This document shows positions 1-64,000 of a DNA stretch of 64,000 nucleotides, one piece after another. Position numbers and translations under genes: made by a program. Below the pieces are notes generated by a model, which was not told the DNA's origin, did not search any database, and worked only from the letters and a program-made list of their open reading frames with translations. Origin of the DNA: Dehalogenimonas sp. WBC-2 (GTDB lineage: Bacteria > Chloroflexota > Dehalococcoidia > Dehalococcoidales > Dehalococcoidaceae); contig CP011392.1 of NCBI GenBank assembly GCA_001005265.1, forward strand, positions 1,111,902 through 1,175,901, read 5' to 3'. Each line of letters starts with the position of its first letter. Positions within the stretch are counted from its first letter, which is position 1.

Positions 1-496
1 TGCTTGACTGGGCCTCTTCCTTATCATTATGGATCATTAATTCACACTTGATGATTATCTCCCGGGACGCAACATCAGCGAGGTCCGCCAAAGTGCTTTT
101 CAGGCCAAAAAACTTGCGATGGACATCGTCTGCCCAGGTGATCTCTTTTACAAAGTAGCGGTCCAGCGCATAGAGTTCAAGATAGATATTATTCGCGCTG
201 GCAAAAGCGACGGCGCTTTTTAACGTTTCCGGTTGGATCGGCTGGATATATACTGTCTCCCCGCGGCTCATGTCATAGACCAAAGCTCCGTCAAAGAAAA
301 TATGCGCACTGTCAAGCTCCAGTTCCTGAAGTTGTCTGCGGCAGGCATCAATGACCCGGCCGGTGGCAATGGCCACTCTGACCCCGGCGGCCTGCGCCGC
401 CTTGACTGTTGATTTATCAGCATCTGAAATATTCCCACTGGCATCAACTAACGTGCCGTCAAGGTCAATTACCACCAATTCATATTTCCGGCTCAA
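1..496 (-). CDS. HAD-superfamily hydrolase, Cof/HAD-IIB-like (3' end runs off the window)
   Basis: The minus-strand frame is open to the window edge. From TTG at 496 it reads LSRKYELVVIDLDGTLVDASGNISDADKSTVKAAQAAGVRVAIATGRV... This gives HAD motif I (DxDGT) and an ATGR motif. GTG at 505 is an alternative start. Confidence 0.7.
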   Translation of the reverse strand, partial: MSRKYELVVIDLDGTLVDASGNISDADKSTVKAAQAAGVRVAIATGRVIDACRRQLQELELDSAHIFFDGALVYDMSRGETVYIQPIQPETLKSAVAFASANNIYLELYALDRYFVKEITWADDVHRKFFGLKSTLADLADVASREIIIKCELMIHNDKEEAQSS

Positions 497-562
497 GGCA
501 ATCACTCCGTATTAATCTAAAACCAAATCATATCAGAATTGCATTTTTGGGTTTTAGCCATG

Positions 563-591
563 CTGACAGGTGAACTCTATTCAGGTACAAT
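563..591 (+). promoter_or_regulatory. Putative sigma70-type promoter of mutS (CTGACA-17 nt-TACAAT)
   Basis: CTGACA at 563-568, a 17-nt spacer, TACAAT at 586-591. The mutS ATG (598) starts 7 nt after the -10 and has no Shine-Dalgarno sequence. Confidence 0.45.
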
Positions 592-597
592 ACCTGC

Positions 598-3147
598 ATG
601 AGTGACAGCAGCCTCACACCGCTACGCGCCCAATATCTGAACGTCAAGAAACTCTACCCCGACGCCATTGTCTTCTTCCGCCTGGGCGATTTCTATGAGA
701 CTTTCGACACCGACGCGGAATTAACTGCCCGTGAGTTAGAAATCGTACTGACCGGCCGGGAGATGGGCAAAGGTGTGAAAGTGCCCATGGCCGGTATCCC
801 CTATCACGCCGTGGACAACTATCTAGCGCGGCTTATCAACCGCGGTTATAAAGTCGCCATTTGTGAACAAACCAGCCGCACGGGTGATGCCAAAGGCTTG
901 ATGGAAAGAGAAGTAGTCAGACTGGTCACACCGGGCACCGTGATCGAGCCGGGGTTGCTTGACGGCAAACGGAATAACTACCTGGTGGCCTTGGCGCCGG
1001 GGGTCGACGATGTTGGCATTGCATTCATTGACATTACCACCGGTGAATTTGCTGCGGCGCAAATCACTGCCGCACGGCTTGAGGCAGAACTCCACCGCCT
1101 GCACCCCGCTGAGGTCATCCTGCCGGAAAATTCCGGTTATTATCCTAAATTCAAAGCGCCGGTCACCCGGTTGGATAGCCGTGATTTTGATTTGGACTTC
1201 GCCACCGACATACTCAAGGAAACCTTCGGCGTAAGCACACTGGAGGGTTACGGTGTGGCCAACTTAGCGCTGGCTACCGCCGCAGCAGGCGCTATCATCG
1301 CCTATCTCAAAGAGACACACAAAGAGGTTATCAACAACATCAGTCACTTGAGCGCCTATTCGGTTAGCGATTACATGGCGCTGGAAGAAAGCACCGTCAC
1401 CAACCTGGAAGTATTCCAAAACGCCACCACCCGCGCCGTCACCGGTTCATTGCTCGGCATACTTGATGTAACTCGCACACCCATGGGCGCCAGGCTGTTA
1501 CGACGGTGGCTGGGGCAACCACTTTTAAACTTGGAAGCCATAACCGAGCGGCAGAACGCCGTGGAATGGTTATTCCAGAACCACCAGGTACGCTCAGAGA
1601 TAGAGCGATGGCTCAAATCTTTCCCGGATCTGGAACGGTTGGCCAACCGCGTCCGCAGCTTCACTGCCCTGCCGCGGGAAATAATCGCTCTCAAACGTTC
1701 GCTGGAGGCGGTACCGGAGCTGAAACGGGCGCTAAACAACGCAGCGGTAATCAAACTCAAAAACGATCTAAAAGAACAACCGAACATCATCGCTCTTATT
1801 GAGAGCGCCATTGAGTATGAACCATCCGGCCTGGTCGGTGAAGGCGGTGTCATTCGCGCCGGATTTTCTGCCCAACTGGATGAACTCCGCAGCCTGGCCT
1901 CCGGGGCCAAAAGCCATATCGCCAGGCTTGAATCACAGGAGCGGGCCAGCACCGGCATCAAGAACCTCAAGGTAGGTTACAATCAGGTTTTCGGTTACTA
2001 TCTGGAAGTATCTGCCGCCAATCTGACCCAAACGCCGGAGCGTTTCATCCGCAAACAGACCCTGGCCAACGCTGAACGCTACATTACACCGGAGCTTAAA
2101 GAGTATGAAGCCCAGATACTCACGTCCCGTGAGCGCCTGTCGGAAATGGAAACGGCGCTCTACCGCAGGGTGTTGGGTCAGGTCGGTGAATCCGCCGATG
2201 CCCTGCTGCTGCTGGCTGACGCGGTAGCGCGCCTGGACACGCTCAACTCCTTTGCTTCAGTCGCCAATGCTAATCGTTATGTCAAGCCGTCTATCAATGA
2301 TGGTATCGGCACACATATAATTCAAGGGCGGCATCCGGTCGTTGAAGCTAATTTACCATTAGGACAGTTCATCGCCAATGATACTATCCTCTCCCCTTCT
2401 GCAGGTCAGTTAATCATCCTCACCGGCCCAAATATGGCTGGGAAATCAACCTATTTAAAGCAGACAGCCATCATCACCCTCATGGCTCAGACCGGCTCCT
2501 TTGTGCCGGCCGCCAGCGCTGAGATCGGCCTGTGTGACCGCATCTTCACCCGCATCGGCGCCCATGAAGACCTGGCAGCCGGGAAATCCACTTTTATGGT
2601 TGAGATGGTAGAAACGGCCAACATCCTGACCAACGCCACTTCCAAAAGCCTGCTGATCCTTGATGAGATAGGCCGCGGCACCTCCACTTATGACGGTCTG
2701 GCCATCGCCCGAGCCGTGGTGGAGTACATCCATGACCATCTGAACGCCAGAACATTATTCGCCACCCATTATCATGAACTGGTAAACATGGCTGACAGCC
2801 TGTCCGGGGTGCGTAACTGCAATGTGGCGGTGTCGGAGGACAAAGGCGAGGTGGTATTCCTGCATAAAATCGTGCCCGGCGGCGTAGACAAGAGCTACGG
2901 CATCCACGTAGCTAAACTGGCCGGGCTGCCCAAACCGGTCATCAAACGGGCCAGCGAGGTGCTTTTAGAACTTGAATCGGTCAAAGATAAAACAGCGGCC
3001 AAAAAACCCGCCCCGACACCGCAACTGTCCCTATTCCAGCCTCCGCCGCCTCAGGTGGTCAGCGAGTTATTGAAACTAGATATAGATTCGCTTACCCCAC
3101 GGCAGGCGCTGGAGATGTTATACCAGCTAAAGGGGCAGATACAGTAA
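598..3147 (+). CDS. mutS: DNA mismatch repair protein MutS
   Basis: 849 aa. N-terminal mismatch-binding GDFYETF, Walker A GPNMAGKSTYLKQ, Walker B/DEIGRGTSTYDG, and a C-terminal QLSLF beta-clamp-binding-like motif. Confidence 0.97.
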   Translation: MSDSSLTPLRAQYLNVKKLYPDAIVFFRLGDFYETFDTDAELTARELEIVLTGREMGKGVKVPMAGIPYHAVDNYLARLINRGYKVAICEQTSRTGDAKGLMEREVVRLVTPGTVIEPGLLDGKRNNYLVALAPGVDDVGIAFIDITTGEFAAAQITAARLEAELHRLHPAEVILPENSGYYPKFKAPVTRLDSRDFDLDFATDILKETFGVSTLEGYGVANLALATAAAGAIIAYLKETHKEVINNISHLSAYSVSDYMALEESTVTNLEVFQNATTRAVTGSLLGILDVTRTPMGARLLRRWLGQPLLNLEAITERQNAVEWLFQNHQVRSEIERWLKSFPDLERLANRVRSFTALPREIIALKRSLEAVPELKRALNNAAVIKLKNDLKEQPNIIALIESAIEYEPSGLVGEGGVIRAGFSAQLDELRSLASGAKSHIARLESQERASTGIKNLKVGYNQVFGYYLEVSAANLTQTPERFIRKQTLANAERYITPELKEYEAQILTSRERLSEMETALYRRVLGQVGESADALLLLADAVARLDTLNSFASVANANRYVKPSINDGIGTHIIQGRHPVVEANLPLGQFIANDTILSPSAGQLIILTGPNMAGKSTYLKQTAIITLMAQTGSFVPAASAEIGLCDRIFTRIGAHEDLAAGKSTFMVEMVETANILTNATSKSLLILDEIGRGTSTYDGLAIARAVVEYIHDHLNARTLFATHYHELVNMADSLSGVRNCNVAVSEDKGEVVFLHKIVPGGVDKSYGIHVAKLAGLPKPVIKRASEVLLELESVKDKTAAKKPAPTPQLSLFQPPPPQVVSELLKLDIDSLTPRQALEMLYQLKGQIQ

Positions 3148-3262
3148 GGGGCTTTTCGACCCCTAAATAGCCGTTCGTTCCAGGCATGCGGAGTGGCAAT
3201 GCTTCAAGTCTCTCCATTGTCATCCTACGCAAAAGCGAAGGATCCACGTTCCCACGTATCCA

Positions 3263-3550
3263 CCCCCCGTCATTGCGAGGCGACGCCGCCTGTCCAGCCT
3301 GCCCCGAGTTAGCACTCGGGGAGCGAAGCGTGGGGAAGCAATCCCGGTCCTCTATTAGACATTTGAATTGGTATTATTTGAATATTGGCATTCTCTTAAC
3401 AATGCGTTCGCCCTGTTTATCCCGAGTTTGCACTCGGGGAGCCTGTCGAATAATCCGTTAACAATACGTTCGCTCTGAGCTTGTCGAAGAGTCATCCGCT
3501 TTAATGGTGCCCCCCGTCATTGCGGGGTTACTACCGAAGCAATCTCGGTA
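3263..3550. repeat. Cluster of REP-like intergenic repeat units (gtcattgcg...gaagcaatc units and CCCGAGT-loop-ACTCGGG hairpins)
   Basis: Units at 3263-3347, 3401-3500 and 3509-3550. Hairpins CCCCGAGTtagcACTCGGGG (3302-3321) and CCCGAGTttgcACTCGGG (3421-3438). Related copies at 29465-29607, 29782-29846, 46500-46634 and 50089-50143. Confidence 0.8.
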
Positions 3551-3554
3551 TAAA

Positions 3555-3740
3555 TTACGCTACGTTACTCCGGTTCTCCATATCTTTCACCTTTTGTTTG
3601 AGACCATCTAATTCGTCTTTCATTCCCTTTTCTCGCCTTTTCTGATAAGCCCGTATCAGAAAAAAGACCAGTACCACCGGAAAGATGAACAGCAGGACAT
3701 TTAAAACTATGATAAAAAATTCCAAAGGGCCGAAATGCAT
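3555..3740 (-). CDS. Small membrane-anchored protein with charged coiled C-terminus (unknown function)
   Basis: 61 aa. One hydrophobic helix (FFIIVLNVLLFIFPVVLVFFLI) followed by a KRREKGMKDELDGLKQKVKDMEN tail. Promoter cassette P1 lies directly upstream. Confidence 0.55.
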   Translation of the reverse strand: MHFGPLEFFIIVLNVLLFIFPVVLVFFLIRAYQKRREKGMKDELDGLKQKVKDMENRSNVA

Positions 3741-3775
3741 ATCTGTACTCCCTTCAACCGGTATCCAGTACCAGG

Positions 3776-3810
3776 ATTATATCCCCCCCAACATGAAGAA
3801 AAAGTGAATT
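3776..3810 (-). promoter_or_regulatory. Promoter cassette P1: direct repeats TTCAC-N6-TTCAT, then GTTGGGGGGGA, then TATAAT (read on the minus strand)
   Basis: Plus-strand gtgaa at 3804-3808 and atgaa at 3793-3797 (11-bp period). The -10 is attata at 3776-3781. Homologous to P2, P3 and P4. Confidence 0.6.
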
Positions 3811-3972
3811 GAGGTAAAACCTTAAAACCCATTGCTTGAGCACCGCAGCTTTCTCCCCTCCCCCTCCATCCACCCCGCGCGGACTATCACCACCGCCGCT
3901 ATCAGCAGGACAATTCCGACGTATTTCCTGATTAAAGCGCTTTTCATCTCACCCATGATCTGTGGTGTCCAT

Positions 3973-5070
3973 TCATGGTACCGGTATTCCTGCATAGACC
4001 GTGCCGTCAGCGGTTATGGTATAGGCAAATTTGGTATCCCGCACCAGGTACATTCCAGGGTCGTTAACGCCTCCCGTCTTCCCTCCCACTGGTATAATCT
4101 CGTTGTCATAAGCCACCACCGTGCCGTTGCCTTCAATCAGCGCCACCGTCACCGCCACTTTCACGTTATGCAATTCTGCCTGAAGTTCATCCATGTTAGG
4201 TTCCGTCGGCGGTGGTGGATTAGCCGGATCGGGGATACTGTCCGTAACGTCAATTGCCGCCAGCGCCTCGTCTGGCAGGGTGATACTTACCGGCTGGTTA
4301 ATACTGGTGTAGGTGATTGAAGTGACCTGTGTCTGACTCATGTCCCCGCTGACAAAAACGAGTGATGTATCCATCCTGGCTGGAAGATAATTTTCAGTGT
4401 TCACCCAGATGGTGACCTGTACCTGTTCCGGCTTGGGCTGGTTCGGGTCTGCCATCATGTCGGCTACTTCCTCAGCGGAACCGCCCAGGTATTCCAGTAT
4501 TTTTTCTGTGCTTGGCGTCACCTTGATTTTATAGGCCTGATTGCCGTTGACCGTTTCGGTACCCTGCAGTTCTACCGCCGCCCCTTCCGTCAGTACCGGA
4601 ATTTGGCCGGAAGTGTTATAAGAGTACCAGACCTGATCCCTCTGTTCGGCGGACAGAACCAATTTTTCCCAGACTCCGGATTCATTTCCCAGGTCGGACC
4701 GGTCTACCTTGGTGTATATAATGCCGTCAATCATAAATGTGCGTCCCTGCAAATTGCCGTGGCTGGTTTCACTTGTTATGTCCATGAACAGCTTTTTACC
4801 GGGGGCATCTATAGTCATGGCGTAGGTTGTGACCATATGTTGACCGTCCATACCGCCGCCGGACAGGGTCGCTGTCATGTCATAAGTAACCTCATAAGTC
4901 TTTATTCCGGCGGCTGCGGTTACAAGTGATGCCATAATCTCATCAACGGAGATATTGTTAGACACGTCAGTGGGTGATGGGTCAGCTTCTACCTCAGCGC
5001 AGCCGCTTAGCAGCCCGGCCGTCACAATCAGAGCCGGTACTGTTCCGGCCATTACCTTATTCCATTTCAT
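3973..5070 (-). CDS. Lipoprotein, possibly LolA-like fold, with Pro-rich linker and C-terminal beta domain (function unknown)
   Basis: 365 aa. Signal peptide plus lipobox LLSGC. PANPPPPTEP linker. Promoter cassette P2 lies upstream. The fold assignment is a guess from the sequence pattern only. Confidence 0.6.
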   Translation of the reverse strand: MKWNKVMAGTVPALIVTAGLLSGCAEVEADPSPTDVSNNISVDEIMASLVTAAAGIKTYEVTYDMTATLSGGGMDGQHMVTTYAMTIDAPGKKLFMDITSETSHGNLQGRTFMIDGIIYTKVDRSDLGNESGVWEKLVLSAEQRDQVWYSYNTSGQIPVLTEGAAVELQGTETVNGNQAYKIKVTPSTEKILEYLGGSAEEVADMMADPNQPKPEQVQVTIWVNTENYLPARMDTSLVFVSGDMSQTQVTSITYTSINQPVSITLPDEALAAIDVTDSIPDPANPPPPTEPNMDELQAELHNVKVAVTVALIEGNGTVVAYDNEIIPVGGKTGGVNDPGMYLVRDTKFAYTITADGTVYAGIPVP

Positions 5071-5107
5071 AGCCTGCCTCCACCTTTGGGATTCACTATT
5101 TTCCTGA

Positions 5108-5150
5108 ATTATACCACCCCAACATGAACGGGAGATGAAGAAAGAGTGAA
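5108..5150 (-). promoter_or_regulatory. Promoter cassette P2: three direct repeats (TTCAC, TTCAT, TTCAT at 11-bp period) followed by TGGTATAAT
   Basis: Plus-strand gtgaa at 5146-5150, atgaa at 5135-5139 and atgaa at 5124-5128. The -10 is attata at 5108-5113 with an extended TG. Confidence 0.6.
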
Positions 5151-5359
5151 TTTGGATAAATTTTTAAAACCCCTTGTTGGAGCACCGCAGTTCCTACATT
5201 CACTCAAGTGCCGAACCGCCACGACCAAAGAAACAATTATAATGTAACCAGCAAAATAACTATGCTGTATAGATACAGCATTCAGACTCTCCTATGGGTA
5301 ATCGTTCCCATGGCGCTTTCTCACCTTTTCCCGTGATCTTGAACGGTATACCTACCTGC

Positions 5360-5587
5360 TTATCGGCTATTCGATAACCGCTTTATCCCCGCGTAAATTA
5401 AAAGAATGACGCCGATAAGCACAAATGTAAAATTGGTACTAACAAGAACGTTTAACGACGTTGATAAAACTTCAATCACAAGGGGCGTGGTGATCAAGGT
5501 TACGGCAATGACAATTATTTGTTCTAGGTTTGTATTAAATCCTGCGTATTTGATACTATCGCTCTTCTGACTAGTGTCTTTTCCCAT
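5360..5587 (-). CDS. Small membrane protein (2 predicted TM helices), unknown function
   Basis: 75 aa with two hydrophobic stretches. Lies in an AT-rich patch. Confidence 0.4.
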   Translation of the reverse strand: MGKDTSQKSDSIKYAGFNTNLEQIIVIAVTLITTPLVIEVLSTSLNVLVSTNFTFVLIGVILLIYAGIKRLSNSR

Positions 5588-5660
5588 GATAATCTCTCTT
5601 CCTATTTTGTTTTCGCTAGTTTTGCGGTGTTAATAATAAACTATGATCTGACTTAAATGA

Positions 5661-5698
5661 AGACTGAGGGAGCGGTAAACATACCGCTCCCTCAGTCT
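5661..5698 (-). terminator. Stem-loop downstream of the 5704..6507 gene
   Basis: Perfect 16-bp stem AGACTGAGGGAGCGGT / ACCGCTCCCTCAGTCT with a 6-nt loop, 5 nt after the stop codon. The U-tract is weak. Confidence 0.5.
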
Positions 5699-5703
5699 GG
5701 GGG

Positions 5704-6507
5704 TTACTGCCAATCTATCTGGATACTCGTCCACATTGTATAGTCTGGAGACCAAGAATGAACCGCCGATCCAGCAGCAAAAAGAGGAGATGATGCTTGA
5801 CCGTAAGTCTTGACTCTTACTTGGTAAGTTGACCCGGGAGTGAGATATGCTCCAATGGCTTCATAAAAATATCCGCCATAATCAGACCATTCCTGATTAG
5901 TGGTTATATTATACGGCGTGTTAGTGTTTAGATGATACCATTGGCCACCTGAATATTCGTACAAAGACACCGTCACTGTGTATGTGGCAGACGAATTGAC
6001 GCCACCAATTATATCAGCCCAAGTGAAGCCGTTATACCTTACGTATGCATATTGTGATCCACCTGATCCAGATACAGTGAAGGTCTCGCCGGTATATGCC
6101 CATGCGTATGCTTCACCTGAGGTGAAAAAACCACCTACCATATCGATTTTATTTCTGTTAAAATCAATATCAGCTTGATAGGCAAGATCAAACAAACCGA
6201 TTTTTTCGCCATAAGCATCACCAATGGTTGCTACATATATCGTACGATCAACTCCTTTCTCAATCGAGACTGAACGCGTCCCGGCACCAGAACTATCTTT
6301 CAATGTCGCAGCATAGCTGGCGTCACTTGCTTTTTTCCCCCAAGTCTCTGAGATTAGTAGGGCGATATCAGCATCAACAGTTTTTGCTTCTTTCTCAGAT
6401 ATTTTTGTAAAGAAAACAAGGATGCTATGGAGTGTATCTATGTCCATTGAGAGGATTTCGTCTTTGCTAAGTTGGTTGATCTTGGAGGTTAGGTTATATA
6501 TTACCAT
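5704..6507 (-). CDS. Hypothetical protein, Y/W/G/T-rich beta-type C-terminal half, no signal peptide
   Basis: 267-aa ORF in an AT-rich patch. It starts 6 nt after the stop of the 83-aa membrane ORF. I recognise no family. Confidence 0.55.
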   Translation of the reverse strand: MVIYNLTSKINQLSKDEILSMDIDTLHSILVFFTKISEKEAKTVDADIALLISETWGKKASDASYAATLKDSSGAGTRSVSIEKGVDRTIYVATIGDAYGEKIGLFDLAYQADIDFNRNKIDMVGGFFTSGEAYAWAYTGETFTVSGSGGSQYAYVRYNGFTWADIIGGVNSSATYTVTVSLYEYSGGQWYHLNTNTPYNITTNQEWSDYGGYFYEAIGAYLTPGSTYQVRVKTYGQASSPLFAAGSAVHSWSPDYTMWTSIQIDWQ

Positions 6508-6513
6508 TAGAAC

Positions 6514-6765
6514 CTATTTCTTATTCCCGCTTATCTTCATCTGTTTGCCGTTAAATACCCTCACCATAGAAAATATAAACATAGTGATTCCCAGCGGAAA
6601 TAAATATGAGCCGAAACTTAGCGGTCCCAGGAACGAGATGCCGGTTATGACCACTCCTATGATAGCAATGGTCAACCATGGTGCCTTGTTTCTGGTTTTG
6701 ATACTGGCAAGTACCCAAAACAAAAGGGCAATAAGTACGCCAGTTATAACTAAGTACAACAACAT
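6514..6765 (-). CDS. Small integral membrane protein (about 3 TM helices), unknown function
   Basis: 83 aa, strongly hydrophobic. Tightly linked to the 5704..6507 gene. Confidence 0.45.
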   Translation of the reverse strand: MLLYLVITGVLIALLFWVLASIKTRNKAPWLTIAIIGVVITGISFLGPLSFGSYLFPLGITMFIFSMVRVFNGKQMKISGNKK

Positions 6766-6938
6766 TTTATCTAACTCCTGTCTATCTTAAATATTTTTAT
6801 CTTAATGAATAGCACCAGTGATGGACTTGCTACTCACAAATGACTCAGTGAAATCCAGTTTCTAAAACTATTCTATGCATTTCTATTTAAGTATTTCATA
6901 TTTTGATTCATTCTAATACGGAAGATAGTAATATATCA

Positions 6939-6975
6939 GGATGGTGGAAGTAATAATCTTTCACTTCCACCATCC
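6939..6975 (-). terminator. Stem-loop downstream of the 6991..7821 gene
   Basis: 13-bp stem GGATGGTGGAAGT / ACTTCCACCATCC with an 11-nt loop, 15 nt after the stop codon. Confidence 0.5.
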
Positions 6976-6990
6976 CTCTGATTGAAAAAC

Positions 6991-7821
6991 TTACGCTAGT
7001 TCCCGATATCCATTAGCGTCTATCCATCCGCCTTGCACTAGTGTACCACTAAAATCGGACCAGTAATTCCAACCACCTGGCCAAGCGTTAACTTGTATTT
7101 TTTGCCAGTGGTTGTAATAGAGGTAACCACCTTCTCCAGGTGATGCAAAAGTAGCATCACAATTAATATGAACATCCCCATCAGAACCATTGGGATCCCA
7201 TCCACTGCCTAATGAGTACCTTTGCCACCAAGGAAAAACAGGATTAATCCATCCGTCATAAAACCAATCGCTTCCACCCCAGACATAACTGCCGTCATCA
7301 TAATAGTTCATTCCTGCTTTAACAGTAGTTATATCCCAAGAAACGACATCATTGTAGTCTTGTTCCGCATACATATGATAATGAATCGTGGAATCTAACA
7401 TACTATTCAAACGAGCAGCGTTTGCTAGATTAGGTTGTTCTAGTTTAGGTTCTTTGAGATCATAGGCTTTTGTTTGATCAGGGATTGGAGCATTGTCATA
7501 AGTGATTTGATCAACAATTAGTTCTCCATTGTCATTTACCTTTAATCTAACACTGGAGTGGCTAGCAGCGTCTGTTCCTGGAACAATGATACGAACATAT
7601 GGGAAATATACTCCTTCTTCACCTCCGTCCATCGTAACTATTTCTCCTGTTGCCACTACAGAACCGATGGTAACAGCTTTTTGCATACCGTCAACAATGA
7701 TGAAGATATGATTTGTATCCGGGGATTTTTCATCCGCCGCCGCCACACCGCCCCCACCCATCATCCCCACCAGGAGACTCAGTGACATGAAAACCATTAG
7801 AAACCGTTTCTTGAGCTTCAT
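6991..7821 (-). CDS. Secreted W/Y/G/D-rich protein of unknown function
   Basis: Start chosen at MKLKKRFLMVFMSLSLLVGMMGGGGVAAA (signal peptide), preceded by AAGGAAAG. The longer ORF to 7875 is rejected because the paralogous leader at 12755-12837 differs by indels that are not multiples of 3. Confidence 0.6.
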   Translation of the reverse strand: MKLKKRFLMVFMSLSLLVGMMGGGGVAAADEKSPDTNHIFIIVDGMQKAVTIGSVVATGEIVTMDGGEEGVYFPYVRIIVPGTDAASHSSVRLKVNDNGELIVDQITYDNAPIPDQTKAYDLKEPKLEQPNLANAARLNSMLDSTIHYHMYAEQDYNDVVSWDITTVKAGMNYYDDGSYVWGGSDWFYDGWINPVFPWWQRYSLGSGWDPNGSDGDVHINCDATFASPGEGGYLYYNHWQKIQVNAWPGGWNYWSDFSGTLVQGGWIDANGYRELA

Positions 7822-7938
7822 GGTATTGCTTTCCTTTCGTTTATTTAATGCCATTGGTTGCCAATTGAAACCCATTACACATTCATTGGAGTCCTCGCTT
7901 TTGCCTGTCGTGTATCGGTTATAGGCTGGTTATTCCCT

Positions 7939-8499
7939 CTATGCCCAAATTGACGACGCCCGGTCATTCCACCCCTGGAAGGTGAGCATAGTCCATGAGG
8001 AACCTGGCGGCATGTAGAAAGAGGAACCGCCGTAGTTTTCATAGTCATAAAGCGTGACGCCGCGGCTGTCACATATTTTGGCGGATGAAATGACGTTGTT
8101 AAACGTGCCCAGGTAATCCAATTCAGTACCGGGAGAAACGATCAGAGGCTCGCCTCCCACATAAAACACATCGACATAAAATTTGGAGGAGGTCAAACCG
8201 GTTGAGGTGATAACAACATTATCCAACGGGTCAAAGACGGGCCCGTACTCACTCTCCACAAAGGCTTCGAGCGCCTTCGCCGTGGTGAAGGCGTAGAGTG
8301 TCCCACTTTTATCCACGGTGAACCGTAGCCGCTGCCCGTCGAAAAGGTTGATCTCTTCAGACTCATACCTGACGCCGTCTATGATGACCGGGTGCATCGG
8401 TGCCACGTGTACAATAGCCGCCTTCAGCCTCGGCGGACATGGGGTACATGGCCTCAACCCCAGATGGTCTGAGGGGCTGTACTTTGGTATCATTGACAT
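7939..8499 (-). CDS. Beta/gamma-crystallin domain protein (probably missing its signal peptide because of a frameshift)
   Basis: The C-terminus has two Greek-key signatures: YVDVFYVGG...FNNVISS and YDYENYGG...WNDRASS (Y/FxxxxY/FxG ... N/D-x-x-SS). The 5' end overlaps the signal-peptide ORF 8363..8623 in another frame. Confidence 0.6.
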   Translation of the reverse strand: MSMIPKYSPSDHLGLRPCTPCPPRLKAAIVHVAPMHPVIIDGVRYESEEINLFDGQRLRFTVDKSGTLYAFTTAKALEAFVESEYGPVFDPLDNVVITSTGLTSSKFYVDVFYVGGEPLIVSPGTELDYLGTFNNVISSAKICDSRGVTLYDYENYGGSSFYMPPGSSWTMLTFQGWNDRASSIWA

Positions 8500-8623
8500 G
8501 TGAGTCCTTTTGGGTGTAATTTTCTGGCAAGGTAGCGGCAGAGGTGATACTGGATGCGGGAATTGCCAGTAAAATTGCGGCGCACAAACTCAAGAGCAGT
8601 TTCTTCATTTCTAATACCTCCAT
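8363..8623 (-). other. Signal-peptide-encoding 5' ORF fragment, likely the displaced N-terminus of the 7939..8499 gene
   Basis: MKKLLLSLCAAILLAIPASSITSAA is a clear Sec signal. The tail of this frame (AEAEGGYCTRGTDAPGHHRRRQV) looks non-native. Confidence 0.4.
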
Positions 8624-8647
8624 CGGTTATCTTTTATCACCGTGAAT

Positions 8648-8679
8648 AGCATAGCACCCCAAGATGACCGGGAGATGAC
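8648..8679 (-). promoter_or_regulatory. Promoter cassette P3: GGTCATCTCCCGGTCAT direct repeats followed by TGCTATGCT
   Basis: Plus-strand atgac at 8675-8679 and 8664-8668 (11-bp period). The -10 is agcata at 8648-8653. Lies in the 95-bp divergent region between the secreted-protein ORF and the response regulator gene. Confidence 0.6.
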
Positions 8680-8718
8680 CAACCCAAAGCTGGACTTAGG
8701 GTAAACTAAGGTACTGGT

Positions 8719-9393
8719 ATGAAAATTCTACTGGTCGAGGATGATCAAAAGCTCTGCCTGACTCTCCGGAAATCGTTGGGCGAAGCCGGGCACGTGGTTG
8801 ATTTTGCCCATGATGGCGAGACCGGACTCCTCTATGCCGCAACCTCGGAATATGATCTGCTCCTTTTGGACGTGATGCTGTCTGGTGAAAAAGACGGCAT
8901 TGATGTATGCCGGTCTTTAAGACAGCAAGGGTTCATCTTGCCTGTTATCATGCTGACCGGCAAAACCCACGTCAGAGACCGGGTGGACGGTCTGGACGCT
9001 GGGGCAGATGATTATGTCCTCAAACCATTTTCAATCACTGAACTGAAGGCGCGCATCAGGGCGCTGCAAAGAAAGCAGTTGCCGGGCACATCAACGCTCA
9101 TTGAAATTTCGGATGTCTCAATTGATACCGTCACTCACCTGGTCACAGCGGGCGGCAAGCCGGTAGACCTTCCGGCCATAGAATACCGGGCGCTGGAATA
9201 TTTCATTTCCAATCCGGCCAGGGTGCTCACCCGGACAATGCTGGAGGAGCATGTTTGGGGCGGAGAGACTGATAATAGGTCCAATACTGTGGAAGCGCTT
9301 ATAAAAAGGCTGCGCCAACACCTCGGCTGGGATGCCCTGACCGGCCCGCTTCAGACCGTACGTGGACAGGGTTACAGGCTAAAGCCGTCATGA
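8719..9393 (+). CDS. OmpR/PhoB-family response regulator
   Basis: 224 aa. Receiver domain (LVEDD, LLLDVMLSG, KPF) and winged-helix output ending VRGQGYRLK. Confidence 0.93.
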   Translation: MKILLVEDDQKLCLTLRKSLGEAGHVVDFAHDGETGLLYAATSEYDLLLLDVMLSGEKDGIDVCRSLRQQGFILPVIMLTGKTHVRDRVDGLDAGADDYVLKPFSITELKARIRALQRKQLPGTSTLIEISDVSIDTVTHLVTAGGKPVDLPAIEYRALEYFISNPARVLTRTMLEEHVWGGETDNRSNTVEALIKRLRQHLGWDALTGPLQTVRGQGYRLKPS

Positions 9394-10757
9394 GACTCTG
9401 GCTGAAAAGCGTCAAGTTCAAGCTGACGGTTTTATATTCATTAGTCCTCGTGGCTGTTCTGGTCGTTTTTGGCCTTATTTCCTGGGCGTTCTTATCCTTC
9501 GGTTTGTTCAATAACCTAGAGGACTCGTTGGCGGCAGATTTCTCCAGCGTTAAAGACAACATCCAAAGAAACACTGGTGACGACCTGCCTGAACTGCTTG
9601 CTGAACTGGAACATGGGCTTGCCGGTTCACTTTTTGTTTACGATATCGCATCGGCAACATTATTCGGAAACCATTTCGATACAGATGCTGTCCGAGCAGC
9701 CCTGATTGATTTTATACCTCTAGGCGAAACGGCTCAGATCAAAAAAAGTCCTGACGGTCAGTTTCGCATGTATATTGCGCGTTACGACCAGGAGGCGGCT
9801 CCAGACAGGCTCTTGATAATTACCCGTCATGCCGGTTACATCTACGACACGCTTGAGGATTACAAGAACGTTCTTTATACACTGATTCCTTTTGTCATCG
9901 TCATCGCCGGCGTCTCTGGTTACTTCCTTGCCAGCCGCTCTATGAAACAGGTGAAGGTGATCACCGCCACCGCCAACGGCATTGATCCCGCTGACCTCAA
10001 AGACCGCATCCCCGTCAGGGGCAATGATGAACTGGGGCAATTGTCGCGCACCCTCAACTCATCCTTTGACCGCATCCACGGCTTCATTGACCGGCAGCGG
10101 CAGTTCGCCGCAGACGCCACCCATGACCTGAAGGCGCCCCTGACCAATATCAAGACACAGACTGAGGTGGCGTTGGACCGGAACCGTCCGGGTGCAGAGT
10201 ATCGGGACACCCTGCGCTCCATCGCCGAGGACACGGAGCAGATGGAGTCCATCGTTGAAGACCTGCTGACCCTGGCCAGTCTGGATACTGCGCCGGATGC
10301 CCAACACAGCACTCGCTTTGATCTTTCCAATGTTGCTGAGGACGCCCTTGACGGCTGGGAAGTCCCCTGCGCCGCCAAGGGCTTGACCCTTGCCCGCCGC
10401 ATCCAACCGGATATTGAGATAACCGGGGAACCGCTGGACTTCCAGCGTGTCTTGGGTAATCTCCTGGAGAACGCCGTCAAGGCTACCAGCGCGGGTGGCG
10501 TCACCGTTACCATGAACGAGAGCGGCGGAATAATCACCCTGACCGTAACTGACACCGGTATCGGTATCGCCCCGGAACACCTGCAAAAGATATTCTGGCG
10601 TTTCTACCGGGTTGACCGTCATGCTAAGGGCAACGGTCTGGGTCTGCCCATCGTCCAAGGCATCGCGGAGATGTACGGCGGGCGGGTGGAGGTAGAGAGT
10701 GAGGTGGGGCGAGGCACGGTGTTTCGGGTGGTCATACCTGCTCAGGACAGAGCTTGA
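9390..10757 (+). CDS. Sensor histidine kinase (2 TM, extracytoplasmic loop, HAMP, HisKA, HATPase_c)
   Basis: ATGA start/stop overlap with the RR gene. H-box ATHDLKAPLT, N-box LLENAVKA, DTGIGI, GNGLGLPIV. Confidence 0.93.
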   Translation: MRLWLKSVKFKLTVLYSLVLVAVLVVFGLISWAFLSFGLFNNLEDSLAADFSSVKDNIQRNTGDDLPELLAELEHGLAGSLFVYDIASATLFGNHFDTDAVRAALIDFIPLGETAQIKKSPDGQFRMYIARYDQEAAPDRLLIITRHAGYIYDTLEDYKNVLYTLIPFVIVIAGVSGYFLASRSMKQVKVITATANGIDPADLKDRIPVRGNDELGQLSRTLNSSFDRIHGFIDRQRQFAADATHDLKAPLTNIKTQTEVALDRNRPGAEYRDTLRSIAEDTEQMESIVEDLLTLASLDTAPDAQHSTRFDLSNVAEDALDGWEVPCAAKGLTLARRIQPDIEITGEPLDFQRVLGNLLENAVKATSAGGVTVTMNESGGIITLTVTDTGIGIAPEHLQKIFWRFYRVDRHAKGNGLGLPIVQGIAEMYGGRVEVESEVGRGTVFRVVIPAQDRA

Positions 10758-11072
10758 GCCAGCCGCCAGATATTTTTCTTTCTCTCCTTTCTTCTTTCAG
10801 CCACATCTACACTGTGAATGTTTTATGGATTTCCAAAAGAACAGAATCACCACCAACAACAGTTATGGCAATAACCAAAACTGGCTCACTCATATTATTT
10901 CTGGGGTTGTTTTTAATTTAGACCTCCTAATCAGTCTCTTTTTCCACGATAACCTCTTTCGTAGTTCTTTAACTTGTTATTCGGCGATAATGATAAACCA
11001 TGATATATAACTAAAACTACAGAACTGGGACTGTTTATTTACCACTACCACTGCACAATAATTACTACCAAT

Positions 11073-11627
11073 CTATTTGGACGGAACAACCAGATCACCA
11101 ATCTTTACATCAAGTATTGGTGTGAAGGAAATATCCCCACTGGGTAGTGTATTAACAGAACTACCAGTATCGAAGATGACCACCAAAAATGGAATAATGG
11201 GTATTGAACCCCTTTTATTGCGGATTTCAAAATCAATATCTAATGTAATATTGTTGTTTGTAATACTAGCGGTGGTAATTTTGCCATCCTTGAAGGTGAC
11301 GCTAACGCTGTCTATAGCCAAACGAATTTGTGAATATTTGGCATTTCTCAAGTTATCCGTTGCTATAGAAAACTGAGAGTCTTTAATTTCCATGAGGTTG
11401 AAGGTGTTGCGAGTTTCATTAATTTCAATTACAGTCCATTTTTGCGCCGAAACTTCATAAACTTGAATACTTGATAATGTCACTGCCACAGCGTCTATAT
11501 CTTTATATAAAACATTTGAACTGACATAGATATCGATCTGTGACTTAGGAGAAATCAAACCACAACCTGAAAGAAGCATCAATGATAGTATTAGCAGTGT
11601 ATGAATTGAAGAAAGATACTTGGACAT
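11073..11627 (-). CDS. Lipoprotein, DUF4382-like
   Basis: 184 aa. Lipobox LLSGC. The pattern ...VTLSSIQVY...W..I......FNLMEI.......A...L....YSQIRL...SV.V matches my recollection of DUF4382. Confidence 0.6.
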   Translation of the reverse strand: MSKYLSSIHTLLILSLMLLSGCGLISPKSQIDIYVSSNVLYKDIDAVAVTLSSIQVYEVSAQKWTVIEINETRNTFNLMEIKDSQFSIATDNLRNAKYSQIRLAIDSVSVTFKDGKITTASITNNNITLDIDFEIRNKRGSIPIIPFLVVIFDTGSSVNTLPSGDISFTPILDVKIGDLVVPSK

Positions 11628-11654
11628 TTTGTTACCTCCTTAATTGGTGTGCGT

Positions 11655-11683
11655 GAATTGGGCGGGTTATCCCCGCCCAATTC
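11655..11683 (-). terminator. Stem-loop between the 11711..12754 and 11073..11627 genes
   Basis: 12-bp GC-rich stem GAATTGGGCGGG / CCCGCCCAATTC with a 5-nt loop. No clear U-tract on the minus strand. Confidence 0.4.
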
Positions 11684-11710
11684 AATTTATGCCGTAGACT
11701 TGATGGGTAT

Positions 11711-12754
11711 TCAGTTGTTCGTGTTCAATGTTACTGTGCTCCCCGACGTGGAAACGGACAAACCAGTGAGATTTGGGAAATTGTTACTGTTCACTGTTGT
11801 GCTGCAAGAGTAACTTACAGTTGAATCGTCATGTTTCAGTGCAATATTCGTAAAAACAGTGTCGCCTGGGACATCGCTATTATAGTAGATATTATACCCT
11901 TCGAGTGTCCAGTAATGGCGTAAACCAAATATACCATCATGTCCAAAACCTGTTTCGACGTAAAAACCCGATGTTTCACCGGTAGTGAGATTTTTGATCT
12001 GTACTCGCCATTCTTCCCACGGGACTATCTGATACATCCATCCTTCCATTTGGTCGTTAACACTGCAATCAATAGAAGAGGCTGCATAATCATTCCCAAA
12101 TGTTTGAGCAAACCACGCTCTTCCTGTCCATGCATGACTTCCTCCTTGATTCCATTCCAACACTGGTTGAATTATTTTATCTCCTGCCCATGGTTCAATG
12201 CCACTAAATAGAAAATCTATTGCAGAGGACGAAGGGTTCTGAGCAAATGATGGAACAATCCATTTACAATAGCTTTCATCTATGCGAAGGCCTGTGTCAT
12301 GCGCATCTTCTATCCACCCATTGCCCGCACTAGGTACTGTGAGACGGGAGACTTTACTTTTATCTCTAAAGGATTTAGGCTCGATAACCGTAAATAAAAC
12401 CTCTCCATTTTTAATGATAACGGTACTATTCCCCGTATCCCGAATGTGAACGTCGTTTGGCACGGAAAACACATGTGTCGCTATTTTTTCTCCCTGTGGA
12501 GTAATTATTGATGTTGCATTTGCATCATTCGTCTTGAAAAGGAGTTGGCCGTCGGACGAGAAAACATTGGTAATACCGGATTCAAGTTGTTCAACAATAG
12601 AGCCTTTAGGTATCTTCACCCCATCATTACCAGTGCTAAATCCATTGTTAACAACAACGTATTCAGTGGCCGCCGCCACACTGCCACCCCCCAGCATCCC
12701 CGCTAGGAGTGTCATTGTGCAGAAGACTGTCAAGAACCTTTTTTTGAATGACAT
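11711..12754 (-). CDS. Secreted protein, C-terminal half possibly a glutamic-peptidase (G1/eqolisin)-like beta-sandwich
   Basis: Start chosen at MSFKKRFLTVFCTMTLLAGMLGGGSVAAA, a signal peptide paralogous to that of the 6991..7821 gene. C-terminal motifs WIVPS, FSGIEPW, IIQPVLEW, KNLTTGETS, WTLEG and TVFTNIAL resemble the G1 family order. Confidence 0.6.
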   Translation of the reverse strand: MSFKKRFLTVFCTMTLLAGMLGGGSVAAATEYVVVNNGFSTGNDGVKIPKGSIVEQLESGITNVFSSDGQLLFKTNDANATSIITPQGEKIATHVFSVPNDVHIRDTGNSTVIIKNGEVLFTVIEPKSFRDKSKVSRLTVPSAGNGWIEDAHDTGLRIDESYCKWIVPSFAQNPSSSAIDFLFSGIEPWAGDKIIQPVLEWNQGGSHAWTGRAWFAQTFGNDYAASSIDCSVNDQMEGWMYQIVPWEEWRVQIKNLTTGETSGFYVETGFGHDGIFGLRHYWTLEGYNIYYNSDVPGDTVFTNIALKHDDSTVSYSCSTTVNSNNFPNLTGLSVSTSGSTVTLNTNN

Positions 12755-12892
12755 TTTAGCTTTCCCTTCGTTTATTTTAATACCGTTGGCTGCCAATTGA
12801 AGCATTTATACATTCATCGGAGTCCTCGCTTTCGCCATTCCCAGTTGACGTGATTTTGATTAACCAACATCATGGCTTTTAGGTCACGGAAG

Positions 12893-12924
12893 ATCATAGC
12901 ACTCCAACATGACCGGGAGATGAC
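12893..12924 (-). promoter_or_regulatory. Promoter cassette P4: GGTCATCTCCCGGTCAT direct repeats followed by TGCTATGAT
   Basis: Plus-strand atgac at 12920-12924 and 12909-12913. The -10 is atcata at 12893-12898. About 70 bp is nearly identical to P3. Confidence 0.6.
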
Positions 12925-12960
12925 CAGCCCAAAGCTGGATTTAGGGTAAACTAAGGTACT

Positions 12961-13413
12961 ATGGCCATTTTATACGCTGCCCTCGGTCCGCAGGGACGCG
13001 GCATGCCGTGTCCACCCGTAAACAGTGTTTTTCCACAGCAAATCGTAAGGTACCATCTCGTCCGCCCACCACATCATTCTCCGCGAAACCGGAGGGGAGT
13101 TGTAGTGTATTTCGTAGGGTCTCTCGTAGGGGCCGATCTGAGATCGGCCCTATCCCCAGCCCTGTCCGGCGCAAACCGAAGTGTTTTCTTCTTCTAATTC
13201 GTCATCTTGGAAGCTTGTCCCCCCTCTCCGTTGACGGAGAGGGGGCTAGGGGGTGAGGTTTCGCATCTGCCGGGTTAAACTTGAAGCCTGTCCCCATAGC
13301 GCGACATCGGTATGCTATTCCCCAAGTATGTCTGCCGGATTGATCTTCTTTACAATGTTATTGACCATGTATCCCCCCTCTCCGTTGACGGAGAGGGGGC
13401 TAGGGGGTGAGGT
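12961..13413. repeat. Intergenic mosaic of palindromic repeat units
   Basis: Hairpins GGACGCGGCA/TGCCGTGTCC (12994-13013) and TAGGGGCCGATCT/AGATCGGCCCTA (13127-13152). Two identical 42-nt units cccccctctccgttgacggagagggggctagggggtgaggt at 13218-13259 and 13372-13413. Confidence 0.85.
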
Positions 13414-13455
13414 AGACTCCCCAAAAATAAATGCCCAAAAAGTTCCAAAACCCCA

Positions 13456-13484
13456 TTGACAATCACAATCATGAATACTACTAT
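13456..13484 (+). promoter_or_regulatory. Promoter module copy A (TTGACA-17 nt-TACTAT)
   Basis: ccaaaaccccaTTGACAatcac is shared almost exactly with copy B (29689) and copy C (46243). GGAG at 13507-13510 precedes the TTG start at 13517. Confidence 0.6.
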
Positions 13485-13516
13485 ATATCTATTAATTATT
13501 AGAACAGGAGAACACA

Positions 13517-13948
13517 TTGAACCAACCAAACGAATCCCCGGTCAAACGCAAGCGCGGCGCTCAGCCGGGCAATAAGAACGCCAGAACCCACGGCTTTTAC
13601 TCAGCATACGCCCGCTGCTGCCGTGCGGCTAAAGAAGAAAAGATCCACCGGGCCGCCGATATTGCCCGTATGGATCGGGATATCGCCGCCGCCCGGGCTA
13701 AGCTGGCGGCGGTCGTCCGCCACACCCCGGATAATTACCGCGTTATCCTGCTGGCAGTAGGCTCGGTCGCCCGGCTCTACTCTGCCAGATACCACCGCGG
13801 CGAGGCTATAAAAACTGCCGTCCTGGACGCCCTCAGAGAGTCCAGGCTGCCGCCGCGTCTAACCAGTGCGGCCCTGGAGGCGGCGGTGGTGGCGGCCAAT
13901 CTTTCACCGGCGCCGTCATTAGATTCAAATATCCAATCCCACGATTAG
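13517..13948 (+). CDS. Hypothetical basic protein with N-terminal GNxNAxxHGFYS motif
   Basis: 143 aa, TTG start 6 nt after GGAG. KRKRGAQPGNKNARTHGFYSAY, then an Ala/Arg-rich helical region. No family confidently recognised. Confidence 0.55.
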   Translation: MNQPNESPVKRKRGAQPGNKNARTHGFYSAYARCCRAAKEEKIHRAADIARMDRDIAAARAKLAAVVRHTPDNYRVILLAVGSVARLYSARYHRGEAIKTAVLDALRESRLPPRLTSAALEAAVVAANLSPAPSLDSNIQSHD

Positions 13949-14031
13949 GCCAAAGCTGAATTACGGAATTGTTTTATCACATTTATTTTTTTAGAAAAAA
14001 ATCGTCATCCGCGCACCGCCGCTTATCGCTC

Positions 14032-15309
14032 CTATTCATACCTGAGCGCTTCCACCGGGTCCAGCATGGCGGCTTTATTGGCCGGATACAAACCGGCCAG
14101 CAGGCTCACCACCGTGGTCAAGGCTATCACTCCCGGAATCAGCCAGGCTGAAAAAGCCGTCAGTTCAAAGCCGGGATAGTCCGAAAGGAAGGTCCGTGCG
14201 CCGATATAATTGATCGCCTGGCCCAAAAGCAGCGCCAGTCCGCCGCCGATAGCTCCACCGAAAAATCCCAGCGCCGCCCCTTCCATTGTGAAAAGAGAGC
14301 GGATATTGCCCCGGGTAGCCCCGACGGCCTTCATGACGCCAATCTCACGGGTGCGTTCATGAATCGCCATCAACAGCGTGTTGATGATGCCGATAGCCGC
14401 CACGATAAGAGCGATAATGCCAAAGGCAGAAAGGCCTATCTGGATAACACTGAAGACACTGTTGATCTGCGCCAGTATGTCATCCGGGGTGGTGGCGCTG
14501 AATCCCAGGTCGCGCACCGCTTGAGCGACAGCCGCCGTCTGCGACGGGTCTGTCGTCTTTATCTGAAGGACATAACCCGGCTGTGACTCAGAATAGCGTA
14601 ACGGATTGTCCTGATAGTAGCGCGCCATCTCTATTGCGTCCGCCTGCGGTATCAACAATTCAGCGCTGGAAACCTGTTTATCAATTATGCCAACGATGGT
14701 AAAAGTGTAATCCTGGGAGGCGAAATTATAAGCGATCTGTTTGCCAACATTGACCGTGACCTGCCGGCCTATAACCGACTCATCGTCGGGCCAGCCGAAA
14801 GCATCCAGATAATTATAAGCGATAAGGGCTACCCCTCTGTCGGAGTCACTAAAGCTGGAGCCCTGAAACAACGGACGAATATCAGCTTCATAAGCAGCCA
14901 CCCCGGAAACATTAACCGTGTAAATTTTTTCGGAATCATCCGGTTTAACGTAACGGGCCGATACACTCACCAGGTAATCTACCCGTTCAACACCAGGTAT
15001 GGCTTTCAATTTATCGACATCTGCGGCGGTGAAAGGAGTGATGATTGTCGTTTCGGAGGTATTAATCTCCTGCGGCCCGCCACCGCCCATGAAGCTATCA
15101 GCATCAGGACTGGATGAGGCAATAACGGCGGTATCCGGAAAACTCAACCCAAACTGACCAACGACGAATGACTGAAGACCGGTACCAAGTGAAACTACCA
15201 GGGAAATCAGCGTGGCACCGATGACTACCGCCGCCACCGTCAGTGCCGTGCGAAGTTTTCGGCGCCACAGGTTGGAAAAGGCCATGCTGAATAGTTCATT
15301 AATTTTCAT
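14032..15309 (-). CDS. ABC transporter permease, FtsX/MacB-type
   Basis: Start at MKINELFSMAFSNLWRRKLRT (typical FtsX-family N-terminus). Large extracytoplasmic domain and a C-terminal 3-TM FtsX domain. 11-nt overlap with the ATPase gene. Confidence 0.88.
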   Translation of the reverse strand: MKINELFSMAFSNLWRRKLRTALTVAAVVIGATLISLVVSLGTGLQSFVVGQFGLSFPDTAVIASSSPDADSFMGGGGPQEINTSETTIITPFTAADVDKLKAIPGVERVDYLVSVSARYVKPDDSEKIYTVNVSGVAAYEADIRPLFQGSSFSDSDRGVALIAYNYLDAFGWPDDESVIGRQVTVNVGKQIAYNFASQDYTFTIVGIIDKQVSSAELLIPQADAIEMARYYQDNPLRYSESQPGYVLQIKTTDPSQTAAVAQAVRDLGFSATTPDDILAQINSVFSVIQIGLSAFGIIALIVAAIGIINTLLMAIHERTREIGVMKAVGATRGNIRSLFTMEGAALGFFGGAIGGGLALLLGQAINYIGARTFLSDYPGFELTAFSAWLIPGVIALTTVVSLLAGLYPANKAAMLDPVEALRYE

Positions 15310-15979
15310 TTTTGTCTCCAGTGATAAGTCCGTCACGCATGGTGATGACCCGCCGGGCCCGTCGGGCAAGCTCCGCATCATGGGTAGCCACAATCAAAGT
15401 GATATTTTTCTCACTATTGAGATTGCTCAACAAATCCATGATGCGGCTGCCGTTGGCGGTATCCAGATTACCGGTCGGTTCATCAGCAACGATGATACTT
15501 GGATCAGTCACCAGCGCCCGCGCAATACTGACGCGCTGCCGTTCGCCGCCAGACAACTGGTTGGGCAGATGGTCAGCGCGATGCCCCATGCCCACCGCTT
15601 CCAGAGCGGCTTTAGCCCGGGTCAGCCTCTCGGCTTTAGCGACGCCACTAAAGATAAGAGGGATGGCTACATTCTCCAGGGCATTATAGGTAGGATGAAG
15701 ATGGAATGACTGGAAAACAAAGCCGACATTGTTATTACGATATTCTGCCAGTTCCTTATCAGATGCCCGGCTTAAATCTTTTCCTTCGACGACAATACTG
15801 CCGGACGAAGGTGTGTCGAGCCCTCCGACAAGGTGCAGCAGCGTGCTTTTGCCAGAGCCGGATGGCCCGACAAAAGCAGCGAATTCGCCCTTTTCCAATT
15901 CAAGACTTACTCCGGCCAGTGCGTGAACCGTTTCCTCTCCAAGGTGATAATCTTTTTTGAGGTCTTTAACTTCAATCAT
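15299..15979 (-). CDS. ABC transporter ATP-binding protein (MacB/LolD-like)
   Basis: Walker A GPSGSGKST, signature LSGGERQRVSIARAL, Walker B IIVADEPTGNLD. Confidence 0.93.
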   Translation of the reverse strand: MIEVKDLKKDYHLGEETVHALAGVSLELEKGEFAAFVGPSGSGKSTLLHLVGGLDTPSSGSIVVEGKDLSRASDKELAEYRNNNVGFVFQSFHLHPTYNALENVAIPLIFSGVAKAERLTRAKAALEAVGMGHRADHLPNQLSGGERQRVSIARALVTDPSIIVADEPTGNLDTANGSRIMDLLSNLNSEKNITLIVATHDAELARRARRVITMRDGLITGDKNEN

Positions 15980-15994
15980 TTCATTCCCAATCTA

Positions 15995-16789
15995 TTAATC
16001 GCGGCGGCTAAAAGCAACCGCCGCCAATGTCAGAAATATCACGCCAAGAACCACTACTACCATCATATCATCCAAAACACTCATCGTATGTCCAAATACG
16101 GTAACGCTGACTATTGAATCGGCACCCGGGGCGCCTAAGAATAGTTGACGGACCGCGTCGGCCCCATAAGTCAATGGATTGACTTTAGAAAGAGCCCCCA
16201 ACCAGGCCGGCACATTTCCTAATGGGAAGAAGACGCCGGAGGCAAACATCAGGGGCAATAGAAGCACCTGCATGACCATCTGAAAGGCTTGCTGGCTCCT
16301 CATACGGGAACCCAGCAAAAGCCCTAACCCGGAAAAAGTCATAGAGATCAAGACCAGAACCGGGATGAGTTGAACAACCAATGCCACGTCAATAGAAACA
16401 TCTAAAAACGGTGCCAGCACCAACATTATCAGCCCTTGGAACAGAGCGATCACCGCCGTGCCGATAGCTTTGCCGGCAATGATGCCGCCGCGGGGCAGGG
16501 GTGCGACCAGGACTTCCTTTAAAAATCCAAATTCTCGATCCCAAACAATAGTTAATCCGCTCATTAGCGATACCTGAAAAGCAGTCATGGCAATTATTCC
16601 GGGATACATGAATTGAGTGAAATTTACGCCCGGGATCAAAGCGCCGATGGTATTAGAAAAACCCGCGCTGAATACTATCAATAATAAAACCGGCATGCTA
16701 AACGAGGAAATCAGGCGGGTACGATTACTTAAAAACCTCAGCAGTTCACGATAGGCGGTAACCCAGATAGCTCTTAACACTAAACTCAT
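15995..16789 (-). CDS. ABC-2 type transporter permease
   Basis: 264 aa with 6 hydrophobic segments. ATGA overlap with the upstream ATPase gene. Confidence 0.85.
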   Translation of the reverse strand: MSLVLRAIWVTAYRELLRFLSNRTRLISSFSMPVLLLIVFSAGFSNTIGALIPGVNFTQFMYPGIIAMTAFQVSLMSGLTIVWDREFGFLKEVLVAPLPRGGIIAGKAIGTAVIALFQGLIMLVLAPFLDVSIDVALVVQLIPVLVLISMTFSGLGLLLGSRMRSQQAFQMVMQVLLLPLMFASGVFFPLGNVPAWLGALSKVNPLTYGADAVRQLFLGAPGADSIVSVTVFGHTMSVLDDMMVVVVLGVIFLTLAAVAFSRRD

Positions 16790-17790
16790 CAGTGCATACC
16801 TCCGGTCATCTTGCGTCTCCGACGCACCATTGCCAGCGGGTCAGCGCTTTCCTCCCGGATTTCCCGGCCGGTATAGTTAAGGAACACATCATCAAGAGTC
16901 GGCCGACGGACTCCTATAGAGGTTAGTCGGCCGTGAAAACATTTTACGAATTCGGGGATGAATTCATCGCTGTTTGCCACGCTGAATACCACGCTTTCAG
17001 CCTTGACCTGGGCATCAATTCCATAATGCTCTTTGATTTCCTGGATCGCAGCCTGGTTGTCCGCGGCTTTGATGGTAACCACATCTCCCCCGATACCATC
17101 CTTTAAATGTTCAGGACTATCTAAGGTAATGATCTTTCCATGGTCTATAATTGCGATACGATCACAGTTCTCAGCTTCTTCCATATAATGCGTAGTCATA
17201 AAAATAGTAAGATTGGTTTGCTGCTGGAGCCGTTTAATATGGTCCCATATGTTGCGTCGCGTCTGCGGGTCCAGGCCGATTGTCGGCTCATCAAGAAACA
17301 GTACTTTAGGCTGATGCAACAGGCCACGGGCGATCTCCAGGCGCCTTTTCATACCGCCGGAGAATGTACGGATGGCGTCCTTGCGCCGGTCCCACAGTTC
17401 CACCATTTCCATCAACTCTTGTATCTTGGATTCCCGATTTGCAGCCGGTATGCCATAAGCGTAAGCGTGGAAACGTAAATTCTGCTCGGCATTGAGATAA
17501 TCATCCAGTGTCGGTTCCTGAAATACCAGACCAATGGAACGGCGCACATCATCCATTTGGGTTTCAACATCAAATCCGTTAACTATCGCCTTACCGCCGG
17601 TCGGCTTCAGCAGTGTGCATAACATATTAATGGTGGTAGTTTTGCCTGCCCCGTTTGGCCCAAGGAATCCAAATATTTCACCCTGTCTTACTTCAAATGT
17701 GGCATTTATCACCGCCTTAATCTGCCCGAACGAGCGGCTGAGATCGGTTACCTCAATGACATTCTGGATATTATTAGTCTCAATCATCAA
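16789..17790 (-). CDS. ABC transporter ATP-binding protein (DrrA/ABC-2 subfamily)
   Basis: Walker A GPNGAGKTT, signature FSGGMKRRLEIARGL, Walker B VLFLDEPTIGLD, and a C-terminal extension typical of DrrA-like ATPases. Confidence 0.92.
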   Translation of the reverse strand: MMIETNNIQNVIEVTDLSRSFGQIKAVINATFEVRQGEIFGFLGPNGAGKTTTINMLCTLLKPTGGKAIVNGFDVETQMDDVRRSIGLVFQEPTLDDYLNAEQNLRFHAYAYGIPAANRESKIQELMEMVELWDRRKDAIRTFSGGMKRRLEIARGLLHQPKVLFLDEPTIGLDPQTRRNIWDHIKRLQQQTNLTIFMTTHYMEEAENCDRIAIIDHGKIITLDSPEHLKDGIGGDVVTIKAADNQAAIQEIKEHYGIDAQVKAESVVFSVANSDEFIPEFVKCFHGRLTSIGVRRPTLDDVFLNYTGREIREESADPLAMVRRRRKMTGGMH

Positions 17791-17819
17791 ACTATTTCCT
17801 CCGTCAATCGAAAAATGAG

Positions 17820-18320
17820 TTACCGCTCCTGAAAAATGGTCTCGATATCACAGCAGGCTTTTTTGATTGTTTCCTTGATCCTGAGCATTTGCTCGCTGGA
17901 GAGATTCCCCATTTTCTGTCCAAAGAGTTGGCGTAATCGGTGTAATTCATCGATTATTTCTTTCCATTCATTCTTGTCGAAGTTTCTGGATCTGCGCTCG
18001 GCAATCTTTTGAAGATGTTGAATGATCTCCGAGCGTTGCCCAAGGAATTCAAGGCCGGATTTAGTAATAGTATAGGTTTTTTTACCTTCATCTTCGGTTG
18101 AAGTCACAAAACCTTTATCCTGCAACTTTTGTAATATAGGATAAACGCTTCCAGGGCTGGGAGAATAAAAACCGTGAAACCTTTCTTCAAGTGCCCGTAT
18201 CAAATCATAGCCGTGAGTCGGCTTATCTTTCAGCAAATCTAACAATACGAATTTTAAAACGCCTTTTTCAAAAAAACGACGCGCCCGCACCGGACCGAAC
18301 GGCGGCCAGCCAGGAACCAT
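17820..18320 (-). CDS. PadR-family transcriptional regulator
   Basis: LKFVLLDLLKDKPTHGYDLIRALEERF...SPGSVYPILQKLQDKGFV is the PadR winged helix. The start is uncertain: ATG at 18320, with 18356 or 18401 also possible. Confidence 0.85.
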   Translation of the reverse strand: MVPGWPPFGPVRARRFFEKGVLKFVLLDLLKDKPTHGYDLIRALEERFHGFYSPSPGSVYPILQKLQDKGFVTSTEDEGKKTYTITKSGLEFLGQRSEIIQHLQKIAERRSRNFDKNEWKEIIDELHRLRQLFGQKMGNLSSEQMLRIKETIKKACCDIETIFQER

Positions 18321-18481
18321 ATGCCTTCTGATGCAAACTTTTTGCAGTAAACTCATACGATATATCGTAACATGTCGTTTTAGATGCGTCAAATACGACA
18401 ACCGTAGCCCGAAATGTGAGAGGATGCACGGATGTTATCCGGCGCATAGATCATTCAGCTAAAGATGCTTACTGAGTGGAA

Positions 18482-19921
18482 CTAAGTAACTTCCTGCACT
18501 TTTAGAAGATTGGTTGTGCCCGCCACCCCCAGCGGCGCCCCGCCGGTGACGATGATGTTATCCCCCGCCTTGGCCAGCTTAAGTTTTTTACAAACCTTTA
18601 CCGCCGTGGCAAAAAGATCATCGACCGTTTTAGGCGTAGGAATCTGGCTGGCCTGAACCCCCCAATTCAGAATTAAACGGCGGCAGATGTCGCCATTGGG
18701 TGAAATAGCCAGTATCGGCGCGCTGGGTCGGTATTTAGCCACGCGTCCGGCTGTTGAACCGGATGAAGTAAAAGCAACGATAGCGGCTGCTTTCAAACGC
18801 CGGGCTGTCAGACAGGCGTTATAACTGATTAATTCCTCGGTCTGATCGGTCAGCCAGCTATCACGCTCGGCGATCCACAGGTCGTAGGGCAGTGTTTTCT
18901 CGGTTTCCATGGCCACTGCGGACATCATGGTCACAGCTTGAACCGGATATTTACCGATAGAGGTCTCCGCAGAAAGCATCACCGCGTCACTGCCGTCCAG
19001 AATAGCGTTAGCCACGTCAGATACCTCAGCCCGGGTAGGCCGCGCAGCATTGATCATTGATTCCAGCATCTGTGTGGCGGTTATCACCGGTTTGCCGGCG
19101 CGGTTGGCCTTATGAATAATCTCCTTTTGCACCAGCGGCAGCCGTTCCAATGGAATATCCACCCCCAGGTCCCCCCGCGCCACCATAACGCCGTCAACTT
19201 CAGCCAGGATGGCGTCAAAAACATCTACCGCCGCGCCGCGTTCTATCTTGGCAATAAGAAGAATATCAGCACCGCGCTTTTTTAGAATCTGCCTTACCTG
19301 GATAACATCAAGCGGGCGGCTGACAAATGAAAGAGCTACAAAATCAGGACGCTGGCTGATGGCAAAATTGATATAACCCTTCAGTAAGTCAGACATAAAG
19401 GGGATGCTGGACTTGCGTCCTGGTATGGCAATGCCCCGCCCGGCCGTTAATTTACCGCCCACCAGAATAGTGCAAACGGTGTCGGTTTCGGTAACTTCAA
19501 CACATTTCAGTTGCATCGCGCCATCATCCAGGAGCACCAGATCATTGACCCGGACGTCCTTTGCCAATGTCGGCAAATTAACCGATACCTCTTTTTCATC
19601 TCCGATTACCGACCTGGCAGTTAAAACAATAGTATCGCCTTTAATCAGTTGAACACTGGGTTGCGCCAAAGCCCCTGTCCGGTATTTAGGCCCCGGCAGG
19701 TCAATCATCACCGCCACCGGCGTACCCAGACGCTTGGACTCAGCGCGGACCCGCTTTATCTGTTCTGTATGCTCCTCTAAATTGCCGTGGGACAGGTTGA
19801 ACCGGGCTACATTCATCCCGGCGCTTATTAGCTCAGCCAGCGTTTCTGAGGAAGCGGTCGCCGGCCCGATGGTGGCGACTATTTTAGTACGGCGGCTTGC
19901 GGCTGTAGATTTATGTTTCAT
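18482..19921 (-). CDS. pyk: Pyruvate kinase
   Basis: RRTKIVATIGPA, MNVARFNLSHG, KIERGAAV, MVARGDLGV. Start at MKHKST is preferred; the ORF extends to 19939. Confidence 0.95.
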   Translation of the reverse strand: MKHKSTAASRRTKIVATIGPATASSETLAELISAGMNVARFNLSHGNLEEHTEQIKRVRAESKRLGTPVAVMIDLPGPKYRTGALAQPSVQLIKGDTIVLTARSVIGDEKEVSVNLPTLAKDVRVNDLVLLDDGAMQLKCVEVTETDTVCTILVGGKLTAGRGIAIPGRKSSIPFMSDLLKGYINFAISQRPDFVALSFVSRPLDVIQVRQILKKRGADILLIAKIERGAAVDVFDAILAEVDGVMVARGDLGVDIPLERLPLVQKEIIHKANRAGKPVITATQMLESMINAARPTRAEVSDVANAILDGSDAVMLSAETSIGKYPVQAVTMMSAVAMETEKTLPYDLWIAERDSWLTDQTEELISYNACLTARRLKAAAIVAFTSSGSTAGRVAKYRPSAPILAISPNGDICRRLILNWGVQASQIPTPKTVDDLFATAVKVCKKLKLAKAGDNIIVTGGAPLGVAGTTNLLKVQEVT

Positions 19922-20034
19922 ATTAAAATTATCCCACAAGCAGCGCTACTGCTCAAGGTTTAGGCGGAAAGGTTTTGAGTCACATGATATAATACAGGGG
20001 CAGATACCAAAATATTTGAAAATGAAGGCAATCA

Positions 20035-20265
20035 ATGCTAAAAAAAGGCGACCGGATTTCCATATCGTACCGCAAGGGCAAGGACACAAAGGGCAATTAT
20101 ATTCTAGATACTCTTCCCGACGCAGAAGTTGAAGAATACACCGGGAGTATCCTCAGGGTAAGAACATTTGAGAAAGTGCCCGGTCCTCATGGTGATGAAG
20201 TCGAGATCAAACATTTTACGTTCGATGTGAATTCACCGGAATTCGTCGGAGCCATCCCGGACTAG
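20035..20265 (+). CDS. Small hypothetical protein
   Basis: 76-aa ORF with a weak GAAGG ribosome-binding site. No recognised motif. Confidence 0.35.
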   Translation: MLKKGDRISISYRKGKDTKGNYILDTLPDAEVEEYTGSILRVRTFEKVPGPHGDEVEIKHFTFDVNSPEFVGAIPD

Positions 20266-20470
20266 CCGCTTTAACCCCGCTTTTATTAACCATCTTCACC
20301 CCGAAACCATTTGGCAATTTTCGTTCGATTGTTTGCCATCCCGCCACACTTAAAGAATTCGTCAGGATTATTAAAAAAGGACGGCAACCAGTCAAAATAA
20401 TGATTGCCTCTCCGCCCGTTGCGTTATATAATCATAGACCACTTGATTTAGAACCGGAGGGACCTTCACT

Positions 20471-21598
20471 ATGCGCTTGTCTTGTCTTCAGGAAAATCTG
20501 GCCAAAGGCTTAAGTGTCGTCGGCCGCGCCGCCGCCGTGCGTTCCACTCTGCCGATCACTTCCAACGTGCTCATCTCCACTGATGAGGGCCGTTTGAAAC
20601 TGGCCGCCACCAACCTGGAAATGGCTATTTCATGCTGGGTCGGCGCAAAAATAGAAGAGGACGGCGCCACCACCGTTCCGGCCAAGTTGCTGAGTGAATT
20701 CATCACTTCGCTGCCTAATGACAAGATTGACATGACCCTTTCCGCCAAAAAGACCCTGACTCTTAAGTGCGGCCGTTTTGAGGCCCGCATGTCCGGTGTT
20801 GATGCCAAGGACTTCCCCCCCATCCCCCGGGTTGAAAACGGTATAACCGCCAAGGTTGATGTCGCTGAGTTCAAAAAAGGCGTCAGCCGGGTCGTCTTCG
20901 CCGCCGCTACCGATGAATCCCGCCCTGTCCTCACCGGTATTGACGCTGAGTTTGACGGTTCAGTCCTCACCCTGGCCGCCGCTGACGGTTTCCGTCTGGC
21001 GGTCTACAAAATGGCGCTGGCTGAGCCGGTATCACAAAAGGTGAAGGCCATAATCCCGTCCAAAACCCTGGCCGAGGTCAGCCGCCTTATCGCCGATGCT
21101 GATGATTCTATCGCCATCACCATTGACACCCAAAAAAGCCAGATATTGTTCAAACTCAAGAATATAGAGCTGGTTTCTCAGTTGTTGCAGGGTACTTTCC
21201 CTCAATACTCCCAGATCATCCCGCAGTCTCACACCACCCGCGCTGTATTGGACGTGCCCCAATTCCAGATGGCCGCCAAAACCGCCCAGATATTCGCCCG
21301 TGACGGCGGCGGCATCGTCCGGCTCATTATGACCCCCGGCGGCAAGGCCCCCGGCCGTCTGTCCATTACCGCCCGCTCAGAGGAGATTGGTGAAGACCAG
21401 TCAGAGCTTGATGCCGCGGTTTCCGGTGATGAAGCCAAGATAGCCTTTAACGGCAAGTACCTGCTGGACGTGCTGAACGTTCTATCTGAGAACCAGGTGG
21501 CGCTGGAAGTTACCGGTCCCTCCAGCCCCGGCGTTATACGGCCTCTGGGGACGGATAATTATATTCATGTGGTAATGCCCATGTTCGTGCAGTGGTAA
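20471..21598 (+). CDS. dnaN: DNA polymerase III beta subunit (sliding clamp)
   Basis: 375 aa with the typical three-domain clamp length. N-terminus MRLSCLQENLAKGLSVVGRA...LPITSNVLI. GGAGGG ribosome-binding site upstream. Confidence 0.93.
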   Translation: MRLSCLQENLAKGLSVVGRAAAVRSTLPITSNVLISTDEGRLKLAATNLEMAISCWVGAKIEEDGATTVPAKLLSEFITSLPNDKIDMTLSAKKTLTLKCGRFEARMSGVDAKDFPPIPRVENGITAKVDVAEFKKGVSRVVFAAATDESRPVLTGIDAEFDGSVLTLAAADGFRLAVYKMALAEPVSQKVKAIIPSKTLAEVSRLIADADDSIAITIDTQKSQILFKLKNIELVSQLLQGTFPQYSQIIPQSHTTRAVLDVPQFQMAAKTAQIFARDGGGIVRLIMTPGGKAPGRLSITARSEEIGEDQSELDAAVSGDEAKIAFNGKYLLDVLNVLSENQVALEVTGPSSPGVIRPLGTDNYIHVVMPMFVQW

Positions 21599-21619
21599 TT
21601 AATACATCATCGTTTGATA

Positions 21620-21654
21620 AGAAAGCCTGGCACAAAACGCCAGGCTTTCTTTTT
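21620..21654 (+). terminator. Rho-independent terminator of dnaN
   Basis: 12-bp stem AGAAAGCCTGGC / GCCAGGCTTTCT, 7-nt loop, then TTTT. Confidence 0.8.
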
Positions 21655-21700
21655 GAAGGATCATCGTAAACTTGAATCGTGATTAACGAGGTGATTGCAA

Positions 21701-23611
21701 ATGAGTTGGCATAGAAATCTATCTCAAGAGCAAAAAGAGAAAGCACAGCATTTCGGTTCACATGCCAGATTATTAGCTGGGCCAGGCACGGGTAAAACCC
21801 GAACCATGACTGCAAGAGTTGCATACCTTCTGGAGGAACGGGGGATTCCTTCCGACCAAATCCTTACTCTCACTTTTACACGAGCCGCTACAAGCGAGTT
21901 CAGAAAGCGTCTGGTTGAATTATTAGAACAACCAACTATCCCCAAAGTAAGCACTCTACATTCATTCGCTCTTCAATCACTTCTGCAACTTGGTGCAGGA
22001 AATCGCCTCCCTTCTCCCATAAGAATCGCGGATGATTACGAAGAAAGAGAAATTATTGAAGAGGACATTAAAGATATACTTGAATTGCATCGGGTGAAGG
22101 ATGCACGAGACCTAATAGATCTCCTATCCGCTGACTGGGAGATGCTAACAGCTGATGCGGATGACTGGGATAATCGTTTCCCTGACCCTAGATTCCTCGG
22201 TGCGTGGAGAGAACATCGAACAATATATGGTTACACTCTCCAAGCCGAACTTGTTTATCAATTGAAACAAGCCTTAGAGGAGGGAGCAAGAAGACTTGTC
22301 AACCTTCCAACCCATGTTTTAGTAGATGAATACCAAGATCTCAACGCCTGCGACTTATCCATCGTTCAAAATCTAGCGCGAAATGGTGCCCAGTTATATG
22401 TTGCTGGGGATGATGATCAGAGTATTTACGGTTTTAGGCATGCCGATCCCACTGGTATTCGCCGATTTTTAACAGAATACAACGGGTCAGTGGGGTTGAC
22501 CCTCTCGGAATGTCATCGCTGTGGCCAAAACATCCTTTCTATTGCAGAGTACGTGGCAGAACAAGATATACACAGACTCTTAAAACCCTTGACTCCTTGT
22601 CTTGGACGTCCAGGAGAAGTTCATCTATTGAGATTTGGTGATTTTCCTGATGAAGCCAATGCAATCGCGCAAATTTCCCGCTGGTTAATCGAAACCAAAG
22701 GCGTCACAGTTGACCAGATTTTGGTATTGGTCAGGTCCGACAATCATCGCAGATTCTCCAATCCGATTCGTACCGCTTTTCAAAATCAGGGAATTCCAGC
22801 GTCAACGATAGAAGACCCACTAAATGTGTTTGAACAAAAACAAGGCCGCAAGTTTATCTCCTTTCTTCGTTTAATGGTAAATCAAAACGATAATCTAGCT
22901 TGGCGAAACCTGATTATGATTCGCGAAAACAATCTTGGAGATGTCGCCGTCACAAGTATTTATGAAATTGCTCGAGATAGGGGGGGTACTTTCTTCGAAG
23001 CCATCTCTCTCATCGCTGACAGCCCTTCGCTCATACCCAGACAGGGTGAATTGATAAAAACAGAATTTGAGACCATAACGAACCTGCTCGGTAGACTCAA
23101 CACAGAACATGAACGGCTTGAAAATCTTACTGAGTTCATAAATTGGATGATTAACGACTTACTCGCTCTCCAAAATGTCGAAGAAATAATGATAATCATA
23201 GAACGTATTCTTGCAGAGAACCCTGGCATCTCGCTTGAAGATTTTCTCCGAGCACTTACTTCTCCAATGCATGAGGCAGAACAAATTCGAGTAAAAGGAA
23301 TGGTCAATATTATGACCATGCATCAGGCGAAAGGACTTGACGCAGAAGTTATATTTGTGGTCGCGGCAGAAGATGAGTATATTCCCGGACGAGCCCAAGG
23401 CAACGAAATCAATGATGAGCGTAGGTTGCTTTACGTATCCCTCACTCGCGCACGTTCTTTTCTTTACATCACTTACTGTAATCAAAGAACAGGGGTTCAA
23501 CAACATACAGGTAATTCAACTTTCACAGCGCAACGCCATCTAACACGATTTCTCAGTGGTGGTCCTATTCGTCCCAAGTCGGGTGGGACATATCTCGCTA
23601 CTCTTGTATAG
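21701..23611 (+). CDS. UvrD/Rep-like SF1 helicase (accessory, AT-rich gene)
   Basis: LLAGPGTGKTRT (Walker A), VLVDEYQDLN (motif II), YGFRHAD, MTMHQAKGLDAEVIFV, LLYVSLTRAR. ATG at 21701 is preceded by GAGGTG. Confidence 0.85.
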   Translation: MSWHRNLSQEQKEKAQHFGSHARLLAGPGTGKTRTMTARVAYLLEERGIPSDQILTLTFTRAATSEFRKRLVELLEQPTIPKVSTLHSFALQSLLQLGAGNRLPSPIRIADDYEEREIIEEDIKDILELHRVKDARDLIDLLSADWEMLTADADDWDNRFPDPRFLGAWREHRTIYGYTLQAELVYQLKQALEEGARRLVNLPTHVLVDEYQDLNACDLSIVQNLARNGAQLYVAGDDDQSIYGFRHADPTGIRRFLTEYNGSVGLTLSECHRCGQNILSIAEYVAEQDIHRLLKPLTPCLGRPGEVHLLRFGDFPDEANAIAQISRWLIETKGVTVDQILVLVRSDNHRRFSNPIRTAFQNQGIPASTIEDPLNVFEQKQGRKFISFLRLMVNQNDNLAWRNLIMIRENNLGDVAVTSIYEIARDRGGTFFEAISLIADSPSLIPRQGELIKTEFETITNLLGRLNTEHERLENLTEFINWMINDLLALQNVEEIMIIIERILAENPGISLEDFLRALTSPMHEAEQIRVKGMVNIMTMHQAKGLDAEVIFVVAAEDEYIPGRAQGNEINDERRLLYVSLTRARSFLYITYCNQRTGVQQHTGNSTFTAQRHLTRFLSGGPIRPKSGGTYLATLV

Positions 23612-23798
23612 CCTATAACTAATCGAACCTCCAAATCCAAATCTACAGCCACTTTTCTTTATCCAATACAAACACATATAGCTAAGCACTACAAATACAC
23701 GTGTTGCGAATTGTAGTGCTTGCTAAGTGCATGCTTGCTTGCAAGCTTCTACTTTAAAATTTCAACATTATAGCGTTGAGGAGTGATAGAATATCCCT

Positions 23799-24116
23799 AT
23801 GGAAATGTCATCCGGAGTTCGCGCTCTCTTCGAATCCCTAAAGGTTGAGTTCACCAAATTCGGCAAGTTCGACGTTGAAGAGAAGAACACATCCTATCAC
23901 ATTACTCATAAAGGAGCTTTCGCCGGGATTCACCCGCGCAAGAGTTATTTGATACTCAATATTGTCAGTTCTTCACCGATCAAAAGTCATCGGGTCGCAC
24001 ATCTGGAACAGGTCTCCAAATCAAGGTTCCATAACAAGATAAAGATCGAAAAGGAATCTGACATCGACGACGAACTCATTGATTGGCTCCGTCAAGCATA
24101 TGAACTGATGTCATAA
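23799..24116 (+). CDS. Small hypothetical protein, DUF5655-like (from memory)
   Basis: 105 aa. The pattern ...FAGIHPRKSYLILNI... resembles DUF5655 family members as I recall them. Not verifiable here. Confidence 0.45.
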   Translation: MEMSSGVRALFESLKVEFTKFGKFDVEEKNTSYHITHKGAFAGIHPRKSYLILNIVSSSPIKSHRVAHLEQVSKSRFHNKIKIEKESDIDDELIDWLRQAYELMS

Positions 24117-24169
24117 CTCTAATACCCCCCCCGTACCCCTCCACCCCGTCTTAGTGGTAACATTACCCC

Positions 24170-25744
24170 ATGCCCGCCGCTAAAGAAGACCTGTCCCATG
24201 TAGAACTCAACCACCAGTTTGTCCAGGCGCTGGAACTTATGGAGCGCAGTGATAAAAGTGTGTTCGTCACCGGACGCGCTGGCACTGGCAAATCCACCCT
24301 GTTGACCTGGTTCCGCCAGACCACAGCCAAAAAAGCTGTCGTACTGGCGCCAACCGGCGTGGCGGCACTTAACGTCAAAGGCCAGACCATTCATTCCTTC
24401 TTCGGCTTTAAACCTGATATCACCCTGGACAAGATCCGGAAACGCAGCGTTAGAGTCAACGTCTATCGCAAGGTGGAAACCATCGTCATTGATGAGATTT
24501 CCATGGTTCGGGCAGACCTCTTGGATTGCGTTGACAAGTTCCTCCGGCTTAACGGACGGGACCCGGAGCGGCCTTTCGGCGGCGTTCAGATGATCTTCAT
24601 CGGTGATCTTTACCAGTTACCGCCAGTCATAACCAGTGCGGAGCAGAAGGCTTTTCAGGAACTTTATGAGACGCCCTATTTTTACAGCGCCCGGGTTTTT
24701 AAGGCCTTTGAGATGGAGCTGTTGGAACTGGAAAAGGTTTACCGTCAGCGTGACCAGAGTTTTATCGATATTCTAAACGCCATCCGTAACAACTCCATCA
24801 CCCCGGAAGGACTTGCCCAGCTCAATGAACGCTACCTGCCGGATGCACAGCCGCCCGCCGATGCCGGTTACATCTGTCTAACTACCACCAATGCCGCGGC
24901 CGGTGACATCAATACCGCCAGGCTGGACGGGCTGAGAGGCAGGTCATATCAGTTTAGTGCCAAAATTGAAGGTGAGTTTGCCAAAGAGTATCTACCGACC
25001 AAAACCGAGCTTGAGGTCAAAGTTGGCGCCCAGATAATGATGCTCAATAACGACACCATCGGACGCTGGGTCAACGGCAGCATCGGGCGGATCACCGCCA
25101 TTGAGCGGGATAATGAGGATTATGTCATCTACGCCGAACTTGCCAGCGGCAAGGAAGTGGAGATCAAGCCCTTCACCTGGGAGATATACCGATTCTTCGT
25201 CGATGGCGGCCAGTTGCAGTCAGAAGCCGCGGGCTCCTTCACCCAGTACCCGTTGATGCTGGCCTGGGCAGTGACCATTCACAAGAGTCAGGGCAAGACT
25301 TTTGACAAGGTCATCGTCGATATCGGCCGCGGCGCCTTCGCCTGCGGCCAGACCTATGTTGCCCTGAGCCGCTGCACCACGCTGGAAGGCATCATTCTTA
25401 AAAAGCCCATCCTTAAGAGGCATGTCATGACCGACTACCGTGTCATGAACTTCCTAACCCGTTACCGCTACCGGGAAGCGGCGGGGGTCTGCCCTGTTGA
25501 TAACAAAGTGGCGATTATCAAAGCCGCCATCGAGGATGGTCTGGCGCTCAAAATCGTCTATCTCAAACCCAATGATGAAAAATCCTGCCGGACTATCATT
25601 CCCCGCGACGTCGGTGAAATGAGCTACCGCAATAAGCCATACCTGGGCGTGCAGGCATTCTGTCTGACGCGGAATGAGGAACGTGTTTTTCGGGTGGACC
25701 GCATACTGGAACTGGAGACAGTCGAGCGACCGGATTCATTTTAA
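24170..25744 (+). CDS. Pif1/RecD-like SF1B helicase with C-terminal WYL-like domain
   Basis: GRAGTGKST Walker A, IVIDEISMV Walker B, IFIGDLYQLPPV, AVTIHKSQGKTFD, YVALSRC. The C-terminal 80 aa LKIVYLKPNDEKSCRTIIPRDVG...PYLGVQAFCLTRNEERVFRVDRILELE fits the WYL pattern. Confidence 0.85.
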   Translation: MPAAKEDLSHVELNHQFVQALELMERSDKSVFVTGRAGTGKSTLLTWFRQTTAKKAVVLAPTGVAALNVKGQTIHSFFGFKPDITLDKIRKRSVRVNVYRKVETIVIDEISMVRADLLDCVDKFLRLNGRDPERPFGGVQMIFIGDLYQLPPVITSAEQKAFQELYETPYFYSARVFKAFEMELLELEKVYRQRDQSFIDILNAIRNNSITPEGLAQLNERYLPDAQPPADAGYICLTTTNAAAGDINTARLDGLRGRSYQFSAKIEGEFAKEYLPTKTELEVKVGAQIMMLNNDTIGRWVNGSIGRITAIERDNEDYVIYAELASGKEVEIKPFTWEIYRFFVDGGQLQSEAAGSFTQYPLMLAWAVTIHKSQGKTFDKVIVDIGRGAFACGQTYVALSRCTTLEGIILKKPILKRHVMTDYRVMNFLTRYRYREAAGVCPVDNKVAIIKAAIEDGLALKIVYLKPNDEKSCRTIIPRDVGEMSYRNKPYLGVQAFCLTRNEERVFRVDRILELETVERPDSF

Positions 25745-25832
25745 GGACTCCAATCCTTTCATAGTCTTTCCCCGCTGTTTTGTGGAACTTCTAATCGGGG
25801 ATATAATGACAATTATGAAAGGAGACACCAAC

Positions 25833-25940
25833 ATGTGCGATCATTGCAGAACCCACCACCCGGAACTTTTCACCAACAAACCGGCGGCCAAACCGGAACC
25901 GGAGAAGGTAAAGAAAGCGCCAGCCCCCAAAGGAAAATAA
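25833..25940 (+). CDS. Possible 35-aa Cys/His-containing Lys/Pro-rich small protein
   Basis: TATAAT at 25802-25807, AAGGAG at 25819-25824, ATG at 25833. Reads MCDHCRTHHPELFTNKPAAKPEPEKVKKAPAPKGK. Confidence 0.35.
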   Translation: MCDHCRTHHPELFTNKPAAKPEPEKVKKAPAPKGK

Positions 25941-26066
25941 AACCCTCCGGCTAAACGGCAAAGCACCCTCACCCGGTAAATAACCTAGAAACGGGCCGTC
26001 TTGTGGTGTTGCCTGTTGTGAACGATGCCTTGCGACGGTAATAGTGCCTCAGGAAACCGGTTTCGT

Positions 26067-26489
26067 TCAACTGTTTGTCGCGGGTGTTGCACCGCAGGCA
26101 TAACAAGAACCGCGATGGACACAGATAACACCACCGCAGTTGGCGCAGCGCCAGCGCTTGTTCTCACTCTCAGTGAAAGCGGTTATTCCGTTGTTTCGAA
26201 TGTTTTCAAGATTCTCAATCATACTCATTGAGTATTTGGTGCGGTAACGGAGATCAAGCTGTTTCAACCGCCTGCAAGGGTACTTTGGGCATTCATAACA
26301 AAAGCCGGATTCGGTTTGTGCCAGCAACTCGCAGTTTTTAATACCGCAACGCTGGCAAGAGACTCGCTTTTGGGTATCTTCACTCTGGCAGCCGGGACAA
26401 TGGCGTTTTTCTCTTAAGTATCCCAGACAGATGCCGCAATTCATCCCGCACGGAGCAATCAGTTCCGTTTTAATTTCTATATTCATCAA
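26067..26489 (-). CDS. Cys-rich DUF3795-like protein
   Basis: APCGMNCGICLGY...HCPGC...CQRCGIKNC...CYECPKYPCRRL matches the DUF3795 cysteine pattern as recalled. Confidence 0.7.
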   Translation of the reverse strand: MMNIEIKTELIAPCGMNCGICLGYLREKRHCPGCQSEDTQKRVSCQRCGIKNCELLAQTESGFCYECPKYPCRRLKQLDLRYRTKYSMSMIENLENIRNNGITAFTESENKRWRCANCGGVICVHRGSCYACGATPATNS

Positions 26490-26560
26490 TCATTTATCGT
26501 TTCTCATATGATTACCACACGTCCACAAAACATCATCACTATCAGATGCTAAAACTTGGG

Positions 26561-27646
26561 TTAACGGTCTTTTTTAAATTGTTTAACCATTTTGGAGAAT
26601 CTCTTGCCGCGCATTTTTTCTTGAAGGCGCGAGTTCTGGTCTTCCTTCGCCGCTAGAAAAAGAAGCTCTTTCTTAATTTTATGATAACTCTCCAAGCGTG
26701 ACGGATGAAGATGCCCATTATTCAAAGCCTCCAAAACAGCACAACCGCTTTCACTTTCATGCCTGCAATTGTTAAAACGGCAATCCAGAGCCATTGCTTC
26801 AATATCGCCGAAAGCACCTTGAAGGTCTTCTTCACTGCCCCAAATCTGTATTTCCCGCATACCGGGCGTATCAATAACGATGCCGCCGTCAGCCAGCAGG
26901 ATGAGTTCTCTCTTTGTGGTGGTATGCCTCCCCTGACGATCATCTCCCCGTACTTCCCCGGTCTGCTGCCGTTCGCTACCCAGTAAGGCATTGACCAGCG
27001 CTGATTTGCCGGCGCCGGAAGAACCAAGGAAAGCCGCGGTGCGGCCTTCGGTCAAATATGACCTCAAAATGTCCAGGCCAAGCCGCTCCTTGGCACTCAC
27101 AGGGTGAATGGCTACCCCCGGCGCAATAGACTGAACGGCACTGATGTAATCATTCACATCGTGACATATATCTATTTTGTTCAACACAATCACCGGCACG
27201 GCGCCGCTATTCCAGGCAAGGACAAGATAGCGTTCAATCCGTCTGAGATTGAAGTTCCGGCCGCCGTCCAGGCCGCTGACAATGAATACGTTATCCACGT
27301 TGGCAGAGACAACCTGTTCTGCGGTCAATTCACCGGCCACTTTGCGTGAAAACTTACTCTTGCGCGGCAACACCACCTGAATTATGCCTTTATCCTCACC
27401 GGGTAATGGTTTAACCGCCACCCAGTCACCGACGGCCGGAAAAACATTGTCCAGGCCGCCGTGCCGCCGTAATTTTCCGGCTATCACACCCGTCAACTCT
27501 CCGTCCGCAGTGATTAATTGACAGGAGCCTTTTGACTCAGAAATCACCCGTGCCGGAACCGTACCAGGTTCATTCAGCACATCAAATTTCTCCTGAAAAA
27601 AAGTCCCCCAACCCAGACGGGCCAACGGTTTATTTGTATCATCCAT
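26561..27646 (-). CDS. rsgA: Ribosome small-subunit-dependent GTPase A
   Basis: Circularly permuted GTPase: NKID (G4) precedes GSSGAGKSALVNALLG (G1) and DTPG (G3). C-terminal zinc motif CRFNNCRHESESGCAV. Confidence 0.93.
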   Translation of the reverse strand: MDDTNKPLARLGWGTFFQEKFDVLNEPGTVPARVISESKGSCQLITADGELTGVIAGKLRRHGGLDNVFPAVGDWVAVKPLPGEDKGIIQVVLPRKSKFSRKVAGELTAEQVVSANVDNVFIVSGLDGGRNFNLRRIERYLVLAWNSGAVPVIVLNKIDICHDVNDYISAVQSIAPGVAIHPVSAKERLGLDILRSYLTEGRTAAFLGSSGAGKSALVNALLGSERQQTGEVRGDDRQGRHTTTKRELILLADGGIVIDTPGMREIQIWGSEEDLQGAFGDIEAMALDCRFNNCRHESESGCAVLEALNNGHLHPSRLESYHKIKKELLFLAAKEDQNSRLQEKMRGKRFSKMVKQFKKDR

Positions 27647-27733
27647 AGTGGATCATTATATCGCACACGTTAACTAACTGACATACGCATTTGTAACATC
27701 CAGCGTTACTGTCCCAGGATCACTCCAGTGCTT

Positions 27734-27928
27734 TCACTCTTTGTTATTGATTAGGGGAATCATGAAAATGATACAGGCGATGAAAAAGATTATTCCGCCT
27801 GTCAGACTGAAACCATCGCCATTTTTAGCCGCCGATGCGATAAAAAAACCGGCGCAAAACAGAAAAAGGATCCAGCCTGCCAGATGATATTTACGTTCAG
27901 AATTAATATCAGCCTCCTCTATAACCAT
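27734..27928 (-). CDS. Small membrane protein (2 TM)
   Basis: 64 aa with two hydrophobic helices, directly upstream of rsgA on the same strand. Confidence 0.4.
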   Translation of the reverse strand: MVIEEADINSERKYHLAGWILFLFCAGFFIASAAKNGDGFSLTGGIIFFIACIIFMIPLINNKE

Positions 27929-28112
27929 CGGTTTCCAAAATAAATTAAGCGCCTGTCAACACCGTCTCTGGATATGATAAAAGCACGCTCCTTCAAGCAA
28001 TGTCCCCCATAATAATCCGCCGGTAATGATGGTTGCAACAACCATGTTAATAGTATTGACCATAACCGTAATATGGTATATTGTTAACGCATAATTATAT
28101 TGGAGGTGAGTC

Positions 28113-28448
28113 ATGGATGACAGCTCTACCGGGTTAAAACCAAATGTCGTCGGCCTGTTGTGTTATCTTTTTGCCTGGGTCAGCGGCTTGGTATTGTATC
28201 TGGTTGAAACCAAGAGTCAATTCGTGCGTTTTCACGCTGCCCAATCAATCATCGTGTTTGGCTCTATCAGTATTGCCACCATTGTTCTCACAGTGATTCC
28301 TTTTATCGGATGGGCAATCAACGCCCTATTGGGTTTGTTGTTCGTCGTATTGTGGATAATTTTAATGATAAAAGCCTATCAGGGCGAAAAATATAAATTA
28401 CCTATCGCCGGAGATTTGGCTGAACAATGGGCGGCTAAAAAAATCTAA
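28113..28448 (+). CDS. DUF4870-like membrane protein
   Basis: 111 aa, 3 TM. The LLCYLF...FVRFHAAQS motif is typical of this family as recalled. Confidence 0.65.
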   Translation: MDDSSTGLKPNVVGLLCYLFAWVSGLVLYLVETKSQFVRFHAAQSIIVFGSISIATIVLTVIPFIGWAINALLGLLFVVLWIILMIKAYQGEKYKLPIAGDLAEQWAAKKI

Positions 28449-28475
28449 CAACGTAATTGAAGCTTTATATCCGTA

Positions 28476-28506
28476 GAGGACAGGTTTTTTACCTGTCCTC
28501 TTTTTT
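28476..28506 (+). terminator. Rho-independent terminator
   Basis: GAGGACAGGT-ttttt-ACCTGTCCTC followed by TTTTTT. Confidence 0.85.
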
Positions 28507-28629
28507 CATGATTATTGTCAGCTGGTTTAGCGTCGGTCCGGCAATATGTTTTAGTAACCCCTATCTCTCACCCCTTTTTACCGTTATATTTTGTGGAACC
28601 CAAATCAAATAAAAAAGGAGAAACAGACA

Positions 28630-29370
28630 ATGAAAAATGGCATCAAGATTCTGGTCTCAGCGATACTGGTAGTAGCGCTGGGGATCGGCGCCATCGGATG
28701 GGCAACTGCTCAAGCCGGTGAGGTTATCAATACTACCCAGCAGGTCGGCATCTGGGTCAACGGTAGCGGTAAAGTTGTCGCCACTCCGGACGTGGCCATT
28801 ATCTCTATTGGCGTGCAGGTTGAAGCTGTCACCATAAATGAAGCCAACCAGGAAGCCGCCGCCGCTATGGCCGCTCTGATAAATACCCTCAAGACCCAAG
28901 GCGTTGCTGATAAAGACATCAAGACCCAAAACTACAATATCTATCCCGTTTATGACTATGACAAAGACACGGGCAAAAGCTCAATCAGGGGCTATCAGGT
29001 TTCCAATACAGTTGAAGCTAAAATCCGTGTTATCGCCAACGCCGGTCAGATCGTCGATGCTGCCGTCGCTGTAGCCGGTGACGCCATCCGCGTCAACAGT
29101 ATCTACTTCACCCTCGACGACCCCACTGCGTTGGAAGCTCAGGCCCGGGAACTCGCCCTCCTGGACGCTAAAGCCAAAGCTGAACAGATCGCCAGCGTAA
29201 CCGGAGTCAGCCTGGGTAAAGTCAGCTATGTCAGCGAGACCACCAGCGGTACTTCCCGCATTGATGCCCCTGCTTATGACAAAGCCGGTATGGAAAGCTC
29301 AGTCACTCCAGTTCTGCCCGGTGAGACCAATGTGGTCGTCATAGTACAGGTGATTTTCAATATAGACTAA
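28630..29370 (+). CDS. SIMPL/DUF541-domain secreted protein
   Basis: Start at MKNGIKILVSAIL (AAGGAG ribosome-binding site). Signal peptide. ...GYQVSNTVEAKIR...PGETNVVVIVQVIF resembles the SIMPL family. Confidence 0.75.
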   Translation: MKNGIKILVSAILVVALGIGAIGWATAQAGEVINTTQQVGIWVNGSGKVVATPDVAIISIGVQVEAVTINEANQEAAAAMAALINTLKTQGVADKDIKTQNYNIYPVYDYDKDTGKSSIRGYQVSNTVEAKIRVIANAGQIVDAAVAVAGDAIRVNSIYFTLDDPTALEAQARELALLDAKAKAEQIASVTGVSLGKVSYVSETTSGTSRIDAPAYDKAGMESSVTPVLPGETNVVVIVQVIFNID

Positions 29371-29394
29371 AAGCCATTCCCCGCCTGAAATATA

Positions 29395-29436
29395 CGGCAG
29401 CGTTCCGCTCATCCCGGAACGCTGCCGCTGTTTTTT
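29395..29436 (+). terminator. Rho-independent terminator
   Basis: 13-bp stem CGGCAGCGTTCCG / CGGAACGCTGCCG, then ctgTTTTTT. Confidence 0.8.
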
Positions 29437-29464
29437 GCCTTGCTTGAGTGTAATCGAATGATCC

Positions 29465-29607
29465 TCTGTTTATCCCGCCTGTCCCGACTAGTCAGGGAGT
29501 TAGCACTCGTGGAGCCTGCCCAATGATCATCATCTCTAAACCGTCATTGCGAAGTTTCGCCGAAGCAATCTCGGTTCCCAATGTAGGGACACGGCATGTC
29601 GTGTCCT
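29465..29607. repeat. REP-like repeat units (same families as 3263-3550 and 12994-13013)
   Basis: Contains gagttagcactcgtggagcctgcc, ccgtcattgcgaagtttcgccgaagcaatctcggt, and the hairpin GGACACG-gcatgt-CGTGTCC. Confidence 0.8.
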
Positions 29608-29688
29608 CTCTATCCGGAAAGCTTAAAAAGTATTTATTCCACGCTCATTCTCTGCATAAAATAAACCTTAAATAGTTCCAAAACCCCA

Positions 29689-29717
29689 TTGACAATCACC
29701 TGGGGCTGAGGTATCAT
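29689..29717 (+). promoter_or_regulatory. Promoter module copy B (TTGACA-17 nt-TATCAT) with no ORF behind it
   Basis: gttccaaaaccccattgacaatcac is identical to copy A. The downstream gtatttgtattatttg is shared with copy C. Confidence 0.55.
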
Positions 29718-29997
29718 CCGTTCTGTATTTAGTAATTATTATAGAGAGTATTTGTATTATTTGGTTCCCACACAACCCTTACTGTCATTGCCAGGAGCTA
29801 AGCGACGTGATTTATGCCCGAGTGTTAGGCGAGGGTGCAATCTCACTTAAACTGCCAACCGAAACTGTGCCTGGAACTTCAACTACCAACTGAATTGTTG
29901 CTTTGAATCAAAACTCCAGATCAAAAAATGGGTGTATTTGTGTCAAAACAATTCACCCATTACATCCTGTGGAATTTGAGATTTGAAATTTTTTTAC

Positions 29998-31473
29998 TTA
30001 TTTTACCAGTGCACTTAGTCGCTCAACGATACGCACCATGCCCAGCGTATCCTGGCCGCAATATACAAGAAGATCATTAAAAATTTGCATTTTTTCCGCC
30101 TCCGCCATCCCGCCGAAGGCCGCGGCCACAAAACGCAGGCTGGCTACTTGTCCGTTGCTGATGTTCAGGTCTTTATAGCTTATGCCAGTCAAAGCCGGCA
30201 ATACATATTTCAACGAAGCGCTACCGCGCTGCACCGGGTGATAATAGTGAAAGGCACGGAAAGGCACGATGAGATCAACCATACGGGTTACAACATCATT
30301 CACCCAGTCAATGTATTCCGGGAAGGCTTCTCCCAGTTTCCTGAGTACGCCTTCCTCAAAGCTCTGGTTGTAAACAATGACGCAGCCGCCCTCCCCGAGC
30401 ATCGTTCTCAGGGCTGCCAGAAATGCCGGACGGGGATCATCTCCGCCTTGTGCCAGGAAATGATGATGCAGCGGTTCAATACCCGGTCCGTTAACGCTGT
30501 GGAGAGAAAATTGAAAGGGGATATTCTGGTACGGCCGGGTACCGTCAAACAGCGGTATCGCCATGGCGAAAGTCTCAAAATCCAGATAATAATGCGGGTA
30601 TTTTAGAGTTTCTAGAAATGATGTTACTCCGTCAAAATCAACGTGGGGCTGACCACACTCGACACAACCCCGCTGGATAAGCTGCTTTTCATTCAGCTTG
30701 AAATCCGCCGGAATATCAATAATGGCACACACGCCGCTGTGAAGGAGGTCATCCATCTTTGCGCCGATACGGTACAGGTCGGTTACCGGATGTTCCGGCA
30801 ACACTGCCCAGCACTCGTCTTTTAACGGACAATCGTAAGGGGCACCGCATGCTCGGCCGATACTTGGGGCAGGACATGGCCCGGCCATAGTCTCCAGCAT
30901 GCCTTCCACCATATCGGACATACCTCCGGCCAGTTCAAGAACGTCCTCGGTGATGTCCTCCGTAACCAGCAGCGCCGCCGGGTCAATGTCACCCTGTTTA
31001 ACAAAGTCACGGTTGATATGCGTTAAGAAGCAGCGGTTAACCTCAATGCCGGATTGGCCGCAAACATAGCGCTGGAAGGCTACATCGGCAATATTTTCAT
31101 CCTTGACCGATGTGCTGCTCTTAACCTCGATGATATCCCAGGCGCCGTTATCCGACGGGTTGAGGATATCGATGCGGGCGTATAGTTGTCCGGACTGAAA
31201 TGCCGCTTCAAAAATAGGCTTGCGATCATCCAGACGCACCTTGGTCTCAGTCAGCATCTCCCGAAAACCGAGACCAGCCATATCAATCCCGCCGGGATAC
31301 AGCCTCTTGGCTATATCTCCGACCTCGTGCCCCTGGTCGAAGGTATGTTGGGTCACCATGTCGGGCTGAGGTATTCGCTGAGGCTCATTAACATACACCC
31401 ATAGATAGCGCGGACATTGCAGCCCGGCCATGAATTTGGATTTGGTCAATAACTTAGCGGAGCGGTTTCTCAT
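29998..31473 (-). CDS. DUF2779-domain protein (predicted PD-(D/E)xK nuclease plus RNase H-like exonuclease fold)
   Basis: 491 aa. N-terminus LTKSKFMAGLQCPRYLWV is characteristic of DUF2779 as recalled. DIIEVKSST fits a D...E-x-K nuclease motif. Confidence 0.7.
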   Translation of the reverse strand: MRNRSAKLLTKSKFMAGLQCPRYLWVYVNEPQRIPQPDMVTQHTFDQGHEVGDIAKRLYPGGIDMAGLGFREMLTETKVRLDDRKPIFEAAFQSGQLYARIDILNPSDNGAWDIIEVKSSTSVKDENIADVAFQRYVCGQSGIEVNRCFLTHINRDFVKQGDIDPAALLVTEDITEDVLELAGGMSDMVEGMLETMAGPCPAPSIGRACGAPYDCPLKDECWAVLPEHPVTDLYRIGAKMDDLLHSGVCAIIDIPADFKLNEKQLIQRGCVECGQPHVDFDGVTSFLETLKYPHYYLDFETFAMAIPLFDGTRPYQNIPFQFSLHSVNGPGIEPLHHHFLAQGGDDPRPAFLAALRTMLGEGGCVIVYNQSFEEGVLRKLGEAFPEYIDWVNDVVTRMVDLIVPFRAFHYYHPVQRGSASLKYVLPALTGISYKDLNISNGQVASLRFVAAAFGGMAEAEKMQIFNDLLVYCGQDTLGMVRIVERLSALVK

Positions 31474-31620
31474 AGATTTAATCTCTCGTTGATCTCACCA
31501 GCATTGAACTTCGACAATAAGGCGATTTTGATTCTCGTGGGAACACGGACACCGCTTAGCCGATTTACACAAGGCCCTATGAGCCATTATAACATGAGCT
31601 CAGCTGCAAAGAGGGCGAGA

Positions 31621-32397
31621 TTATATTTCGGTACGAACGTTGTTGATTGCCTCAGTAACACCGCGGGTAACAGCCCGGGCAATAAGCTCGCCCAGTTTGA
31701 CCTGCCCGGAGACATAGAAACAGCGGTCGCCGGTACCAGGTACAATGCATATCTGGTCAGTGCTGGTGCCTGTCGCCTGCCACTGCGGGTTATAAGAACT
31801 CCTGATATCCAGATCCTGAAGTGCCGCAGTCTTGGCCTCGGTGATGGTAATAAAACTGGAAGCCATGGCCGCCTGCCCCAGGTCAGCGGAGGTAAATACA
31901 ATGATATTGATGGTGCCAAAAGGCTGCCACAACCCCTTACGCTCCATGCCATATGCAGCATCACAACCAACCCGGATAGCATTGGTTTTAACCCCTGCTG
32001 TAACCCAGGCCTGCACCCACAGTTCCTCAAATCTCTCTTCCACCATGACATGCTTATGCATATCAACGCCGGTAAACAGCAAGGCTACTTTTTGACCAGG
32101 AACTATCTGTCGTAGCATTTCACGATGTACATTGCGGGTATAGTCCCAATAAGTTTGCTTCGTATTGTCTACGGCGTGCCATGATTCCTTGGGATGGTAG
32201 CAATTGAGAACGGCGGTTACTTTGCGGTAGCCCTGGTAGGCACACAGGACATGCCGCGGTTGCGGAAGACTAAATATCAGAGTGTTGGCCGGACACTCCC
32301 AAACCTCATGGTTAATAATTTCGGCTTTGACACCATGGAAATCCCCTAGTGATTCACGCGATGTTACCTTGGATATATTTCTCATATCTTTAACCAT
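31621..32397 (-). CDS. cbiZ: Adenosylcobinamide amidohydrolase CbiZ-like
   Basis: GTINIIVFTSADL...AMASSFITITEAKTAALQDLDIRS...ATGTSTDQICIV matches the CbiZ family. ATG at 32397 overlaps the upstream radical SAM stop by 8 nt. Confidence 0.8.
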   Translation of the reverse strand: MVKDMRNISKVTSRESLGDFHGVKAEIINHEVWECPANTLIFSLPQPRHVLCAYQGYRKVTAVLNCYHPKESWHAVDNTKQTYWDYTRNVHREMLRQIVPGQKVALLFTGVDMHKHVMVEERFEELWVQAWVTAGVKTNAIRVGCDAAYGMERKGLWQPFGTINIIVFTSADLGQAAMASSFITITEAKTAALQDLDIRSSYNPQWQATGTSTDQICIVPGTGDRCFYVSGQVKLGELIARAVTRGVTEAINNVRTEI

Positions 32398-33799
32398 GCA
32401 TCGGCCGGGTGACATAGTACCGCCACCAGAACCGGAAAACCCTGAAAAATTCTTTGGGACTCCAGTTGACTGGTATGTAAAAAGCCAACATTCCATGCCG
32501 GACTGCAAAACTCATTCGCCGCCAGAAATAATACTTAACCAGCTTGCGCTTGAACTCGGCAGTCATCTCCTTGGGAACTTCTCCCCACTTTATACCGCAA
32601 TCAGGCTCAGATATGAACGCCGCCCACTCCTCGGTAGACTGGGGAGGTTCCAGGCCGTGCTGAACGCAATAATTATACAGCTCAGTGCCGGGGTAAGGCA
32701 GAAAACTGACGTATTGGTACGGTGGGTTGCCCAACTCTTTAATCAGTTGCTTGGTGTCTTCAAAATCCTCAATGGTTTCAGTAGGCAGTTCAGAGATAAG
32801 GTACAGTTTGGGCAATATCCGATATTTAACCAGTAGTTTGAATGTCTCTTTGATATCTTCCAGCCCGGCAGTCTTACGGATAAATTTAAGCAACCGTGGT
32901 GAGCCGCTCTCTACCCCAAAGCCCACCGAGGCGCAGCCGCTTTTCTTCATCAGACTTACGTCCTCTTCTGTCAGGCCTGCGCGGGCGTCGCAATCCCAGC
33001 GGATCTTCATCTTCTTTTCAATAACCAACTGGCAAAAGCGATGGAGCCGCGGCCGGTTGTGACAAAAATCGTCCTCGAAAAAACGAAAGAGGGTTACGCC
33101 ATAGCGTTTCTTGAGAATCTCCATCTGACCCACTATTCGGTCGGCGGAGAACTCTCCCAGTTGGCCTTTATGGAAAGGTGGATTGTAGCAAAAAATGCAC
33201 TTTGACGGACAACCGCGGGAGGTATTTAATGACTTTTCCCAATAGTCATCCATGGGCACAAGGTGCCAGGCGGGATCAGGCAGTTCATCCAGGTTCTTAA
33301 TGAAAGGACGGTCAGGATTAATGATAACCTGGCCGCTCTTCTTGAATGCCAGTCCCTTGATATCTACCAGGTTTGCCGGTTTGCCTTTATCAAGATGTTC
33401 GGCCAGTTCCAGCAGCGTATACTCACCGGGACCGATTACCACAAAATCAACATATCCCTCACTTAAAGTTTGTTCGGTCAACATACTGGGATGGACGTTA
33501 CCCCAAACAATCTTAATCTCCGGATTGAGACGTTTGAACTCCTGTGATTGCTCGATAGCCTCATAGATAATGCCACCCACCGAAACCGAAAAACCAACTA
33601 TTTGTGGATCAAAGCTACTGTAGTAATCAGCGGCTTTAAGACTATGCACCTGCTGATCCCAGATACGCACTTCGTGTCCTGCCTTCTCCAGTACCGCCCC
33701 GATGTAAAGCAGTGAATTTGGCAGCACCGTCGGCTGTAAAGACCGGGTGCCGAAAAAGCTCTTGAAACGTTTGGCGGGGTTAACCAGCAGGATACGCAT
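32390..33799 (-). CDS. B12-binding-domain radical SAM protein (class B), paralog 2
   Basis: 469 aa. N-terminal Rossmann/B12-type domain (MRILLVNPA...LLYIGAVLEKAGHEVRI). Radical SAM cluster motif RGCPSKCIFC (CX3CX2C). Confidence 0.88.
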   Translation of the reverse strand: MRILLVNPAKRFKSFFGTRSLQPTVLPNSLLYIGAVLEKAGHEVRIWDQQVHSLKAADYYSSFDPQIVGFSVSVGGIIYEAIEQSQEFKRLNPEIKIVWGNVHPSMLTEQTLSEGYVDFVVIGPGEYTLLELAEHLDKGKPANLVDIKGLAFKKSGQVIINPDRPFIKNLDELPDPAWHLVPMDDYWEKSLNTSRGCPSKCIFCYNPPFHKGQLGEFSADRIVGQMEILKKRYGVTLFRFFEDDFCHNRPRLHRFCQLVIEKKMKIRWDCDARAGLTEEDVSLMKKSGCASVGFGVESGSPRLLKFIRKTAGLEDIKETFKLLVKYRILPKLYLISELPTETIEDFEDTKQLIKELGNPPYQYVSFLPYPGTELYNYCVQHGLEPPQSTEEWAAFISEPDCGIKWGEVPKEMTAEFKRKLVKYYFWRRMSFAVRHGMLAFYIPVNWSPKEFFRVFRFWWRYYVTRPMHG

Positions 33800-33976
33800 C
33801 AGCGTTAGACCCTTAACCCAAGACTAAAGTTTTTGACCAATTTCAAATCCTAAATTCCAGCAAATCATTAATATGGGTTAAAAATCATGTGTTTCAACCA
33901 TATAATATCTCTCAGTCTATTCTCTTTATTAGAATAACATCTTGGAGAAGTCTTAAGAAATTATTGCACCAGAACG

Positions 33977-35392
33977 TCACCTGAGTTGTCCTCTTATGCT
34001 GCCTTCGGGCAGCGGGCGGGTATTAAAATAGAGCAAGAAACGTTTCAGTCCTTTGACCAGCGCCACAGGCGTTGGAGTGAGACGGGTAAAATAGAAAGGC
34101 ATGTGTCGTAACGCAAAACGCAACGGACGGAGAAAGTAGAAGTGCCGCAGATCATCCAGTGCTTTATCCAACATCTCCGGTGGCACCTTGAGATATGATG
34201 GGTTAATTGCACGCAGAGTAAGCACACCAGCCCATTCAGCCAGGGTTGCAGGTTCTTTAATCAAGCCTTCATTAACAATGTAGTCATACAGCACCGTACC
34301 TGGGAATGGCATATATGGCATATACTGATAAGGTGGTCGATCCAGCCTTTTTATAAGGTTTTGTGTCTCCTGGAATTCCTCGATTGTTTCTGATGGTAAT
34401 TCAGCTATGAAGTACAGGCGCGGCATGATCTTGTGGCGGGCGAGCCGTGCGATAGTCTCTTCCACAGCTCTAATGGTGATACCCTTTTTGATGAACTTGA
34501 TGATGCGAGGCGAGCCGCTTTCAATACCAAGCCCGACAGATAGACAGCCGGCCTTGGACATCAGTGCAATATCTTCGTCTGACAGGCCGATACGGGAATC
34601 GCAATCCCACTGTACCGGCATCTTACGTTCAATCATCAGCTCGCAAAACTTGCGCAGCCTATCCCTGTTACAGGTAAAAGTGTCCTCAAAGAAACGGATA
34701 AATTTAACACCATACCTGGTATAAAGATGTTCGATTTGGCTAACGATACGTTCGGCGGATAGGTCGCCGGAGTAACCCTTGTAAAACAGCGGTGAATAAC
34801 AAAAAGTGCACTTTGAAGGGCAACCGCGGGAGGTATTTAATGATTTTTCCCAGTAACTAAGTACATCAATCAAATGCCACGCCGGATCGGGTAATTCGTC
34901 CAGGTCTTTAATAAACTCACTTGGCTCATTGATGACCAGTTTGCCGTCATCTTTCCACACCAGGCCTTTGATCTCAGCTATAGACGGCGCGCCGGTTTCG
35001 AGATACTTAGCCAACTCAACCATAAGGTACTCACCCGCACCGACGCACAGGTAGTCAATGTATTCTTCTGCGATAGTCTGCTGCGGCAGAACACTGGGAT
35101 GGACATTGCCCCAGATAGTCTTGACACCGGGCAGCAACACCTTGAATTCCTTGGTCTGCTGAATGGCCTCAACAATGTTAGGGCCGGAAAGCACCGAAAA
35201 ACCTATTAATTGAGGGTTGAAATCTGCAATGTCTTTCGGCTCACGCAAATCCACCTGGTTATCATAAATGCGCACTTCATGCCCGGCTTGCTCCAACACT
35301 GCAGCGATATAAAGCAGGCTGTTGGGAAAAACGCTGTGACGGCCAAAAGCATCGAAGTTTTTACGCGCGGGATTAACCAGCAGAATTTTCAA
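33977..35392 (-). CDS. B12-binding-domain radical SAM protein (class B), paralog 1
   Basis: Start set at TTG 35392 (GGAGA 7 nt upstream), giving MKILLVNPARKNF collinear with paralog 2. RGCPSKCTFC motif. Roughly half the residues are identical to paralog 2 by eye. Confidence 0.85.
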   Translation of the reverse strand: MKILLVNPARKNFDAFGRHSVFPNSLLYIAAVLEQAGHEVRIYDNQVDLREPKDIADFNPQLIGFSVLSGPNIVEAIQQTKEFKVLLPGVKTIWGNVHPSVLPQQTIAEEYIDYLCVGAGEYLMVELAKYLETGAPSIAEIKGLVWKDDGKLVINEPSEFIKDLDELPDPAWHLIDVLSYWEKSLNTSRGCPSKCTFCYSPLFYKGYSGDLSAERIVSQIEHLYTRYGVKFIRFFEDTFTCNRDRLRKFCELMIERKMPVQWDCDSRIGLSDEDIALMSKAGCLSVGLGIESGSPRIIKFIKKGITIRAVEETIARLARHKIMPRLYFIAELPSETIEEFQETQNLIKRLDRPPYQYMPYMPFPGTVLYDYIVNEGLIKEPATLAEWAGVLTLRAINPSYLKVPPEMLDKALDDLRHFYFLRPLRFALRHMPFYFTRLTPTPVALVKGLKRFLLYFNTRPLPEGSIRGQLR

Positions 35393-35632
35393 TATCGGTT
35401 CTCCGAAAGTGTCTAGGGCTGATGACAGCGGACATCGGTCTATTGCAAATGACGATAGACTCCGGCGATGATCCACATTGCCATATAAACGACAATAACA
35501 GCGGCAATTAAGAATTCCATACGTGTGTATTATGGCTTATCCAGCAAGGCGAGGCAAATTACACCACCAACCAAAAGCGAATTCCGGTAACTGACTGACC
35601 CTGAGGCACCGAAAATGCTATAATATACGGCT

Positions 35633-37855
35633 TTGAAAAAGGATTTACTTGAAGGCTTGAACCCTGCCCAGCGAAAAGCCGCCGAGGCTATAAATGGCCC
35701 GGTGCTCATTCTTGCCGGCCCCGGCTCGGGCAAAACCCGGGTTATCACTTTCCGGATCGCTTATCTGGTACAGGTGGTGGGCATAAACCCTCATCGAATA
35801 CTGGCGGTGACCTTTACCAATAAGGCAGCGCGGGAAATGCGGGAGCGTCTGGAAAAACTGACGCCCGGCTCGGTAAACGACATGACCATGGGCACTTTCC
35901 ATGCCATCTGCGCCGGTATACTCCGGCGTGATGGTGAAGCCATCGGCATCGGGCGGGAGTTCGTCATCTTTGATGCCGATGACCAGGAAAAACTCCTGAA
36001 ACAGGCGGCCATCGAGAATGATATCGACCCTAAAAAGTTCCCGCTGAAAAAGATTGCCGGTGTCATCAGTCAAGCCAAAAGTCAAATGTTGACCCCCGAA
36101 CAGTTCCAGAATCAAGCCAAGAGTTATTTTGAGGAAATCGTGTCCCGTATGTATGAGCGTTACGAGAAAATGCTCCATCAGAACAATGCGTTAGATTTCG
36201 ATGACCTGCTCCTAAAGACTGTCTTTCTTTTCAAGCGCCAGCCGCATATATTGAAACGTTACCAGGAACGCTACCTTCATATCATGGTTGACGAGTTCCA
36301 GGATACTAACCTGGTTCAATATGAACTGGTAAAATTATTGGCCGCCCAACACCGCAATATCGCCGTAGTCGGCGATCCCGACCAATCCATCTATTCCTGG
36401 CGGGCTGCAGACCTCAGAAATGTCTTCAACTTTGAGCGGGACTTCTCTGACACTCAAGTTTATTATTTGGAACAGAACTACCGCTCCACAGCTAAAATCC
36501 TGGAGGCCGCTTCCGGCATTATCGCCGATAACCGCGCCCGCAAGGACATTAAGCTGTGGACCGAAAATGAGTCCGGCGCGCCAGTATGCCTCATTGAAGC
36601 CTACAATGAACAGGAAGAAGCTCAGATGGTGGTACGTGAGGCCGAACGTCTGACTGCCTCCGGGAATTATCGCCTGGCTGATTTGGCCGTTCTGTACCGG
36701 ACAAACGCTCAAAGCCGCGCCTTGGAAGAAGCCTTTATTCGCTACGGAGTACCCTACAAGCTGGTGGCCGGTACCCGCTTCTATGAACGCCGTGAAGTTA
36801 AGGATCTTATTGCATATTTCCGCCTGATTCATAATCCCGCAGACAGCATCAGCCTGGCACGCATTATCAATGTTCCACCGCGTGGACTGGGCGAGCGTTC
36901 TATCCAGGAGATGCAGACCTGGGCCCGAGTAAAAGATATCTCCTTCTATGAAGCACTCAAACTATCTGCCTCTGGCATTGACAAACCACCGCTTAACTCC
37001 CGCGCTCTAGCCTCATTTGATATTTTTTTTAGCACTATCAGGTCATTCATAGATGCTAGTAATCACAGTCCTGTGCTGGAGTTATTTGACCTGGTGCTGG
37101 AAAAGAGTGGTTATCTGGCTTATTTGAAAACACAGCCAGATGGCGAGGAACGCCTTGAAAATATCGCCGAGTTACGCACCGTCACCGAGCAGTTCAATAA
37201 TCTGCCACCGGGTGAAGCCCTGTCCCCCTTTCTGGAAAGCGTCAGCCTGGTTTCCGACGTTGACACTTTAGAAGAGACCGAAGGGGGCGTAACACTGATC
37301 ACCCTGCACCAGGCCAAGGGACTTGAGTTTCCAGTGGTATTCATCGTCGGTCTGGAAGAGGGCGTGCTGCCGCACTTCCGCTCCCTTGATGACCCAACTC
37401 AGATGGAAGAGGAGAGACGATTGTGCTACGTTGGCGTCACTCGCGCCAAGCAACGGTTGTATCTTCTGCGCGCCTTCCGGCGCAGTCTGATGGGCAGCAG
37501 TATGACCAACCCGCCGTCGCGTTTTCTGGGAGCTCTTCCAGCACACTTAACAACAGAAATGGGTATCCGGGAGGAGACACCTAAACCGCAACCGGTACAA
37601 CAAAAGAAACTTTATGAATATGCCGCTCATCCGCCTCAGCCTCAGGTGGAAAGCCGCCGCCCGGTGACTCCATCCGGCACTAAACCATCTGCACCGCCGC
37701 TTAAAACCGGGGATAAGGTCAGTCATCCTGTCTTCGGTGACGGAGTGGTTATCAGCACTCTTCCTGTCAAAAGCGATTATGAAATTGTGGTCTCATTTAA
37801 AACAGAAGGCTTGAAGAAACTACTTTTGAGCTTTGCCAGGCTCACAAAGCTATAG
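35633..37855 (+). CDS. pcrA: ATP-dependent DNA helicase PcrA/UvrD
   Basis: LLEGLNPAQRKAAEAINGPVLILAGPGSGKTRV, MVDEFQDTN, YRSTAKIL, TLHQAKGLEFPVVFIVG, CYVGVTRAK, and a C-terminal Tudor-like tail GDKVSHPVFGDGVV. Confidence 0.93.
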   Translation: MKKDLLEGLNPAQRKAAEAINGPVLILAGPGSGKTRVITFRIAYLVQVVGINPHRILAVTFTNKAAREMRERLEKLTPGSVNDMTMGTFHAICAGILRRDGEAIGIGREFVIFDADDQEKLLKQAAIENDIDPKKFPLKKIAGVISQAKSQMLTPEQFQNQAKSYFEEIVSRMYERYEKMLHQNNALDFDDLLLKTVFLFKRQPHILKRYQERYLHIMVDEFQDTNLVQYELVKLLAAQHRNIAVVGDPDQSIYSWRAADLRNVFNFERDFSDTQVYYLEQNYRSTAKILEAASGIIADNRARKDIKLWTENESGAPVCLIEAYNEQEEAQMVVREAERLTASGNYRLADLAVLYRTNAQSRALEEAFIRYGVPYKLVAGTRFYERREVKDLIAYFRLIHNPADSISLARIINVPPRGLGERSIQEMQTWARVKDISFYEALKLSASGIDKPPLNSRALASFDIFFSTIRSFIDASNHSPVLELFDLVLEKSGYLAYLKTQPDGEERLENIAELRTVTEQFNNLPPGEALSPFLESVSLVSDVDTLEETEGGVTLITLHQAKGLEFPVVFIVGLEEGVLPHFRSLDDPTQMEEERRLCYVGVTRAKQRLYLLRAFRRSLMGSSMTNPPSRFLGALPAHLTTEMGIREETPKPQPVQQKKLYEYAAHPPQPQVESRRPVTPSGTKPSAPPLKTGDKVSHPVFGDGVVISTLPVKSDYEIVVSFKTEGLKKLLLSFARLTKL

Positions 37856-37956
37856 ACCTTCAAGCCAGCAATTCAAATAATAATATCCTATCATCAGAAG
37901 TACTATTGACTACGGCTTATGTCCTTGTCATCTTAATCCTGTGGGGTAAAGAATAG

Positions 37957-38088
37957 ATGACTGTGCCTTTTGAGAAACTCCTGGAATTCATCGTTGCCAG
38001 GAAGGCCACTGACCTCTAACTGACCGTAACTGTGCTGCGTATTGATGGTGAATTGATTCCGTTACCGGAAATTCCGCCATTAGTATAA
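37957..38088 (+). pseudogene. Remnant of a pilT-like (type IV pilus retraction ATPase) N-terminus
   Basis: Reads MTVPFEKLLEFIVARKATDL*LTVTVLRIDGELIPLPEIPPLV*. It mimics the PilT N-terminus (...ASDLHL..G..P..RIDGEL) but has an in-frame TAA where His is expected and stops after about 43 codons. Confidence 0.45.
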
Positions 38089-38174
38089 AGCGAGAAGAAT
38101 CGGACTTGCGAACATATTTCTCTTGCCTATAGTCGTTCACCCTGATATAATAATCACAATTTAATAAGCATCCT

Positions 38175-38263
38175 ACCTTTAACAAACAGTCCTGTGAGGC
38201 TGGCAAGGGAGAGCGGAAATAACGTGTGTACCTCTTGCTGGCAAGGTTGGCGAGAGGTTTTTT
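38175..38263 (+). promoter_or_regulatory. PyrR-binding anti-antiterminator hairpin plus intrinsic terminator (pyr attenuator)
   Basis: CCTTTAAcaaacAGTCCTGTGAGGCTggcAAGG (38175-38208) fits the PyrR RNA site (UUUAA...AGUCCAGAGAGGCU...AAGG). The terminator CCTCTTGC...GCGAGAGG plus TTTTTT (38231-38263) ends 2 nt before the pyrR ATG. Confidence 0.8.
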
Positions 38264-38264
38264 A

Positions 38265-38801
38265 ATGCCTTTAAAAACGGTAATGATCACTGAAGACATT
38301 CGGCGAACGCTGTCACGCATCGCCCACGAAATAACTGAGCGCAACAAAAACACTGAATCACTGGTGCTTGTTGGTATGCAGACCCGCGGCGTACCGCTAG
38401 CCAACCGCCTGGCTGCCCTTATAAGTGAATTCGAACATGTTAAAGTGCCGGTAGGTTCGCTTGATTTCTCCCTTTACCGTGATGATCTTAACCGCCGGAA
38501 TTTCAATCCACAGGTTAAATCCACAGACATACCGGTCAACATTGATAATAAAATCATCATCCTGGTGGATGACGTGCTCTATACCGGCCGCTCTACCCGT
38601 GCCGCCATGGATGCGCTTATTGATTTTGGGCGGCCGCAAGTTATCCAACTGGCGGTACTTATTGATCGCGGCCATCGGGAATTACCCATCCGCGCCGACT
38701 ATGTTGGTAAAAACATTCCTTCCGCCGCCACTGAAGAAATTAGGGTGAAACTGGCTGAAACTGACGAAATAGATGAAGTATTGATTGCAACAGGTGAATA
38801 G
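38265..38801 (+). CDS. pyrR: Bifunctional pyr operon regulator / uracil phosphoribosyltransferase PyrR
   Basis: [24 protein letters not shown].. and the PRPP-binding loop [18 protein letters not shown]. Confidence 0.93.
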
Positions 38802-38802
38802 T

Positions 38803-39774
38803 ATGAAGAACGATACACCAGCAGCGAGTGCTACAGGCTGGAGTCACCGCCATTTGCTAGACGTGGATGATTTCACGCCGCAGGAGTTTGAACTGGTGTT
38901 CAAAACCACCGACGCCATGAGTGAAATACTTTCCCGTCCCATTAAGAAGGTGCCGGCACTTCGCGGACAAACAGTGGTCAATCTCTTCTATGAGAACAGC
39001 ACCCGCACCCGTGCCTCTTTTGAGATTGCCGCCAAGAATCTGTCTGCAGATGTCTTAAATGTCACTGCCTCTGCTTCAAGTGTGGCCAAGGGTGAAAGCC
39101 TTATCGATACACTTAAGACACTGGAGGCACTCGGGGCCAACATAATAGTCATGCGCCACCAGTTCTCCGGCGCGCCTAACCTGGCCGCCAGATACAGCAA
39201 GGCCAACATCATCAACGCCGGCGACGGCTGGCACGCCCACCCAACCCAGGCACTGCTTGACCTGTACACTATCAGGCAACACAAGAGGAATCTGAAGGGA
39301 CTCAAGGCAGCTATTATCGGTGATGTCCGTCACAGCCGGGTGGCCCACTCTAATATCTGGGGTATGACACGCCTTGGTATGGAAGTTACCCTGTGCGGAC
39401 CTCCGACGCTGTTACCATACGGCCTCAATAGCGGTGATTATTTCCCCCGGATAACACTCGAATCCAACATCGAAAAAGCTCTGGATGGAGCCGATGTGGT
39501 CATGGCTTTAAGGCTTCAACGGGAACGCCAGCAAAGTGGCCTCCTGCCGTCTGTGCGAGAATATGTCCAACGCTACCAGATCACACCTGAACGCCTCAAG
39601 CGTGCGGCTAAAGATGTCCTGGTAATGCACCCGGGCCCGGTTAATGAAGATGTCGAACTGGCTGCTGAATCGGCCTACGGCCAAAGATCGGTAATAAGTG
39701 AACAAGTCCAAAACGGCGTAGCGGTACGCATGGCCATCTTATATCTTTTAAGCGGCAGGCAGAGCGAACTATGA
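38803..39774 (+). CDS. pyrB: Aspartate carbamoyltransferase catalytic subunit
   Basis: [13 protein letters not shown] (STRTR carbamoyl-phosphate motif) and [14 protein letters not shown] ribosome-binding site before ATG 38803. Confidence 0.95.
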
Positions 39775-41072
39775 AAAACATCTTGATAAAGAACGGACAT
39801 CTCATTGATCCGGCTCAGGGCATTGACGGCAAGTTCAACATAACTGTCACTGACGGTAAGATCGCCTGGGTAGGCAAAGGCGAACCTCCTCAAGGTAATT
39901 ATGAGACCATTGATGTCATCGGACACACGGTCACTCCAGGCTTTATAGACCTGCATACCCATTTACGCCAACCTGGTTTTGAAAATAAAGAAACTATAGC
40001 CAGCGGGACAAAAGCTGCGGCACGCGGCGGTTTCACTACAGTCTGCGCCATGCCGAATACCAACCCTGTCATCGACAATCGCCCAACTATAGATTATGTC
40101 AACTCTGTCGCTTTAAATGAGGCGATTGTGAGGGTCTTACCCATTGGATGCATCACCAAAGGACGCCTAGGTGAAAGCCTGGCCAATCTGGCTGAAATGG
40201 CTGACGCAGGAGTCATCGGTTTTTCTGATGACGGGTCGAGTGTCCCAGGTGCAAGGCTGCTCAAGCAAGCCATGGAATACTGTACCGCCCTTGGACTACC
40301 GATCATCGAGCACTGTGAGGATCTCAGCCTCGCCGAAGGCGGTCAGGTAAATGAAGGCCTTATCGCCACAAGGCTGGGGTTAGCCGGCATACCCAATGCC
40401 GCAGAGGACATCATCGTTGCCCGTGATATCTCCCTGGCCAGGCTGACCGGAGCACGGCTGCATCTATGCCACATTAGCACCAGAGGCGCCGTCGAACTTA
40501 TCCGGCAGGCCAAAACCAATGGAGTTAAAGTGACCGCCGAGGTCACCCCACACCACCTCACCCTAACCCAGGAGCGAGCGCTAGGTTATGACACCAGCGC
40601 CAAGGTGAACCCGCCATTACGGACACAAGCCGATATAGATGCCCTTGTTGAAGGACTTTCAGACGGCACACTTGATGCCATTGCCACCGACCATGCCCCC
40701 CATACCGATACTGACAAGTGCTGTGAGTTCGCATTGGCGCCATTCGGTATCTCGGGACTAGAAACGGCCTTTGGCAGTCTAATGAAACTGGTACACGGCG
40801 GCAAGCTGCCGCTGCCTGTGATCATTGAGAAATTGACCGCCGCGCCGGCACAAATCATCGGTGATAAACACGGCATCAGCGGCAGTCTTAAGTTGGGCGA
40901 TCCGGCCGACATCGTCATCTTCAACCCAGATGTCGAATGGGTGGTTGATACAACCAAATTCGTCTCCAAAGGCAGGAATACTCCTTTAGCGGGAGAAACC
41001 CTTAAAGGTAAGGTTATAATGACCATCTTCGGCGGCAATATCGTATTTCAGGAAGAGTTGAAAGGACACTAA
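39771..41072 (+). CDS. pyrC: Dihydroorotase
   Basis: [13 protein letters not shown] (HxH metal site), the ATDHAPH motif, 433 aa. Confidence 0.93.
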
Positions 41073-42173
41073 ATGACCAAACGCGGCATACTGGTACTGG
41101 CCGATGGCTCAGTCTTTGAAGGCAACAGCTTCGGAGCAGAGAAAGACGCTTTCGGCGAGGTAGTCTTTGCCACCAGTATGACCGGCTATCAGGAAATGCT
41201 GACTGATCCCTCCTTTGCCGGGCAGATTCTGATACCTACTTACCCTCTTATCGGCAATTATGGCGTCAACCCTGCCGACATTGAATCAAACCGTCTCCAG
41301 GTGCGGGGATTTGTGGTGCGGGAGGTATGCTCCGAACCCAGTAATTACCAGTGCGCCGATACCATCAATGATTATCTTATACGTGGCGATACCCCGGGTA
41401 TTTGGGGTCTGGATACCCGCGCTATCACCCGCAAGCTGCGCTGCCACGGCGTCATGATGGGCATGATCACCAGCGACAAGACACCAGGACAGGCTCTGGA
41501 ACTGCTGAGAACCGCTCCGGATTATAGTGCCACTGATTTTGTGAAAGAAGTCAGCACCAGGGAACCATACGAGTGGGATGCTGAGAATCTACCCACCAGT
41601 GCCCCGCGCGTTGTCCTGTTAGACTTGGGCTGTAAATTCAATATTATGCGCATCCTAAAAGATCTCGGTTGCCGTGTAACCGTTTTTCCATGCACCACCA
41701 CCGCCAGCGATATGCTTTCAATTAACCCCGACGGGATAATGCTTTCACCTGGCCCCGGTGACCCGGAACTCCTGGACTACGCCGCTGAGACGGTAAAAGG
41801 TCTCATCGATAGCCGCAAACCTATCATGGGCATTTGCCTGGGTAATCAACTTGTGGCCAAAGCCTTCGGCGGGCGCAATTTCAAGCTTAAATTCGGCCAC
41901 CGCGGCGGTAATCACCCGGTTAAAGACCTGCTCAATGGCCGTATCCATATCACCTCCCAGAACCACGGCTATGCCGTTGACCCTGAATCCATCCAAGGCA
42001 GCGGTCTGGAAATAACTCACATCAACCTCAACGACGGTACGGTTGAAGGCATGCGACACCGGACACTACCAATCTTTACCATCCAGTATCACAGTGAGGC
42101 ATCTCCCGGGCCGCTGGACAATATCTACTTATTTGAACAATTCATGCGTATGATGGGAGCTTCCTCCAGATGA
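41073..42173 (+). CDS. carA: Carbamoyl-phosphate synthase small (glutaminase) subunit
   Basis: GICLGNQL catalytic Cys elbow, and [10 protein letters not shown] with His/Glu of the GATase triad. Confidence 0.95.
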
Positions 42174-45100
42174 CCAAACCTTCTAAAGTCCTGATCATCG
42201 GCAGCGGTCCCATTATCATCGGCCAGGCGGCAGAATTCGACTACGCTGGCACCCAGGCATGCAAAGCCATGCGCGAGGAAGGCGTCATCTCGGTCCTGAT
42301 TAACTCCAACCCCGCTACCATCATGACCGATGAAGAGATCGCGGATATCGTTTATATTGAACCGCTGACAGTTGAATCAGTGTCACGTATTATCGAACGT
42401 GAACGACCCGACGGGCTGTTGCCAACGCTGGGCGGACAGACTGGTCTCAACTTGGCTATTGAACTGTCAGATGCCGGAGTATTGGAAAAATATAACGTCC
42501 GGGTTCTCGGCACACCTATTGAAACCATCCGCAAGGCTGAAGACCGGGAGTTATTCAAGTGTTTACTGCTGTCAATTGATGAACATGTAGCACCGTCACG
42601 CACCGTGACTGACGTAGCCGCAGCCAGGCAAGTGGCCGTAGAGTTGGGATTACCCCTAATCATCCGTCCCGCCTACACCATGGGCGGCACTGGTGGAGGC
42701 ATCGCCAGTAATATGGATGATTTTGATGAGATAGCCGCCGGAGGCATCGCCGCTTCTCCGATACACCAGATACTCATCGAAAAATCGTTGGCCGGCTGGA
42801 AAGAGATAGAGTACGAAGTAATGCGGGACGCCGCCAATAACTGCATTACCGTCTGTAACATGGAAAACTTTGATCCCGTAGGCATCCACACCGGTGATTC
42901 CATCGTCATTGCGCCATCGCAGACGCTCACCAACAAAGAGTACCAAATGCTACGGACAGCCAGTATCAAGATCATCCGGGCGCTTGGTATTGAAGGCGGC
43001 TGCAATATCCAATACGCCCTAGATCCGATAAGCGCCAATTATTATGTCATTGAGGTCAACCCCCGCGTGAGCCGCTCATCTGCCCTGGCATCAAAAGCTA
43101 CCGGTTATCCCATTGCCCGGGTGGCGGCCAAGATAGCCGTGGGTAAGACGCTTGACGAGATACCCAACGCCGTCACCGGTAAAACAGCGGCCTCCTTTGA
43201 ACCGGCACTGGACTATGTGGTAGTCAAGATCCCGCGTTGGCCGTTTGACAAGTTCGCCACCGGTGACCGTATTATCAACACTCAGATGAAAGCAACGGGT
43301 GAGGTCATGGCCATCGATCGCACTTTCGAGGCTGCTCTCCAGAAGGCGGTCAGGAGTCTGGAATTCGGTAAGAAATCAATACTGTGGGAAGACCCGGAAT
43401 GGGAACTGGGTGATGACATCTCAGGTTATCCCCTAAAACCCACTGATATCCGCCTCTGGTCTGTCATGGCAGCCTTGAGGCGCGGCATCACCCCCCTGCA
43501 AATCTTCGACGTAACTAAAATAGACCTGTGGTTCCTTAAAAAGCTGTTGAATATCGTCAGCATGGAAAAACGGCTGCTATCGGAGACACTGGGGCCGGAA
43601 CTGTTGCGCCAAGCCAAGCGTCTGGGCTTCGGTGATGAACAGATTGCCACCTTGGGCGACCGGTTGCCGGAACAGGTGCGGGAGCTGCGCAAGCAATGGA
43701 ATATTCTGCCGACTTATAAGATGGTGGACACCTGCGCCGCCGAGTTTGACGCTGAAACGCCCTATTTCTATTCAACATACGAATCTGAAAATGAAGCGAT
43801 ACCGGATGATTGCCAAAAAGCCTTGGTTATCGGTTCCGGCCCTATCCGCATCGGGCAGGGTATTGAATTCGACTATTGTTCGGTACACGCCGCCATGGCC
43901 CTGTCCAAAGCAGGCTATCAGTCTATCATGGCCAACTCCAACCCGGAGACAGTGTCGACCGATTTCGACACTTCAAACCGGTTGTATTTTGAACCGCTTG
44001 ACGCTGAAAGCGTCCGCGACATTCTGGATAACGAAAACCTTGGTTGCGCAAACCTCACCCCGTCAATTTGCCAGTTCGGCGGTCAGACCGCCATCAACAT
44101 GGCTGGCACGCTGACTCAAACCGGCAATCCAATTATCGGTTCAAGCGCCGAGACCATTGATCTGGCCGAAGATCGTCGCCGCTTTGAAGCCTTCCTGTCG
44201 GAACTGGATATTCCCCAGGCGCCGGGTGCCGGCGTCACCACACTGGACGAAGGCTTGAACGTAGCCAGCCTTATCGGCTATCCGGTGTTGGTGCGCCCCA
44301 GCTACGTGCTGGGCGGACGCGCCATGGAGATCGTTTATGACGCCACCGAATTGGTGCGTTTTATGAAACTGGCTATGGATCTGCAAACTGGCCATCCGAT
44401 ACTCATCGACAAGTACCTCATGGGCAAAGAGGTTGAGGTGGACGCCATCGCTGACGGTGAACGGGTGCTCATCCCAGGCATCATGGAACATATTGAACGC
44501 GCCGGGGTTCATTCCGGTGACTCAATGGCTGTTTATCCCGGTCTCGGGCTGACATCGGAAGAGACCGGCACCATTGTGGACTATACCAGCCGTATCGGGC
44601 TGGCGATGAACATCCGCGGATTGATGAATATTCAGTTTGTCATCACCAAAGAAGAAGGACACAGCAAAGTATATATCCTGGAAGTAAATCCTCGCGGCTC
44701 TCGCACCGTACCCTTTCTATCTAAGGTGACCGGTGTTCCCATGGTAGATGTCGCGGTCAATGTGATGCTCGGCAAAAAGCTCCAGGAACAGGGGTATGAT
44801 GGCGGTTTATGGCCACCGCAACCATTGGTAGCTATAAAAGCGCCTGTTTTTTCAATGTCCAAGCTTATCGGTGTCGATACTTACCTGGGGCCGGAAATGA
44901 AATCAACCGGTGAAGTCATGGGCATTGATCATGATTTCAACGGCGCACTCATCAAAGCGCTTATGGCTGCCGGTCTGTCACTACCGCCTGAAGGCAGTAT
45001 GCTATTATCCATTGCCGACCGCGACAAAGCTGAAGCACTGCCTATTATTCGAAAATTGCATGCTATAGGTTATAATCTCTATGCTACCGAGGGTACAGCC

Positions 45101-45391
45101 GCCATGATTGAAGTGGCCGGGTTGCCCGTAAAGCGTATTTCTAAAAAATTATCTGAAGGCCATCCTAATATCGTGGACATGGTTAGAAACGGAACGGTTA
45201 CCGGTGTCATCAACACCTCCACCGGCGGTCGCGTGCCGCTCAGGGATGGTTTCCATATTCGCCGCGCTGCCGCTGAGAAACGTGTTCCCTGCTTTACCTC
45301 CCTTGACACGGCCCGTGTAGCCATTGACGCCCTGGCCGACAGGGGCCACAATTACAGTATTAAATCAGTCCAGGAGTATCGTAATGGCTGA
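42170..45391 (+). CDS. carB: Carbamoyl-phosphate synthase large subunit
   Basis: 1073 aa. Duplicated ATP-grasp halves ([22 protein letters not shown] and [20 protein letters not shown]) and a C-terminal MGS-like domain. Confidence 0.97.
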
Positions 45392-46172
45392 GGCCAAACC
45401 ATTTCTAGGAACTGCCACGGTACTTTCAAACGATACCGTAATGCCCGGCGTCTTCCAACTGCGCCTCCTGTGCCCCAACATCGCCACAACCGCCAAACCT
45501 GGCCAGTTCGTCATGCTTAAATGCGGTGATAATCACTTGTTGCGGAGACCGATAAGTATCTCGGACGCTGACTCTTCCAGCGGTCAAATAGGTTTGCTCA
45601 TTGCCAGCATCGGTAAGGGTACCGGCTGGCTGGCGCGCCGCTCGCCCGGTGAAGAACTGGACATCCTCGGCCCGCTCGGTAATGGCTTTATCATTAATGA
45701 AAACGCCGGTAAATTGCTGCTCATCGGTGGCGGCATGGGCATTGCTCCACTCAATTTCCTGGCTAAAAAGGCGAGAGCGTCCGGCAAAAAGGTAACACTG
45801 GTGCTCGGTGCCCGCACCGGCGAACTCCTCTGTCCATCATCTCACCTACCGGAAGTGACGGAATGCGTCTTTTACACTGAAGACGCCTCAACAGGTATTC
45901 AGGGACGCGTTACAGACTGCCCCGACAACTACGTCGCTGAAGCTGCCCAGGTCTTTGCCTGCGGCCCGCTGCCGATGTACCGGGCGCTGGTGAAAGACCC
46001 CCGTTTCAGCACCAAATCAATGCAAATATCGCTGGAAGTCAGGATGGCTTGCGGCATAGGGCTATGCTACGGCTGCACCGTCAACACAAAACACGGCTTG
46101 AAACAGGTGTGCCAGGACGGCCCGGTATTCAAGATAGGCGACATCATCTGGGAAGAATTAGCCGACCTTTAG
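45384..46172 (+). CDS. pyrK: Dihydroorotate dehydrogenase electron-transfer subunit PyrK
   Basis: ATG at 45384 overlaps the carB stop (ATGGCTGA). FAD/NAD ferredoxin-reductase fold ([17 protein letters not shown]) and a C-terminal 2Fe-2S motif [11 protein letters not shown]. Confidence 0.9.
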
Positions 46173-46242
46173 TGCAAAAATCCAGAACATATTGGACTTC
46201 TCAAAGGCAGAGAATAAACCCTTAAAAAGTACCAAACCCCCA

Positions 46243-46271
46243 TTGACAGCCGATAGCACTGGTGTTAACAT
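46243..46271 (+). promoter_or_regulatory. Promoter module copy C (TTGACA-17 nt-TAACAT)
   Basis: accaaacccccattgaca plus the downstream gtatttgtattatttg shared with copy B. Followed by the AT-rich hairpin AAAACAACCGGTTGTTTT at 46332-46349. Confidence 0.5.
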
Positions 46272-46499
46272 GTGTTCTCTGTTTATTGATTTGTTAAAAA
46301 GAGTAAGTATTTGTATTATTTGTTTCTTCCGAAAACAACCGGTTGTTTTTGCCAGTTTTAATCGTAAAATAGGGAGGTTGTTTCAGTTGTTTTCACTCTC
46401 TGACCTGAAGACCGGACGTTAGTTGTAGTGACACACGGCACCTGTCCAGAGCGAAGAGTGGGATGCCGTATCCGCCTAGTCTGAAAGATTCAAAAAGTA

Positions 46500-46634
46500 T
46501 AACCTATACATCGTTGCGAAGAGAAAAACAGAACCTGTTCGGTTCCCTTTTATCATTCCAGGCAAAAGCGGAGAATCCACCAATACGTTCGCTCTGCCTG
46601 CCCTGAGCTAGCACTTGGGGACCCTGCCGATGAC
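46500..46634. repeat. REP-like repeat units
   Basis: Contains a degenerate gttgcgaag...ggttccc unit and aggcaaaagcggagaatccaccaatacgttcgctctgcctgccctgagctagcacttgggg. Closely related to 50089-50143 and 3401-3500. Confidence 0.75.
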
Positions 46635-46682
46635 TTTCCTCATTTATTCGTATTAATAAGGAGTGTAGCAAAGCGCTAGAAT

Positions 46683-48032
46683 ATGACAATACAAGCACTA
46701 CAAAAACAGCACATCATTGTCATCGGCGGCGGCGCTGCCGGACTGATGGCTGCCGGACGGGCGGCAGAGTTGGGAGCGCCGGTCATTCTCCTTGAGCGAA
46801 TGGAAACTCCAGGCAAGAAACTGCTGATCACCGGAAAAGGCCGCTGTAACATAACCAATACTGCCCCATTAAAAGAGTTTTTAGCCGCATTCGGCCTCAA
46901 TGGGAGATTCCTCCACGGGGCTTTCCACCGTTTCTTTCGTGACGAACTACTGGATTTCTTTCACCACCGTAGTGTGGAGACAAAAGCCGAACGTGGTGGA
47001 CGGATATTTCCAGTATCAGATCAGGCTTCTGATGTTGTTGATGCTCTTGCATCTTATGCCAGGGAACATGGCGTAGAAATCAGGCTGAACAGCCGTGCCG
47101 CTGCCGTCGAGCGTGATGAACATGGTATTACCGGCGTACGTTTGGAAAACGGGGAGTATCTGCCCGCTACCGCCGTCATCATAGCGGCCGGCGGCTCTTC
47201 ATTTCCAGCCACCGGCTCCTCCGGTGATGGTTTCAACCTGGCAACGAAACTCGGTCATAAGGTAAACCCGCTCTATCCTGCGCTGGTGCCGCTGGTCATC
47301 AGGGAATTCAGTTTCGCCATAGCCTGTCAGGGCGTCAGCCTCAAGAATGTCCGACTGACCGCTTTCGCCTGCGACAAATCTTCGATTCCGGATACCACTA
47401 TCGCACATGACTACGGACGCGGTACCGGTTGGGAGAAGTCGCCGCCGAAAGTCATCGAGAGCCGTTTCGGGGAGATGCTGTTCACTCACTTCGGCATCGG
47501 CGGTCCGATAACCCTGCTCATGAGTCAGGCAGTGGCCCGTGCGCTGGAGACAGGACCAGTGTCAGTGAGCATCGACATCAAACCGGCGCTGACCAAAAAG
47601 GAACTCGAAGCAAGACTGCAGCGTGAATTCTCGGCCTTCCCAAAGCGGCAGTTACCGGCCATCCTTCGGGAACTACTGCCGGACAAGATGGTCGAACTCA
47701 TGGCCGGAGTATCTGGTATTCCCCTGGGCAGAACCGGCGCCAATATGACCGCTGAGAATCGCACCGGCCTGGTGAAGCTGCTAAAAGAACTTTCATTCGA
47801 TGTGAAAACCACACTGCCCTTGGGCGCGGCGATGGTGACTGCCGGTGGTGTTGAACTTAACGAAATCGACCCACGAACGATGTCATCCAAACTGGTACCC
47901 GGCTTATATCTGGCCGGTGAGGTTCTGGACCTTGACGCCGATACCGGCGGCTACAACCTTCAGGCGGCTTTCTCGACCGGGTGGGTGGCGGGAGAATCGG
48001 CCGCGCGGTTTATAGGTTTCACAAAATCTTGA
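46683..48032 (+). CDS. NAD(P)/FAD-dependent oxidoreductase, HI0933/BaiN-like family
   Basis: N-terminal dinucleotide fold IIVIGGGAAGLMAAGRAAELG, GKGRCNITN, and C-terminal GLYLAGEVLDLDADTGGYNLQAAFSTG. Confidence 0.85.
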   Translation: MTIQALQKQHIIVIGGGAAGLMAAGRAAELGAPVILLERMETPGKKLLITGKGRCNITNTAPLKEFLAAFGLNGRFLHGAFHRFFRDELLDFFHHRSVETKAERGGRIFPVSDQASDVVDALASYAREHGVEIRLNSRAAAVERDEHGITGVRLENGEYLPATAVIIAAGGSSFPATGSSGDGFNLATKLGHKVNPLYPALVPLVIREFSFAIACQGVSLKNVRLTAFACDKSSIPDTTIAHDYGRGTGWEKSPPKVIESRFGEMLFTHFGIGGPITLLMSQAVARALETGPVSVSIDIKPALTKKELEARLQREFSAFPKRQLPAILRELLPDKMVELMAGVSGIPLGRTGANMTAENRTGLVKLLKELSFDVKTTLPLGAAMVTAGGVELNEIDPRTMSSKLVPGLYLAGEVLDLDADTGGYNLQAAFSTGWVAGESAARFIGFTKS

Positions 48033-48082
48033 TTTCACAACTTCCTGAGCTATAATAAGTCAAGCTTGCTATTAGGAGATAT

Positions 48083-49051
48083 ATGAAAAAAATAGCCGTC
48101 CTCACCAGCGGCGGAGACGCTCCAGGTATGAACGCTGCCATCCGCGCCATAGTGCGGTGTGGGATATCTAACGGGTGGGAAGTAACTGGTGTTAATCAGG
48201 GTTATACAGGCCTTATAAACGGCGATTTTCGTCCGCTCAGAGCACGCGATGTCTCTGGCATCATCCAGGCCGGGGGCACTATACTCGGTTCAAGCAGATC
48301 CCCGGAGTTTGAAACCGAACCGGGCAGACACAAGGCTTTGGATAACTTGAAAAGGAATCAAATTGGAGCTTTATTTGTCATCGGCGGTAACGGATCGCAG
48401 ACCGGAGCCCACCTTCTTAACCAAATGGGGTTCCCGACTATTGGTGTGGCCTCAACCATCGACAACGACCTTTACGGCACCGATCAAAGCATCGGAGTGG
48501 ATACCGCTCTTAATATTGCGCTGGAGGCTATTGACCGCCTCAAGGTGACCGCTACCTCTCACCACCGGGCCCATATCGTGGAAACAATGGGCCGGAATCA
48601 GGGTTACCTTGCACTCATGGCCGGTATCGCCGGCGGCGCGGAATACGTGGTCATCCCCGAAATTGAAACGACCCCGGAAAAAGTTGCCGAGGTCATCAAG
48701 TCTACCTACAACCGCGGTAAATCTCATTGTCTCATTGTGGTCGCCGAAGGTGCCTATTGGAATGCTGAGCGACTGCTGTCCCATTTCAGAGAAAATGCCG
48801 AGTTAGGTTTCTCATTGCGGGCAACAATATTGGGTCATGTCCAACGCGGTGGCGCTCCCACTGCCTTCGATCGGTTGCTGGCCACAAGGATTGGGGCTGC
48901 GGCCATTGATGAACTGGAAGCTGGAAATTCAGGCGTGTTATTAGGCTTGGCCTGCGGTGAGATCAAGGCAACTCCTTACTCAGAAGTGACAGGCCACCAG
49001 AAAACCTTTGATCTGACTTTCCTGGATACTGCCGAGAAACTTGCCCGTTAA
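48083..49051 (+). CDS. pfkA: ATP-dependent 6-phosphofructokinase
   Basis: KIAVLTSGGDAPGMNAAIRA, IGGNGS, TIDNDL, ETMGRNQGYLA, LGHVQRGG. Confidence 0.95.
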   Translation: MKKIAVLTSGGDAPGMNAAIRAIVRCGISNGWEVTGVNQGYTGLINGDFRPLRARDVSGIIQAGGTILGSSRSPEFETEPGRHKALDNLKRNQIGALFVIGGNGSQTGAHLLNQMGFPTIGVASTIDNDLYGTDQSIGVDTALNIALEAIDRLKVTATSHHRAHIVETMGRNQGYLALMAGIAGGAEYVVIPEIETTPEKVAEVIKSTYNRGKSHCLIVVAEGAYWNAERLLSHFRENAELGFSLRATILGHVQRGGAPTAFDRLLATRIGAAAIDELEAGNSGVLLGLACGEIKATPYSEVTGHQKTFDLTFLDTAEKLAR

Positions 49052-49085
49052 GATCAATGTGATTTTTATGACCAGGAAAAATAAA

Positions 49086-50048
49086 ATGACTACTCTCATT
49101 CTTACCCGGAAAGATATCTCCGGGCTTATCACCATGAAGGAAACCTTAAAAGCTGTTGAACGATCCTTCACCGATTATACTTTAGGCAGGGCAATTATGC
49201 CGCCAAAAGCATACCTTACCCTTGAAACCGGGGATTTCCGCGCCATGCCTGCCGCCATACCTGGTGCTGCCGGAATGAAATGGGTTAACGTCCACTCAGG
49301 CAACGCAACAAAAGGGTTACCCAGCGTTATGGGTATCATTATCTATTCGGATCCGTACACCGGATACCCTTTGGCTATTATGGACGGCACACAAATTACC
49401 GCCTACCGTACCGGTGCTGCCGCTGCTATTGCCAGTAAATACCTGGCCCTGAAGGATGCCAACAGTCTGGGACTTATTGGCACTGGTAATCAGGCTGATA
49501 CACAACTCATGGCCCACCTTGAATACTTCAAATTCAATGAAATCCTGGTTTATGACCGATCAGTCGAGGCCGCAGAAAAATTCAAGGCACGTCACCCTAA
49601 ACTACCGGTCAAAGTTACAGGGTTGGAAATTGCCTGCAATGCCGATATAGTATGCACACTGACACCTTCACGGACGCCCTATCTCAGAAGAGAATGGCTT
49701 AAATATGGGGCTCACGTCAATGCCATCGGTGCCGATGCCCCAGGCAAACAAGAACTTGAACAGGCGGTATTGGATGGGGCGATGGTCGTTGTAGATGATA
49801 TTTACCAATCCACTCACGCCGGAGAACTCAATGTCCCAATTGCCCAACGATTGTTTTCTGAAAGCCAGATATTTGCCACCCTGGGAGAATTAACCTCCGG
49901 TCAGAAACAGGGCAGATCCAATGATTCTGACATTACCGTTTTTGATTCCACCGGCTTGGCCATCCAGGATATCGCCTGTGCAAAGCTAATCTATGAAAAG
50001 GCGCTTTCGCGCAATTTAGGCCAATTTTTCGATTTCATTCAGAATTGA
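49086..50048 (+). CDS. Ornithine cyclodeaminase / mu-crystallin family protein (possibly an archaeal-type alanine dehydrogenase)
   Basis: ITAYRTGAAAAIASKYLA and LGLIGTGNQA (Rossmann fold) are typical of the OCD/mu-crystallin family. ATG at 49068 or 49041 are alternative starts. Confidence 0.85.
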   Translation: MTTLILTRKDISGLITMKETLKAVERSFTDYTLGRAIMPPKAYLTLETGDFRAMPAAIPGAAGMKWVNVHSGNATKGLPSVMGIIIYSDPYTGYPLAIMDGTQITAYRTGAAAAIASKYLALKDANSLGLIGTGNQADTQLMAHLEYFKFNEILVYDRSVEAAEKFKARHPKLPVKVTGLEIACNADIVCTLTPSRTPYLRREWLKYGAHVNAIGADAPGKQELEQAVLDGAMVVVDDIYQSTHAGELNVPIAQRLFSESQIFATLGELTSGQKQGRSNDSDITVFDSTGLAIQDIACAKLIYEKALSRNLGQFFDFIQN

Positions 50049-50088
50049 TGGTTTATATCTCTGGGAATTTCTTCAAGTTTTCTGACTC

Positions 50089-50143
50089 TAGGCAAAAGCA
50101 GAGAATCCACTAATCACCGTTCACCCTGAGCGAAGTCGAATAA
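50089..50143. repeat. REP-like repeat unit
   Basis: aggcaaaagcagagaatccactaatcaccgttcaccctgagcgaagtcgaataaac. A paralog of 46559-46634. Confidence 0.7.
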
Positions 50144-50291
50144 ACTTCAATCATCAAAAAGCGTGTATTTTTGTCAAAACAATTCTATCTACTCCCATCA
50201 GTTCAATATAATATGGACGCTTTTTCGGTGTTGTAAAATCGTATTCCAGAGACTACAATAAATAATAATATTAAGAAAACAGGACATCTAG

Positions 50292-51842
50292 TTGGGGGAA
50301 AAGATAATTCCAACCCATTTTAATAATGAGGGATTTTACCAGACCATTTTTGAGAACGCCACAGATGTTATTCTACTGTGGGAATATATTGAACGAGAAA
50401 ATATATTCCGGATTATTGAAGCCAATCCCATTGCTTGTGAACGCTATGGCTATACACATGAAGAATTTATCGGACTTAGCGCAAAAGACCTGAATACAAC
50501 TGAGAGTTATGAAACCAGCAAAGCAATAGCCACACGGCTGTTAGAAATTTGTCAGGCAAGATTTGAACTTGTTCATGTAACCAGAGACGGGCTTCCCATT
50601 CCTTCCGAAGTGTCATCACATCTTTTTAAATTTAATGGTAGGATTTTAGTTGTCTCGGTAGCGCGTGATATTGCGGAGAGAAAAAAACAGGAAGCTACTA
50701 TCCGGCAACTGGCCAATTACCCATTATCTAATCCTAATCCTGTCTTAAGTGTCACATCTGAAGGTGAAATTATTTTCGCGAATCCCGCAACTGAACCACT
50801 TCTTGAATGCTGGGGAACGCAGCAGGGCGGAAAGGTGCCATCATCGCTGCAAAAAACTATCGCTGAAATATACAAATTGAATAGCAAGACAAATATTGAA
50901 TTCTCTTGTGGTAGTCAGATTTTTTCCCTGACTATCCAACCTAATATTAACGAGGGCTATCTTAACATCTATGCTCTTGATATCACCGAACCGCGCCAAA
51001 AGCAGGCCGAAATAGAAAGCTATCAGCAACGACTTGAGGAATTAGTGGCAGTCCGTACCCAGGCTCTGAACGAAGAGATTGCCACGAGGCGCAAGACAGA
51101 AGATGAATTAAAGATATTGTACCAGCGGGAGCAGGAATTAAGCTCGGCTCTTAAACAACAAATTGATGAGCGCGTCCTGTTCACCCGAGCCCTGGTTCAT
51201 GAACTAAAGACTCCGTTAACTCCCTTGTTGACTGCATCTGATTTCTTGGAAGACCACCTTACAGATGAAATATCTCTGGGTTTTGCCAGAAACATTCACG
51301 CTGGGGCTCTTAACATGGAAAAACGTGTTAACGAACTCCTTGACCTGGCTCACGGCGAAGTGGGTACTCTCAAACTTACCTATAGTAATTTCAACCTGGT
51401 AGATCTTCTGTCAGAGATTGGCGAATACGTAAAACCGGAGGCTATGCGTCGCGGTCAAAAACTTGAGCTTGATGTACCCGTCCAGCCAGTATTATTACAA
51501 GCTGACCCTGACCGTTTGAGACAGGTGATCACTAACCTGCTCTCTAATTCATTCAAGTTCACCCGCCGAGGTGGTCAAATCAAGTTGCGTGCCATCACAG
51601 AGCCTGATGCTGCCATCATATCGGTAACTGATACCGGTTCAGGTATAGATGCCGCTGATCTACCCTACTTGTTCCAGCCATACCACCTTGGTCAAAAATC
51701 AGAAAAAAGCAGGCTAAGCGGCCTCGGTCTTGGGCTTGTTCTCTCGCGGATGATCGTAGAATTGCACGGTGGACAAATTTGGCTCAAGAGTGCCAAAGGT
51801 AAAGGCAGTACCTTCAGTTTTAAAATACCATATACCAAGTGA
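50292..51842 (+). CDS. PAS-domain sensor histidine kinase (cytoplasmic)
   Basis: TTG start. PAS-like N-terminal domains, a coiled linker, H-box VHELKTPLT, then NLLSNSFKFT, DTGSGI and GLGLGLVLS. Confidence 0.9.
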   Translation: MGEKIIPTHFNNEGFYQTIFENATDVILLWEYIERENIFRIIEANPIACERYGYTHEEFIGLSAKDLNTTESYETSKAIATRLLEICQARFELVHVTRDGLPIPSEVSSHLFKFNGRILVVSVARDIAERKKQEATIRQLANYPLSNPNPVLSVTSEGEIIFANPATEPLLECWGTQQGGKVPSSLQKTIAEIYKLNSKTNIEFSCGSQIFSLTIQPNINEGYLNIYALDITEPRQKQAEIESYQQRLEELVAVRTQALNEEIATRRKTEDELKILYQREQELSSALKQQIDERVLFTRALVHELKTPLTPLLTASDFLEDHLTDEISLGFARNIHAGALNMEKRVNELLDLAHGEVGTLKLTYSNFNLVDLLSEIGEYVKPEAMRRGQKLELDVPVQPVLLQADPDRLRQVITNLLSNSFKFTRRGGQIKLRAITEPDAAIISVTDTGSGIDAADLPYLFQPYHLGQKSEKSRLSGLGLGLVLSRMIVELHGGQIWLKSAKGKGSTFSFKIPYTK

Positions 51843-51851
51843 GGAGAGAAA

Positions 51852-52532
51852 ATGAAAATCCTGATCGTCGAAGATGATGTCGCCATTGTGGAGTTGGTTA
51901 GCCTGTGTTTAAAGGTCAGCTGGCCGGATGCAATAATAATATTCAGCGGCCTGGTGGAAGAAGGCATAGAGCTTGCCAAGGCTGAATCACCGGATCTTAT
52001 TATACTGGATTTAGGATTGCCCGATAAAAGCGGCCTGGAACTTCTTAAAGAGGTCCGCAAAACATCTTCAGTCCCGATAATAATTCTTACCGTACGAAAT
52101 GAAGAATCAGATGTCGTCCGCGGACTGGAACTCGGGGCGGATGACTATATTACCAAGCCATTCCGCCAGATGGAATTCGTTTCCAGAGCCAAAGCTCTAC
52201 TGCGTCGTCAAAATACTAACGATAGCAACTCACCGGTTAATATCGGCCCCTTCCGTTTTTCAGGCTCCCGGCGTCAGGTTGGTATTGATGGAAAGACTAT
52301 TAAACTCACTACTACCGAAGGAAAAATTCTTTATAGCCTGACTCAAAATAATGGTAAACCGGTATCGCATCAGGATCTGTCGTTAACGATATGGGGTGAG
52401 AAAACGCCGGATGCGGCCAACTCTATCCGCGTTCATATTCGAAATTTACGCCAAAAACTAAAGGGTGTCGGTCTTTCAGATATCGTGGCCACCAAGTCAG
52501 GAGCCGGATATTTCCTTAGAAAATTGCCCTGA
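51852..52532 (+). CDS. OmpR/PhoB-family response regulator
   Basis: Receiver domain (IVEDD, IILDLGLPD, TKPF) and a winged helix ending TKSGAGYFLR. Confidence 0.92.
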   Translation: MKILIVEDDVAIVELVSLCLKVSWPDAIIIFSGLVEEGIELAKAESPDLIILDLGLPDKSGLELLKEVRKTSSVPIIILTVRNEESDVVRGLELGADDYITKPFRQMEFVSRAKALLRRQNTNDSNSPVNIGPFRFSGSRRQVGIDGKTIKLTTTEGKILYSLTQNNGKPVSHQDLSLTIWGEKTPDAANSIRVHIRNLRQKLKGVGLSDIVATKSGAGYFLRKLP

Positions 52533-52604
52533 CCATGCGCGAATGTCTTTAACCCAGATGACAAAGGAAAAGTGAATTTCAATGGTTGCCATAAACCTGA
52601 GCTA

Positions 52605-53876
52605 TTAGTTAATAGCAGGAGTTCTGTATTGTCGTTTGCCCCAGATATAAAACGCGAACCCTGCTAACATAATTACCCCGGCTATCGGCGCCCACAAGGC
52701 CATACGCCCGTCAGGTGCGGTACTGTCTAAGAGAACTCCCCCAAGTGTCGGTCCCAATGAAATGCCTAATGTTTCTGCCAAACCATAGAAACCCTGATAC
52801 CGGCCACGCCAACTCGGCGGTGATAGCTCACCAACAACAGCCATACTCACTGGAGAAAACAATACTTCACCTAAAGTGATAATAGCCATAGCCATCAATG
52901 CCATGCCATAAGCACCCACCAATCCGAGCGACAGGTAACCCACAGCATAGACCATCATGCCTAACAAAAGCGCCGTAGCCCGCGTCATTTTACCCACCCA
53001 TCTGGTCACAGGGTACTGCATAGCCACCACCAGGATAGCATTCAACGTCAGCAGCGAACCATACTGCACCGTAGTGAATCCGATCCGATCGACAGTATAC
53101 ACAGAAAGTGTGCTTATGAATTGGCCTAATCCCATAAAAGCGATAATACTGATTATTGTGAAACCTAGAAAAGTCCGATCCCGCGCGGTAACCAACACGG
53201 CGCTGAAAGATACCTTTTCTGTATTAAAACTAGCAGAGCTTTCCTTTAAAAAGAAGTATGTCAATCCCAGTGCAATTGCGCTAATGATCGCTCCACCACC
53301 GAATAACCAGCCGTAAGATGTCGCCAGCCAAAAATAGCCTCCGATGACTGGTCCGAAGCCAAACCCCAGATTCTGACCCATGCGAAGCAGACCATAGCCC
53401 TCTGCCAACCGTGCCTTGGGCATCAAATCTACAACCAATGCCGAGGTGGCCGGGCGTGACGACATAAGAGCACTGCGAACCAATATATATATTGCCACAA
53501 TACTCCATACCGGAGCATCAATATTAACCATTACTGCCATAACAATATACAGGAATGCACTTAAGAACATGCTCCAGAGAATAAGCGGACGCCGCCCAAG
53601 ACTGTCTGAAAGCATTCCGGCATACATCTGTACTGCAGCGGCAACCAGGCCGCTCCCAAGAATAAACAGCCCTACCATTGTCATGGGCACGTCGCGTTGT
53701 TGATGCAGGTACAGAGAGAGGAACGGCAGTGAAAGGGAAAACCCCGCCGAGTTTAACACCCCGATGAGAGTAACCAACCAGATACCAGGCGGAAAGCGCC
53801 GGAATAATGGGCCTGAAAACAGGCTTTTGGGGATGCTTATACCCAAGTCATTTTCGGGCAATTTTATTAGTCCCAA
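52605..53876 (-). CDS. MFS transporter
   Basis: 423 aa, about 12 hydrophobic segments. MFS loop motif GMLSDSLGRRP between TM2 and TM3. Confidence 0.88.
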   Translation of the reverse strand: MGLIKLPENDLGISIPKSLFSGPLFRRFPPGIWLVTLIGVLNSAGFSLSLPFLSLYLHQQRDVPMTMVGLFILGSGLVAAAVQMYAGMLSDSLGRRPLILWSMFLSAFLYIVMAVMVNIDAPVWSIVAIYILVRSALMSSRPATSALVVDLMPKARLAEGYGLLRMGQNLGFGFGPVIGGYFWLATSYGWLFGGGAIISAIALGLTYFFLKESSASFNTEKVSFSAVLVTARDRTFLGFTIISIIAFMGLGQFISTLSVYTVDRIGFTTVQYGSLLTLNAILVVAMQYPVTRWVGKMTRATALLLGMMVYAVGYLSLGLVGAYGMALMAMAIITLGEVLFSPVSMAVVGELSPPSWRGRYQGFYGLAETLGISLGPTLGGVLLDSTAPDGRMALWAPIAGVIMLAGFAFYIWGKRQYRTPAIN

Positions 53877-53958
53877 TTTGTTAGTATGTTTGGAAAATAT
53901 CCATCAATGTACTCCCAAATGGGTTTATTATCAAGGTACCCCATAGGTACCAATTTAA

Positions 53959-54849
53959 TTATTCGGAGATGTCTTTACAGGTATCAAAATGCTTTGCGAG
54001 AAATGCAAGCACTTTTTCTCGTATTAACGGATAATCGTGCCAGTTATAATCATGTCCAGGAGCACCTATATATAGAAGAACGTTCCCGGGTGCTTTGGGA
54101 TTCCTTCCAAAAATGGCGGCAATATTAGCCATGATAGCCCGACGCCAGTGTCCATAACTAAAGGCATCCGGTACGGTTCCATTACTCCGCAGATTCATAA
54201 TGCGCCCATTCTGGTAGGCTTTATACCAGAATGGCGGTCCAAACTCGATACTGAAAAGTCTGGATTCATCAGCCATTAATCGCATTACCTGGTTGGACAT
54301 AACTGTGCCATTACTCTCAGCAGTTAAAAGAACTTTTAAGTTAGGCAGGTGATTCCATAAAAAACGTAGCCGGAGTGCCAATTCACTCGGTTTGGCGATT
54401 GATTTGGCTCCGGCGTTCAATATTTCACTGATATAACCACGCAAACTGCGGAAAGCACGTTGGTAACTCAACACACTTACGGAACATTTCTTTGACACAA
54501 GATGTGACTCGATAGCGTTAATAATAGTCGCATATCCGGATGCTTTGTCCAGTGACGTCCAGCCATATCCCCCTGAGTTAAAGAGGACAAGTATATTAGT
54601 ATTTTCCAGTGTCTGATATGTTGCCAACATGTCAGAGGCCAGCCGGAGCTGCTTGACCCGGTCGTGTCTGTGGAGTGTTTTCGCCATTGCCAGAGCATCT
54701 TCTCTTATAGGCTGTGGAATATTGGTCGGCGCACCGGTTAACAATGATAGACCATTACGTGCCTGCCGCATTAAACCGGGTTCCGGCATCTGCCAGGCCA
54801 AGACCACAACGACACCAATCACACCTAGGATAACCAATGCAACAAACAT
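53959..54849 (-). CDS. Membrane-anchored hypothetical protein, possibly an alpha/beta-hydrolase fold
   Basis: N-terminal TM helix. Candidate nucleophile elbow TAESNG (AxSxG) and C-terminal GAPGHDY. The assignment is weak. Confidence 0.5.
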   Translation of the reverse strand: MFVALVILGVIGVVVVLAWQMPEPGLMRQARNGLSLLTGAPTNIPQPIREDALAMAKTLHRHDRVKQLRLASDMLATYQTLENTNILVLFNSGGYGWTSLDKASGYATIINAIESHLVSKKCSVSVLSYQRAFRSLRGYISEILNAGAKSIAKPSELALRLRFLWNHLPNLKVLLTAESNGTVMSNQVMRLMADESRLFSIEFGPPFWYKAYQNGRIMNLRSNGTVPDAFSYGHWRRAIMANIAAIFGRNPKAPGNVLLYIGAPGHDYNWHDYPLIREKVLAFLAKHFDTCKDISE

Positions 54850-54855
54850 AATGGT

Positions 54856-56055
54856 TTAACCTTGTCGGGAGGAAATAAGCCGTCCCAGGGCTACATCTAA
54901 TAAATTAACGGCTTCATCAATTTCACTTCGGCTGATAATTAATGCCGGCATCAACCTCAGAGCATTTGGCTTGACATCGTTAACTAAAAGTCCCTGTTCC
55001 AGACACTCAGAAGCAAGTTCTTTAGCAATATCCCGGCTAAACTGGACGGCTAAAAGTAACCCTTTCCCACGGATCTGAGTAATAACACCATCATATTTGT
55101 CTTTCAGATTTGTGAGTTTTCCCTCAAGATACTGCCCCATTTCACAGGCATTTTGGGGTATATTATGATCAATCATGAACTTAACTGTGGCATATGCGGC
55201 TGCACAGGTGACCGGATTTCCACCAAAAGTAGAACCGTGTTCTCCTACAGAAAAAACAGAAAACTTGTCCTTGGCCATAATAGCCCCAATTGGGAGACCA
55301 CCGCCCAATCCTTTGGCCAGAGTCATAATGTCAGGGCAGAGATTGAAATTTTGATAAGCAAATAGTGACCCCGTCCGCCCGATGCCTGTCTGAATTTCGT
55401 CAAGAATAAGAACCAGGCCTTTTTCATCACACCAATCTCTAACCTGTTTAAGATAACCAGGCGATGGGGTGTTAACCCCACCTTCACCTTGCACCGGCTC
55501 CAGCATCACAGCGCAAACGGTTTGTGTCGTCGCCTGCTTAATGGCTTCAATATTGTTATATTCAACGTTTATGAACCCCGAGGGTAGCGGAGTATATGGT
55601 TGCTGGTACTTCAGTTGTCCGGACGCCGAAACCATAGCCAATGTACGACCATGAAAAGAACCAGTTGTTGTGATAACTTCATAAGCACCGCCGAGTTGCA
55701 GCTTCCCATACCGTCTTGCCAGTTTTACCGCCCCCTCAGAGGCTTCGGCTCCTGAATTACATAGAAATACCTTGTCAAGATCGCTATTTTTAACCAGGAG
55801 TTCAGCTAACTGTATTTGGGGCTTGGTATAATAATGATTCGAGGTCTGAATGATCTCGCCAACTTGATGCCTCACCGCCTCCACTACAACCGGATGACAA
55901 TGACCTAAAGAATTCACCGCCCAACCAGCTACAAAATCAAGATAGCGTCGTCCGTGTTCATCCCAAACATAACTGCCCACACCTTTGACAATAGTCAGCG
56001 GTGCTCGTTCCACCGTATGCATAAAGTATCGTTTTTCCAGCCCCATCCAGTCCAT
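54856..56055 (-). CDS. argD: Acetylornithine aminotransferase
   Basis: Class III aminotransferase: LILDEIQTGIGRTG and the PLP-lysine motif DIMTLAKGLGGGLPIGA. Gene context is argJ-argB. Confidence 0.92.
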   Translation of the reverse strand: MDWMGLEKRYFMHTVERAPLTIVKGVGSYVWDEHGRRYLDFVAGWAVNSLGHCHPVVVEAVRHQVGEIIQTSNHYYTKPQIQLAELLVKNSDLDKVFLCNSGAEASEGAVKLARRYGKLQLGGAYEVITTTGSFHGRTLAMVSASGQLKYQQPYTPLPSGFINVEYNNIEAIKQATTQTVCAVMLEPVQGEGGVNTPSPGYLKQVRDWCDEKGLVLILDEIQTGIGRTGSLFAYQNFNLCPDIMTLAKGLGGGLPIGAIMAKDKFSVFSVGEHGSTFGGNPVTCAAAYATVKFMIDHNIPQNACEMGQYLEGKLTNLKDKYDGVITQIRGKGLLLAVQFSRDIAKELASECLEQGLLVNDVKPNALRLMPALIISRSEIDEAVNLLDVALGRLISSRQG

Positions 56056-56071
56056 ATTTTATCCCTTCACT

Positions 56072-56845
56072 CTAGATAGTAAGTGTAGTTCCTGTACCGC
56101 CAAAAGTAATCTCATCATAAAGAATATGCGGTTTTCTACCGTCAATAATACTTGCAGTAGTACCTGCAGCGCTAGCACGTCTAGCAGCTTTGATCTTGGG
56201 TATCATGCCTCCGGTAGCTACACCGGTATTTACCAGCATTTCTGCATCTATAGTACTAATTGATTTAATATGGTTTCCGGCTGCATCTCTTATCCCAGCC
56301 ACATCGGTTAAAAATACCAAACGCTCGGCTTGTAGCGCAGCCGCCAATTCACCCGCTACAGGGTCAGCATTGATATTTAACAATCGCACCAAGTCTTCAT
56401 CTGTGTTGAGAGAAACTGGTGAAATCACCGGCACCATATCATTATCCATGAGTGTTTTGATGACAGTCGGATCAACTCGGGCCACATCGCCCATATAACC
56501 CCAATCAGTTCCACGGGGTTTTCCAGAAACCAGACCACCGTCAACCCCGGAAAGGCCTACAGCCTTAACCCCCAGACCAAGTAATAATGCTGTAATTTCT
56601 TTGTTTACCAGACCCGAAAGAACCGCAGCCACGACATCGATGGTATCTTCATCTGTAACACGCTCACCCATTACAATCTTGGTGGCAATGCCAAGGCGCT
56701 TCAACCAACTATTGACCACTGTGCCGCCACCATGGACCACTACCGGATACCAACCTTCCAGTTTAAGCCGGGCAACATCTTCAAGAGACGTATCGCGGCT
56801 TCCCAGTACTGACCCTCCCAATTTGATAACAATAGTCTTATTCAT
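56072..56845 (-). CDS. argB: Acetylglutamate kinase
   Basis: VIKLGGS, VVVHGGG and NINADPVAGELA motifs. Confidence 0.93.
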   Translation of the reverse strand: MNKTIVIKLGGSVLGSRDTSLEDVARLKLEGWYPVVVHGGGTVVNSWLKRLGIATKIVMGERVTDEDTIDVVAAVLSGLVNKEITALLLGLGVKAVGLSGVDGGLVSGKPRGTDWGYMGDVARVDPTVIKTLMDNDMVPVISPVSLNTDEDLVRLLNINADPVAGELAAALQAERLVFLTDVAGIRDAAGNHIKSISTIDAEMLVNTGVATGGMIPKIKAARRASAAGTTASIIDGRKPHILYDEITFGGTGTTLTI

Positions 56846-56864
56846 TGCAATACCTGTTATTGAA

Positions 56865-58070
56865 CTACGTCGTATAATCTGCGTTGATCCTGATATATTC
56901 AGCGCTCATGTCACAGCCCCAACCGGTGACTGATGCTTGCCCCAATCCAAGGTCAAGGTGGATAAAAATATCTTTGCCTTGCAGTTGGGCTGCGCTTGTT
57001 TTCTTGTCAAAAGATATTAGTGTTCCGTTCTTTAATATCTCCACGTTGCCTATCGATAAATTGACACATGCCGGGTCAAAGCGGCTGCCACTTCTGCCTG
57101 CAGCAGCGAGGATTCGTCCCCAGTTAGGGTCACCGCCATAGACTGCAGTTTTAACCAGGGGAGAAGACAGTATAGTCCGCGCTACCTTTCTGGCATCCAA
57201 TTTTGAAGCAGCACCCGAAACAACTAGTTCTATGAGCTTGGTTGCGCCTTCTCCATCACGAGCAATAGATTTTGCCAAATGCACACACACGTATTTAAGC
57301 GCCCTGGTAAAAGCCAGGTAAGCGTTTGTCCCTTTTTTTATCTCACTCCCCGACGCCCCGTTGGCTAGAATGAAAACACTGTCGTTGGTTGACGTATCGC
57401 CGTCAACTGAAATAACATTGAAAGATAAGTCCACCGCCCGCTTAAGAGTGGTTTTCAGTAATCTACTATCCATTATGGCGTCGGTGGTAATAAAAGCCAG
57501 CATGGTAGCCATGTCCGGGTGAATCATACCAGAGCCTTTGGCACAACCACCAATCGTGAAACCGTATTCAGGAACATTCACCGCTATTTCTTTGGCCACC
57601 AGATCAGTAGTCATAATCCCACGAGCAAAATCATGACCTCCATCGTCTGAAAAGTTCATGTTTTCGATACCGGCTTTGATCTTTTCCATCGGTAAGCGAA
57701 CCCCGATAACGCCGGTACTGGCAACAAGAACCCTTGCAGGGTCAATTCTTAATTTGTCAGCAGCTAACTGTGTCATTAGCTGGCTATCAATGTAACCGTC
57801 TTTACCTGTACCAGCATTGGCGCAACCGGCATTGACGATAATTGCCTGCGCTTGACCTGAACCAATATGTGTTTCTGAAACCAACAACGGTGCCGCTCGA
57901 AAGCGGTTACAGGTAAACACTGCAGCAGCGTTCGCAAGTTGACTTGATGTCAAAAGGACTAAATCGAACTCACCCATCCTCTTCTTGATTCCAGCCGCAA
58001 TTGCCCCTGCTTTAAAACCTGCAGCAGAAGTCAAAGAACCTCTGGAAATGATATCTAGTCCATTATCCAT
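56865..58070 (-). CDS. argJ: Bifunctional glutamate N-acetyltransferase / amino-acid acetyltransferase ArgJ
   Basis: Autoproteolytic site PDMATMLAFITTDA, KGSGMIHP, C-terminal NADYTT. Confidence 0.93.
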   Translation of the reverse strand: MDNGLDIISRGSLTSAAGFKAGAIAAGIKKRMGEFDLVLLTSSQLANAAAVFTCNRFRAAPLLVSETHIGSGQAQAIIVNAGCANAGTGKDGYIDSQLMTQLAADKLRIDPARVLVASTGVIGVRLPMEKIKAGIENMNFSDDGGHDFARGIMTTDLVAKEIAVNVPEYGFTIGGCAKGSGMIHPDMATMLAFITTDAIMDSRLLKTTLKRAVDLSFNVISVDGDTSTNDSVFILANGASGSEIKKGTNAYLAFTRALKYVCVHLAKSIARDGEGATKLIELVVSGAASKLDARKVARTILSSPLVKTAVYGGDPNWGRILAAAGRSGSRFDPACVNLSIGNVEILKNGTLISFDKKTSAAQLQGKDIFIHLDLGLGQASVTGWGCDMSAEYIRINADYTT

Positions 58071-58467
58071 TTAAGTGATGATAGAATATAGCATAGCTTT
58101 ACGAACAGGGCAAAAACAAAATAGGAAACACTCATTGTAATATAGACAATATTATTCAACGTTGTTGCTAGTGGAGACTTCTAGGCGGACTGCCAACCGT
58201 ATGCTAAAAAGTTACGCTTTGATATTGGGTAGTATTCGACACTTTGATGTCGTAATAGATTGATGTGCCGTAACTAATCGATTTAACTTCCTTATCCAGC
58301 TGATTTAGTTTCAGATCGCACTTTATTTTTGCCATTGGTTGCCAAAATAATGCTAGTCAAGTACTAATACTTATGATATACTCATGGAACTATTTAACCC
58401 GTAAAAAATAGCGGGTTAATCTGCCTAAAATCAGAATGCGGCTACTATTCTTTAAAAGGGGGAGTTA

Positions 58468-60786
58468 ATGCCGGAAAACTCAGTTCTTATCGTCGACAGC
58501 GATCCCGCTACCAAGGACACCGCCGCTTGGCTCAAAGGCGCTGGCTTTCGCGTAACTACCGCATCAACAGGTGAAGAAGCTCTAAACTTGATTGACAATC
58601 AGGATTTTAGCGTAATGCTTTTAGACATGCGACTACCAGGGAAACATGGACTGGGTGTGCTACGTGAAGTCAAAGTTAAACGTCCATGGCTACAGACTAT
58701 TGTTACTACTGACCATCCCTCAGTTGAATCAGCGACTGAAGCCTTAAAACAAGGGGCTGTTGATTACCTGGTTAAACCGGTATCTCCCCAAGATCTAGCA
58801 CAACTAGTTAAGGATACTATTAAATCGGCAGCCAAACAAAAAATGGCAGCCGTTCAAATCAAATCCAAGGCGGCACCTAGCAAAATGCTTCCTCAAGCCA
58901 CCTTCGTGATTAGCTGTGACAGCCTTAAAAATTTGGTCAACAGTCTTATCAAAGAGCGTGAAGCTATCGGTGTGAAGACCAAGAATGGCAAATTCACTTA
59001 TGGCAAGATCAAGAACTACGATGAACTAATGCTGGATTACGATGTCACTGTTAATCCCCCCACAGCCTTTTTTATCCCTGCCTGTGAGACCATTCTGAAA
59101 TATAAACTCGGAGATAACCCTGAAATTGCACCAGTGACCGATATCACACCACGTGTCCTCATTGGTGTTCACCCTGATGACATTAATGCCATCAACCTCC
59201 TTGACGAAGTTTTCATGACTGGCAATCCTGATCCAAACTACACTGCCCGCAGGCAGAATACCCTCATCATCGGTGTGGACGTACTCACTCCGCAACCAAC
59301 TTCTTTTGCCCCGAGTATGGGCTCACATCTGGCCGAAAGTGGTTTTGATTTACTGCTCACCGATATTGGTAATGTCAGTTATATGGTCACTGTTGGTTCC
59401 GATGCAGGGGCCCAGGTGCTGGCAAAATACGCTCAAGTACGTGAACCGACTATTGCCGAAACAGCACGTCAAAAACAGGTCAGGGATGAAGCATTATCCA
59501 AATACCGGCTCTTTTTGGATATGCCCAGAGAAAAGATCCCCCATCTTTTGGAAAACAATTACGACAATCCCTACTGGATGTCGCGGTCTGAGGGTTGTCT
59601 AAACTGCGGTTCTTGCATTATGGTCTGTCCCACCTGCTTTTGCTTTGATGTACAGGATGATATTTCACTGAACATGATTGACGGTGAGCGGGTTCGCAAA
59701 CCCGATGGCTGTATGCTGGTTGATTTCTCAAAAGTGGCTGCCGGTGCCAACTTCCGGGGCGATAAAATGAGCCGTTTCCGCCACCGCATGTACCACAAAG
59801 GCAAGTATATCCTGGACCGGTACGGCAAATTCGGCTGTGTCGGTTGCGGCCGGTGCACCGTTACATGTCTGGCCGAAATCGCCAGCCCGCTTGAAGCATA
59901 TAATTCCATCGCTGACAGCGAAAAGAACAAGGAAAAAGCGCGACGGACAATCACAAATACCCGCCCCCAGCCGGACCTTTATCTGCCGCACCTGGCCAAC
60001 ATAGTTAAAACTACGTCGCTTTCAAATCGGGAGAAGCTTTTTGAGTTTAAGCTCAAAGACGGCACTGCTCTCGGTCATCGGCCAGGGCAGTTCGTTGAGG
60101 TCTATGTCTTCGGGATCGGTGAATCACCCATCTCTCTGACTTCGTCACCCACTCGCGACCACACTTTTGAAGTGGCGGTGCGGAATGTCGGCAATGTCAC
60201 CGGCGCACTGCACCGTCTTGAAGAGGGGTCTGCAGTGGGCATACGCGGCCCATTTGGTAACGGTTTTCCGCTGGAACAGATGGAAGGTAAGGATCTGCTT
60301 TTCATTGCCGGCGGCATTGGTATTTTTCCGTTGCGGTCCCTGATTCAATACGTCCTTGATCGGCGTGAAGATTACGGTAAAATCAACCTGTTGTTCGGCT
60401 CCCGTTCACCTTCTGAGCGCGTCTTCGCAGACGACATGGCTCAATGGGCCGCCGCTCCTGATGTTACTTTATTGGAAACTGTGGATAAAGGTGATGAGAC
60501 CTGGACAGGCAACGTCGGCGTTATAACCACGCTTATCCCTAAAATTCAATTTGACCCCAGGCGAACAGTGGCTGTGGTGGTTGGGCCACCGATCATGTAC
60601 CGCTTCGTCATCAACGAACTTAAAAAACGCGATGTGGCCGATGATAACATCATCGTCTCCTTGGAACGCAAGATGAAATGCGGTGTCGGTAAATGTGGTA
60701 ACTGCCAGATCAACGGCGTATATGTCTGTCAGGAAGGCCCGGTTTTCAGTATGACCCGGCTACGAACTTTAAGGGAGGCCATCTAA
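58468..60786 (+). CDS. Fusion protein: response-regulator receiver domain + 4Fe-4S (sulfhydrogenase beta/AsrA-like) + FAD/NAD(P)/2Fe-2S (gamma/AsrB-like) diaphorase module
   Basis: Residues 1-120 form a REC domain (IVDSD, LLDMRLPG, TTD, VKPV). The middle has CLNCGSCIMVCPTCFC and CVGCGRCTVTC. The C-terminus has RPGQFVEV, SPISLTS, FIAGGIGIFPL and CGVGKCGNCQ. Confidence 0.85.
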   Translation: MPENSVLIVDSDPATKDTAAWLKGAGFRVTTASTGEEALNLIDNQDFSVMLLDMRLPGKHGLGVLREVKVKRPWLQTIVTTDHPSVESATEALKQGAVDYLVKPVSPQDLAQLVKDTIKSAAKQKMAAVQIKSKAAPSKMLPQATFVISCDSLKNLVNSLIKEREAIGVKTKNGKFTYGKIKNYDELMLDYDVTVNPPTAFFIPACETILKYKLGDNPEIAPVTDITPRVLIGVHPDDINAINLLDEVFMTGNPDPNYTARRQNTLIIGVDVLTPQPTSFAPSMGSHLAESGFDLLLTDIGNVSYMVTVGSDAGAQVLAKYAQVREPTIAETARQKQVRDEALSKYRLFLDMPREKIPHLLENNYDNPYWMSRSEGCLNCGSCIMVCPTCFCFDVQDDISLNMIDGERVRKPDGCMLVDFSKVAAGANFRGDKMSRFRHRMYHKGKYILDRYGKFGCVGCGRCTVTCLAEIASPLEAYNSIADSEKNKEKARRTITNTRPQPDLYLPHLANIVKTTSLSNREKLFEFKLKDGTALGHRPGQFVEVYVFGIGESPISLTSSPTRDHTFEVAVRNVGNVTGALHRLEEGSAVGIRGPFGNGFPLEQMEGKDLLFIAGGIGIFPLRSLIQYVLDRREDYGKINLLFGSRSPSERVFADDMAQWAAAPDVTLLETVDKGDETWTGNVGVITTLIPKIQFDPRRTVAVVVGPPIMYRFVINELKKRDVADDNIIVSLERKMKCGVGKCGNCQINGVYVCQEGPVFSMTRLRTLREAI

Positions 60787-61535
60787 TGAGACCTAAAGTG
60801 GCTTTTTTCGATTTCACCAGCTGCGAAGGCTGCCAGCTTGACGCCTTAAACTTGGAGGTCGGCGAGTTGTTAGGACTTCTGGGCGCAGTGGATATTGTCA
60901 ATTTCCGTGAGATAAAGACTGACCGCTCCGATGACTACGATATTGCTTTCATTGAAGGCAGTATAACCAAGGAATCCGAAATCCCCCGCATTCAGGCTAT
61001 CCGCAACCAGGCAAAAGTATTGGTAGCACTCGGTGCTTGTGCCTGTACCGGAGGCATTAACTGCATGAAAAATGCCTATCCTATGGAAGACCTCCTTAAA
61101 GGGGTTTACGGTGAATGCGCCGAGTACTATAACACTATCCCGGCACGCCCAATCAGCGCCGTGGTGCCGGTGGATGCTTACATACGTGGCTGTCCGCCAA
61201 CCACTGCGGAATTCGTTAAAGTAGTTAAATCTCTCCTATTAAGCAAAAGACCGGATATCCCCAATTACCCGGTCTGCACCGAGTGCCGTATGGCCGGTAA
61301 CGTCTGCGTCTTTCAACGCGGGGGTACCTGCATTGGACCTGTTACTCGTGGCGGTTGCGAGGCACTATGCGTCAGCGCCGGACGTTTCTGCTGGGGTTGC
61401 CGTGGCCTGGTGGATGATCCCAATACCAACTCTGAGAAAGACATCCTGGCACGTTACGGCCTCACTATAGATCAGATACTAGAACGTTTCAAAATTTACA
61501 ACTCCTATTCGGAGGTCTCTAAATGTCAGAGCTAA
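60786..61535 (+). CDS. [NiFe] hydrogenase small (delta-type) subunit, group 3
   Basis: TAATG overlap with the upstream gene. MRPKVAFFDFTSCEGCQLD, GACACTGG, GCPP and C-terminal Cys clusters are typical of short group 3 small subunits. Confidence 0.88.
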   Translation: MRPKVAFFDFTSCEGCQLDALNLEVGELLGLLGAVDIVNFREIKTDRSDDYDIAFIEGSITKESEIPRIQAIRNQAKVLVALGACACTGGINCMKNAYPMEDLLKGVYGECAEYYNTIPARPISAVVPVDAYIRGCPPTTAEFVKVVKSLLLSKRPDIPNYPVCTECRMAGNVCVFQRGGTCIGPVTRGGCEALCVSAGRFCWGCRGLVDDPNTNSEKDILARYGLTIDQILERFKIYNSYSEVSKCQS

Positions 61536-62794
61536 AAATCAAGGTTAACCAACTCACACGTGTCGAGGGGCACGGAAATATTCACTTGGAAGCTACCGAT
61601 GGCAAGCTAGATAGAGTGCTGTGGGAAGTCACCGAATCACCCCGGTTCTTTGAGTGGATGCTCAAAGGCCGTAACTACGACGACGTGTCCACCATCTCCT
61701 CCCGCATCTGCGGCATCTGTTCCATTTCCCATACCACCGCCTCCCTCCAGGCCACCGAGTCTGCCTTCGGCGTTAAGCTGACCGAACAGGCATGGCTTCT
61801 CAGAAAACTTCTCTATAATGCCGAAATGCTAGAAAGCCACGTATTGCACGTGCTATTCCTCATCGCACCTGACTTCCTGGGAGCTGATTCGGTCATTCCC
61901 CTGGTGGCCACTCACGGCGATATTATCGTTATGGCGGTACGTTTGAAGAAACTGGCTTATAATCTGGCCGATATTCTTGCCGGACGCAAGACTCATCCCA
62001 TCACCCCTATCGTCGGTGGCTGGAGCAAATTGCCAGACATTGACGAACTCAAAGCTATCCGCGAACGGTTGGAAAAAGCCATGGAAGATATGGACACCAT
62101 GGTAGCCGTCGTCAAATCGGTGGCGCCAATGATCCCTGATTTCCAGCGTCCCACCGAATATATCGCCCTTAAAGACTCCAAGGAGTATTCCTTTATCACC
62201 GGCAAGATCGCCTCCAGCGATGGCGGTACTTTCCCCCTGGAAGATTATAAACAGATAACTAACGAGTTCTGCGTGCCTCATTCTTCGGCAAAATTTGCCA
62301 AGCACAAGCGGGATTCATATATGGTGGGAGCTCTATCCCGCTTCAACCTTAACTCCGAACAGCTTTTACCCAAAGCTAAAAAAGCTGCCAAAGAGTTAGG
62401 CATAAAAGCCCCTATCCATAACCCGTTCTTTATCTCCGTAGCACAGACGGTAGAAACTGTGCACGCCATGGAAGACGCTATCAATATCATCGATAAACTG
62501 TTAGCCAGAGGCCTCCATGAAGAAGAGGTCAAGGTCAAACCACGCGCCGGCCGCGGTGTCGGTATTGTAGAAGCGCCGCGCGGCATACTCATCCACGATT
62601 ATACCTACGATGAGAGCGGCAACATCGTTTCGGCTAACTGCATCATTCCCACCGGTCAGAACCACCTGTCTATCCAGAAAGATTTCGACGCACTGGCACC
62701 TACCATCCTTGACAAACCCGAGGACGAAATCCGGCACACTCTGGAAATGCTGGTGCGCGCCTATGACCCATGTATCTCCTGTTCAGTCCATTAA
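61523..62794 (+). CDS. [NiFe] hydrogenase large (alpha) subunit, group 3b-like
   Basis: 423 aa. RVEGHG, L1 motif RICGICSISH, and C-terminal DPCISCSVH, which is the very end of the protein. Confidence 0.92.
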   Translation: MSELKIKVNQLTRVEGHGNIHLEATDGKLDRVLWEVTESPRFFEWMLKGRNYDDVSTISSRICGICSISHTTASLQATESAFGVKLTEQAWLLRKLLYNAEMLESHVLHVLFLIAPDFLGADSVIPLVATHGDIIVMAVRLKKLAYNLADILAGRKTHPITPIVGGWSKLPDIDELKAIRERLEKAMEDMDTMVAVVKSVAPMIPDFQRPTEYIALKDSKEYSFITGKIASSDGGTFPLEDYKQITNEFCVPHSSAKFAKHKRDSYMVGALSRFNLNSEQLLPKAKKAAKELGIKAPIHNPFFISVAQTVETVHAMEDAINIIDKLLARGLHEEEVKVKPRAGRGVGIVEAPRGILIHDYTYDESGNIVSANCIIPTGQNHLSIQKDFDALAPTILDKPEDEIRHTLEMLVRAYDPCISCSVH

Positions 62795-62810
62795 CGACCA
62801 GACAGCAGTT

Positions 62811-62850
62811 AAATGGGGGGCGTTCTGTTGAAACAGAACGCCCCCCATTT
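62811..62850 (+). terminator. Strong (bidirectional-capable) terminator hairpin
   Basis: AAATGGGGGGCGTTCTGTT-ga-AACAGAACGCCCCCCATTT. A perfect 19-bp stem followed by actTTaaTTTT. Confidence 0.85.
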
Positions 62851-63038
62851 ACTTTAATTTTCATTCCGCGTAATTGTGGCCTCCCCTTACTCATAATGAT
62901 GAAGACTCTGCAACAGCATCACCGGCTTATCAAGACGGGTAGAAGGACGATTCTGGGTTCGGACTAAGCGAGTACTAGCGCCCCCAACCCTTTTTATAGC
63001 ATAATATAGCTACTTCTCGATTGTAAGAAAGGTCTTCT

Positions 63039-64000
63039 ATGACTGAAAAAGTGGTACTGGCCTATTCCGGCGGCATTGACACCTCAGCGGCAATCCCGTG
63101 GCTTAAAGAACACTACGGTATGGACGTTATCGCGCTTACCATAGATGTCGGTAATGAACGTGACTTCACCGTTATCCGTGATAAGGCGCTTAAAGTAGGC
63201 GCTATCGAAGCTATTGTCATTGACGCCAAGAAGGAGTTCGTAAAAGATTATATCTTTCCGGCACTGGCCGCGGGGGCTATGTATGAGAATGAATACCCAC
63301 TGGCAACGGCATTGGGCCGGCCGCTTATAGCTAAGTTGATGGTTGATGTAGCCTTAGAAAAAGGAGCCACTGCCATCGCCCACGGATGCACCGGCAAGGG
63401 CAATGATCAGGTGCGCCTTGACGTGGCCACCGCCGCTCTGGCTCCCCACCTTAAAGTGATCGCCCCGGCAAGAGAATGGGGTATGACCCGCCAGGAGACC
63501 ATTGAATACGCCAGGAAATTCAAAATACCGCTGCCAGTGACCGCAAAAAGCCCCTACTCAATAGACGAGAATCTGTGGGGCCGCTCCTGCGAATGCGGCG
63601 TTCTTGAAGACCCCTGGGTGGAACCGCCAGCGGATGTCTTTGCCTGGACGCGTGAGACAAAGGACACGCCGCAAAAACCATCTTATATCACCATCGGTTT
63701 TAATAAAGGCGTACCAGTGTCTCTTAATAATCGCCGTATGGACGGGGTTGCCCTGATATCAACATTGAACGATCTCGCAGGAAATCATGGCATTGGCCGC
63801 ATTGACCATGTAGAGAACCGTCTGGTCGGAATCAAATCACGAGAAATCTATGAAGCTCCGGCAGCAACACTGTTGCTCAAAGCTCATGCCGCTCTTGAAG
63901 ATATGACTCTGGCCAAAGACCAGGCGCGCTTTAAACAGAAGGTATCCCAAGAATACGCCGATCTTATTTATAACGGTTTATGGTTTTCCGCACATAAATC
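63039..64000 (+). CDS. argG: Argininosuccinate synthase (3' end runs off the window)
   Basis: [17 protein letters not shown] (the AYSGGLDTS ATP-binding signature), then ...[13 protein letters not shown]. The frame is open to the window end. Confidence 0.93.

Follow-up and report, generated by a model that had tools for sequence, protein, structure and literature searches.

In the dechlorinating bacterium Dehalogenimonas sp. WBC-2, four promoters within a 10-kb gene cluster carry tandem-repeat boxes upstream of genes for exported proteins, a well-supported, fairly ordinary instance of a familiar kind of gene switch. The boxes are almost certainly OmpR/PhoB-type class II sites on extended -10 promoters, at which a bound regulator would activate transcription. 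This reading relies on the scores of a held-out weight matrix, conservation at orthologous loci, proximity of the box to regulator genes and paired changes of the half-sites. That the OmpR-family regulator encoded in the cluster acts at all four sites we only infer, with modest confidence, because a paralogous WBC-2 system elsewhere has similar boxes. The cluster lies in a 64-kb stretch of DNA, the window, whose numbering is used throughout (Table 1).

Table 1. Features of the promoter cluster, in window coordinates.
Feature	Position	Strand	Description
61-aa protein behind P1	3555..3740	-	single transmembrane segment
P1	3776..3808	-	TTCAC 3808-3804, TTCAT 3797-3793, G-rich 11-nt spacer, TATAAT 3781-3776; weakest copy
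57-aa ORF	3822..3995	-	truncated remnant of lipoprotein gene; full gene 202 aa in contig L035
365-aa lipoprotein behind P2	3973..5070	-	lipobox LLSGC; DUF6612 / LppX-LprAFG-like type
P2 (type A box)	5108..5150	-	TTCAC 5150-5146, TTCAT 5139-5135, TTCAT 5128-5124, 10-nt spacer, TATAAT 5113-5108
276-aa secreted protein, second behind P3	6991..7821	-	W/Y/G-rich; hairpin 3' of stop codon
Leader before 276-aa gene	7822..7938	-	conserved; three-codon mini-ORF ATGAATGTGTAA at 7886-7875; families D6, D8
Secreted protein, ~222 aa, first behind P3	7939..8608	-	C-terminal beta/gamma-crystallin domain; frameshifted
P3	8648..8680	-	GGTCAT 8680-8675 and 8669-8664 (N5 between), 10-nt spacer, TATGCT 8653-8648
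Response regulator, OmpR/PhoB family, 224 aa	8719..9393	+	Pfam Response_reg 3.4e-25, Trans_reg_C 1.3e-20; candidate box binder
Sensor histidine kinase, membrane, 455 aa	9390..10757	+	two transmembrane segments; HAMP, HisKA, HATPase domains
184-aa DUF4382 lipoprotein, second behind P4	11073..11627	-	lipobox LLSGC; Pfam DUF4382 2.8e-10
347-aa secreted protein, first behind P4	11711..12754	-	C-terminal glutamic-peptidase (G1/eqolisin)-like fold
Leader behind P4	12755..12892	-	mini-ORF ATGAATGTATAA at 12817-12806
P4	12893..12925	-	GGTCAT 12925-12920 and 12914-12909 (N5 between), 10-nt spacer, TATGAT 12898-12893; P3 duplicate
Regulator-gene 5' untranslated region remnant	12926..12963	.	homologous to 8681-8718 up to ATG

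Architecture, frequency and origin of the boxes

In all four sites, KTCAY repeats of 11-bp period stop 10-11 nt short of the -10 hexamer, and a scan for the sigma-70 consensus lists no -35/-10 pair at P1-P4; the coordinates and the scan thus bear out the layout described in a first-pass annotation. Absent from that description is the extended -10 element (TGn) present in P2, P3 and P4. The repeats of P2 are followed by the spacer GTTGGGGTGG and then by TGgTATAAT; in P3, GGTCAT-N5-GGTCAT is followed by CTTGGGGTGC, with TGc before TATGCT, and in P4 the spacer after the same repeat pair is GTTGGAGTGC. P1 equals P2 minus one 11-nt repeat unit, with the -10 hexamer shifted one base further off. P3 lies, as had been stated, in the divergent region of the regulator gene, the 110 nt that separate it from the beta/gamma-crystallin gene.

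The pattern KTCAYN6KTCAT occurs six times in the 64-kb window against 1.3 expected, a count reached in none of 100 shuffles, and five of the six matches fall in the P1-P4 promoters. With a weight matrix built only from the sites of other organisms and 30 shuffles of the window as background, P2, P4 and P3 score 48.1, 39.2 and 37.3 bits, respectively, while the best shuffle reaches 19.3; the matrix finds no further site above 13 bits in the window. P1 is marginal and by itself statistically inseparable from background, scoring 12.7 bits with the full matrix (shuffle maximum 19.3) and 18.3 with the repeats only (shuffle maximum 17.9). The spacer, nTTGGGGTGn, is conserved more strongly than a simple class II model accounts for, which counts against that model.

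The sites had been presented as four copies of one cassette. All four are present, but each is paired with another by segmental duplication, and there is a shared core besides, so that they amount to fewer than four independent observations. P3 and P4 lie within an 85-nt duplication (D1; 8631-8715 vs. 12876-12960, 86% identity), P1 and P2 within one of 56 nt (D4; 3793-3848 vs. 5135-5190, 82% identity), and a 31-nt core is common to P2, P3 and P4 at 84-87% identity (family D3), with no similarity between the flanks of P2 and P3/P4. The remnant of the regulator-gene 5' untranslated region moved along with the P4 duplication, its homology stopping at the start-codon ATG, and the segment shared by P1 and P2 includes the 3' end of the 57-aa ORF (..LRCSSNGF-stop). 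The locus as a whole is a patchwork of remnants in which unrelated AT-rich cargo genes have become joined to modules of promoter, leader and signal peptide; the regulon probably grew via duplication and recombination of these modules, picking up unrelated and partly foreign cargo.

Exported products and the local two-component system

Every box-driven gene product has a signal peptide, lipobox or transmembrane segment, in agreement with the earlier claim that all downstream genes encode exported or membrane proteins. The 365-aa lipoprotein matches Pfam DUF6612 (1.9e-8) and the NCBIfam SCO4651 family (62 bits vs. a cut-off of 65); its likeness to the lipoproteins that follow type A boxes in BL-DC-9 and strain W is confined to the first ~40 residues. 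The first P3 gene, which is paired divergently with the regulator gene in every orthologous locus, encodes a protein of the exported type as annotated but is a pseudogene in WBC-2, frameshifted by a one-base insertion near 8426. Its product was correctly called a beta/gamma-crystallin: the single domain carries the Ca-type motifs NNVISS and NDRASS, and a profile of the protein's family matches Protein S (1.5e-8) and 3hzb (1.3e-7). For the W/Y/G-rich 276-aa protein, no family was found. The proposed G1-like nature of the 347-aa protein is matched by a glutamic-peptidase fold, with 2ifw_A as the best Foldseek match (E-value 3.1e-9, TM-score 0.61 on the target) and with Gln196 and Glu285 invariant. 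The assertion that none of these proteins has a known function went a little too far, two of the targets having assignable folds.

The regulator gene and the gene of the kinase, which has a periplasmic loop of ~125 aa, overlap by 4 nt. Orthologues of the regulator in other Dehalococcoidia are 58-67% identical to it.

Conservation of the box and its probable regulator

The ~28-nt box is also present in orthologous Dehalogenimonas clusters. Boxes near-identical to P2 occur at four loci: L003 (strain W), which has two of type A (at 7178 and 5167) besides a CTGTCATaattCTGTCAG box in the divergent region of its regulator gene; L004 (BL-DC-9), which is equivalent; L014; and L035, a contig from the WBC-2 culture that holds a fifth type A box and lacks a regulator gene, a point against the local regulator as the reader of all boxes. 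The window and the orthologous clusters have a common gene order: regulator, divergent box, beta/gamma-crystallin gene, leader, secreted protein, type A box, lipoprotein. The intergenic regions orthologous to that of P3 carry CTGTCATaattCTGTCAG or CTGACAGggttCTGACAG at the matching position, 10 nt before TGcTAnnAT. Between lineages the half-sites change in pairs (GGTCAT/GGTCAT, TGTCAT/TGTCAG, TGACAG/TGACAG, TTCAG/TTCAG, TTAAG/TTAAT) while the 11-bp period and the 10-nt gap to the -10 hexamer stay constant. In database-wide scans, 10 of 33 matches, Desulfobulbales among them, lie within 134 nt of the start of a regulator gene, directly downstream or divergent, and the adjoining regulators are OmpR-family proteins 39-48% identical to that of the window; when the -10 is correctly spaced, 8 of 14 matches adjoin a related regulator gene. 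The box therefore recurs beside related regulator genes in other phyla, and the Pho-box-like class II reading offered by the first-pass annotation is strengthened by this proximity, the orthologous conservation and the paired half-site change.

In the scheme that we regard as the best explanation, and as somewhat better than an even bet, the kinase would sense an extracytoplasmic signal and phosphorylate the local regulator, which, as a head-to-tail dimer, would then occupy a pair of KTCAT half-sites 11 bp apart. The bound half-sites would fall near -38 to -34 and -27 to -23, the usual place of the -35 element, from where the regulator could recruit RNA polymerase to promoters with an extended -10 (TGnTAnnnT) in a class II activation like that at Pho and BqsR boxes. 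The predicted units comprise the beta/gamma-crystallin pseudogene, leader and 276-aa secreted protein (P3), the leader, G1-fold secreted protein and DUF4382 lipoprotein (P4), the DUF6612 lipoprotein (P2) and, probably more weakly expressed, the 61-aa membrane protein (P1).

The link of the boxes to the local regulator and kinase, drawn earlier, is backed by proximity and synteny but is complicated by P0236 (locus L045), the regulator of a second, paralogous OmpR-type system of WBC-2 with boxes TTCAGgttgtgTTCAGgttgccgTGgTAGAGT and TTCATctcctgTTTATcttgg in its own locus. Control could be split, the local regulator reading only the GTCAT boxes P3 and P4 and P0236 mainly the TTCAT boxes P1 and P2, or both could act on all four; we consider such arrangements rather unlikely, albeit the most serious competitor. 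The P0236 boxes have TTCAG and TTCAT half-sites with an identical spacer and extended -10, and P0236 is 58% identical to the regulator near the type A box of strain TCA1. There, a single strict type A box is present, 3.6 kb downstream of the P0236-type paralogue, whose own gene is preceded by an inverted TTCATtttccgTTCAT repeat, and not near an orthologue of the local regulator. The divergent promoters of local-regulator orthologues have GTCAT or GACAG, not TTCAT, and the local regulator has the recognition helix TVEALIKRLR where regulators adjoining type A boxes in other phyla have LIDVYIRRLR, which counts against its reading all boxes. Sharing has a precedent in Bacillus anthracis, in which the paralogous systems HssRS and HitRS cross-regulate through near-identical direct repeats (PMC3968170). 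Yet the local-type cluster, and not the surroundings of the paralogue, houses the type A boxes of WBC-2, strain W and BL-DC-9; the paralogue's own promoter boxes (WBC-2, strain W) use TTCAG or TTAAG/TTAAT half-sites, and across the 84-87% core the only difference is that P3/P4 carry G where P2 has T as the first base of the half-site.

Two further alternatives dispense with activation. Were the extended -10 promoters constitutively active, a regulator over the -35 region could block RNA polymerase: an extended -10 can function without a -35 element, other likely promoters in the window often have TGnTATAAT, and the boxes overlap the polymerase footprint. Repression is nevertheless very improbable, as tandem repeats that end 10 nt before the -10 hexamer and lack a -35 are the activator geometry of BqsR and of the PhoB box at phoA, and TATGCT (P3) and TATGAT (P4) are weak -10 hexamers expected to need an activator. 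Shared ancestry alone, with the boxes as copies of an ordinary promoter that contains an internal 11-nt tandem duplication and is read by no regulator, draws on the demonstrable duplication of both pairs together with their non-promoter flanks and on the patchwork character of the entire locus. It is the least credible option, since the box is conserved across phyla beside regulator genes, half-sites at orthologous positions change in pairs while the flanks diverge, and the P2 core matches that of P3/P4 in unrelated flanks.

Comparison with known switches

The closest known examples are the boxes of BqsR, PhoB and TorR; those of BqsR and TorR have been characterised by experiment and share the geometry of the WBC-2 sites. 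At the Escherichia coli phoA promoter, tandem direct repeats with an 11-bp period replace the -35 element and stop 10 nt short of the -10 hexamer. The WBC-2 boxes have the same tandem layout and period in place of a -35, the CTGTCATaattCTGTCAG of orthologous loci comes close to the Pho-box consensus, and PhoB is the top NCBIfam match of the regulator. However, the regulator reaches no NCBIfam equivalog cut-off (PhoB, 194 vs. 296), the kinase lacks a PAS domain, and no phosphate-uptake or phosphatase genes were found behind the window boxes. CusRS/CopRS resemble the pair in kinase membrane topology, which is identical, and in profile matches: the heavy-metal sensor-kinase family TIGR01386 is the best NCBIfam match of the kinase (2e-65) and TIGR01387 a strong one of the regulator (4.9e-55), both below the family cut-offs (221.6 vs. 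292.55 and 186.5 vs. 279.2, respectively). The CusR box is palindromic, whereas the WBC-2 boxes are direct repeats, and no metal-efflux genes were found behind the boxes of the window.

The HssR direct repeat is GTTCATATT-N2-GTTCATATT, and a Cohnella box, GTTCATATCCCGTTCATATTGG, adjoins an ABC-transporter operon, as at hrtAB. The tor boxes bound by TorR are CTGTTCATAT and CCGTTCATCC (PMC9239176). TorR and HssR resemble the WBC-2 case in having the GTTCAT half-site, a tandem layout and an OmpR-family regulator. Neither is among the best 25 NCBIfam families listed for the WBC-2 regulator, and the window boxes drive exported proteins rather than TMAO reductase or a haem pump; further box-bearing loci drive MacB-type ABC pumps. 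BqsR of Pseudomonas aeruginosa (BqsRS/CarSR) binds TTAAG(N)6TTAAG overlapping the -35 region and activates transcription (PMC4358008). The WBC-2 half-site is KTCAT instead of TTAAG, the kinase loop lacks an ExxE motif, and the regulator is only distantly related (PDB CarR receiver domain match, 4.9e-22). Nonetheless, both systems combine an OmpR-family regulator with a tandem 5-mer-N6-5-mer of 11-bp period, a TTAAG-N6-TTAAT variant occurs at the paralogous Dehalogenimonas system (L047), and in both cases small exported or periplasmic proteins whose function is poorly known make up most of the regulon.

Sequence and geometry of the four promoters

Four tandem-repeat promoters, P1-P4, are present on the minus strand when positions 3000-13500 are read directly, each consisting of KTCAY half-sites followed by a -10 element; the repeats are of a TTCAT type in P1 and P2 and of a GGTCAT type in P3 and P4. 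The first-pass annotation had described four copies of one cassette, with an 11-bp repeat period, 10-11 nt between the proximal repeat and the -10, and no -35. All of these features hold: the period is seen in P1-P4 and also in related loci, the distance is 10 nt in P2, P3 and P4 and 11 nt in P1, and a sigma-70 consensus promoter scan calls a -35/-10 pair at none of the four. P1-P4 thus have the arrangement of Pho-box-type class II activation: at least two direct-repeat half-sites with a 10-11-bp period, a spacing of about 10 nt, and no -35. A TGn extended -10 is found in P2, P3 and P4. The 61-aa, 365-aa and beta/gamma-crystallin genes have the -10 36-42 nt upstream of their start codons; for P4, a conserved leader intervenes and the -10 is 139 nt ahead of the 347-aa gene.

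KTCAYN6KTCAT has six matches in the 64 kb, as against 1.3 expected, and six or more were reached in none of 100 shuffles; five of the six fall in P1-P4. P2, P3 and P4 have a 31-nt core in common (84-87% identity), with flanks that lack similarity. With a weight matrix derived solely from sites in other organisms, the scores are 48.1 bits for P2, 39.2 for P4 and 37.3 for P3, whereas the best score among 30 window shuffles is 19.3; this matrix finds no further site above 13 bits in the 64-kb window. P1 is marginal, at 12.7 bits with the full matrix and 18.3 with the repeats alone, where the shuffle maximum is 17.9, and owes its credibility chiefly to its derivation from P2, from which it differs by the loss of one 11-nt unit. 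P1-P4 do not count as independent copies, and in this respect the description as four copies of one cassette is only partly upheld: P3 and P4 are contained in an 85-nt duplication (86% identity) that includes the regulator's 5' untranslated region to its ATG, and P1 and P2 in a 56-nt duplication (82% identity) that includes the 3' end of a small ORF (..LRCS[SN][NK]GF*). The cis-element is solid.

The 10-nt spacer nTTGGGGTGn is conserved across phyla (window P1-P4; loci L003, L004, L012-L015, L018, L030, L045 and L047), and the extended -10 accounts for just its last 3 nt. The spacer was rejected as a general promoter feature of the organism: only the TGn extended -10 is common at promoters.

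Coordinates of the promoters, genes and repeats discussed in the text (window positions unless a locus is named)
Feature	Position	Strand	Basis
P1	TTCAC(3808-3804)-N6-TTCAT(3797-3793), then GTTGGGGGGGA, TATAAT(3781-3776)	minus	direct reading
P2	TTCAC(5150-5146)-N6-TTCAT-N6-TTCAT(5128-5124), then GTTGGGGTGG, TATAAT(5113-5108)	minus	direct reading
P3	GGTCAT(8680-8675)-N5-GGTCAT(8669-8664), then CTTGGGGTGC, TATGCT(8653-8648)	minus	direct reading
P4	GGTCAT(12925-12920)-N5-GGTCAT(12914-12909), then GTTGGAGTGC, TATGAT(12898-12893)	minus	direct reading
Local OmpR-family regulator gene, 224 aa	8719-9393	plus	
Local kinase gene, 455 aa	9390-10757	plus	
Crystallin gene	7939-8608	minus	
347-aa gene	11711-12754	minus	
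57-aa ORF	3822-3995	minus	
L035 stretch discussed with the 57-aa ORF (202-aa gene, fifth type A box)	2740-3483		
Three-codon mini-ORFs	12817-12806 and 7886-7875; also in L003/L004 leaders	minus	sequence
Divergent-promoter duplicates	12876-12963; L004 ~6028, 6196-6318; L009/L010 7170-7256; L011 166-252		
P2-like boxes in orthologous clusters	L003 7178 and 5167; L004 3849		
Cohnella yongneupensis box	L013 5699-5726		
EF-hand protein genes	L012 3141-3614; L015 2372-2833		
Box-less genes (75, 267, 83 aa)	5360-6765		
Perfect 42-nt REP-like repeats	13218-13259, 13372-13413		
Near-perfect 22-nt REP-like repeats	3303-3324, 3421-3442		
mutS	598-3147		
ABC transporter and PadR/ABC-2 operon	14032-18401	minus	
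Second OmpR-type kinase/regulator pair	50292-52532	plus	

The box in related and distant genomes

Orthologues of the local regulator and kinase, with 58-67% identity, occur in strain W (L003), in D. lykanthroporepellens (L004) and in Dehalococcoidales metagenome bins (L007-L011). Every orthologous locus has a divergent cluster of small exported proteins, and in each the gene divergent from the regulator encodes a crystallin-type protein of ~220 aa. Between the divergent genes there is in every case a direct repeat with an 11-bp period, placed 10 nt before TGcTAnnAT, with lineage-specific half-sites: GGTCATctcccGGTCAT in the window, CTGTCATaattCTGTCAG in L003, a close variant with CTGACAG as the second half-site in L004, and CTGACAGggttCTGACAG in L007, L009 and L010. 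The half-sites vary in concert between lineages, with period and -10 distance unchanged, the signature that would be expected for a site read by a tandem dimer. Near-identical copies of P2, here called type A boxes (a TTCAT box with the G-rich spacer and an extended -10), lie deeper in the L003 and L004 clusters, and L009 and L010 have TTCAG/TTCAA variants. The possibility that the distal half-site doubles as the -35 of the regulator's own promoter was rejected, as it fits L003 (ATGACA) and not L007, L009 or L010.

Two scans extend the comparison: a 20-base pattern matched four times against one genome per species, and a 19-base pattern found 29 loci in metagenomes. Desulfobulbales account for two of the four matches; each precedes a regulator/kinase operon, by 41 nt in one case and 134 nt in the other, and the regulators share 46-47% identity with that of the window. 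The remaining two are single matches in Dehalogenimonas TCA1 and Cohnella. With both scans pooled, the start of a related regulator gene lies at most 134 nt away in 10 of the 33 matches. A correctly spaced -10 accompanies 14 of the 33, and eight of these 14 adjoin a related regulator gene; the remaining six comprise P2 of the window itself, L035 (a second contig from the WBC-2 culture), two matches at contig ends, TCA1 and Cohnella. Matches that lack a -10 look like chance background. These sequence comparisons are strong evidence that the box would serve as operator and promoter of a phylum-spanning OmpR subfamily. At divergent metagenome loci, the box precedes a small secreted protein, a 505-aa protein, or an ABC ATPase and permease judged from their sequences to be of MacB type.

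In Cohnella yongneupensis a near-perfect box, GTTCATATCCCGTTCATATTGGCGTGTTATCGT, stands in inverted orientation 124 nt ahead of an ABC-transporter operon; no regulator gene occurs within 8 kb of it, and there is no downstream ORF of at least 70 aa. An EF-hand protein gene lies beside the box-bearing regulator operon in Desulfocapsa and Desulfopila. Taken with the Ca-type crystallin partner in Dehalococcoidia, the EF-hand neighbours allow a link to divalent cations, which is speculative.

Exported products and modular organization of the cluster

The cluster extends over ~3.5-13 kb, between mutS and ABC-transporter genes. A Pfam search finds one OmpR-family regulator and one kinase in it, in agreement with the first-pass annotation, which had called them the cluster's only such pair. 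The regulator contains receiver (PF00072, 3.4e-25) and winged-helix Trans_reg_C (PF00486, 1.3e-20) domains, both past the cut-offs, and the adjacent kinase, whose gene overlaps that of the regulator by 4 nt, is a membrane histidine kinase with transmembrane, HAMP, HisKA and HATPase_c parts; the pair is thus an OmpR/PhoB-family two-component system. Neither protein reaches an NCBIfam equivalog or subfamily cut-off. In the kinase sensor loop neither an ExxE nor an RExxE motif is seen and Pfam finds no domain, so that the loop offers no clue to the signal. The cluster is bordered at either end by REP-like repeats that can form hairpins, and its immediate neighbours, none of them boxed, are a MacB-type ABC transporter and a PadR/ABC-2 transporter operon; a second, unrelated OmpR-type kinase/regulator pair lies elsewhere in the window.

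Hairpins read directly from the sequence after the 347-aa, 276-aa and 267-aa genes are proposed as transcription-unit boundaries. The layout suggests that P4 would serve the 347-aa gene, possibly with the 184-aa gene; P3 the crystallin pseudogene, a leader and the 276-aa gene; P2 the 365-aa gene, possibly with a 57-aa remnant; and P1 the 61-aa gene. The box-less genes for proteins of 75, 267 and 83 aa were rejected as targets: they lie behind an AT-rich region with ordinary promoter-like sites.

The targets had been described as exported or membrane proteins, among them a beta/gamma-crystallin, a possible G1-like secreted protein and a DUF4382 lipoprotein, and each of these calls is upheld. 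Every box-driven gene product has a signal peptide, a lipobox or a transmembrane segment, and Pfam confirms the DUF6612 and DUF4382 lipoprotein assignments. A single-sequence Pfam search with the P3 product stays below the beta/gamma-crystallin cut-offs; a family profile built from five regulator-divergent members matches Protein S (1.5e-8) and 3hzb (1.3e-7), as well as Ciona crystallin, clostrillin and spherulin 3a, over the last ~80 residues of the protein. The Ca-type motifs (N/D-N/D-x-x-S/T-S) NNxISS (NNVISS) and NDRASS are conserved in the family. Relative to L003 and L004, the crystallin gene has a one-base insertion near 8426. As the insertion recurs in two other assemblies from the WBC-2 culture, the gene is probably a pseudogene in WBC-2; a shared sequencing error is less likely.

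The 347-aa protein has only eight detectable relatives, some from the archaeon Methanoregula, and is predicted to have a glutamic-peptidase (G1/eqolisin)-like fold. In its structure model (mean pLDDT 66; 70-89 over most of the C-terminal domain) there is a beta-sandwich like that of scytalidoglutamic peptidase, 2ifw_A, which is the best Foldseek match (E-value 3.1e-9, TM-score 0.61 on the target) and supports the G1-like call at the level of the model; 1s2b and neprosin are matched as well. Gln196 and Glu285, candidates for the catalytic Gln/Glu dyad of this peptidase family, are invariant in the eight-sequence alignment. At the sequence level the protein falls outside Peptidase_G1: no Pfam family is found at an E-value of 0.1 or less, and a PDB-sequence profile search returns nothing relevant.

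Promoters, leaders and signal peptides recur as units in front of different genes. A type A box, its 5' untranslated region and a lipoprotein signal peptide (MKWNKVMAGTVPALIVTAGLLSGC) stand before mature proteins that are not related to one another, the 365-aa protein in the window and a 150-168-aa family in L003/L004; remnants are present in L004 and L035. On contig L035, what follows a fifth type A box is a remnant of 23 codons from the lipoprotein signal peptide. The same contig has a 202-aa gene of which the window's 57-aa ORF, located after the lipoprotein gene, is a shortened copy. A second arrangement places a mini-ORF leader and the signal peptide MxxKKRFL...GGGxVAAA before five secreted proteins with mutually unrelated mature parts. 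The mini-ORF has three codons, ATG AAT GTA/GTG/GGA TAA/TGA (MNV* or MNG*), and its own Shine-Dalgarno, and its stop is retained despite a TAA-to-TGA change. The leader's consensus fold is weak (-4.9 kcal/mol, little covariation) and Rfam gives no RNA family at an E-value of 1 or less over 3000-14000; a riboswitch or attenuator is therefore not claimed.

The cargo genes (347, 184, 276, 83, 267 and 75 aa; 5300-7700 and 10900-12900) have 36-45% G+C, as against 50-62% for the regulator and kinase genes, which suggests that they were acquired horizontally and set behind resident promoter/signal-peptide modules. In three lineages a copy of the regulator-divergent promoter has entered the target cluster, and each copy brought with it a piece of the regulator gene's 5' end or of the kinase gene's 3' end. 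Taken together, these patterns suggest growth of the regulon through duplication and recombination of modules. Tentatively, and with more doubt than confidence, the cluster as a whole may be read not as a fixed regulon but as an expression platform whose conserved modules (box, 5' untranslated region and lipoprotein signal peptide; box or operon, mini-ORF leader and signal peptide) duplicate, sometimes with pieces of the regulator or kinase genes, recombine, and repeatedly capture unrelated, compositionally foreign exoprotein genes under one sensory system. If true, Dehalococcoidia would thereby possess an exported-protein repertoire that evolves fast and is controlled by a signal.

Control of the boxes and relation to known systems

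The local regulator is a reasonably likely controller of P1-P4. All four promoters are found no more than 5 kb from it and the rest of the 64 kb has none, P3 is located in its divergent region, the order of the cluster is kept in three species, and P3/P4 differ from P2 essentially only in having G rather than T at the first half-site base. The proximity, the conserved order and the near-sameness of the sites also weigh against control split or shared between the local regulator and P0236, a second, paralogous OmpR-type regulator of WBC-2, which we consider unlikely. It nevertheless has evidence of its own: the P0236 locus (L045) carries boxes of the form TTCAG-N6-TTCAG as well as a single TTCATctcctgTTTAT box, and each of them has the type A spacer and extended -10; the sole strict type A box of TCA1 is near a P0236-type paralogue; the divergent box of the strain W paralogue locus, GTTAAG-N5-GTTAAT, is BqsR-type (PMC4358008); and the recognition helices differ between the two regulator clades. 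Exclusive control by the local regulator is for these reasons not secured, and cross-regulation has a precedent in HssRS and HitRS, for which it has been described (PMC3968170).

The system lies outside two well-defined families, as it misses their cut-offs and its targets do not fit. Membership in PhoB-PhoR was rejected (TIGR02154, 194.2 against a cut-off of 296.2; exported targets that lack a phosphate link), as was membership in the heavy-metal group CusRS/CopRS/CzcRS (TIGR01387, 186.5 against 279.2; TIGR01386, 221.6 against 292.55). A search of the literature on the assembly accessions, Dehalogenimonas regulators and TTCAT repeats found no prior description of this system.

Dehalogenimonas and its relatives have tiny genomes and are used in bioremediation; we know of no genetic tools for them and of almost no characterised regulation beyond the dehalogenase genes. 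Their envelope and exoprotein biology can be approached through the operator sequence, the candidate pair of regulator and kinase, and a handful of targets: one protein with a Ca-type beta/gamma-crystallin domain, one with the glutamic-peptidase fold, and three that are lipoproteins or membrane proteins. The box of ~28 nt, found beside related regulators in Desulfobulbales, is likely the recognition site of a broad, unstudied OmpR subfamily. The main interest lies in this cross-phylum definition of the operator and in the modular capture of exoprotein genes.

Judged from sequence, the box system would follow a standard bacterial regulatory design, and the assignment of its regulator is plausible. 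Its mode of action resembles class II activation of the BqsR, PhoB, PmrA or TorR type; with respect to BqsR (PMC4358008), the likeness in Dehalogenimonas extends to the box sequence itself in the paralogue locus of strain W.

Follow-up and report, generated by a model that had tools for sequence, protein, structure and literature searches.

Among the systems closest to the one described here is the 'upstream homology box' (UHB) of the Erp-OspE/F-Elp lipoprotein gene family of Borrelia burgdorferi, reportedly documented by Marconi et al. in 1996 and Akins et al. in 1999. It resembles a module of leader and signal peptide that we found in five copies (A to E) in Dehalogenimonas sp. WBC-2 and in four (G002, G003a, G003b and G003c) in two further genomes of its genus: in both cases, paralogous, co-regulated loci share a highly conserved 5' non-coding block and a leader (signal) peptide but have divergent or unrelated mature proteins, and recombination through the common block is invoked. 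However, the UHB genes of this pathogen are carried on prophage plasmids and code for lipoproteins, and their conserved DNA is a promoter plus operator, whereas the WBC-2 module has a separate upstream response-regulator (RR) box, an SPase-I signal, chromosomal loci and at least one cargo of foreign composition. To our knowledge, no conserved mini-ORF with its own Shine-Dalgarno (SD) site has been described for the UHB.

Bacterial regulatory uORFs and leader peptides, such as ermCL, offer another comparison. Known sensory uORFs usually have at least eight codons and act via defined alternative structures, Rho or terminators, whereas the WBC-2 mini-ORF has three codons, and no alternative structure, Rho or terminator feature was detected in its leader. 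What is alike is a short ORF with its own SD in the leader of a regulated gene and a stop/start overlap suggestive of translational coupling; E. coli toiL (PMC12121999) and the uRBS/uORF coupling of S. meliloti (PMC13285730) are examples, as are the initiation effects at hbs (PMC5737220). A limited literature search found no described counterpart of a 3-codon ORF conserved across paralogous secreted-protein leaders.

Polymorphic toxin/immunity cassettes (CdiA-CT, Rhs) likewise show a constant N-terminal part, a variable C-terminal cargo, a steep fall in GC content at the junction and a small partner gene after the cargo. Here, a lipoprotein or membrane protein follows the cargo in copies B, C, G003a and A, and copy E has its cargo deleted and the partner lipoprotein retained. 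Unlike in such cassettes, the constant part comprises no more than a leader with its signal peptide, searches recognised no toxin domain (cargo B being a G1 peptidase-like pro-enzyme), and demarcating motifs of the VENN or PxxxxDPxGL kind are absent; any immunity function of the partner genes is putative.

Finally, the STAB-SD of B. thuringiensis cryIIIA is a 5' mRNA stabiliser at which a ribosome is bound by a strong SD, with no start codon or ORF needed. The WBC-2 leader differs in that AUG and stop are strictly kept and the 12-mer of the mini-ORF is itself conserved; any stabilising effect is putative. Common to it, to STAB-SD and to B. subtilis hbs (PMC5737220) is a strong leader SD well upstream of, or separate from, a weak main start; the WBC-2 host possesses RNase J and RNase Y.

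Copies of the module and their cargo

Copies A and B lie in the window, i.e., the whole stretch of 64,000 nt that was analysed (Table 1). The original prediction had proposed that their leaders and signal peptides are homologous at the DNA level up to the signal-peptidase site and that the mature domains are unrelated. Nucleotide alignment within the window bore this out, with 76% identity over ~170 nt (7735-7907 against 12670-12837, both on the minus strand; E 1.4e-26) and a drop to background immediately past the AAA signal-peptidase site, and no similarity between mature A and B was found by BLASTP (best E 0.15) or by profile comparison (hhalign probability <10%). The leader is, as suggested, conserved at the nucleotide and not at the protein level, the A/B indels between mini-ORF and main start not being multiples of 3. 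Further genes carrying the module emerged both in the WBC-2 genome and beyond it, in the two related genomes mentioned above, all three belonging to one genus of organohalide-respiring Dehalococcoidia.

Table 1. Features of the window around module copies A and B
Feature	Position	Strand	Basis or remark
RR-box promoter CTTCATCTCCCGTTCATGTTGGGGTGGTATAAT	5108..5140	-	Ahead of DUF6612 lipoprotein gene 3973-5070; PWM scan
Cargo A, orphan Trp/Gly-rich secreted protein	6991..7734	-	GC3 0.30
Sec-type signal peptide of A (MKLKKRFLMVFMSLSLLVGMMGGGGVAAA)	7735..7821	-	GC3 0.72
Spacer of leader A	7822..7874	-	Holds weak main SD GAAAGGAAA (7830-7838)
TAATG stop/start overlap at mini-ORF A stop	ATG 7873-7875	-	Sequence
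Mini-ORF A, ATG AAT GTG TAA (ATGAATGTGTAA)	7875..7886	-	Sequence; SD1 5 nt upstream
SD1 (GAGGA) of mini-ORF A	7892..7896	-	Anti-SD duplex -8.0 kcal/mol
Beta/gamma-crystallin-like (Inhibitor_I36-like) secreted-protein gene	7939..8623	-	First cistron 5' of leader A
RR-box promoter of crystallin-like/A operon	8648..8680	-	Intergenic, divergent from RR gene; PWM scan, aligns with B promoter
OmpR-family response regulator	8719-9393	+	Pfam; between modules A and B
HAMP/HisKA histidine kinase	9390-10757	+	Pfam; between modules A and B
DUF4382 lipoprotein gene 3' of B	11073..11627	-	Same low-GC island, GC3 0.33
Cargo B, pro-domain + G1/eqolisin-fold glutamic peptidase-like domain	11711..12667	-	GC3 0.36
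Sec-type signal peptide of B (MSFKKRFLTVFCTMTLLAGMLGGGSVAAA)	12668..12754	-	GC3 0.69
Spacer of leader B	12755..12805	-	Conserved A-rich TAAAATAAAC; weak main SD GAAGGGAAA (12761-12769)
ATG abutting mini-ORF B stop	12803-12805	-	Sequence
Mini-ORF B, ATG AAT GTA TAA, Met-Asn-Val-stop (ATGAATGTATAA)	12806..12817	-	Sequence
SD1 (GAGGA) of mini-ORF B	12823..12827	-	5 nt 5' of ATG; anti-SD duplex -8.1 kcal/mol vs -5.6 for main SD
RR-box promoter of B transcript	12893..12925	-	GGTCAT-N5-GGTCAT direct repeat, then TGcTATGAT extended -10; PWM scan

The module runs from a strong SD (SD1) through the 3-codon mini-ORF, an A-rich spacer of 51-91 nt, a weak SD (SD2) and the main start to a Sec/SPase-I signal peptide of 29 residues. 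The motif ATGAATGTRTRA occurs exactly five times in the 1.73-Mb genome, every time within a leader copy. Searches of seven further genomes of the genus and of ~200 other genomes of the class did not reveal the module, and the nine copies, originating from only three related genomes, are not independent.

Downstream, the module joins in frame onto at least seven mature proteins that are unrelated to one another, i.e., at least six groups mutually unrelated by BLASTP and a seventh in a metagenome protein. GC3 breaks exactly at the junction, from 0.69-0.72 in the signal peptides to 0.30-0.36 in the cargo, native neighbour genes having values of 0.58-0.64. Moreover, the signal-peptide block of A and its orthologue in G003c share 94% of nucleotides and 89% of third bases, the figure for third bases in other orthologues between the two genomes being 42-56%. 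By these measures, module and cargo evolve differently. A modular cassette, as originally proposed, is therefore strongly supported by the nine copies in three genomes, the unrelated cargo groups and the codon break, as well as by the distribution of the cargo B family, a family common elsewhere, where its members carry other signal peptides, and without a hit in 300 other genomes sampled from the phylum.

Cargo B, whose codon composition is foreign, has the predicted structure (AF2, pLDDT 91.8) of a G1 glutamic-peptidase-like protein: Foldseek matched the model to 2ifw/2ifr (E 1e-11), and a PDB profile match to 1y43_B (E 4e-5) aligned Q196 with Gln24, which we take to be the catalytic Gln. 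Both Q196 and E285 are invariant among 60 homologues. For cargo A, a search of 5.8 billion proteins returned only the protein itself and one match confined to the signal peptide; a frameshifted orthologue exists in G003, and the AF2 model was unusable (pLDDT 39). A frameshift divides the crystallin-like gene ahead of leader A into two ORFs (8363-8623 and 7939-8499). In C, G002 and G003b, the leader follows a paralogue of this gene, and in G003a it follows the remnant of a deleted one.

One might also suppose that the leader is itself functionless and spread recently by duplication and gene conversion, hitch-hiking on a selected signal peptide with the mini-ORF as a neutral passenger. The restriction of the module to 3 of the 10 sampled genus genomes and the decay of copies D and E (the latter a pseudogene) would fit such a history, as would the mosaic, block-wise identities: the SD/mini-ORF block (block 1) clusters by genome, indicating recombination or gene conversion, and together with a GGA codon common to all G003 copies this mosaic points to ongoing homogenisation. 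Nevertheless, all copies, even across species, have retained SD1 strength, the 12-mer, the A-rich block and SD2 despite 60-80% divergence, indels and a 40-nt duplication. In addition, the signal peptide of the B/E subfamily has accumulated many synonymous codon changes while the peptide stayed conserved, which speaks for selection rather than recency. We hold a functionless leader to be quite improbable.

The proposed link between the first part of the leader and a dispersed repeat turned out to be weak and is not supported. At 46560 and 50090 the repeat takes the form of a palindromic, REP-like unit; allowing up to 3 mismatches, the genome contains 11 matches to it, one being leader A (16 of 19 positions matching). 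The leader lacks the left arm of this unit, and the sequence at that place differs in copies C, D, G002 and G003.

The mini-ORF and its Shine-Dalgarno site

The predicted arrangement of GAGGA 5 nt ahead of a Met-Asn-Val-stop mini-ORF is present in both A and B, and the pattern ATG-AAT-G(T/G)R-T(A/G)A is kept in 9/9 copies, codon 3 being GTG, GTA or GGA, the stop TAA or TGA and the peptide Met-Asn-Val/Gly-stop. Since only three positions of the 12-mer vary, retention of the ORF shape is not statistically compelling alone (~0.17 by the author's estimate). The nine invariant bases, codon AAT among them, suggest a sequence-specific role that a stabiliser model leaves unexplained.

A strong SD lies 5-9 nt upstream of every mini-ORF and exceeds that of the main gene in all nine copies: duplex energies with the genome's own 16S 3' end are -7.1 to -15.8 kcal/mol, against -5.6 to -5.9 for the main SD, and values of -8 or lower are reached by only 4.5% of random genomic ATGs. 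On these energies, SD1 is conserved in function despite its differing sequences (GAGGA, AGGAGG, GGAGGAGGGAG, GAAGGCGG and GCGAGGTG).

A restart codon overlaps or abuts the mini-ORF stop in 7/9 copies, G002 and E being without one. From this codon, the net distance to the main ATG keeps the frame in A (overlapping) and in B (abutting). The second ORF (uORF2) opened by this codon ends 13-29 nt 5' of the main ATG or runs into it in frame; uORF2 lengths do not depart from chance expectation.

Covariation analysis did not support a conserved leader structure: the consensus energy was only -2.2 kcal/mol with essentially no covariation, and neither RNAalifold, MFE folds nor Rfam yielded a conserved structure or a matching family. 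This bears on the idea of an RNA switch in which UGAAUGURU of the mini-ORF would pair with the main start region (AUG.CAUUCA) until a ribosome translating the mini-ORF opens the helix and thereby switches on the cargo. RNAalifold does propose exactly this long-range helix, TGAATG and CATTCA are perfectly complementary in B, C and E, and MFE folding of the single sequences recovers the helix in C, G002 and G003a. However, MFE folds vary among copies, duplex energies are no better than those of shuffles in any copy (fraction at or below the observed value 0.06-0.69), pairing is poor in A, and a U-to-G change weakens the helix in all three G003 copies. Such a switch deserves very little credence.

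Promoters upstream of the leader

In 8/9 copies, a promoter that combines an 11-bp direct repeat with an extended -10 precedes the leader, and these RR-box promoters adjoin OmpR-type two-component systems. The exact GGTCAT-N5-GGTCAT repeat occurs only three times in the genome, always within homologous promoter blocks. The half-site varies by locus (GGTCAT, GTTCAG, TGTCAT) and the leader is constant, which fits a shared post-transcriptional element. As the leader lies downstream of the RR promoter and separate from it, its most likely place is in a 5' UTR or between cistrons; we infer that it is RNA, a 5' UTR in B, D and E and intercistronic in the remaining copies. The DUF6612 lipoprotein gene is a predicted member of the same regulon without a mini-ORF leader. 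The upstream RR-box promoter, the two-component link and the foreign composition of the cargo had not been picked up earlier.

A different interpretation would make the 12-mer and its flanks, at the DNA or RNA level, either an operator recognised by a protein or a component of an internal promoter, with SD and ORF arising by accident; each cargo gene would then have its own promoter, and the block at about -50 would bind an activator or repressor. A recognition sequence fits the 9/12 invariant bases, with codon 2 included and without synonymous change, better than the need for just any ORF. The reverse strand of the 12-mer reads ATTCAT, a half-site variant found in RR boxes, copies C and G003 form the direct repeat ATGAA-N3-ATGAA, and a -35-like TTCCCA or TTYCAA and a -10-like TAAAAT keep a constant spacing of 16-17 nt in 9/9 copies. 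The weak pair TTCCCA-17-TAAAAT may be a candidate internal promoter, but it was not selected in A or B by a consensus promoter scan, and its -10-like element is without the TGn extension of the clear promoters. Furthermore, the leader has a single half-site of the wrong geometry (8-bp period), while a much better promoter of canonical 11-bp geometry stands upstream in eight of the nine copies, and the survival of SD1 complementarity to the anti-SD through sequence turnover is not predicted by an operator. We consider this interpretation unlikely.

A putative front end for secreted proteins

A regulatory role for the uORF or leader, raised in the original prediction, is plausible, and the mini-ORF probably acts in cis through ribosome loading, mRNA protection or translation relay. 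In the mechanism that we propose, the mini-ORF would be translated, and its strong SD and start codon would hold a ribosome on the leader. This ribosome could shield the cargo cistron from decay by RNase Y and RNase J, both encoded in the genome above curated cut-offs, and/or ribosomes could be fed to the weak main start via the stop/start-overlapping second uORF. In B. subtilis, RNase J1 is reported to be blocked by ribosomes initiating at a strong SD (PMC5737220).

That the same front end is reused by at least seven unrelated genes for secreted proteins is well supported. We give about even chances to the fuller scenario, in which the module is a lineage-specific 5' expression-and-export front end with a cis-acting mini-ORF, recombined onto resident and acquired genes. 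Homologous recombination via the module would then bring resident and newly acquired secreted-protein genes alike under one regulatory and export front end.

Anatomy and distribution of the shared module

On the minus strand of the window, nucleotides 7735-7907 and 12670-12837 are 76% identical over ~170 aligned nt. The match begins ~20 nt 5' of a GAGGA and ends at the AAA signal-peptidase site; in between it contains a 3-codon ORF (hereafter, mini-ORF), an A-rich spacer, a weak Shine-Dalgarno (SD) sequence (GAAAGGAAA or GAAGGGAAA), the main ATG and a signal peptide of 29 residues. The homology of leaders and signal peptides claimed in the original prediction for these two copies, A and B, was thus borne out, and its mini-ORFs, SD and positions proved accurate.

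The host genome is a single contig of 1.73 Mb with 49% GC, and its ~20 reductive-dehalogenase genes fit an organohalide-respiring Dehalococcoidia genome. The sequence ATGAATGTRTRA occurs in it five times, each time within a leader copy; the genome-wide search proposed initially thus added copies C, D and E to A and B. Conservation in other genomes, the lack of which would have counted against the original prediction, was found in two members of the genus: BLAST and R1, a sequence-only covariance model of the leader, recovered one copy in G002 and three in G003 (G003a, G003b and G003c). No convincing match to the leader appeared in 7 other genomes of the genus, 3 of the sister genus and ~200 others of the order and class, and the class-level covariance-model scan gave only chance-level matches of ~15 bits. 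When metagenome and genome collections were scanned for the exact pattern, the only matches besides chance ones in Flavobacterium and others were contigs (JXWO01...) identical to this genome's own leader copies A, C and D. With the signal peptide by itself as query, a word-based search gave a sole match, an ENA metagenome protein, P0002, where the same signal peptide, with a leader trace read as MNERKTQ, precedes another distinct mature sequence.

All nine leaders contain an SD, a start codon and an in-frame stop, which is the sequence criterion of a bacterial uORF. The purine-rich SD of the mini-ORF lies 5-9 nt upstream of it in every copy and varies in sequence (GAGGA, AGGAGG, GGAGGAGGGAG, AAGGAGGAG, GAAGGCGG, GCGAGGTG), with predicted pairing to the 3' end of the genome's own 16S rRNA of -7.1 to -15.8 kcal/mol throughout; 4.5% of random genomic ATGs reach -8 kcal/mol or better. 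The mini-ORF follows the consensus ATG AAT G(T/G)(G/A) T(A/G)A in 9/9 copies, with both TAA and TGA as stops, and encodes Met-Asn-Val in six copies and Met-Asn-Gly in the three from G003. The spacer measures 51-55 nt, or ~90 nt in G002, G003a and G003b because of a ~40-nt tandem duplication. After it comes a TAAAATAAAC-GAAAGGAAA block, the main SD being uniformly weak (-5.6 to -5.9 kcal/mol). The module ends with the main ATG and the signal peptide M-x-(F/L)-KKRFLMVF..LL.GM.GGG..AAA. On inspection, the latter has a basic n-region, M(K/S/Q)(L/F)KKR, a hydrophobic h-region of ~15 residues, FLMVFMSLxLLxGM, a c-region of small residues with AxA, GGGxVAAA, and no lipobox Cys, and is predicted to be of the Sec/signal peptidase I type. 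In the B/E subfamily, the KRFL(M/T)VF stretch is written in differing synonymous codons with the peptide kept, which argues that the signal peptide is selected as a peptide. Overall, we hold this description of the module with high confidence.

The 5' edge of leader A had been linked to a dispersed repeat, the REP-like palindrome tgtcATTCTaCGCaAAAGCGgAGAATcc, which lies intergenically at three window positions and seven other genome sites. The weak match in leader A, counted among the unit's 11 genome matches, covers 16/19 positions of its right half; we judge the resemblance probably coincidental, or at most a relic.

Positions of module copies, response-regulator direct-repeat promoters (RR boxes) and neighbouring features
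Feature	Position	Strand	Remarks
Gene of copy A	window 6991-7821	-	
Mini-ORF A	window 7875-7886	-	ATGAATGTGTAA
Gene of copy B	window 11711-12754	-	
Mini-ORF B	window 12806-12817	-	ATGAATGTATAA
Copy C	genome 531.7 kb		
Copy D	genome 49.5 kb		ORF truncated past signal peptide
Copy E	genome 1668 kb		ACG start, broken signal peptide, cargo deleted
RR box upstream of leader B	window 12893-12925		
RR box, RR/crystallin intergenic region of locus A	window 8648-8680		
RR-box variant ahead of DUF6612 lipoprotein gene	window 5108-5140	-	PWM site
RR-box close variants	loci C and E		
RR-box variant of D	~60 nt 5' of mini-ORF		GTTCAG-N5-GTTCAG + TGGTAGAGT
RR-box variant ahead of crystallin-like genes	G002, G003		TGTCAT-N5-TGTCAG + TGCTATTAT
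Other PWM RR-box sites	genome 534620, 657389, 50273, 1720439	+	
Other PWM RR-box sites	genome 1666178, 1667287, 34965	-	
Response regulator gene	window 8719-9393	+	
Histidine kinase gene	window 9390-10757	+	
Crystallin-like gene 5' of leader A	window 7939-8623	-	ORF 8363-8623, start and signal peptide; ORF 7939-8499, body in other frame; overlap 137 nt
Low-GC islands	window 5200-6990, 10760-11710		
Short ORF MAILYAALGPQG...	window 12961-13197; genome ~1668.2 kb	+ (window)	
Copy E locus	genome 1667414-1668029		
Cargo C locus with lipoprotein gene	genome 531658-533305		
REP-like palindrome	window 3227, 46560, 50090		
Weak REP-like match in leader A	window 7888-7906		
Locus of cargo A orthologue (L040, G003:C1:1508000-1526000)	7829-9941		ORFs 9111-9545 and 9552-9941
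Locus of leader G003a (L039, G003:C1:446000-465900)	12430-12770		

Upstream promoter and possible role of the mini-ORF

The idea that the leader block is itself a regulator-dependent promoter was set aside, since a much clearer promoter lies upstream. This RR box consists of two direct-repeat half-sites 11 bp apart, followed after 8 bp by an extended -10 (e.g., GGTCATCTCCCGGTCATGTTGGAGTGCTATGAT), which is the geometry of OmpR/PhoB-type activator-dependent promoters, where half-sites ~8 bp upstream of the -10 replace the -35. Eight sites in this genome, plus variants, follow the consensus (G/T)(G/T)TCAT-N5-G(G/T)TCAT, N8, TGnTAnnnT, and its 12 specified bases occur exactly at homologous sites only. 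The genome has three exact copies of GGTCAT-N5-GGTCAT: one precedes leader B, one precedes leader E, and one lies between the response regulator (RR) and crystallin-like genes of locus A. An RR box lies upstream at every locus except G003c, which is interrupted by an insertion sequence. Genes for an OmpR-type RR and a histidine kinase (HK) adjoin A/B, C, D and G003a/b; G002 has only the HK, and G003c an HK with a partial RR. Judging from this arrangement, the adjacent RR is a candidate regulator of the RR boxes.

With the promoter upstream, the leaders of B, D and E would be 5' UTRs in which ~70 nt separate the predicted start from the mini-ORF, and those of A, C, G002 and G003a/b would be intercistronic spacers that follow a beta/gamma-crystallin-like gene. 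The half-sites vary among loci (GGTCAT, TTCAT, GTTCAG), perhaps because paralogous regulators differ in specificity, but the leader is shared; we therefore argue that the leader works after transcription.

A position weight matrix (PWM) of the RR box marks ~12 sites genome-wide; the genes behind them encode lipoproteins and secreted proteins, several of which begin with MKW(N/H)K..., and this set looks like a candidate two-component regulon. On the divergent side of the B and E promoter blocks, a short ORF, MAILYAALGPQG..., occupies the position of the locus A response-regulator start (MKILLVEDD); it appears to be what is left of a deleted RR gene, and dispersed repeats come after it.

How, then, might the mini-ORF act? 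Ribosomes initiating at a strong SD are reported to block 5' exonucleolytic decay in RNase J/Y systems (PMC5737220). The genome encodes both RNase J (592 bits against a cut-off of 400 bits) and RNase Y (699 against 454), and together with the strong leader SD these constitute the sequence criteria of an SD-based 5' mRNA stabiliser. Seven of the nine copies have a restart codon that overlaps the mini-ORF stop or directly adjoins it (AUGA, GUGA, UAAUG, UAAAUG). It opens a second ORF, which stops short of the main ATG by 13-16 nt in D and G003a-c and by 29 nt in C, and which in A and B continues in frame into that ATG; its lengths are within chance, and G002 has no restart codon. The restart codons look as if they couple translation to a main start that is weak by design. 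On our best reading, the mini-ORF would be translated and would act in cis by ribosome loading, protection or relay, a proposal to which we give close to an even chance. This reading leaves unexplained why 9 of the 12 mini-ORF bases, AAT included, are invariant, and for that reason an operator-type function, with the 12-mer as a recognition site, stays alive beside it.

Several other candidates were rejected. An RNA switch, in which the mini-ORF would pair with the main start, fits poorly: the covariation analysis suggested in the original prediction found no covariation in the leader (RNAalifold, -2.2 kcal/mol), minimum free energy folds were inconsistent among copies, and duplexes were no better than those of shuffles. 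A CsrA target, suggested by GGA motifs, was dismissed because the genome has no CsrA gene, and a sigma-54 promoter (TGGCA-N-GGCA) because, on inspection, A has a spacing that misses by one and B lacks the GC element. An internal sigma-70 promoter was not singled out by the consensus scan and survives only within a rival reading. No terminator was found, and Rfam gave no match at its E-value threshold over window 6500-13500.

Cargo proteins and the compositional seam

BLASTP divides the cargos, i.e., the mature parts after the signal peptide, into A with G003c, then B, C, G002, G003a and the crystallin-like G003b, each on its own, P0002 being a further one. As predicted, mature A and B could not be aligned (no BLASTP similarity), and hhalign of the B family against A, C, G002 and G003a stayed below 10% probability. 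Simple duplication with homologous mature domains, the alternative that the original prediction had set against itself, thus found no support in either comparison, and very remote homology among cargos, A and C included, may exist. Among 5.8 billion proteins A and C are orphans; neither has a Pfam match or an informative PDB sequence match. The AF2 model of cargo A is unusable (pLDDT 39), and an ESM Atlas search run for this cargo gave only sub-threshold leads.

Cargo B belongs to a family of 405 representatives (E <=1e-3, library of 1.8 billion proteins). Other signal peptides precede it in all 37 top matches whose N-termini were inspected, and none of the 150 listed family matches has a KKRF-type motif. 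Its AF2 model, built with 60 homologues, reaches pLDDT 91.8, and Foldseek assigns the C-terminal beta-sandwich to the eqolisin fold (2ifw, 2ifr, 1s2b; E 1e-11 to 5e-10; target-normalised TM 0.68-0.72), scytalidoglutamic peptidase 2ifw being the best match (E 1.4e-11), followed by other glutamic peptidases. A PDB profile search found aspergilloglutamic peptidase 1y43_B (E 4e-5). Two residues of cargo B, Q196 and E285, are invariant in the 60 homologues. In the profile alignment, Q196 falls on Gln24 of 1y43_B, the profile Glu is placed three residues off the WIVE Glu, and E285 thereby comes within three residues of a Glu of 1y43_B; this Gln and this Glu of 1y43_B we take to be the catalytic dyad. 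Pfam Peptidase_A4/G1 gave no score on cargo B. The fold match, the profile match and the invariant residues together make B a candidate secreted G1-type pro-peptidase.

The signal peptides of A and B have GC3 of 0.72 and 0.69, the cargos 0.30 and 0.36, and the genes after them (orf267 and DUF4382) 0.37 and 0.33, against 0.58-0.64 in native neighbours (RR, HK, crystallin-like, DUF6612, MacB). Such values indicate that each module consists of a native-looking front end and a low-GC island starting at the signal-peptidase site. Keeping in mind that the B family was absent from 300 other sampled genomes of the phylum, this seam indicates that B was acquired horizontally and that the resident module took the place of its original 5' end.

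The two islands, beginning at the A and B signal-peptidase sites, have GC of 0.32-0.44 and GC3 of 0.33-0.37. Past the cargo, they carry small membrane and lipoprotein genes: an 83-aa ORF with three TM segments, a 267-aa ORF, a 75-aa ORF and a DUF4382 lipoprotein. Copy E has lost its cargo gene. Right behind its broken signal peptide comes a lipoprotein gene that shares 79% identity with the one following cargo C; the partner survives here without its cargo.

The signal-peptide blocks of A and G003c, whose cargos are orthologous with 30-48% protein identity, are 94% identical, and 89% at third positions, compared with 42-56% at third positions in five other orthologue pairs of the same two genomes. 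The block of SD and mini-ORF clusters by genome: A goes with B and E (81%), G003c with G003a/b (84%), and a GGA codon is common to all three G003 mini-ORFs. Such a block-wise mosaic points to recombination or gene conversion within the module, which is plausibly a homology arm for cargo exchange. The next gene has an RR-box promoter whose 33 nt are 100% identical between loci A and C, and this promoter could be the other arm.

It is tempting to extend this to cassette capture, although we consider it improbable. Recombination through the leader and signal peptide (5') and the RR box of the next gene (3') would swap in horizontally acquired low-GC islands and place them under two-component control, each island bringing a secreted effector (e.g., a G1 peptidase) together with a partner gene for a lipoprotein or membrane protein; the mini-ORF, with its strong initiation, would serve as a relay or gate, passing ribosomes via the overlapping second uORF to a deliberately weak cargo start.

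Some loci look decayed or rearranged. In G003, the cargo A orthologue is frameshifted into two ORFs, an IS3-type transposase pair stands directly upstream of the leader in place of the RR-box promoter, and the adjacent RR gene is truncated; this locus looks decayed. Ahead of leader G003a, an RR-box promoter precedes a crystallin-like gene of which the first ~15 and the last ~40 codons are left, fused to each other; through this internal deletion the promoter would drive the leader almost directly. A frameshift divides the beta/gamma-crystallin-like (Inhibitor_I36-like) gene 5' of leader A into two ORFs, for which gene decay, a sequencing error or programmed frameshifting may account.

Precedents and significance

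The Borrelia UHB/Erp family (references listed in PMC10016077) combines a shared 5' block and leader peptide with divergent mature proteins. The Mycoplasma vsp and vlp families resemble this pattern. Borrelia UHB/Erp is the closest precedent for the Dehalogenimonas module. What sets the module apart is that its promoter lies separately upstream, its signal is of the SPase-I type, its 3-codon ORF is conserved and driven by an SD, and its cargo is of foreign composition. In the limited uORF literature within our reach, coupling and occlusion by uORFs are described, and we found no 3-codon ORF common to a paralogous secretome leader.

Post-transcriptional control in Chloroflexota is almost unstudied. 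With its three codons and strong SD, kept in 9/9 copies, the mini-ORF is a compact candidate for a minimal cis-acting ORF; if it is inert, the finding amounts to an ordinary lineage-specific paralogous 5' region. Overall, the module appears to show how a hard-to-culture dechlorinator with a small genome domesticates acquired genes for secreted proteins: the signal peptide and translation start of the incoming gene appear to be swapped for a resident, co-regulated front end, and codon composition changes precisely at the signal-peptidase site, an unusually clean trace of such a replacement. The module also outlines a candidate regulon under two-component control, made up of secreted and envelope proteins. 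A glutamic peptidase and beta/gamma-crystallin-like proteins are among these, and they could be relevant to surface biology in Dehalogenimonas.

Follow-up and report, generated by a model that had tools for sequence, protein, structure and literature searches.

A putative operon, conserved and previously undescribed, was found in the core chromosome of a Dehalogenimonas, a dechlorinating bacterium and corrinoid auxotroph obliged to scavenge B12; it encodes a very small membrane peptide, a pair of B12-dependent radical enzymes and a CbiZ paralogue that has diverged. As an auxotroph, Dehalogenimonas depends on corrinoid salvage and remodelling (PMC13390414). The window (the whole 64-kb stretch of DNA that was analysed) carried the genes on the minus strand in the order small ORF, rSAM-A, rSAM-B, CbiZ and DUF2779. 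The small ORF, the radical SAM (rSAM) gene or genes and CbiZ probably form one transcription unit, and this cassette is tentatively regarded as a vertically conserved operon specific to Dehalogenimonas. The features of the locus were:

35529..35557, minus strand: promoter-like site (-35 TTGCCT, 17-nt spacer, -10 CATAAT), directly 5' of the small ORF
35440..35520, minus strand: 26-aa small ORF that opens the unit, just 5' of rSAM-A
33977..35392, minus strand: rSAM-A, 471 aa, class B radical SAM protein with a cobalamin-binding domain (PF02310 and PF04055)
33800..33976, no strand: AT-rich spacer of 177 nt between rSAM-A and rSAM-B, from reading the sequence
32390..33799, minus strand: rSAM-B, 469 aa, paralogue of rSAM-A (PF02310 and PF04055)
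31621..32415, minus strand: diverged CbiZ paralogue, 258-264 aa (PF01955), abutting or overlapping the rSAM-B stop
29998..31473, minus strand: DUF2779 protein, 491 aa (PF11074, 140.3 bits)

An earlier note on this DNA had described the two class B rSAM genes, the CbiZ-like ORF and the DUF2779 gene, and all were confirmed. The conserved small ORF, the divergence of CbiZ and the large lineage-specific rSAM expansion were absent from that note.

The small ORF and the rSAM pair

The promoter-like site was found by a consensus scan, and the surrounding region overall was not above chance. Its -10 hexamer, CATAAT, was invariant in all seven aligned loci and lay 8-10 nt before the small-ORF start, which suggests that the first gene is leaderless or near-leaderless. 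The small-ORF product, MEFLIAAVIVVYMAMWIIAGVYRHLQ, had a hydrophobic, transmembrane-like N-terminal part, in which hydrophobicity was conserved but sequence was not, and an invariant C-terminal tail, W[VI]IAGVYRHLQ. The Kyte-Doolittle mean was 2.1-2.7, and no match was found in Pfam. Among seven loci, 12 of the tail's 33 nt (11 codons) varied; 11 of these changes were synonymous and one was the V/I substitution. The small ORF is under protein-level selection. It was kept in every linked locus having upstream sequence, and was located 5' of rSAM-A in L001, L005, L006, L007, L031/L032 and L033; in L119 a homologue preceded an A-type rSAM. The earlier statement that no precursor peptide was visible was thus wrong in one respect.

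In rSAM-A, PF02310 scored 64.9 bits and PF04055 87 bits; the corresponding scores in rSAM-B were 66.8 and 80.4 bits. Both proteins carried RGCPSKC(T/I)FC, the canonical CxxxCxxC (CPSKCTFC in rSAM-A, CPSKCIFC in rSAM-B), and kept all family-invariant residues. Previously called roughly half identical, they shared 51% identity over 468 residues (BLASTP). Their C-terminal helices were aromatic, basic and amphipathic. The AF2 model of rSAM-B (pLDDT 82.7) resembled AprD4, TsrM, OxsB, MgmA, CysS and TokK, with TM 0.6-0.7. Neither protein reached a curated NCBIfam cut-off, and a profile search found no RRE/PqqD domain in either. The proposed analogy with BzaD/BzaE was not supported: TIGR04385 (BzaD), with a cut-off of 450, gave only 84.9 and 84.0 bits and was outscored by the BchE, ApyD and HpnJ models, a generic B12-rSAM similarity. 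ApyD was the second-best NCBIfam match at 144 bits (cut-off 750), no better than BchE or HpnJ.

The rSAM-A gene started with TTG, 8 nt after a GGAG ribosome-binding site. Start codon and binding site were conserved in six of seven aligned loci, the L001 row being misaligned at that point. The 177-nt spacer before rSAM-B contained no terminator-like site and had no Rfam match; the corresponding spacers in L001, L005, L007 and L031 were only 16-67 nt long. Its ORFs were at most 31 aa and cannot be conserved, because spacers elsewhere are shorter.

Orthologues of rSAM-A were 82-89% identical, and those of rSAM-B in Dehalogenimonas 82-94% identical. In neighbour-joining (NJ) analysis the rSAM-B clade was recovered in 200/200 bootstraps and the linked rSAMs formed one clade in 197/200. 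The D. lykanthroporepellens-type locus had one rSAM, so a pair of paralogs, as first described, is not a defining trait. The single-copy rSAM of L033 fell in the rSAM-A clade (200/200) and was about 65-68% identical to rSAM-A, whether measured over the whole length or over aligned columns.

Linkage to a diverged CbiZ

The CbiZ ORF scored 158.8 bits against PF01955 (cut-off 27), and its AF2 model (pLDDT 82.7) resembled the NylC/BapA/ThnT amidohydrolase fold. One or two rSAM genes followed by this type of CbiZ were found at nine loci: the window, L001, L005, L007, L031/L032, L033, L034, L035 and L036. In L006 the sequence ended before CbiZ. The earlier note had named as adverse outcomes a failed CbiZ profile search, or rSAMs clustering robustly with a family of known non-corrinoid function and lacking a conserved linkage to CbiZ; the ORF passed the profile and the linkage proved conserved. 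Linked loci spanned CbiZ identities from 92% down to 61%. At identities of 55% or less CbiZ genes had no rSAM linkage and were located in ordinary btuFCD-cbiB-cobTSCU operons.

Junctions between rSAM and CbiZ varied in detail. The 8-nt overlap described earlier exists at CATGGTTAA, where CbiZ has an ATG at 32397 and rSAM-B ends with its stop codon at 32392..32390, but the CbiZ start is ambiguous (32415, 32397 or 32385). With the in-frame ATG at 32415, conserved in L001, L005 and L034, the overlap would be 26 nt, while the ATG at 32385 lies 4 nt past the rSAM-B stop. In other lineages the gap was 4-81 nt; therefore, the tight spacing is conserved and the overlap itself is not. The stoichiometric co-expression that the earlier note drew from the overlap is conjectural.

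The linked CbiZ clade had the signature ATGT-S-TDQ and V-S-G-Q-x-K-L-G-E, in which a near-invariant G is replaced by S and a near-invariant H by Q. Seven of the nine linked loci scanned carried the two substitutions; of the remaining two, one was intermediate (S, SH) and one had an unreadable second motif. The G and G-G-H motifs were kept in all 63 unlinked loci with both motifs readable. The linked CbiZ is a distinct diverged subclade. The window CbiZ was 45-56% identical to CbiZs in btuFCD-cbiB-cobD-cobT-cobS-cobC-cobU operons of other Dehalococcoidia, and XYDCF carried two further canonical CbiZ copies in its salvage island.

Flanking genes varied by species, while the small ORF, rSAM and CbiZ kept their order and strand. 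The DUF2779 gene followed CbiZ on the same strand after a 147-nt gap and was syntenic, being likewise downstream of CbiZ in L001, L005, L007, L031, L033 and L034. An ADP-ribosylglycohydrolase gene lay between the two in L031 and L033, together with an HNH-like gene in L031. Among the matches listed, D. etheniformans GP was represented by no member of the linked rSAM clade and by no S/Q-type CbiZ, suggesting that the two are absent together.

A scan of ORFs of at least 150 aa in the 64-kb window found no bza, cobT or other cobamide genes, in agreement with the earlier observation that bzaA/B/C and cobT were absent nearby. No cobalamin riboswitch was found 5' of the window's cassette or at five orthologous loci; the search control, a canonical salvage operon, had a cobalamin riboswitch in front. 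The known CbiZ is an adenosylcobinamide / pseudo-B12 amidohydrolase of Methanosarcina mazei and Rhodobacter sphaeroides (cited in PMC3541065). Although a clear PF01955 member, the cassette CbiZ differs from it in being outside a salvage operon, in having no such riboswitch, in its G to S and H to Q changes, and in being an extra copy beside canonical ones.

The rSAM family was expanded: a single genome of 2.1 Mb had at least 12 copies, mostly beside rdhA. Other copies adjoined rdhA, NrdJ, DUF71-B12, CbiE-like and CobA genes; more distant paralogues were near NrdJ (TIGR02504, 631 bits, cut-off 400), DUF71-B12 and rdhA. The nearest relatives of rSAM-A were in L118, with CbiE-like, CobA, rSAM and CN_hydrolase genes and also rdhA, and in L119, with the small ORF, rSAM and a CbiE-like gene and no CbiZ. 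The CbiE (TIGR02467) and CobA (TIGR00708) cut-offs were passed by these neighbours. Full-length homologues of about 51% identity with CxxxCxxC intact were fused to HisKA and HATPase_c, and response regulators were frequent neighbours of the paralogues. DUF71-B12, small rSAM and CbiE-like genes co-occurred with paralogues of the family. DUF71-B12 genes have a predicted role in B12 salvage and, like other genes of Dehalococcoidia salvage islands, are uncharacterised and linked to B12 salvage by gene clustering only (PMC3541065). This resembles the cassette, but none of those genes is in it and the link is at the level of the family, not the locus.

Possible roles of the cassette

The ties of the whole family to corrinoid genes and corrinoid-dependent enzymes make a corrinoid-related role plausible, and the linkage to CbiZ agrees with it. 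The suggestion of a corrinoid tailoring and salvage module is partly supported, without the BzaD/BzaE-type chemistry attached to it. Several observations run against a corrinoid role. The cassette was without the loop-rebuilding genes cbiB, cobT, cobS and cobU, none of which was in the window, and a 5' cobalamin riboswitch was absent. The transmembrane-like small ORF and the aromatic, basic rSAM C-terminal helices suggest a peptide or a membrane-associated substrate and not a water-soluble corrinoid. We know of no rSAM that acts on a complete corrinoid, and the sole B12-rSAMs of corrinoid pathways known to us, BzaD and BzaE, are not close here. Genes for B12-dependent enzymes often adjoin cofactor-maintenance genes without these enzymes acting on the cofactor.

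It is conceivable, if unlikely, that the rSAMs act on an unrelated and possibly membrane-associated substrate, the CbiZ variant trimming unsuitable cobamides for them. B12-dependent enzymes in these genomes generally stood beside salvage genes (NrdJ-CobA-CbiB in L114; rdhA-CbiE-like-CobA in L118), the rSAMs themselves need cobalamin (PF02310, class B structural neighbours), the missing loop-rebuilding genes fit, and the small peptide and amphipathic C-termini would suit a non-corrinoid substrate on the membrane side. PduO/PduS/PduGH in pdu operons and EutT in eut operons offer an analogy, a B12-dependent enzyme being encoded alongside a protein that acts on its corrinoid cofactor; however, those proteins adenosylate, reduce or reactivate the cofactor, and their systems have neither a loop-removing amidohydrolase nor a radical SAM enzyme. 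About 10 other family paralogues in the same genome managed without a CbiZ of their own, canonical CbiZ copies were already present in relatives, and there is no evident need for a private, diverged CbiZ that has lost a near-invariant His in one clade. Rather improbable is a RiPP-like or peptide-derived cofactor pathway, with the 26-aa peptide C-methylated or cross-linked by the rSAMs and the CbiZ-derived protein serving as processing amidase or peptidase. B12-rSAM C-methyltransferases of RiPPs are well known, and as in the clusters of polytheonamide (PoyB/C), bottromycin (methyltransferases) and ApyD, a small ORF lies directly 5' of the rSAMs and the unit also encodes an amide hydrolase. The small ORF, whose hydrophobic product has many Val and Ile residues, is under strong protein-level selection and its last 11 residues are invariant; its homologue in L119 accompanies an A-type rSAM even without CbiZ. 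The ApyD match, the resemblance of the CbiZ model to peptide and oligoamide hydrolases, CbiZ motif changes that would suit an altered substrate, and PqqD-domain rSAMs near other family arrays (L017, L022) fit as well. Yet the peptide has the look of an ordinary transmembrane helix, RRE/PqqD domains and an exporter were missing, the NCBIfam RiPP models scored far below their cut-offs, the hydrolase is a bona fide CbiZ family member that still shares 50-56% identity with CbiZs from ordinary salvage operons, and a peptidase leaves the CbiE-like corrin methyltransferase partner in L119 unexplained.

That the genes are neighbours by descent only, held by tight packing in a streamlined genome, is very unlikely: the linkage was restricted to one genus, with more distant CbiZ homologues unlinked and flanking genes variable, but the conserved gene order and strand outlast rearranged flanks, the rSAM-CbiZ junctions are overlapping or tight, the CbiZ changes are specific to the clade, and rSAM and CbiZ are apparently absent together in GP. 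About as unlikely is a sensor or regulatory role, in which the B12-rSAM domain would report cobamide, SAM or redox status without making a product and the cassette would adjust corrinoid handling to the cofactor available. The kinase fusions, one of which precedes a response regulator and two rdhAB pairs in L117, and the response regulators beside paralogues favour such a role, against which rSAM-A and rSAM-B have no output domain and retain every family-invariant residue, and the cassette has no regulator. We give very little credence to counterparts of BzaD/BzaE, the methyltransferases of anaerobic dimethylbenzimidazole synthesis, in which the two rSAMs would methylate benzimidazole lower ligands after CbiZ had removed the old one. 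Dehalococcoidia need benzimidazole-type cobamides, and both systems have paired paralogous class B rSAMs with a B12-binding Rossmann domain before the rSAM core, in a cobamide context, here beside a lower-ligand-removing enzyme. Unlike the BzaD/BzaE setting, however, the cassette has CbiZ and a small membrane peptide as partners in place of bzaA/B/C or cobT and a corrinoid auxotroph as host; the low TIGR04385 scores, the single rSAM of one lineage and the many family copies beside rdhA also speak against this reading.

For the corrinoid-handling reading, the promoter would drive a unit made up of the near-leaderless gene of the 26-aa membrane peptide, one or two rSAMs (A, mostly with B) and the specialised CbiZ, in that order. 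The CbiZ variant is predicted from its family membership to hydrolyse the amide holding the nucleotide loop of an imported corrinoid, although the H to Q change may mean that it has ceased to be a corrinoid hydrolase. Using a [4Fe-4S] cluster, SAM and cobalamin, the rSAMs would modify a corrinoid-derived molecule by radical chemistry, with methyl transfer the likeliest reaction; the ring periphery and the released loop or lower ligand are candidate substrates. Together with CbiZ they may constitute a remodelling branch beside the canonical btuFCD-cbiZ-cbiB-cobTSCU pathway encoded elsewhere in the genome. The cassette may thus, as our tentative preference, be a genus-specific corrinoid-handling module in the corrinoid economy of an obligate salvager.

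Cassette layout and chromosomal setting

The cassette comprised four genes on the minus strand: a small ORF, rSAM-A, rSAM-B and a CbiZ variant. rSAM-A and rSAM-B are paralogous radical SAM (rSAM) proteins with a cobalamin-binding domain (class B).

Features of the cassette and its downstream neighbor
35440..35520, minus strand: 26-aa small ORF, first in transcription order
33977..35392, minus strand: rSAM-A, 471 aa, PF02310 and PF04055
33800-33976: A-B spacer between rSAM-A and rSAM-B, 177 nt, AT-rich
32390..33799, minus strand: rSAM-B, 469 aa, PF02310 and PF04055
Ending at 31621, minus strand: CbiZ-family gene, PF01955
29998..31473, minus strand: DUF2779 gene, 147 nt after the CbiZ gene

The genes described in the earlier note were confirmed at these coordinates: the two rSAM proteins carried the paired B12-binding and rSAM domains and a CxxxCxxC motif, and the downstream ORF matched PF01955. 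The 8-nt overlap that it reported between rSAM-B and the CbiZ gene (ATGGTTAA) was present, but only close spacing was conserved, with gaps of 4 to 81 nt in other lineages. The CbiZ frame contained further ATG codons at 32415 (26-nt overlap with rSAM-B) and 32385 (4 nt past the rSAM-B stop); the ATG kept across Dehalogenimonas formicexedens, the metagenome-assembled genome (MAG) XYDCF and metagenome contig L034 was that at 32415. rSAM-A started with TTG, eight bases 3' of GGAG, and both start and ribosome-binding site were kept in six of the seven aligned loci. The A-B spacer (33800-33976) contained no repeat, RNA family or conserved ORF and was just 16-67 nt long in four related species. Small ORFs inside it were dropped as too short, the spacer length not being conserved.

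The window is core chromosome, with mutS, dnaN, pyk, pyrR-pyrB-pyrC-carAB, argJBD, pfk and hydrogenase genes. Among the window ORFs scanned there was no cobamide gene besides CbiZ, and likewise no reductive dehalogenase gene (rdhA). No Rfam family matched anywhere in the 64-kb window. A cobalamin riboswitch was found neither in the window at the gathering threshold, nor in the cassette at E up to 1, nor at five orthologous and eight paralogue loci; as a control, the search recovered RF00174 upstream of btuF in L115, a salvage operon. Promoter and terminator counts did not exceed the shuffled expectation. The window stretch was present in one metagenome DNA run and in no RNA run.

Several other features of the region were recorded. 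An ADP-ribosylglycohydrolase-family gene (PF03747) lay between CbiZ and DUF2779 in D. alkenigignens (L031:9881-10654) and in a D. lykanthroporepellens-type contig (L033:8799-9569), and the D. alkenigignens interval also held a 327-aa HNH-like gene; both genes were missing from the 147-nt gap of the window. Three helicases, one of them PIF1-like and ending in a WYL domain, the other two of the UvrD/PcrA family (24170-25744, 21695-23611 and 35633-37855, all plus strand), were located within 16 kb, the PcrA-type helicase being the divergent neighbor of the cassette, as it is in MAG TCA1 (L007) and L033. At 58468-62794 (plus strand) a 772-aa protein combined a response-regulator receiver with Fer4_22, FAD_binding_6, NAD_binding_1 and DHODB-type Fe-S domains and was followed by genes resembling NiFe-hydrogenase small and large subunits; in it, the subunit of a hydrogenase-associated oxidoreductase carries a fused receiver domain. 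Four window ORFs of 267-364 aa had no Pfam match at E up to 0.001 (5704-6507, 6991-7875, 11711-12805 and 53959-54849, all minus strand).

Proteins of the cassette and conservation of their linkage

rSAM-A and rSAM-B were 51% identical over their whole length. PF02310 and PF04055 scored 64.9 and 87 bits in rSAM-A and 66.8 and 80.4 bits in rSAM-B, all above the Pfam cut-offs. The CxxxCxxC motif read CPSKCTFC in rSAM-A and CPSKCIFC in rSAM-B and was kept in 117 of 120 homologues. The closest homologues of rSAM-B were 94% and 88% identical; together with the homologues of the CbiZ protein, they place the window in the genus Dehalogenimonas (Dehalococcoidia). An AF2 model of rSAM-B (pLDDT 82.7) matched TsrM, OxsB, MgmA, CysS and TokK at E values of 1e-15 to 1e-19 and TM scores of 0.6-0.7. 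Its top fold match was AprD4, which to our knowledge has a B12-like domain yet does not use cobalamin. Sequence searches of the PDB returned remote matches only: AprD4, OxsB, 9ccb (MgmA), CysS and TokK. By domains, Cys motif and, for rSAM-B, predicted fold, both proteins can be assigned to class B, with binding and use of cobalamin predicted; the modeled fold confirmed this architecture and does not discriminate function.

The pair was assigned to none of the named B12-rSAM families, including BzaD, BchE, HpnJ, HpnR, ApyD, PhpK, KedN5, AprD4, MCR glutamine methylase and TsrM, for which scores lay far below the curated NCBIfam cut-offs. The best scores were 159 of 481 bits for BchE, 144 of 750 for ApyD and 140 of 578 for HpnJ, in matches confined to the B12-binding and rSAM core that these families share (about residues 1-380 to 1-427). 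The C-terminal ~90 residues were family-specific; aromatic and basic in character, they were modeled as helical. The earlier note had likened the pair to BzaD and BzaE, and this analogy found no support, because no NCBIfam cut-off was reached (TIGR04385 scored 84.9 bits for rSAM-A and 84.0 bits for rSAM-B, against a cut-off of 450) and because the fold matches spanned solved class-B enzymes indiscriminately. Additionally, bzaA/bzaB/bzaF, bzaC and cobT were absent among ORFs of at least 150 aa in the 64-kb window and from the orthologous loci.

The CbiZ-family protein scored 158.8 bits against PF01955 (gathering score 27), covered profile positions 3-191 of 191, retained 33 invariant columns and had closest homologues of 92% and 84% identity. 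Two near-invariant motifs, ATGTGTDQ and Y-V-G-G-H-x-K-L-G-E, were changed to ATGTSTDQ and Y-V-S-G-Q-x-K-L-G-E, and these changes (G to S; GH to SQ) were confined to the clade of CbiZ proteins encoded next to rSAM genes. The S/SQ state occurred 11 times among 120 homologues and the window, always at 64% identity or more. Of nine rSAM-linked loci scanned, seven had S/SQ and one S/SH, and the second motif was unreadable in one; all 63 unlinked loci with both motifs readable had G/GH. Sequence search of the PDB found no CbiZ structure. The AlphaFold model of the variant (pLDDT 82.7) resembled the self-processing amide hydrolases NylC, BapA and ThnT (E ~3e-7, TM ~0.46).

Dehalogenimonas are reported to be corrinoid auxotrophs, and their salvage genes (btuFCD, cobA, cbiZ, cbiB, cobD, cobTSCU) form one locus of 10-12 genes elsewhere in the genome (PMC13390414). 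MAG XYDCF contained two more, canonical CbiZ genes within a salvage island with CobA, CbiB, BtuF and NrdJ, so the linked CbiZ is an extra paralogue. The window offered no such salvage context (btuFCD, cbiB, cobD, cobT, cobS, cobC, cobU or a riboswitch). CbiZ homologues at 49-52% identity do sit in salvage operons, one of them behind a riboswitch. The linked protein thus belongs to the CbiZ family by profile, with partial motif conservation and outside a salvage context, and its hydrolase activity is predicted from membership alone.

The earlier note had seen no precursor peptide nearby, having missed a conserved 26-aa ORF (MEFLIAAVIVVYMAMWIIAGVYRHLQ) directly upstream of rSAM-A. This ORF was present at all seven linked loci with an upstream region, and also upstream of an A-type rSAM in L119 that is 65% identical to rSAM-A. 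Its N-terminal 15-20 residues were variable and strongly hydrophobic (Kyte-Doolittle mean 2.1-2.7), and the final 11 residues were invariant but for one V/I change. Across seven loci the 33-nt tail had 12 variable positions, 11 of them synonymous; among these were changes in each of the four Gly and four Val codons and the Arg alternation AGG/CGN. Such synonymous-dominated variation marks the small ORF, by its codons, as a translated peptide under selection. A CATAAT hexamer, part of a promoter-like site, was invariant 8-10 nt 5' of the start; the site was weighted solely for the conservation of this -10 box in the alignment, and its position suggests that the transcript probably opens with the small ORF, nearly leaderless. 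The peptide looks like a plain transmembrane helix. It adjoins modifying-enzyme genes as a precursor would, and is a candidate for that role.

Across 119 loci compared for gene context, the linkage of rSAM genes with cbiZ was conserved within the genus. The rSAM(s)-CbiZ order was the same in D. formicexedens (L001), MAG XYDCF (L005), MAG TCA1 (L007), D. alkenigignens (L031/L032) and three metagenome contigs (L034, L035, L036). In a fourth MAG (L006) the sequence ended before CbiZ, and the D. lykanthroporepellens-type contig L033 had a single rSAM before CbiZ. All CbiZ homologues of at least 61% identity had an rSAM upstream, and none of roughly 75 CbiZ loci at or below 55% identity did. Unlinked operons read BtuF-BtuC-BtuD-CbiZ-CbiB-CobD-CobT-CobS-CobC in L115 and similarly, with CobU, in L116. 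The upstream flank was a divergent PcrA/UvrD helicase in the window, L007 and L033, and amino-acid and betaine ABC transporters in L001 and L031. Since the flanks differ between species, the cassette has been maintained while its surroundings rearranged.

A neighbor-joining tree of rSAM proteins (200 bootstraps) grouped the CbiZ-linked clade in 197 of 200 replicates, the rSAM-A orthologues with the single copy of L033 in 200 and the rSAM-B orthologues in 200. As the L033 gene groups with rSAM-A, apart from rSAM-B, the duplication predates the split from the single-copy lineage. Of the two copies, rSAM-B has diverged further, averaging 46% identity to outside paralogues vs 47% for rSAM-A.

The rSAM family outside the cassette

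At least 12 close paralogues were present in the 2.15-Mb XYDCF genome (CP139473), some standing alone and others in tandem arrays of two or three. A module recurred outside the linked clade, in which a small rSAM (about 260-290 aa) directly preceded one to three B12-rSAMs. The module often continued with the adenosylcobalamin-dependent ribonucleotide reductase NrdJ (TIGR02504, 631 bits vs a cut-off of 400), was often followed by a PF01902 (DUF71) gene, and was embedded amid rdhA and response-regulator genes. On the basis of gene clustering, a role in B12 salvage has been predicted for the bacterial DUF71 subgroup, and five copies were noted in Dehalococcoides CBDB1 (PMC3541065).

Loci with the module or paralogues
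XYDCF: L010, L011, L012, L016, L017, L019, L020
TCA1: L008, L014
D. lykanthroporepellens: L002/L003
Further locus: L018

The nearest non-linked relatives of rSAM-A adjoined corrinoid-family genes. L118 comprised a CbiE-like gene, CobA, an rSAM and CN_hydrolase beside rdhBA; L119 comprised the small ORF, an rSAM and an overlapping CbiE-like gene. The CbiE (TIGR02467) and CobA (TIGR00708) cut-offs were passed at these loci. In total, four CbiE-like tetrapyrrole methyltransferase genes were located in salvage islands or beside B12-rSAMs (L114:1185-1901, L114:10654-11376, L118:21-701 and L119:2673-3359); three passed TIGR02467, and the L114:1185-1901 copy scored 76 bits vs 92.9. Their hosts had no de novo corrin synthesis, and CN_hydrolase and small rSAM genes recurred nearby.

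Among the top 120 homologues, four were full-length B12-rSAMs fused to HisKA and HATPase_c domains with the Cys motif intact (L117:698-3043 in JGI Ga0366835_1008547, P0030, P0033 and P0052). The L117 fusion was about 780 aa long, 51% identical to rSAM-B of the window and intact in CxxxCxxC; NrdJ preceded it, and a response regulator and two rdhA-rdhB pairs followed. It resembles a two-component sensor kinase whose input domain is a B12-rSAM, placed before reductive dehalogenase genes.

Two further observations concern the arrays. A conserved RNA-like element of about 125-130 nt and 65% GC (L010:4841-4964, L016:5275-5399, L017:4015-4144, L018:1088-1217) lay directly 5' of the small rSAM gene or nrdJ in modules of rdh islands. 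Its four sequences shared a predicted multi-stem fold of 43-44 pairs, five with compensatory changes; Rfam gave no hit for it at E up to 0.1, and across 51 sources, including the window and linked loci, a covariance model turned up no additional copy. The element is a candidate cis-regulatory RNA. Large rSAM proteins of about 710-730 aa also occurred near B12-rSAM arrays (L017:11444-13600, L019:11092-15380, L022:3489-5675), with an adjoining 440-aa rSAM in L017 and L022. The L017 protein, the one scanned, had a C-terminal PqqD (RiPP recognition) domain, and some arrays of the family may belong to peptide-modifying clusters.

Alternative readings and implications

Since CbiZ, CbiE-like and CobA genes and the corrinoid-dependent NrdJ and RdhA accompany the rSAM family, a link with corrinoid metabolism is the best-supported general statement. 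Our preferred reading, tentative and at somewhat less than even probability, is that rSAM-A and rSAM-B act on a corrinoid-derived substrate, their activities being predicted from family membership. A private, sequence-diverged CbiZ speaks for it, as does the apparent absence of both linked rSAM and CbiZ from D. etheniformans GP, judged from hit lists of clustered databases. The pair may instead be B12-dependent enzymes kept near cofactor-maintenance genes, for which the pdu and eut operons give precedent; a cassette with a membrane peptide and with neither loop-rebuilding genes nor a riboswitch fits this explanation, which we consider possible though the less probable of the two.

The small peptide could also be the substrate and the NylC-fold CbiZ derivative its processing amidase, in a RiPP-like arrangement. 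This is unlikely: the peptide has a plain transmembrane character, rSAM-A and rSAM-B carry no RRE (PqqD-like) or other Pfam domain, the cassette has no exporter or transporter, the partner in L119 is CbiE-like, and the CbiZ variant is still 50-56% identical to ordinary salvage CbiZs. With the gene order conserved in the genus, mere neighborhood lacking a functional link is quite improbable. Kinase fusions occur in the wider family, and a sensory role for rSAM-A and rSAM-B themselves seems highly improbable; a BzaD/E-type reaction, with its profile scores far below the cut-off, is the least probable of all.

We regard as rather doubtful, if conceivable, the broader proposal that the peptide, B12-rSAM pair and diverged CbiZ form a new corrinoid-tailoring or peptide-derived cofactor pathway, and that the expanded family supplies cobamide-processing or sensing modules coupling cofactor status to organohalide respiration. 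Under that proposal, the histidine-kinase fusions before rdhAB would form the sensory part of this same scheme.

The literature searched contained no paper connecting radical SAM genes of Dehalogenimonas to either cbiZ or rdhA, and no description of the cassette, the small ORF, the rSAM family expansion or the kinase fusions; the word 'radical' does not occur in a 2026 comparative-genomics paper on Dehalogenimonas. The parts of the cassette are known kinds of protein; their conserved combination and wiring to organohalide-respiration loci are new.

Dehalogenimonas and Dehalococcoides detoxify chlorinated solvents in groundwater, and what limits them in this is which cobamides they can scavenge and how much is supplied. 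The known salvage and remodeling route (btuFCD, cbiZ, cbiB, cobTSCU) leaves unexplained the extra CbiZ copies, the CbiE-like methyltransferases in a corrinoid auxotroph and a dozen B12-dependent rSAM genes per 2-Mb genome. For specialists in cobamides and organohalide respiration, the cassette, by tying an rSAM clade to a specialized CbiZ, is a cloneable entry point to unexplored corrinoid metabolism, and the histidine-kinase fusions point to a testable mechanism by which reductive dehalogenase genes would be controlled in a cofactor-dependent manner. Should rSAM-A and rSAM-B prove to have corrinoid substrates, radical SAM chemistry would gain a new reaction class, and the choice of cobamide amendment in bioremediation could change.
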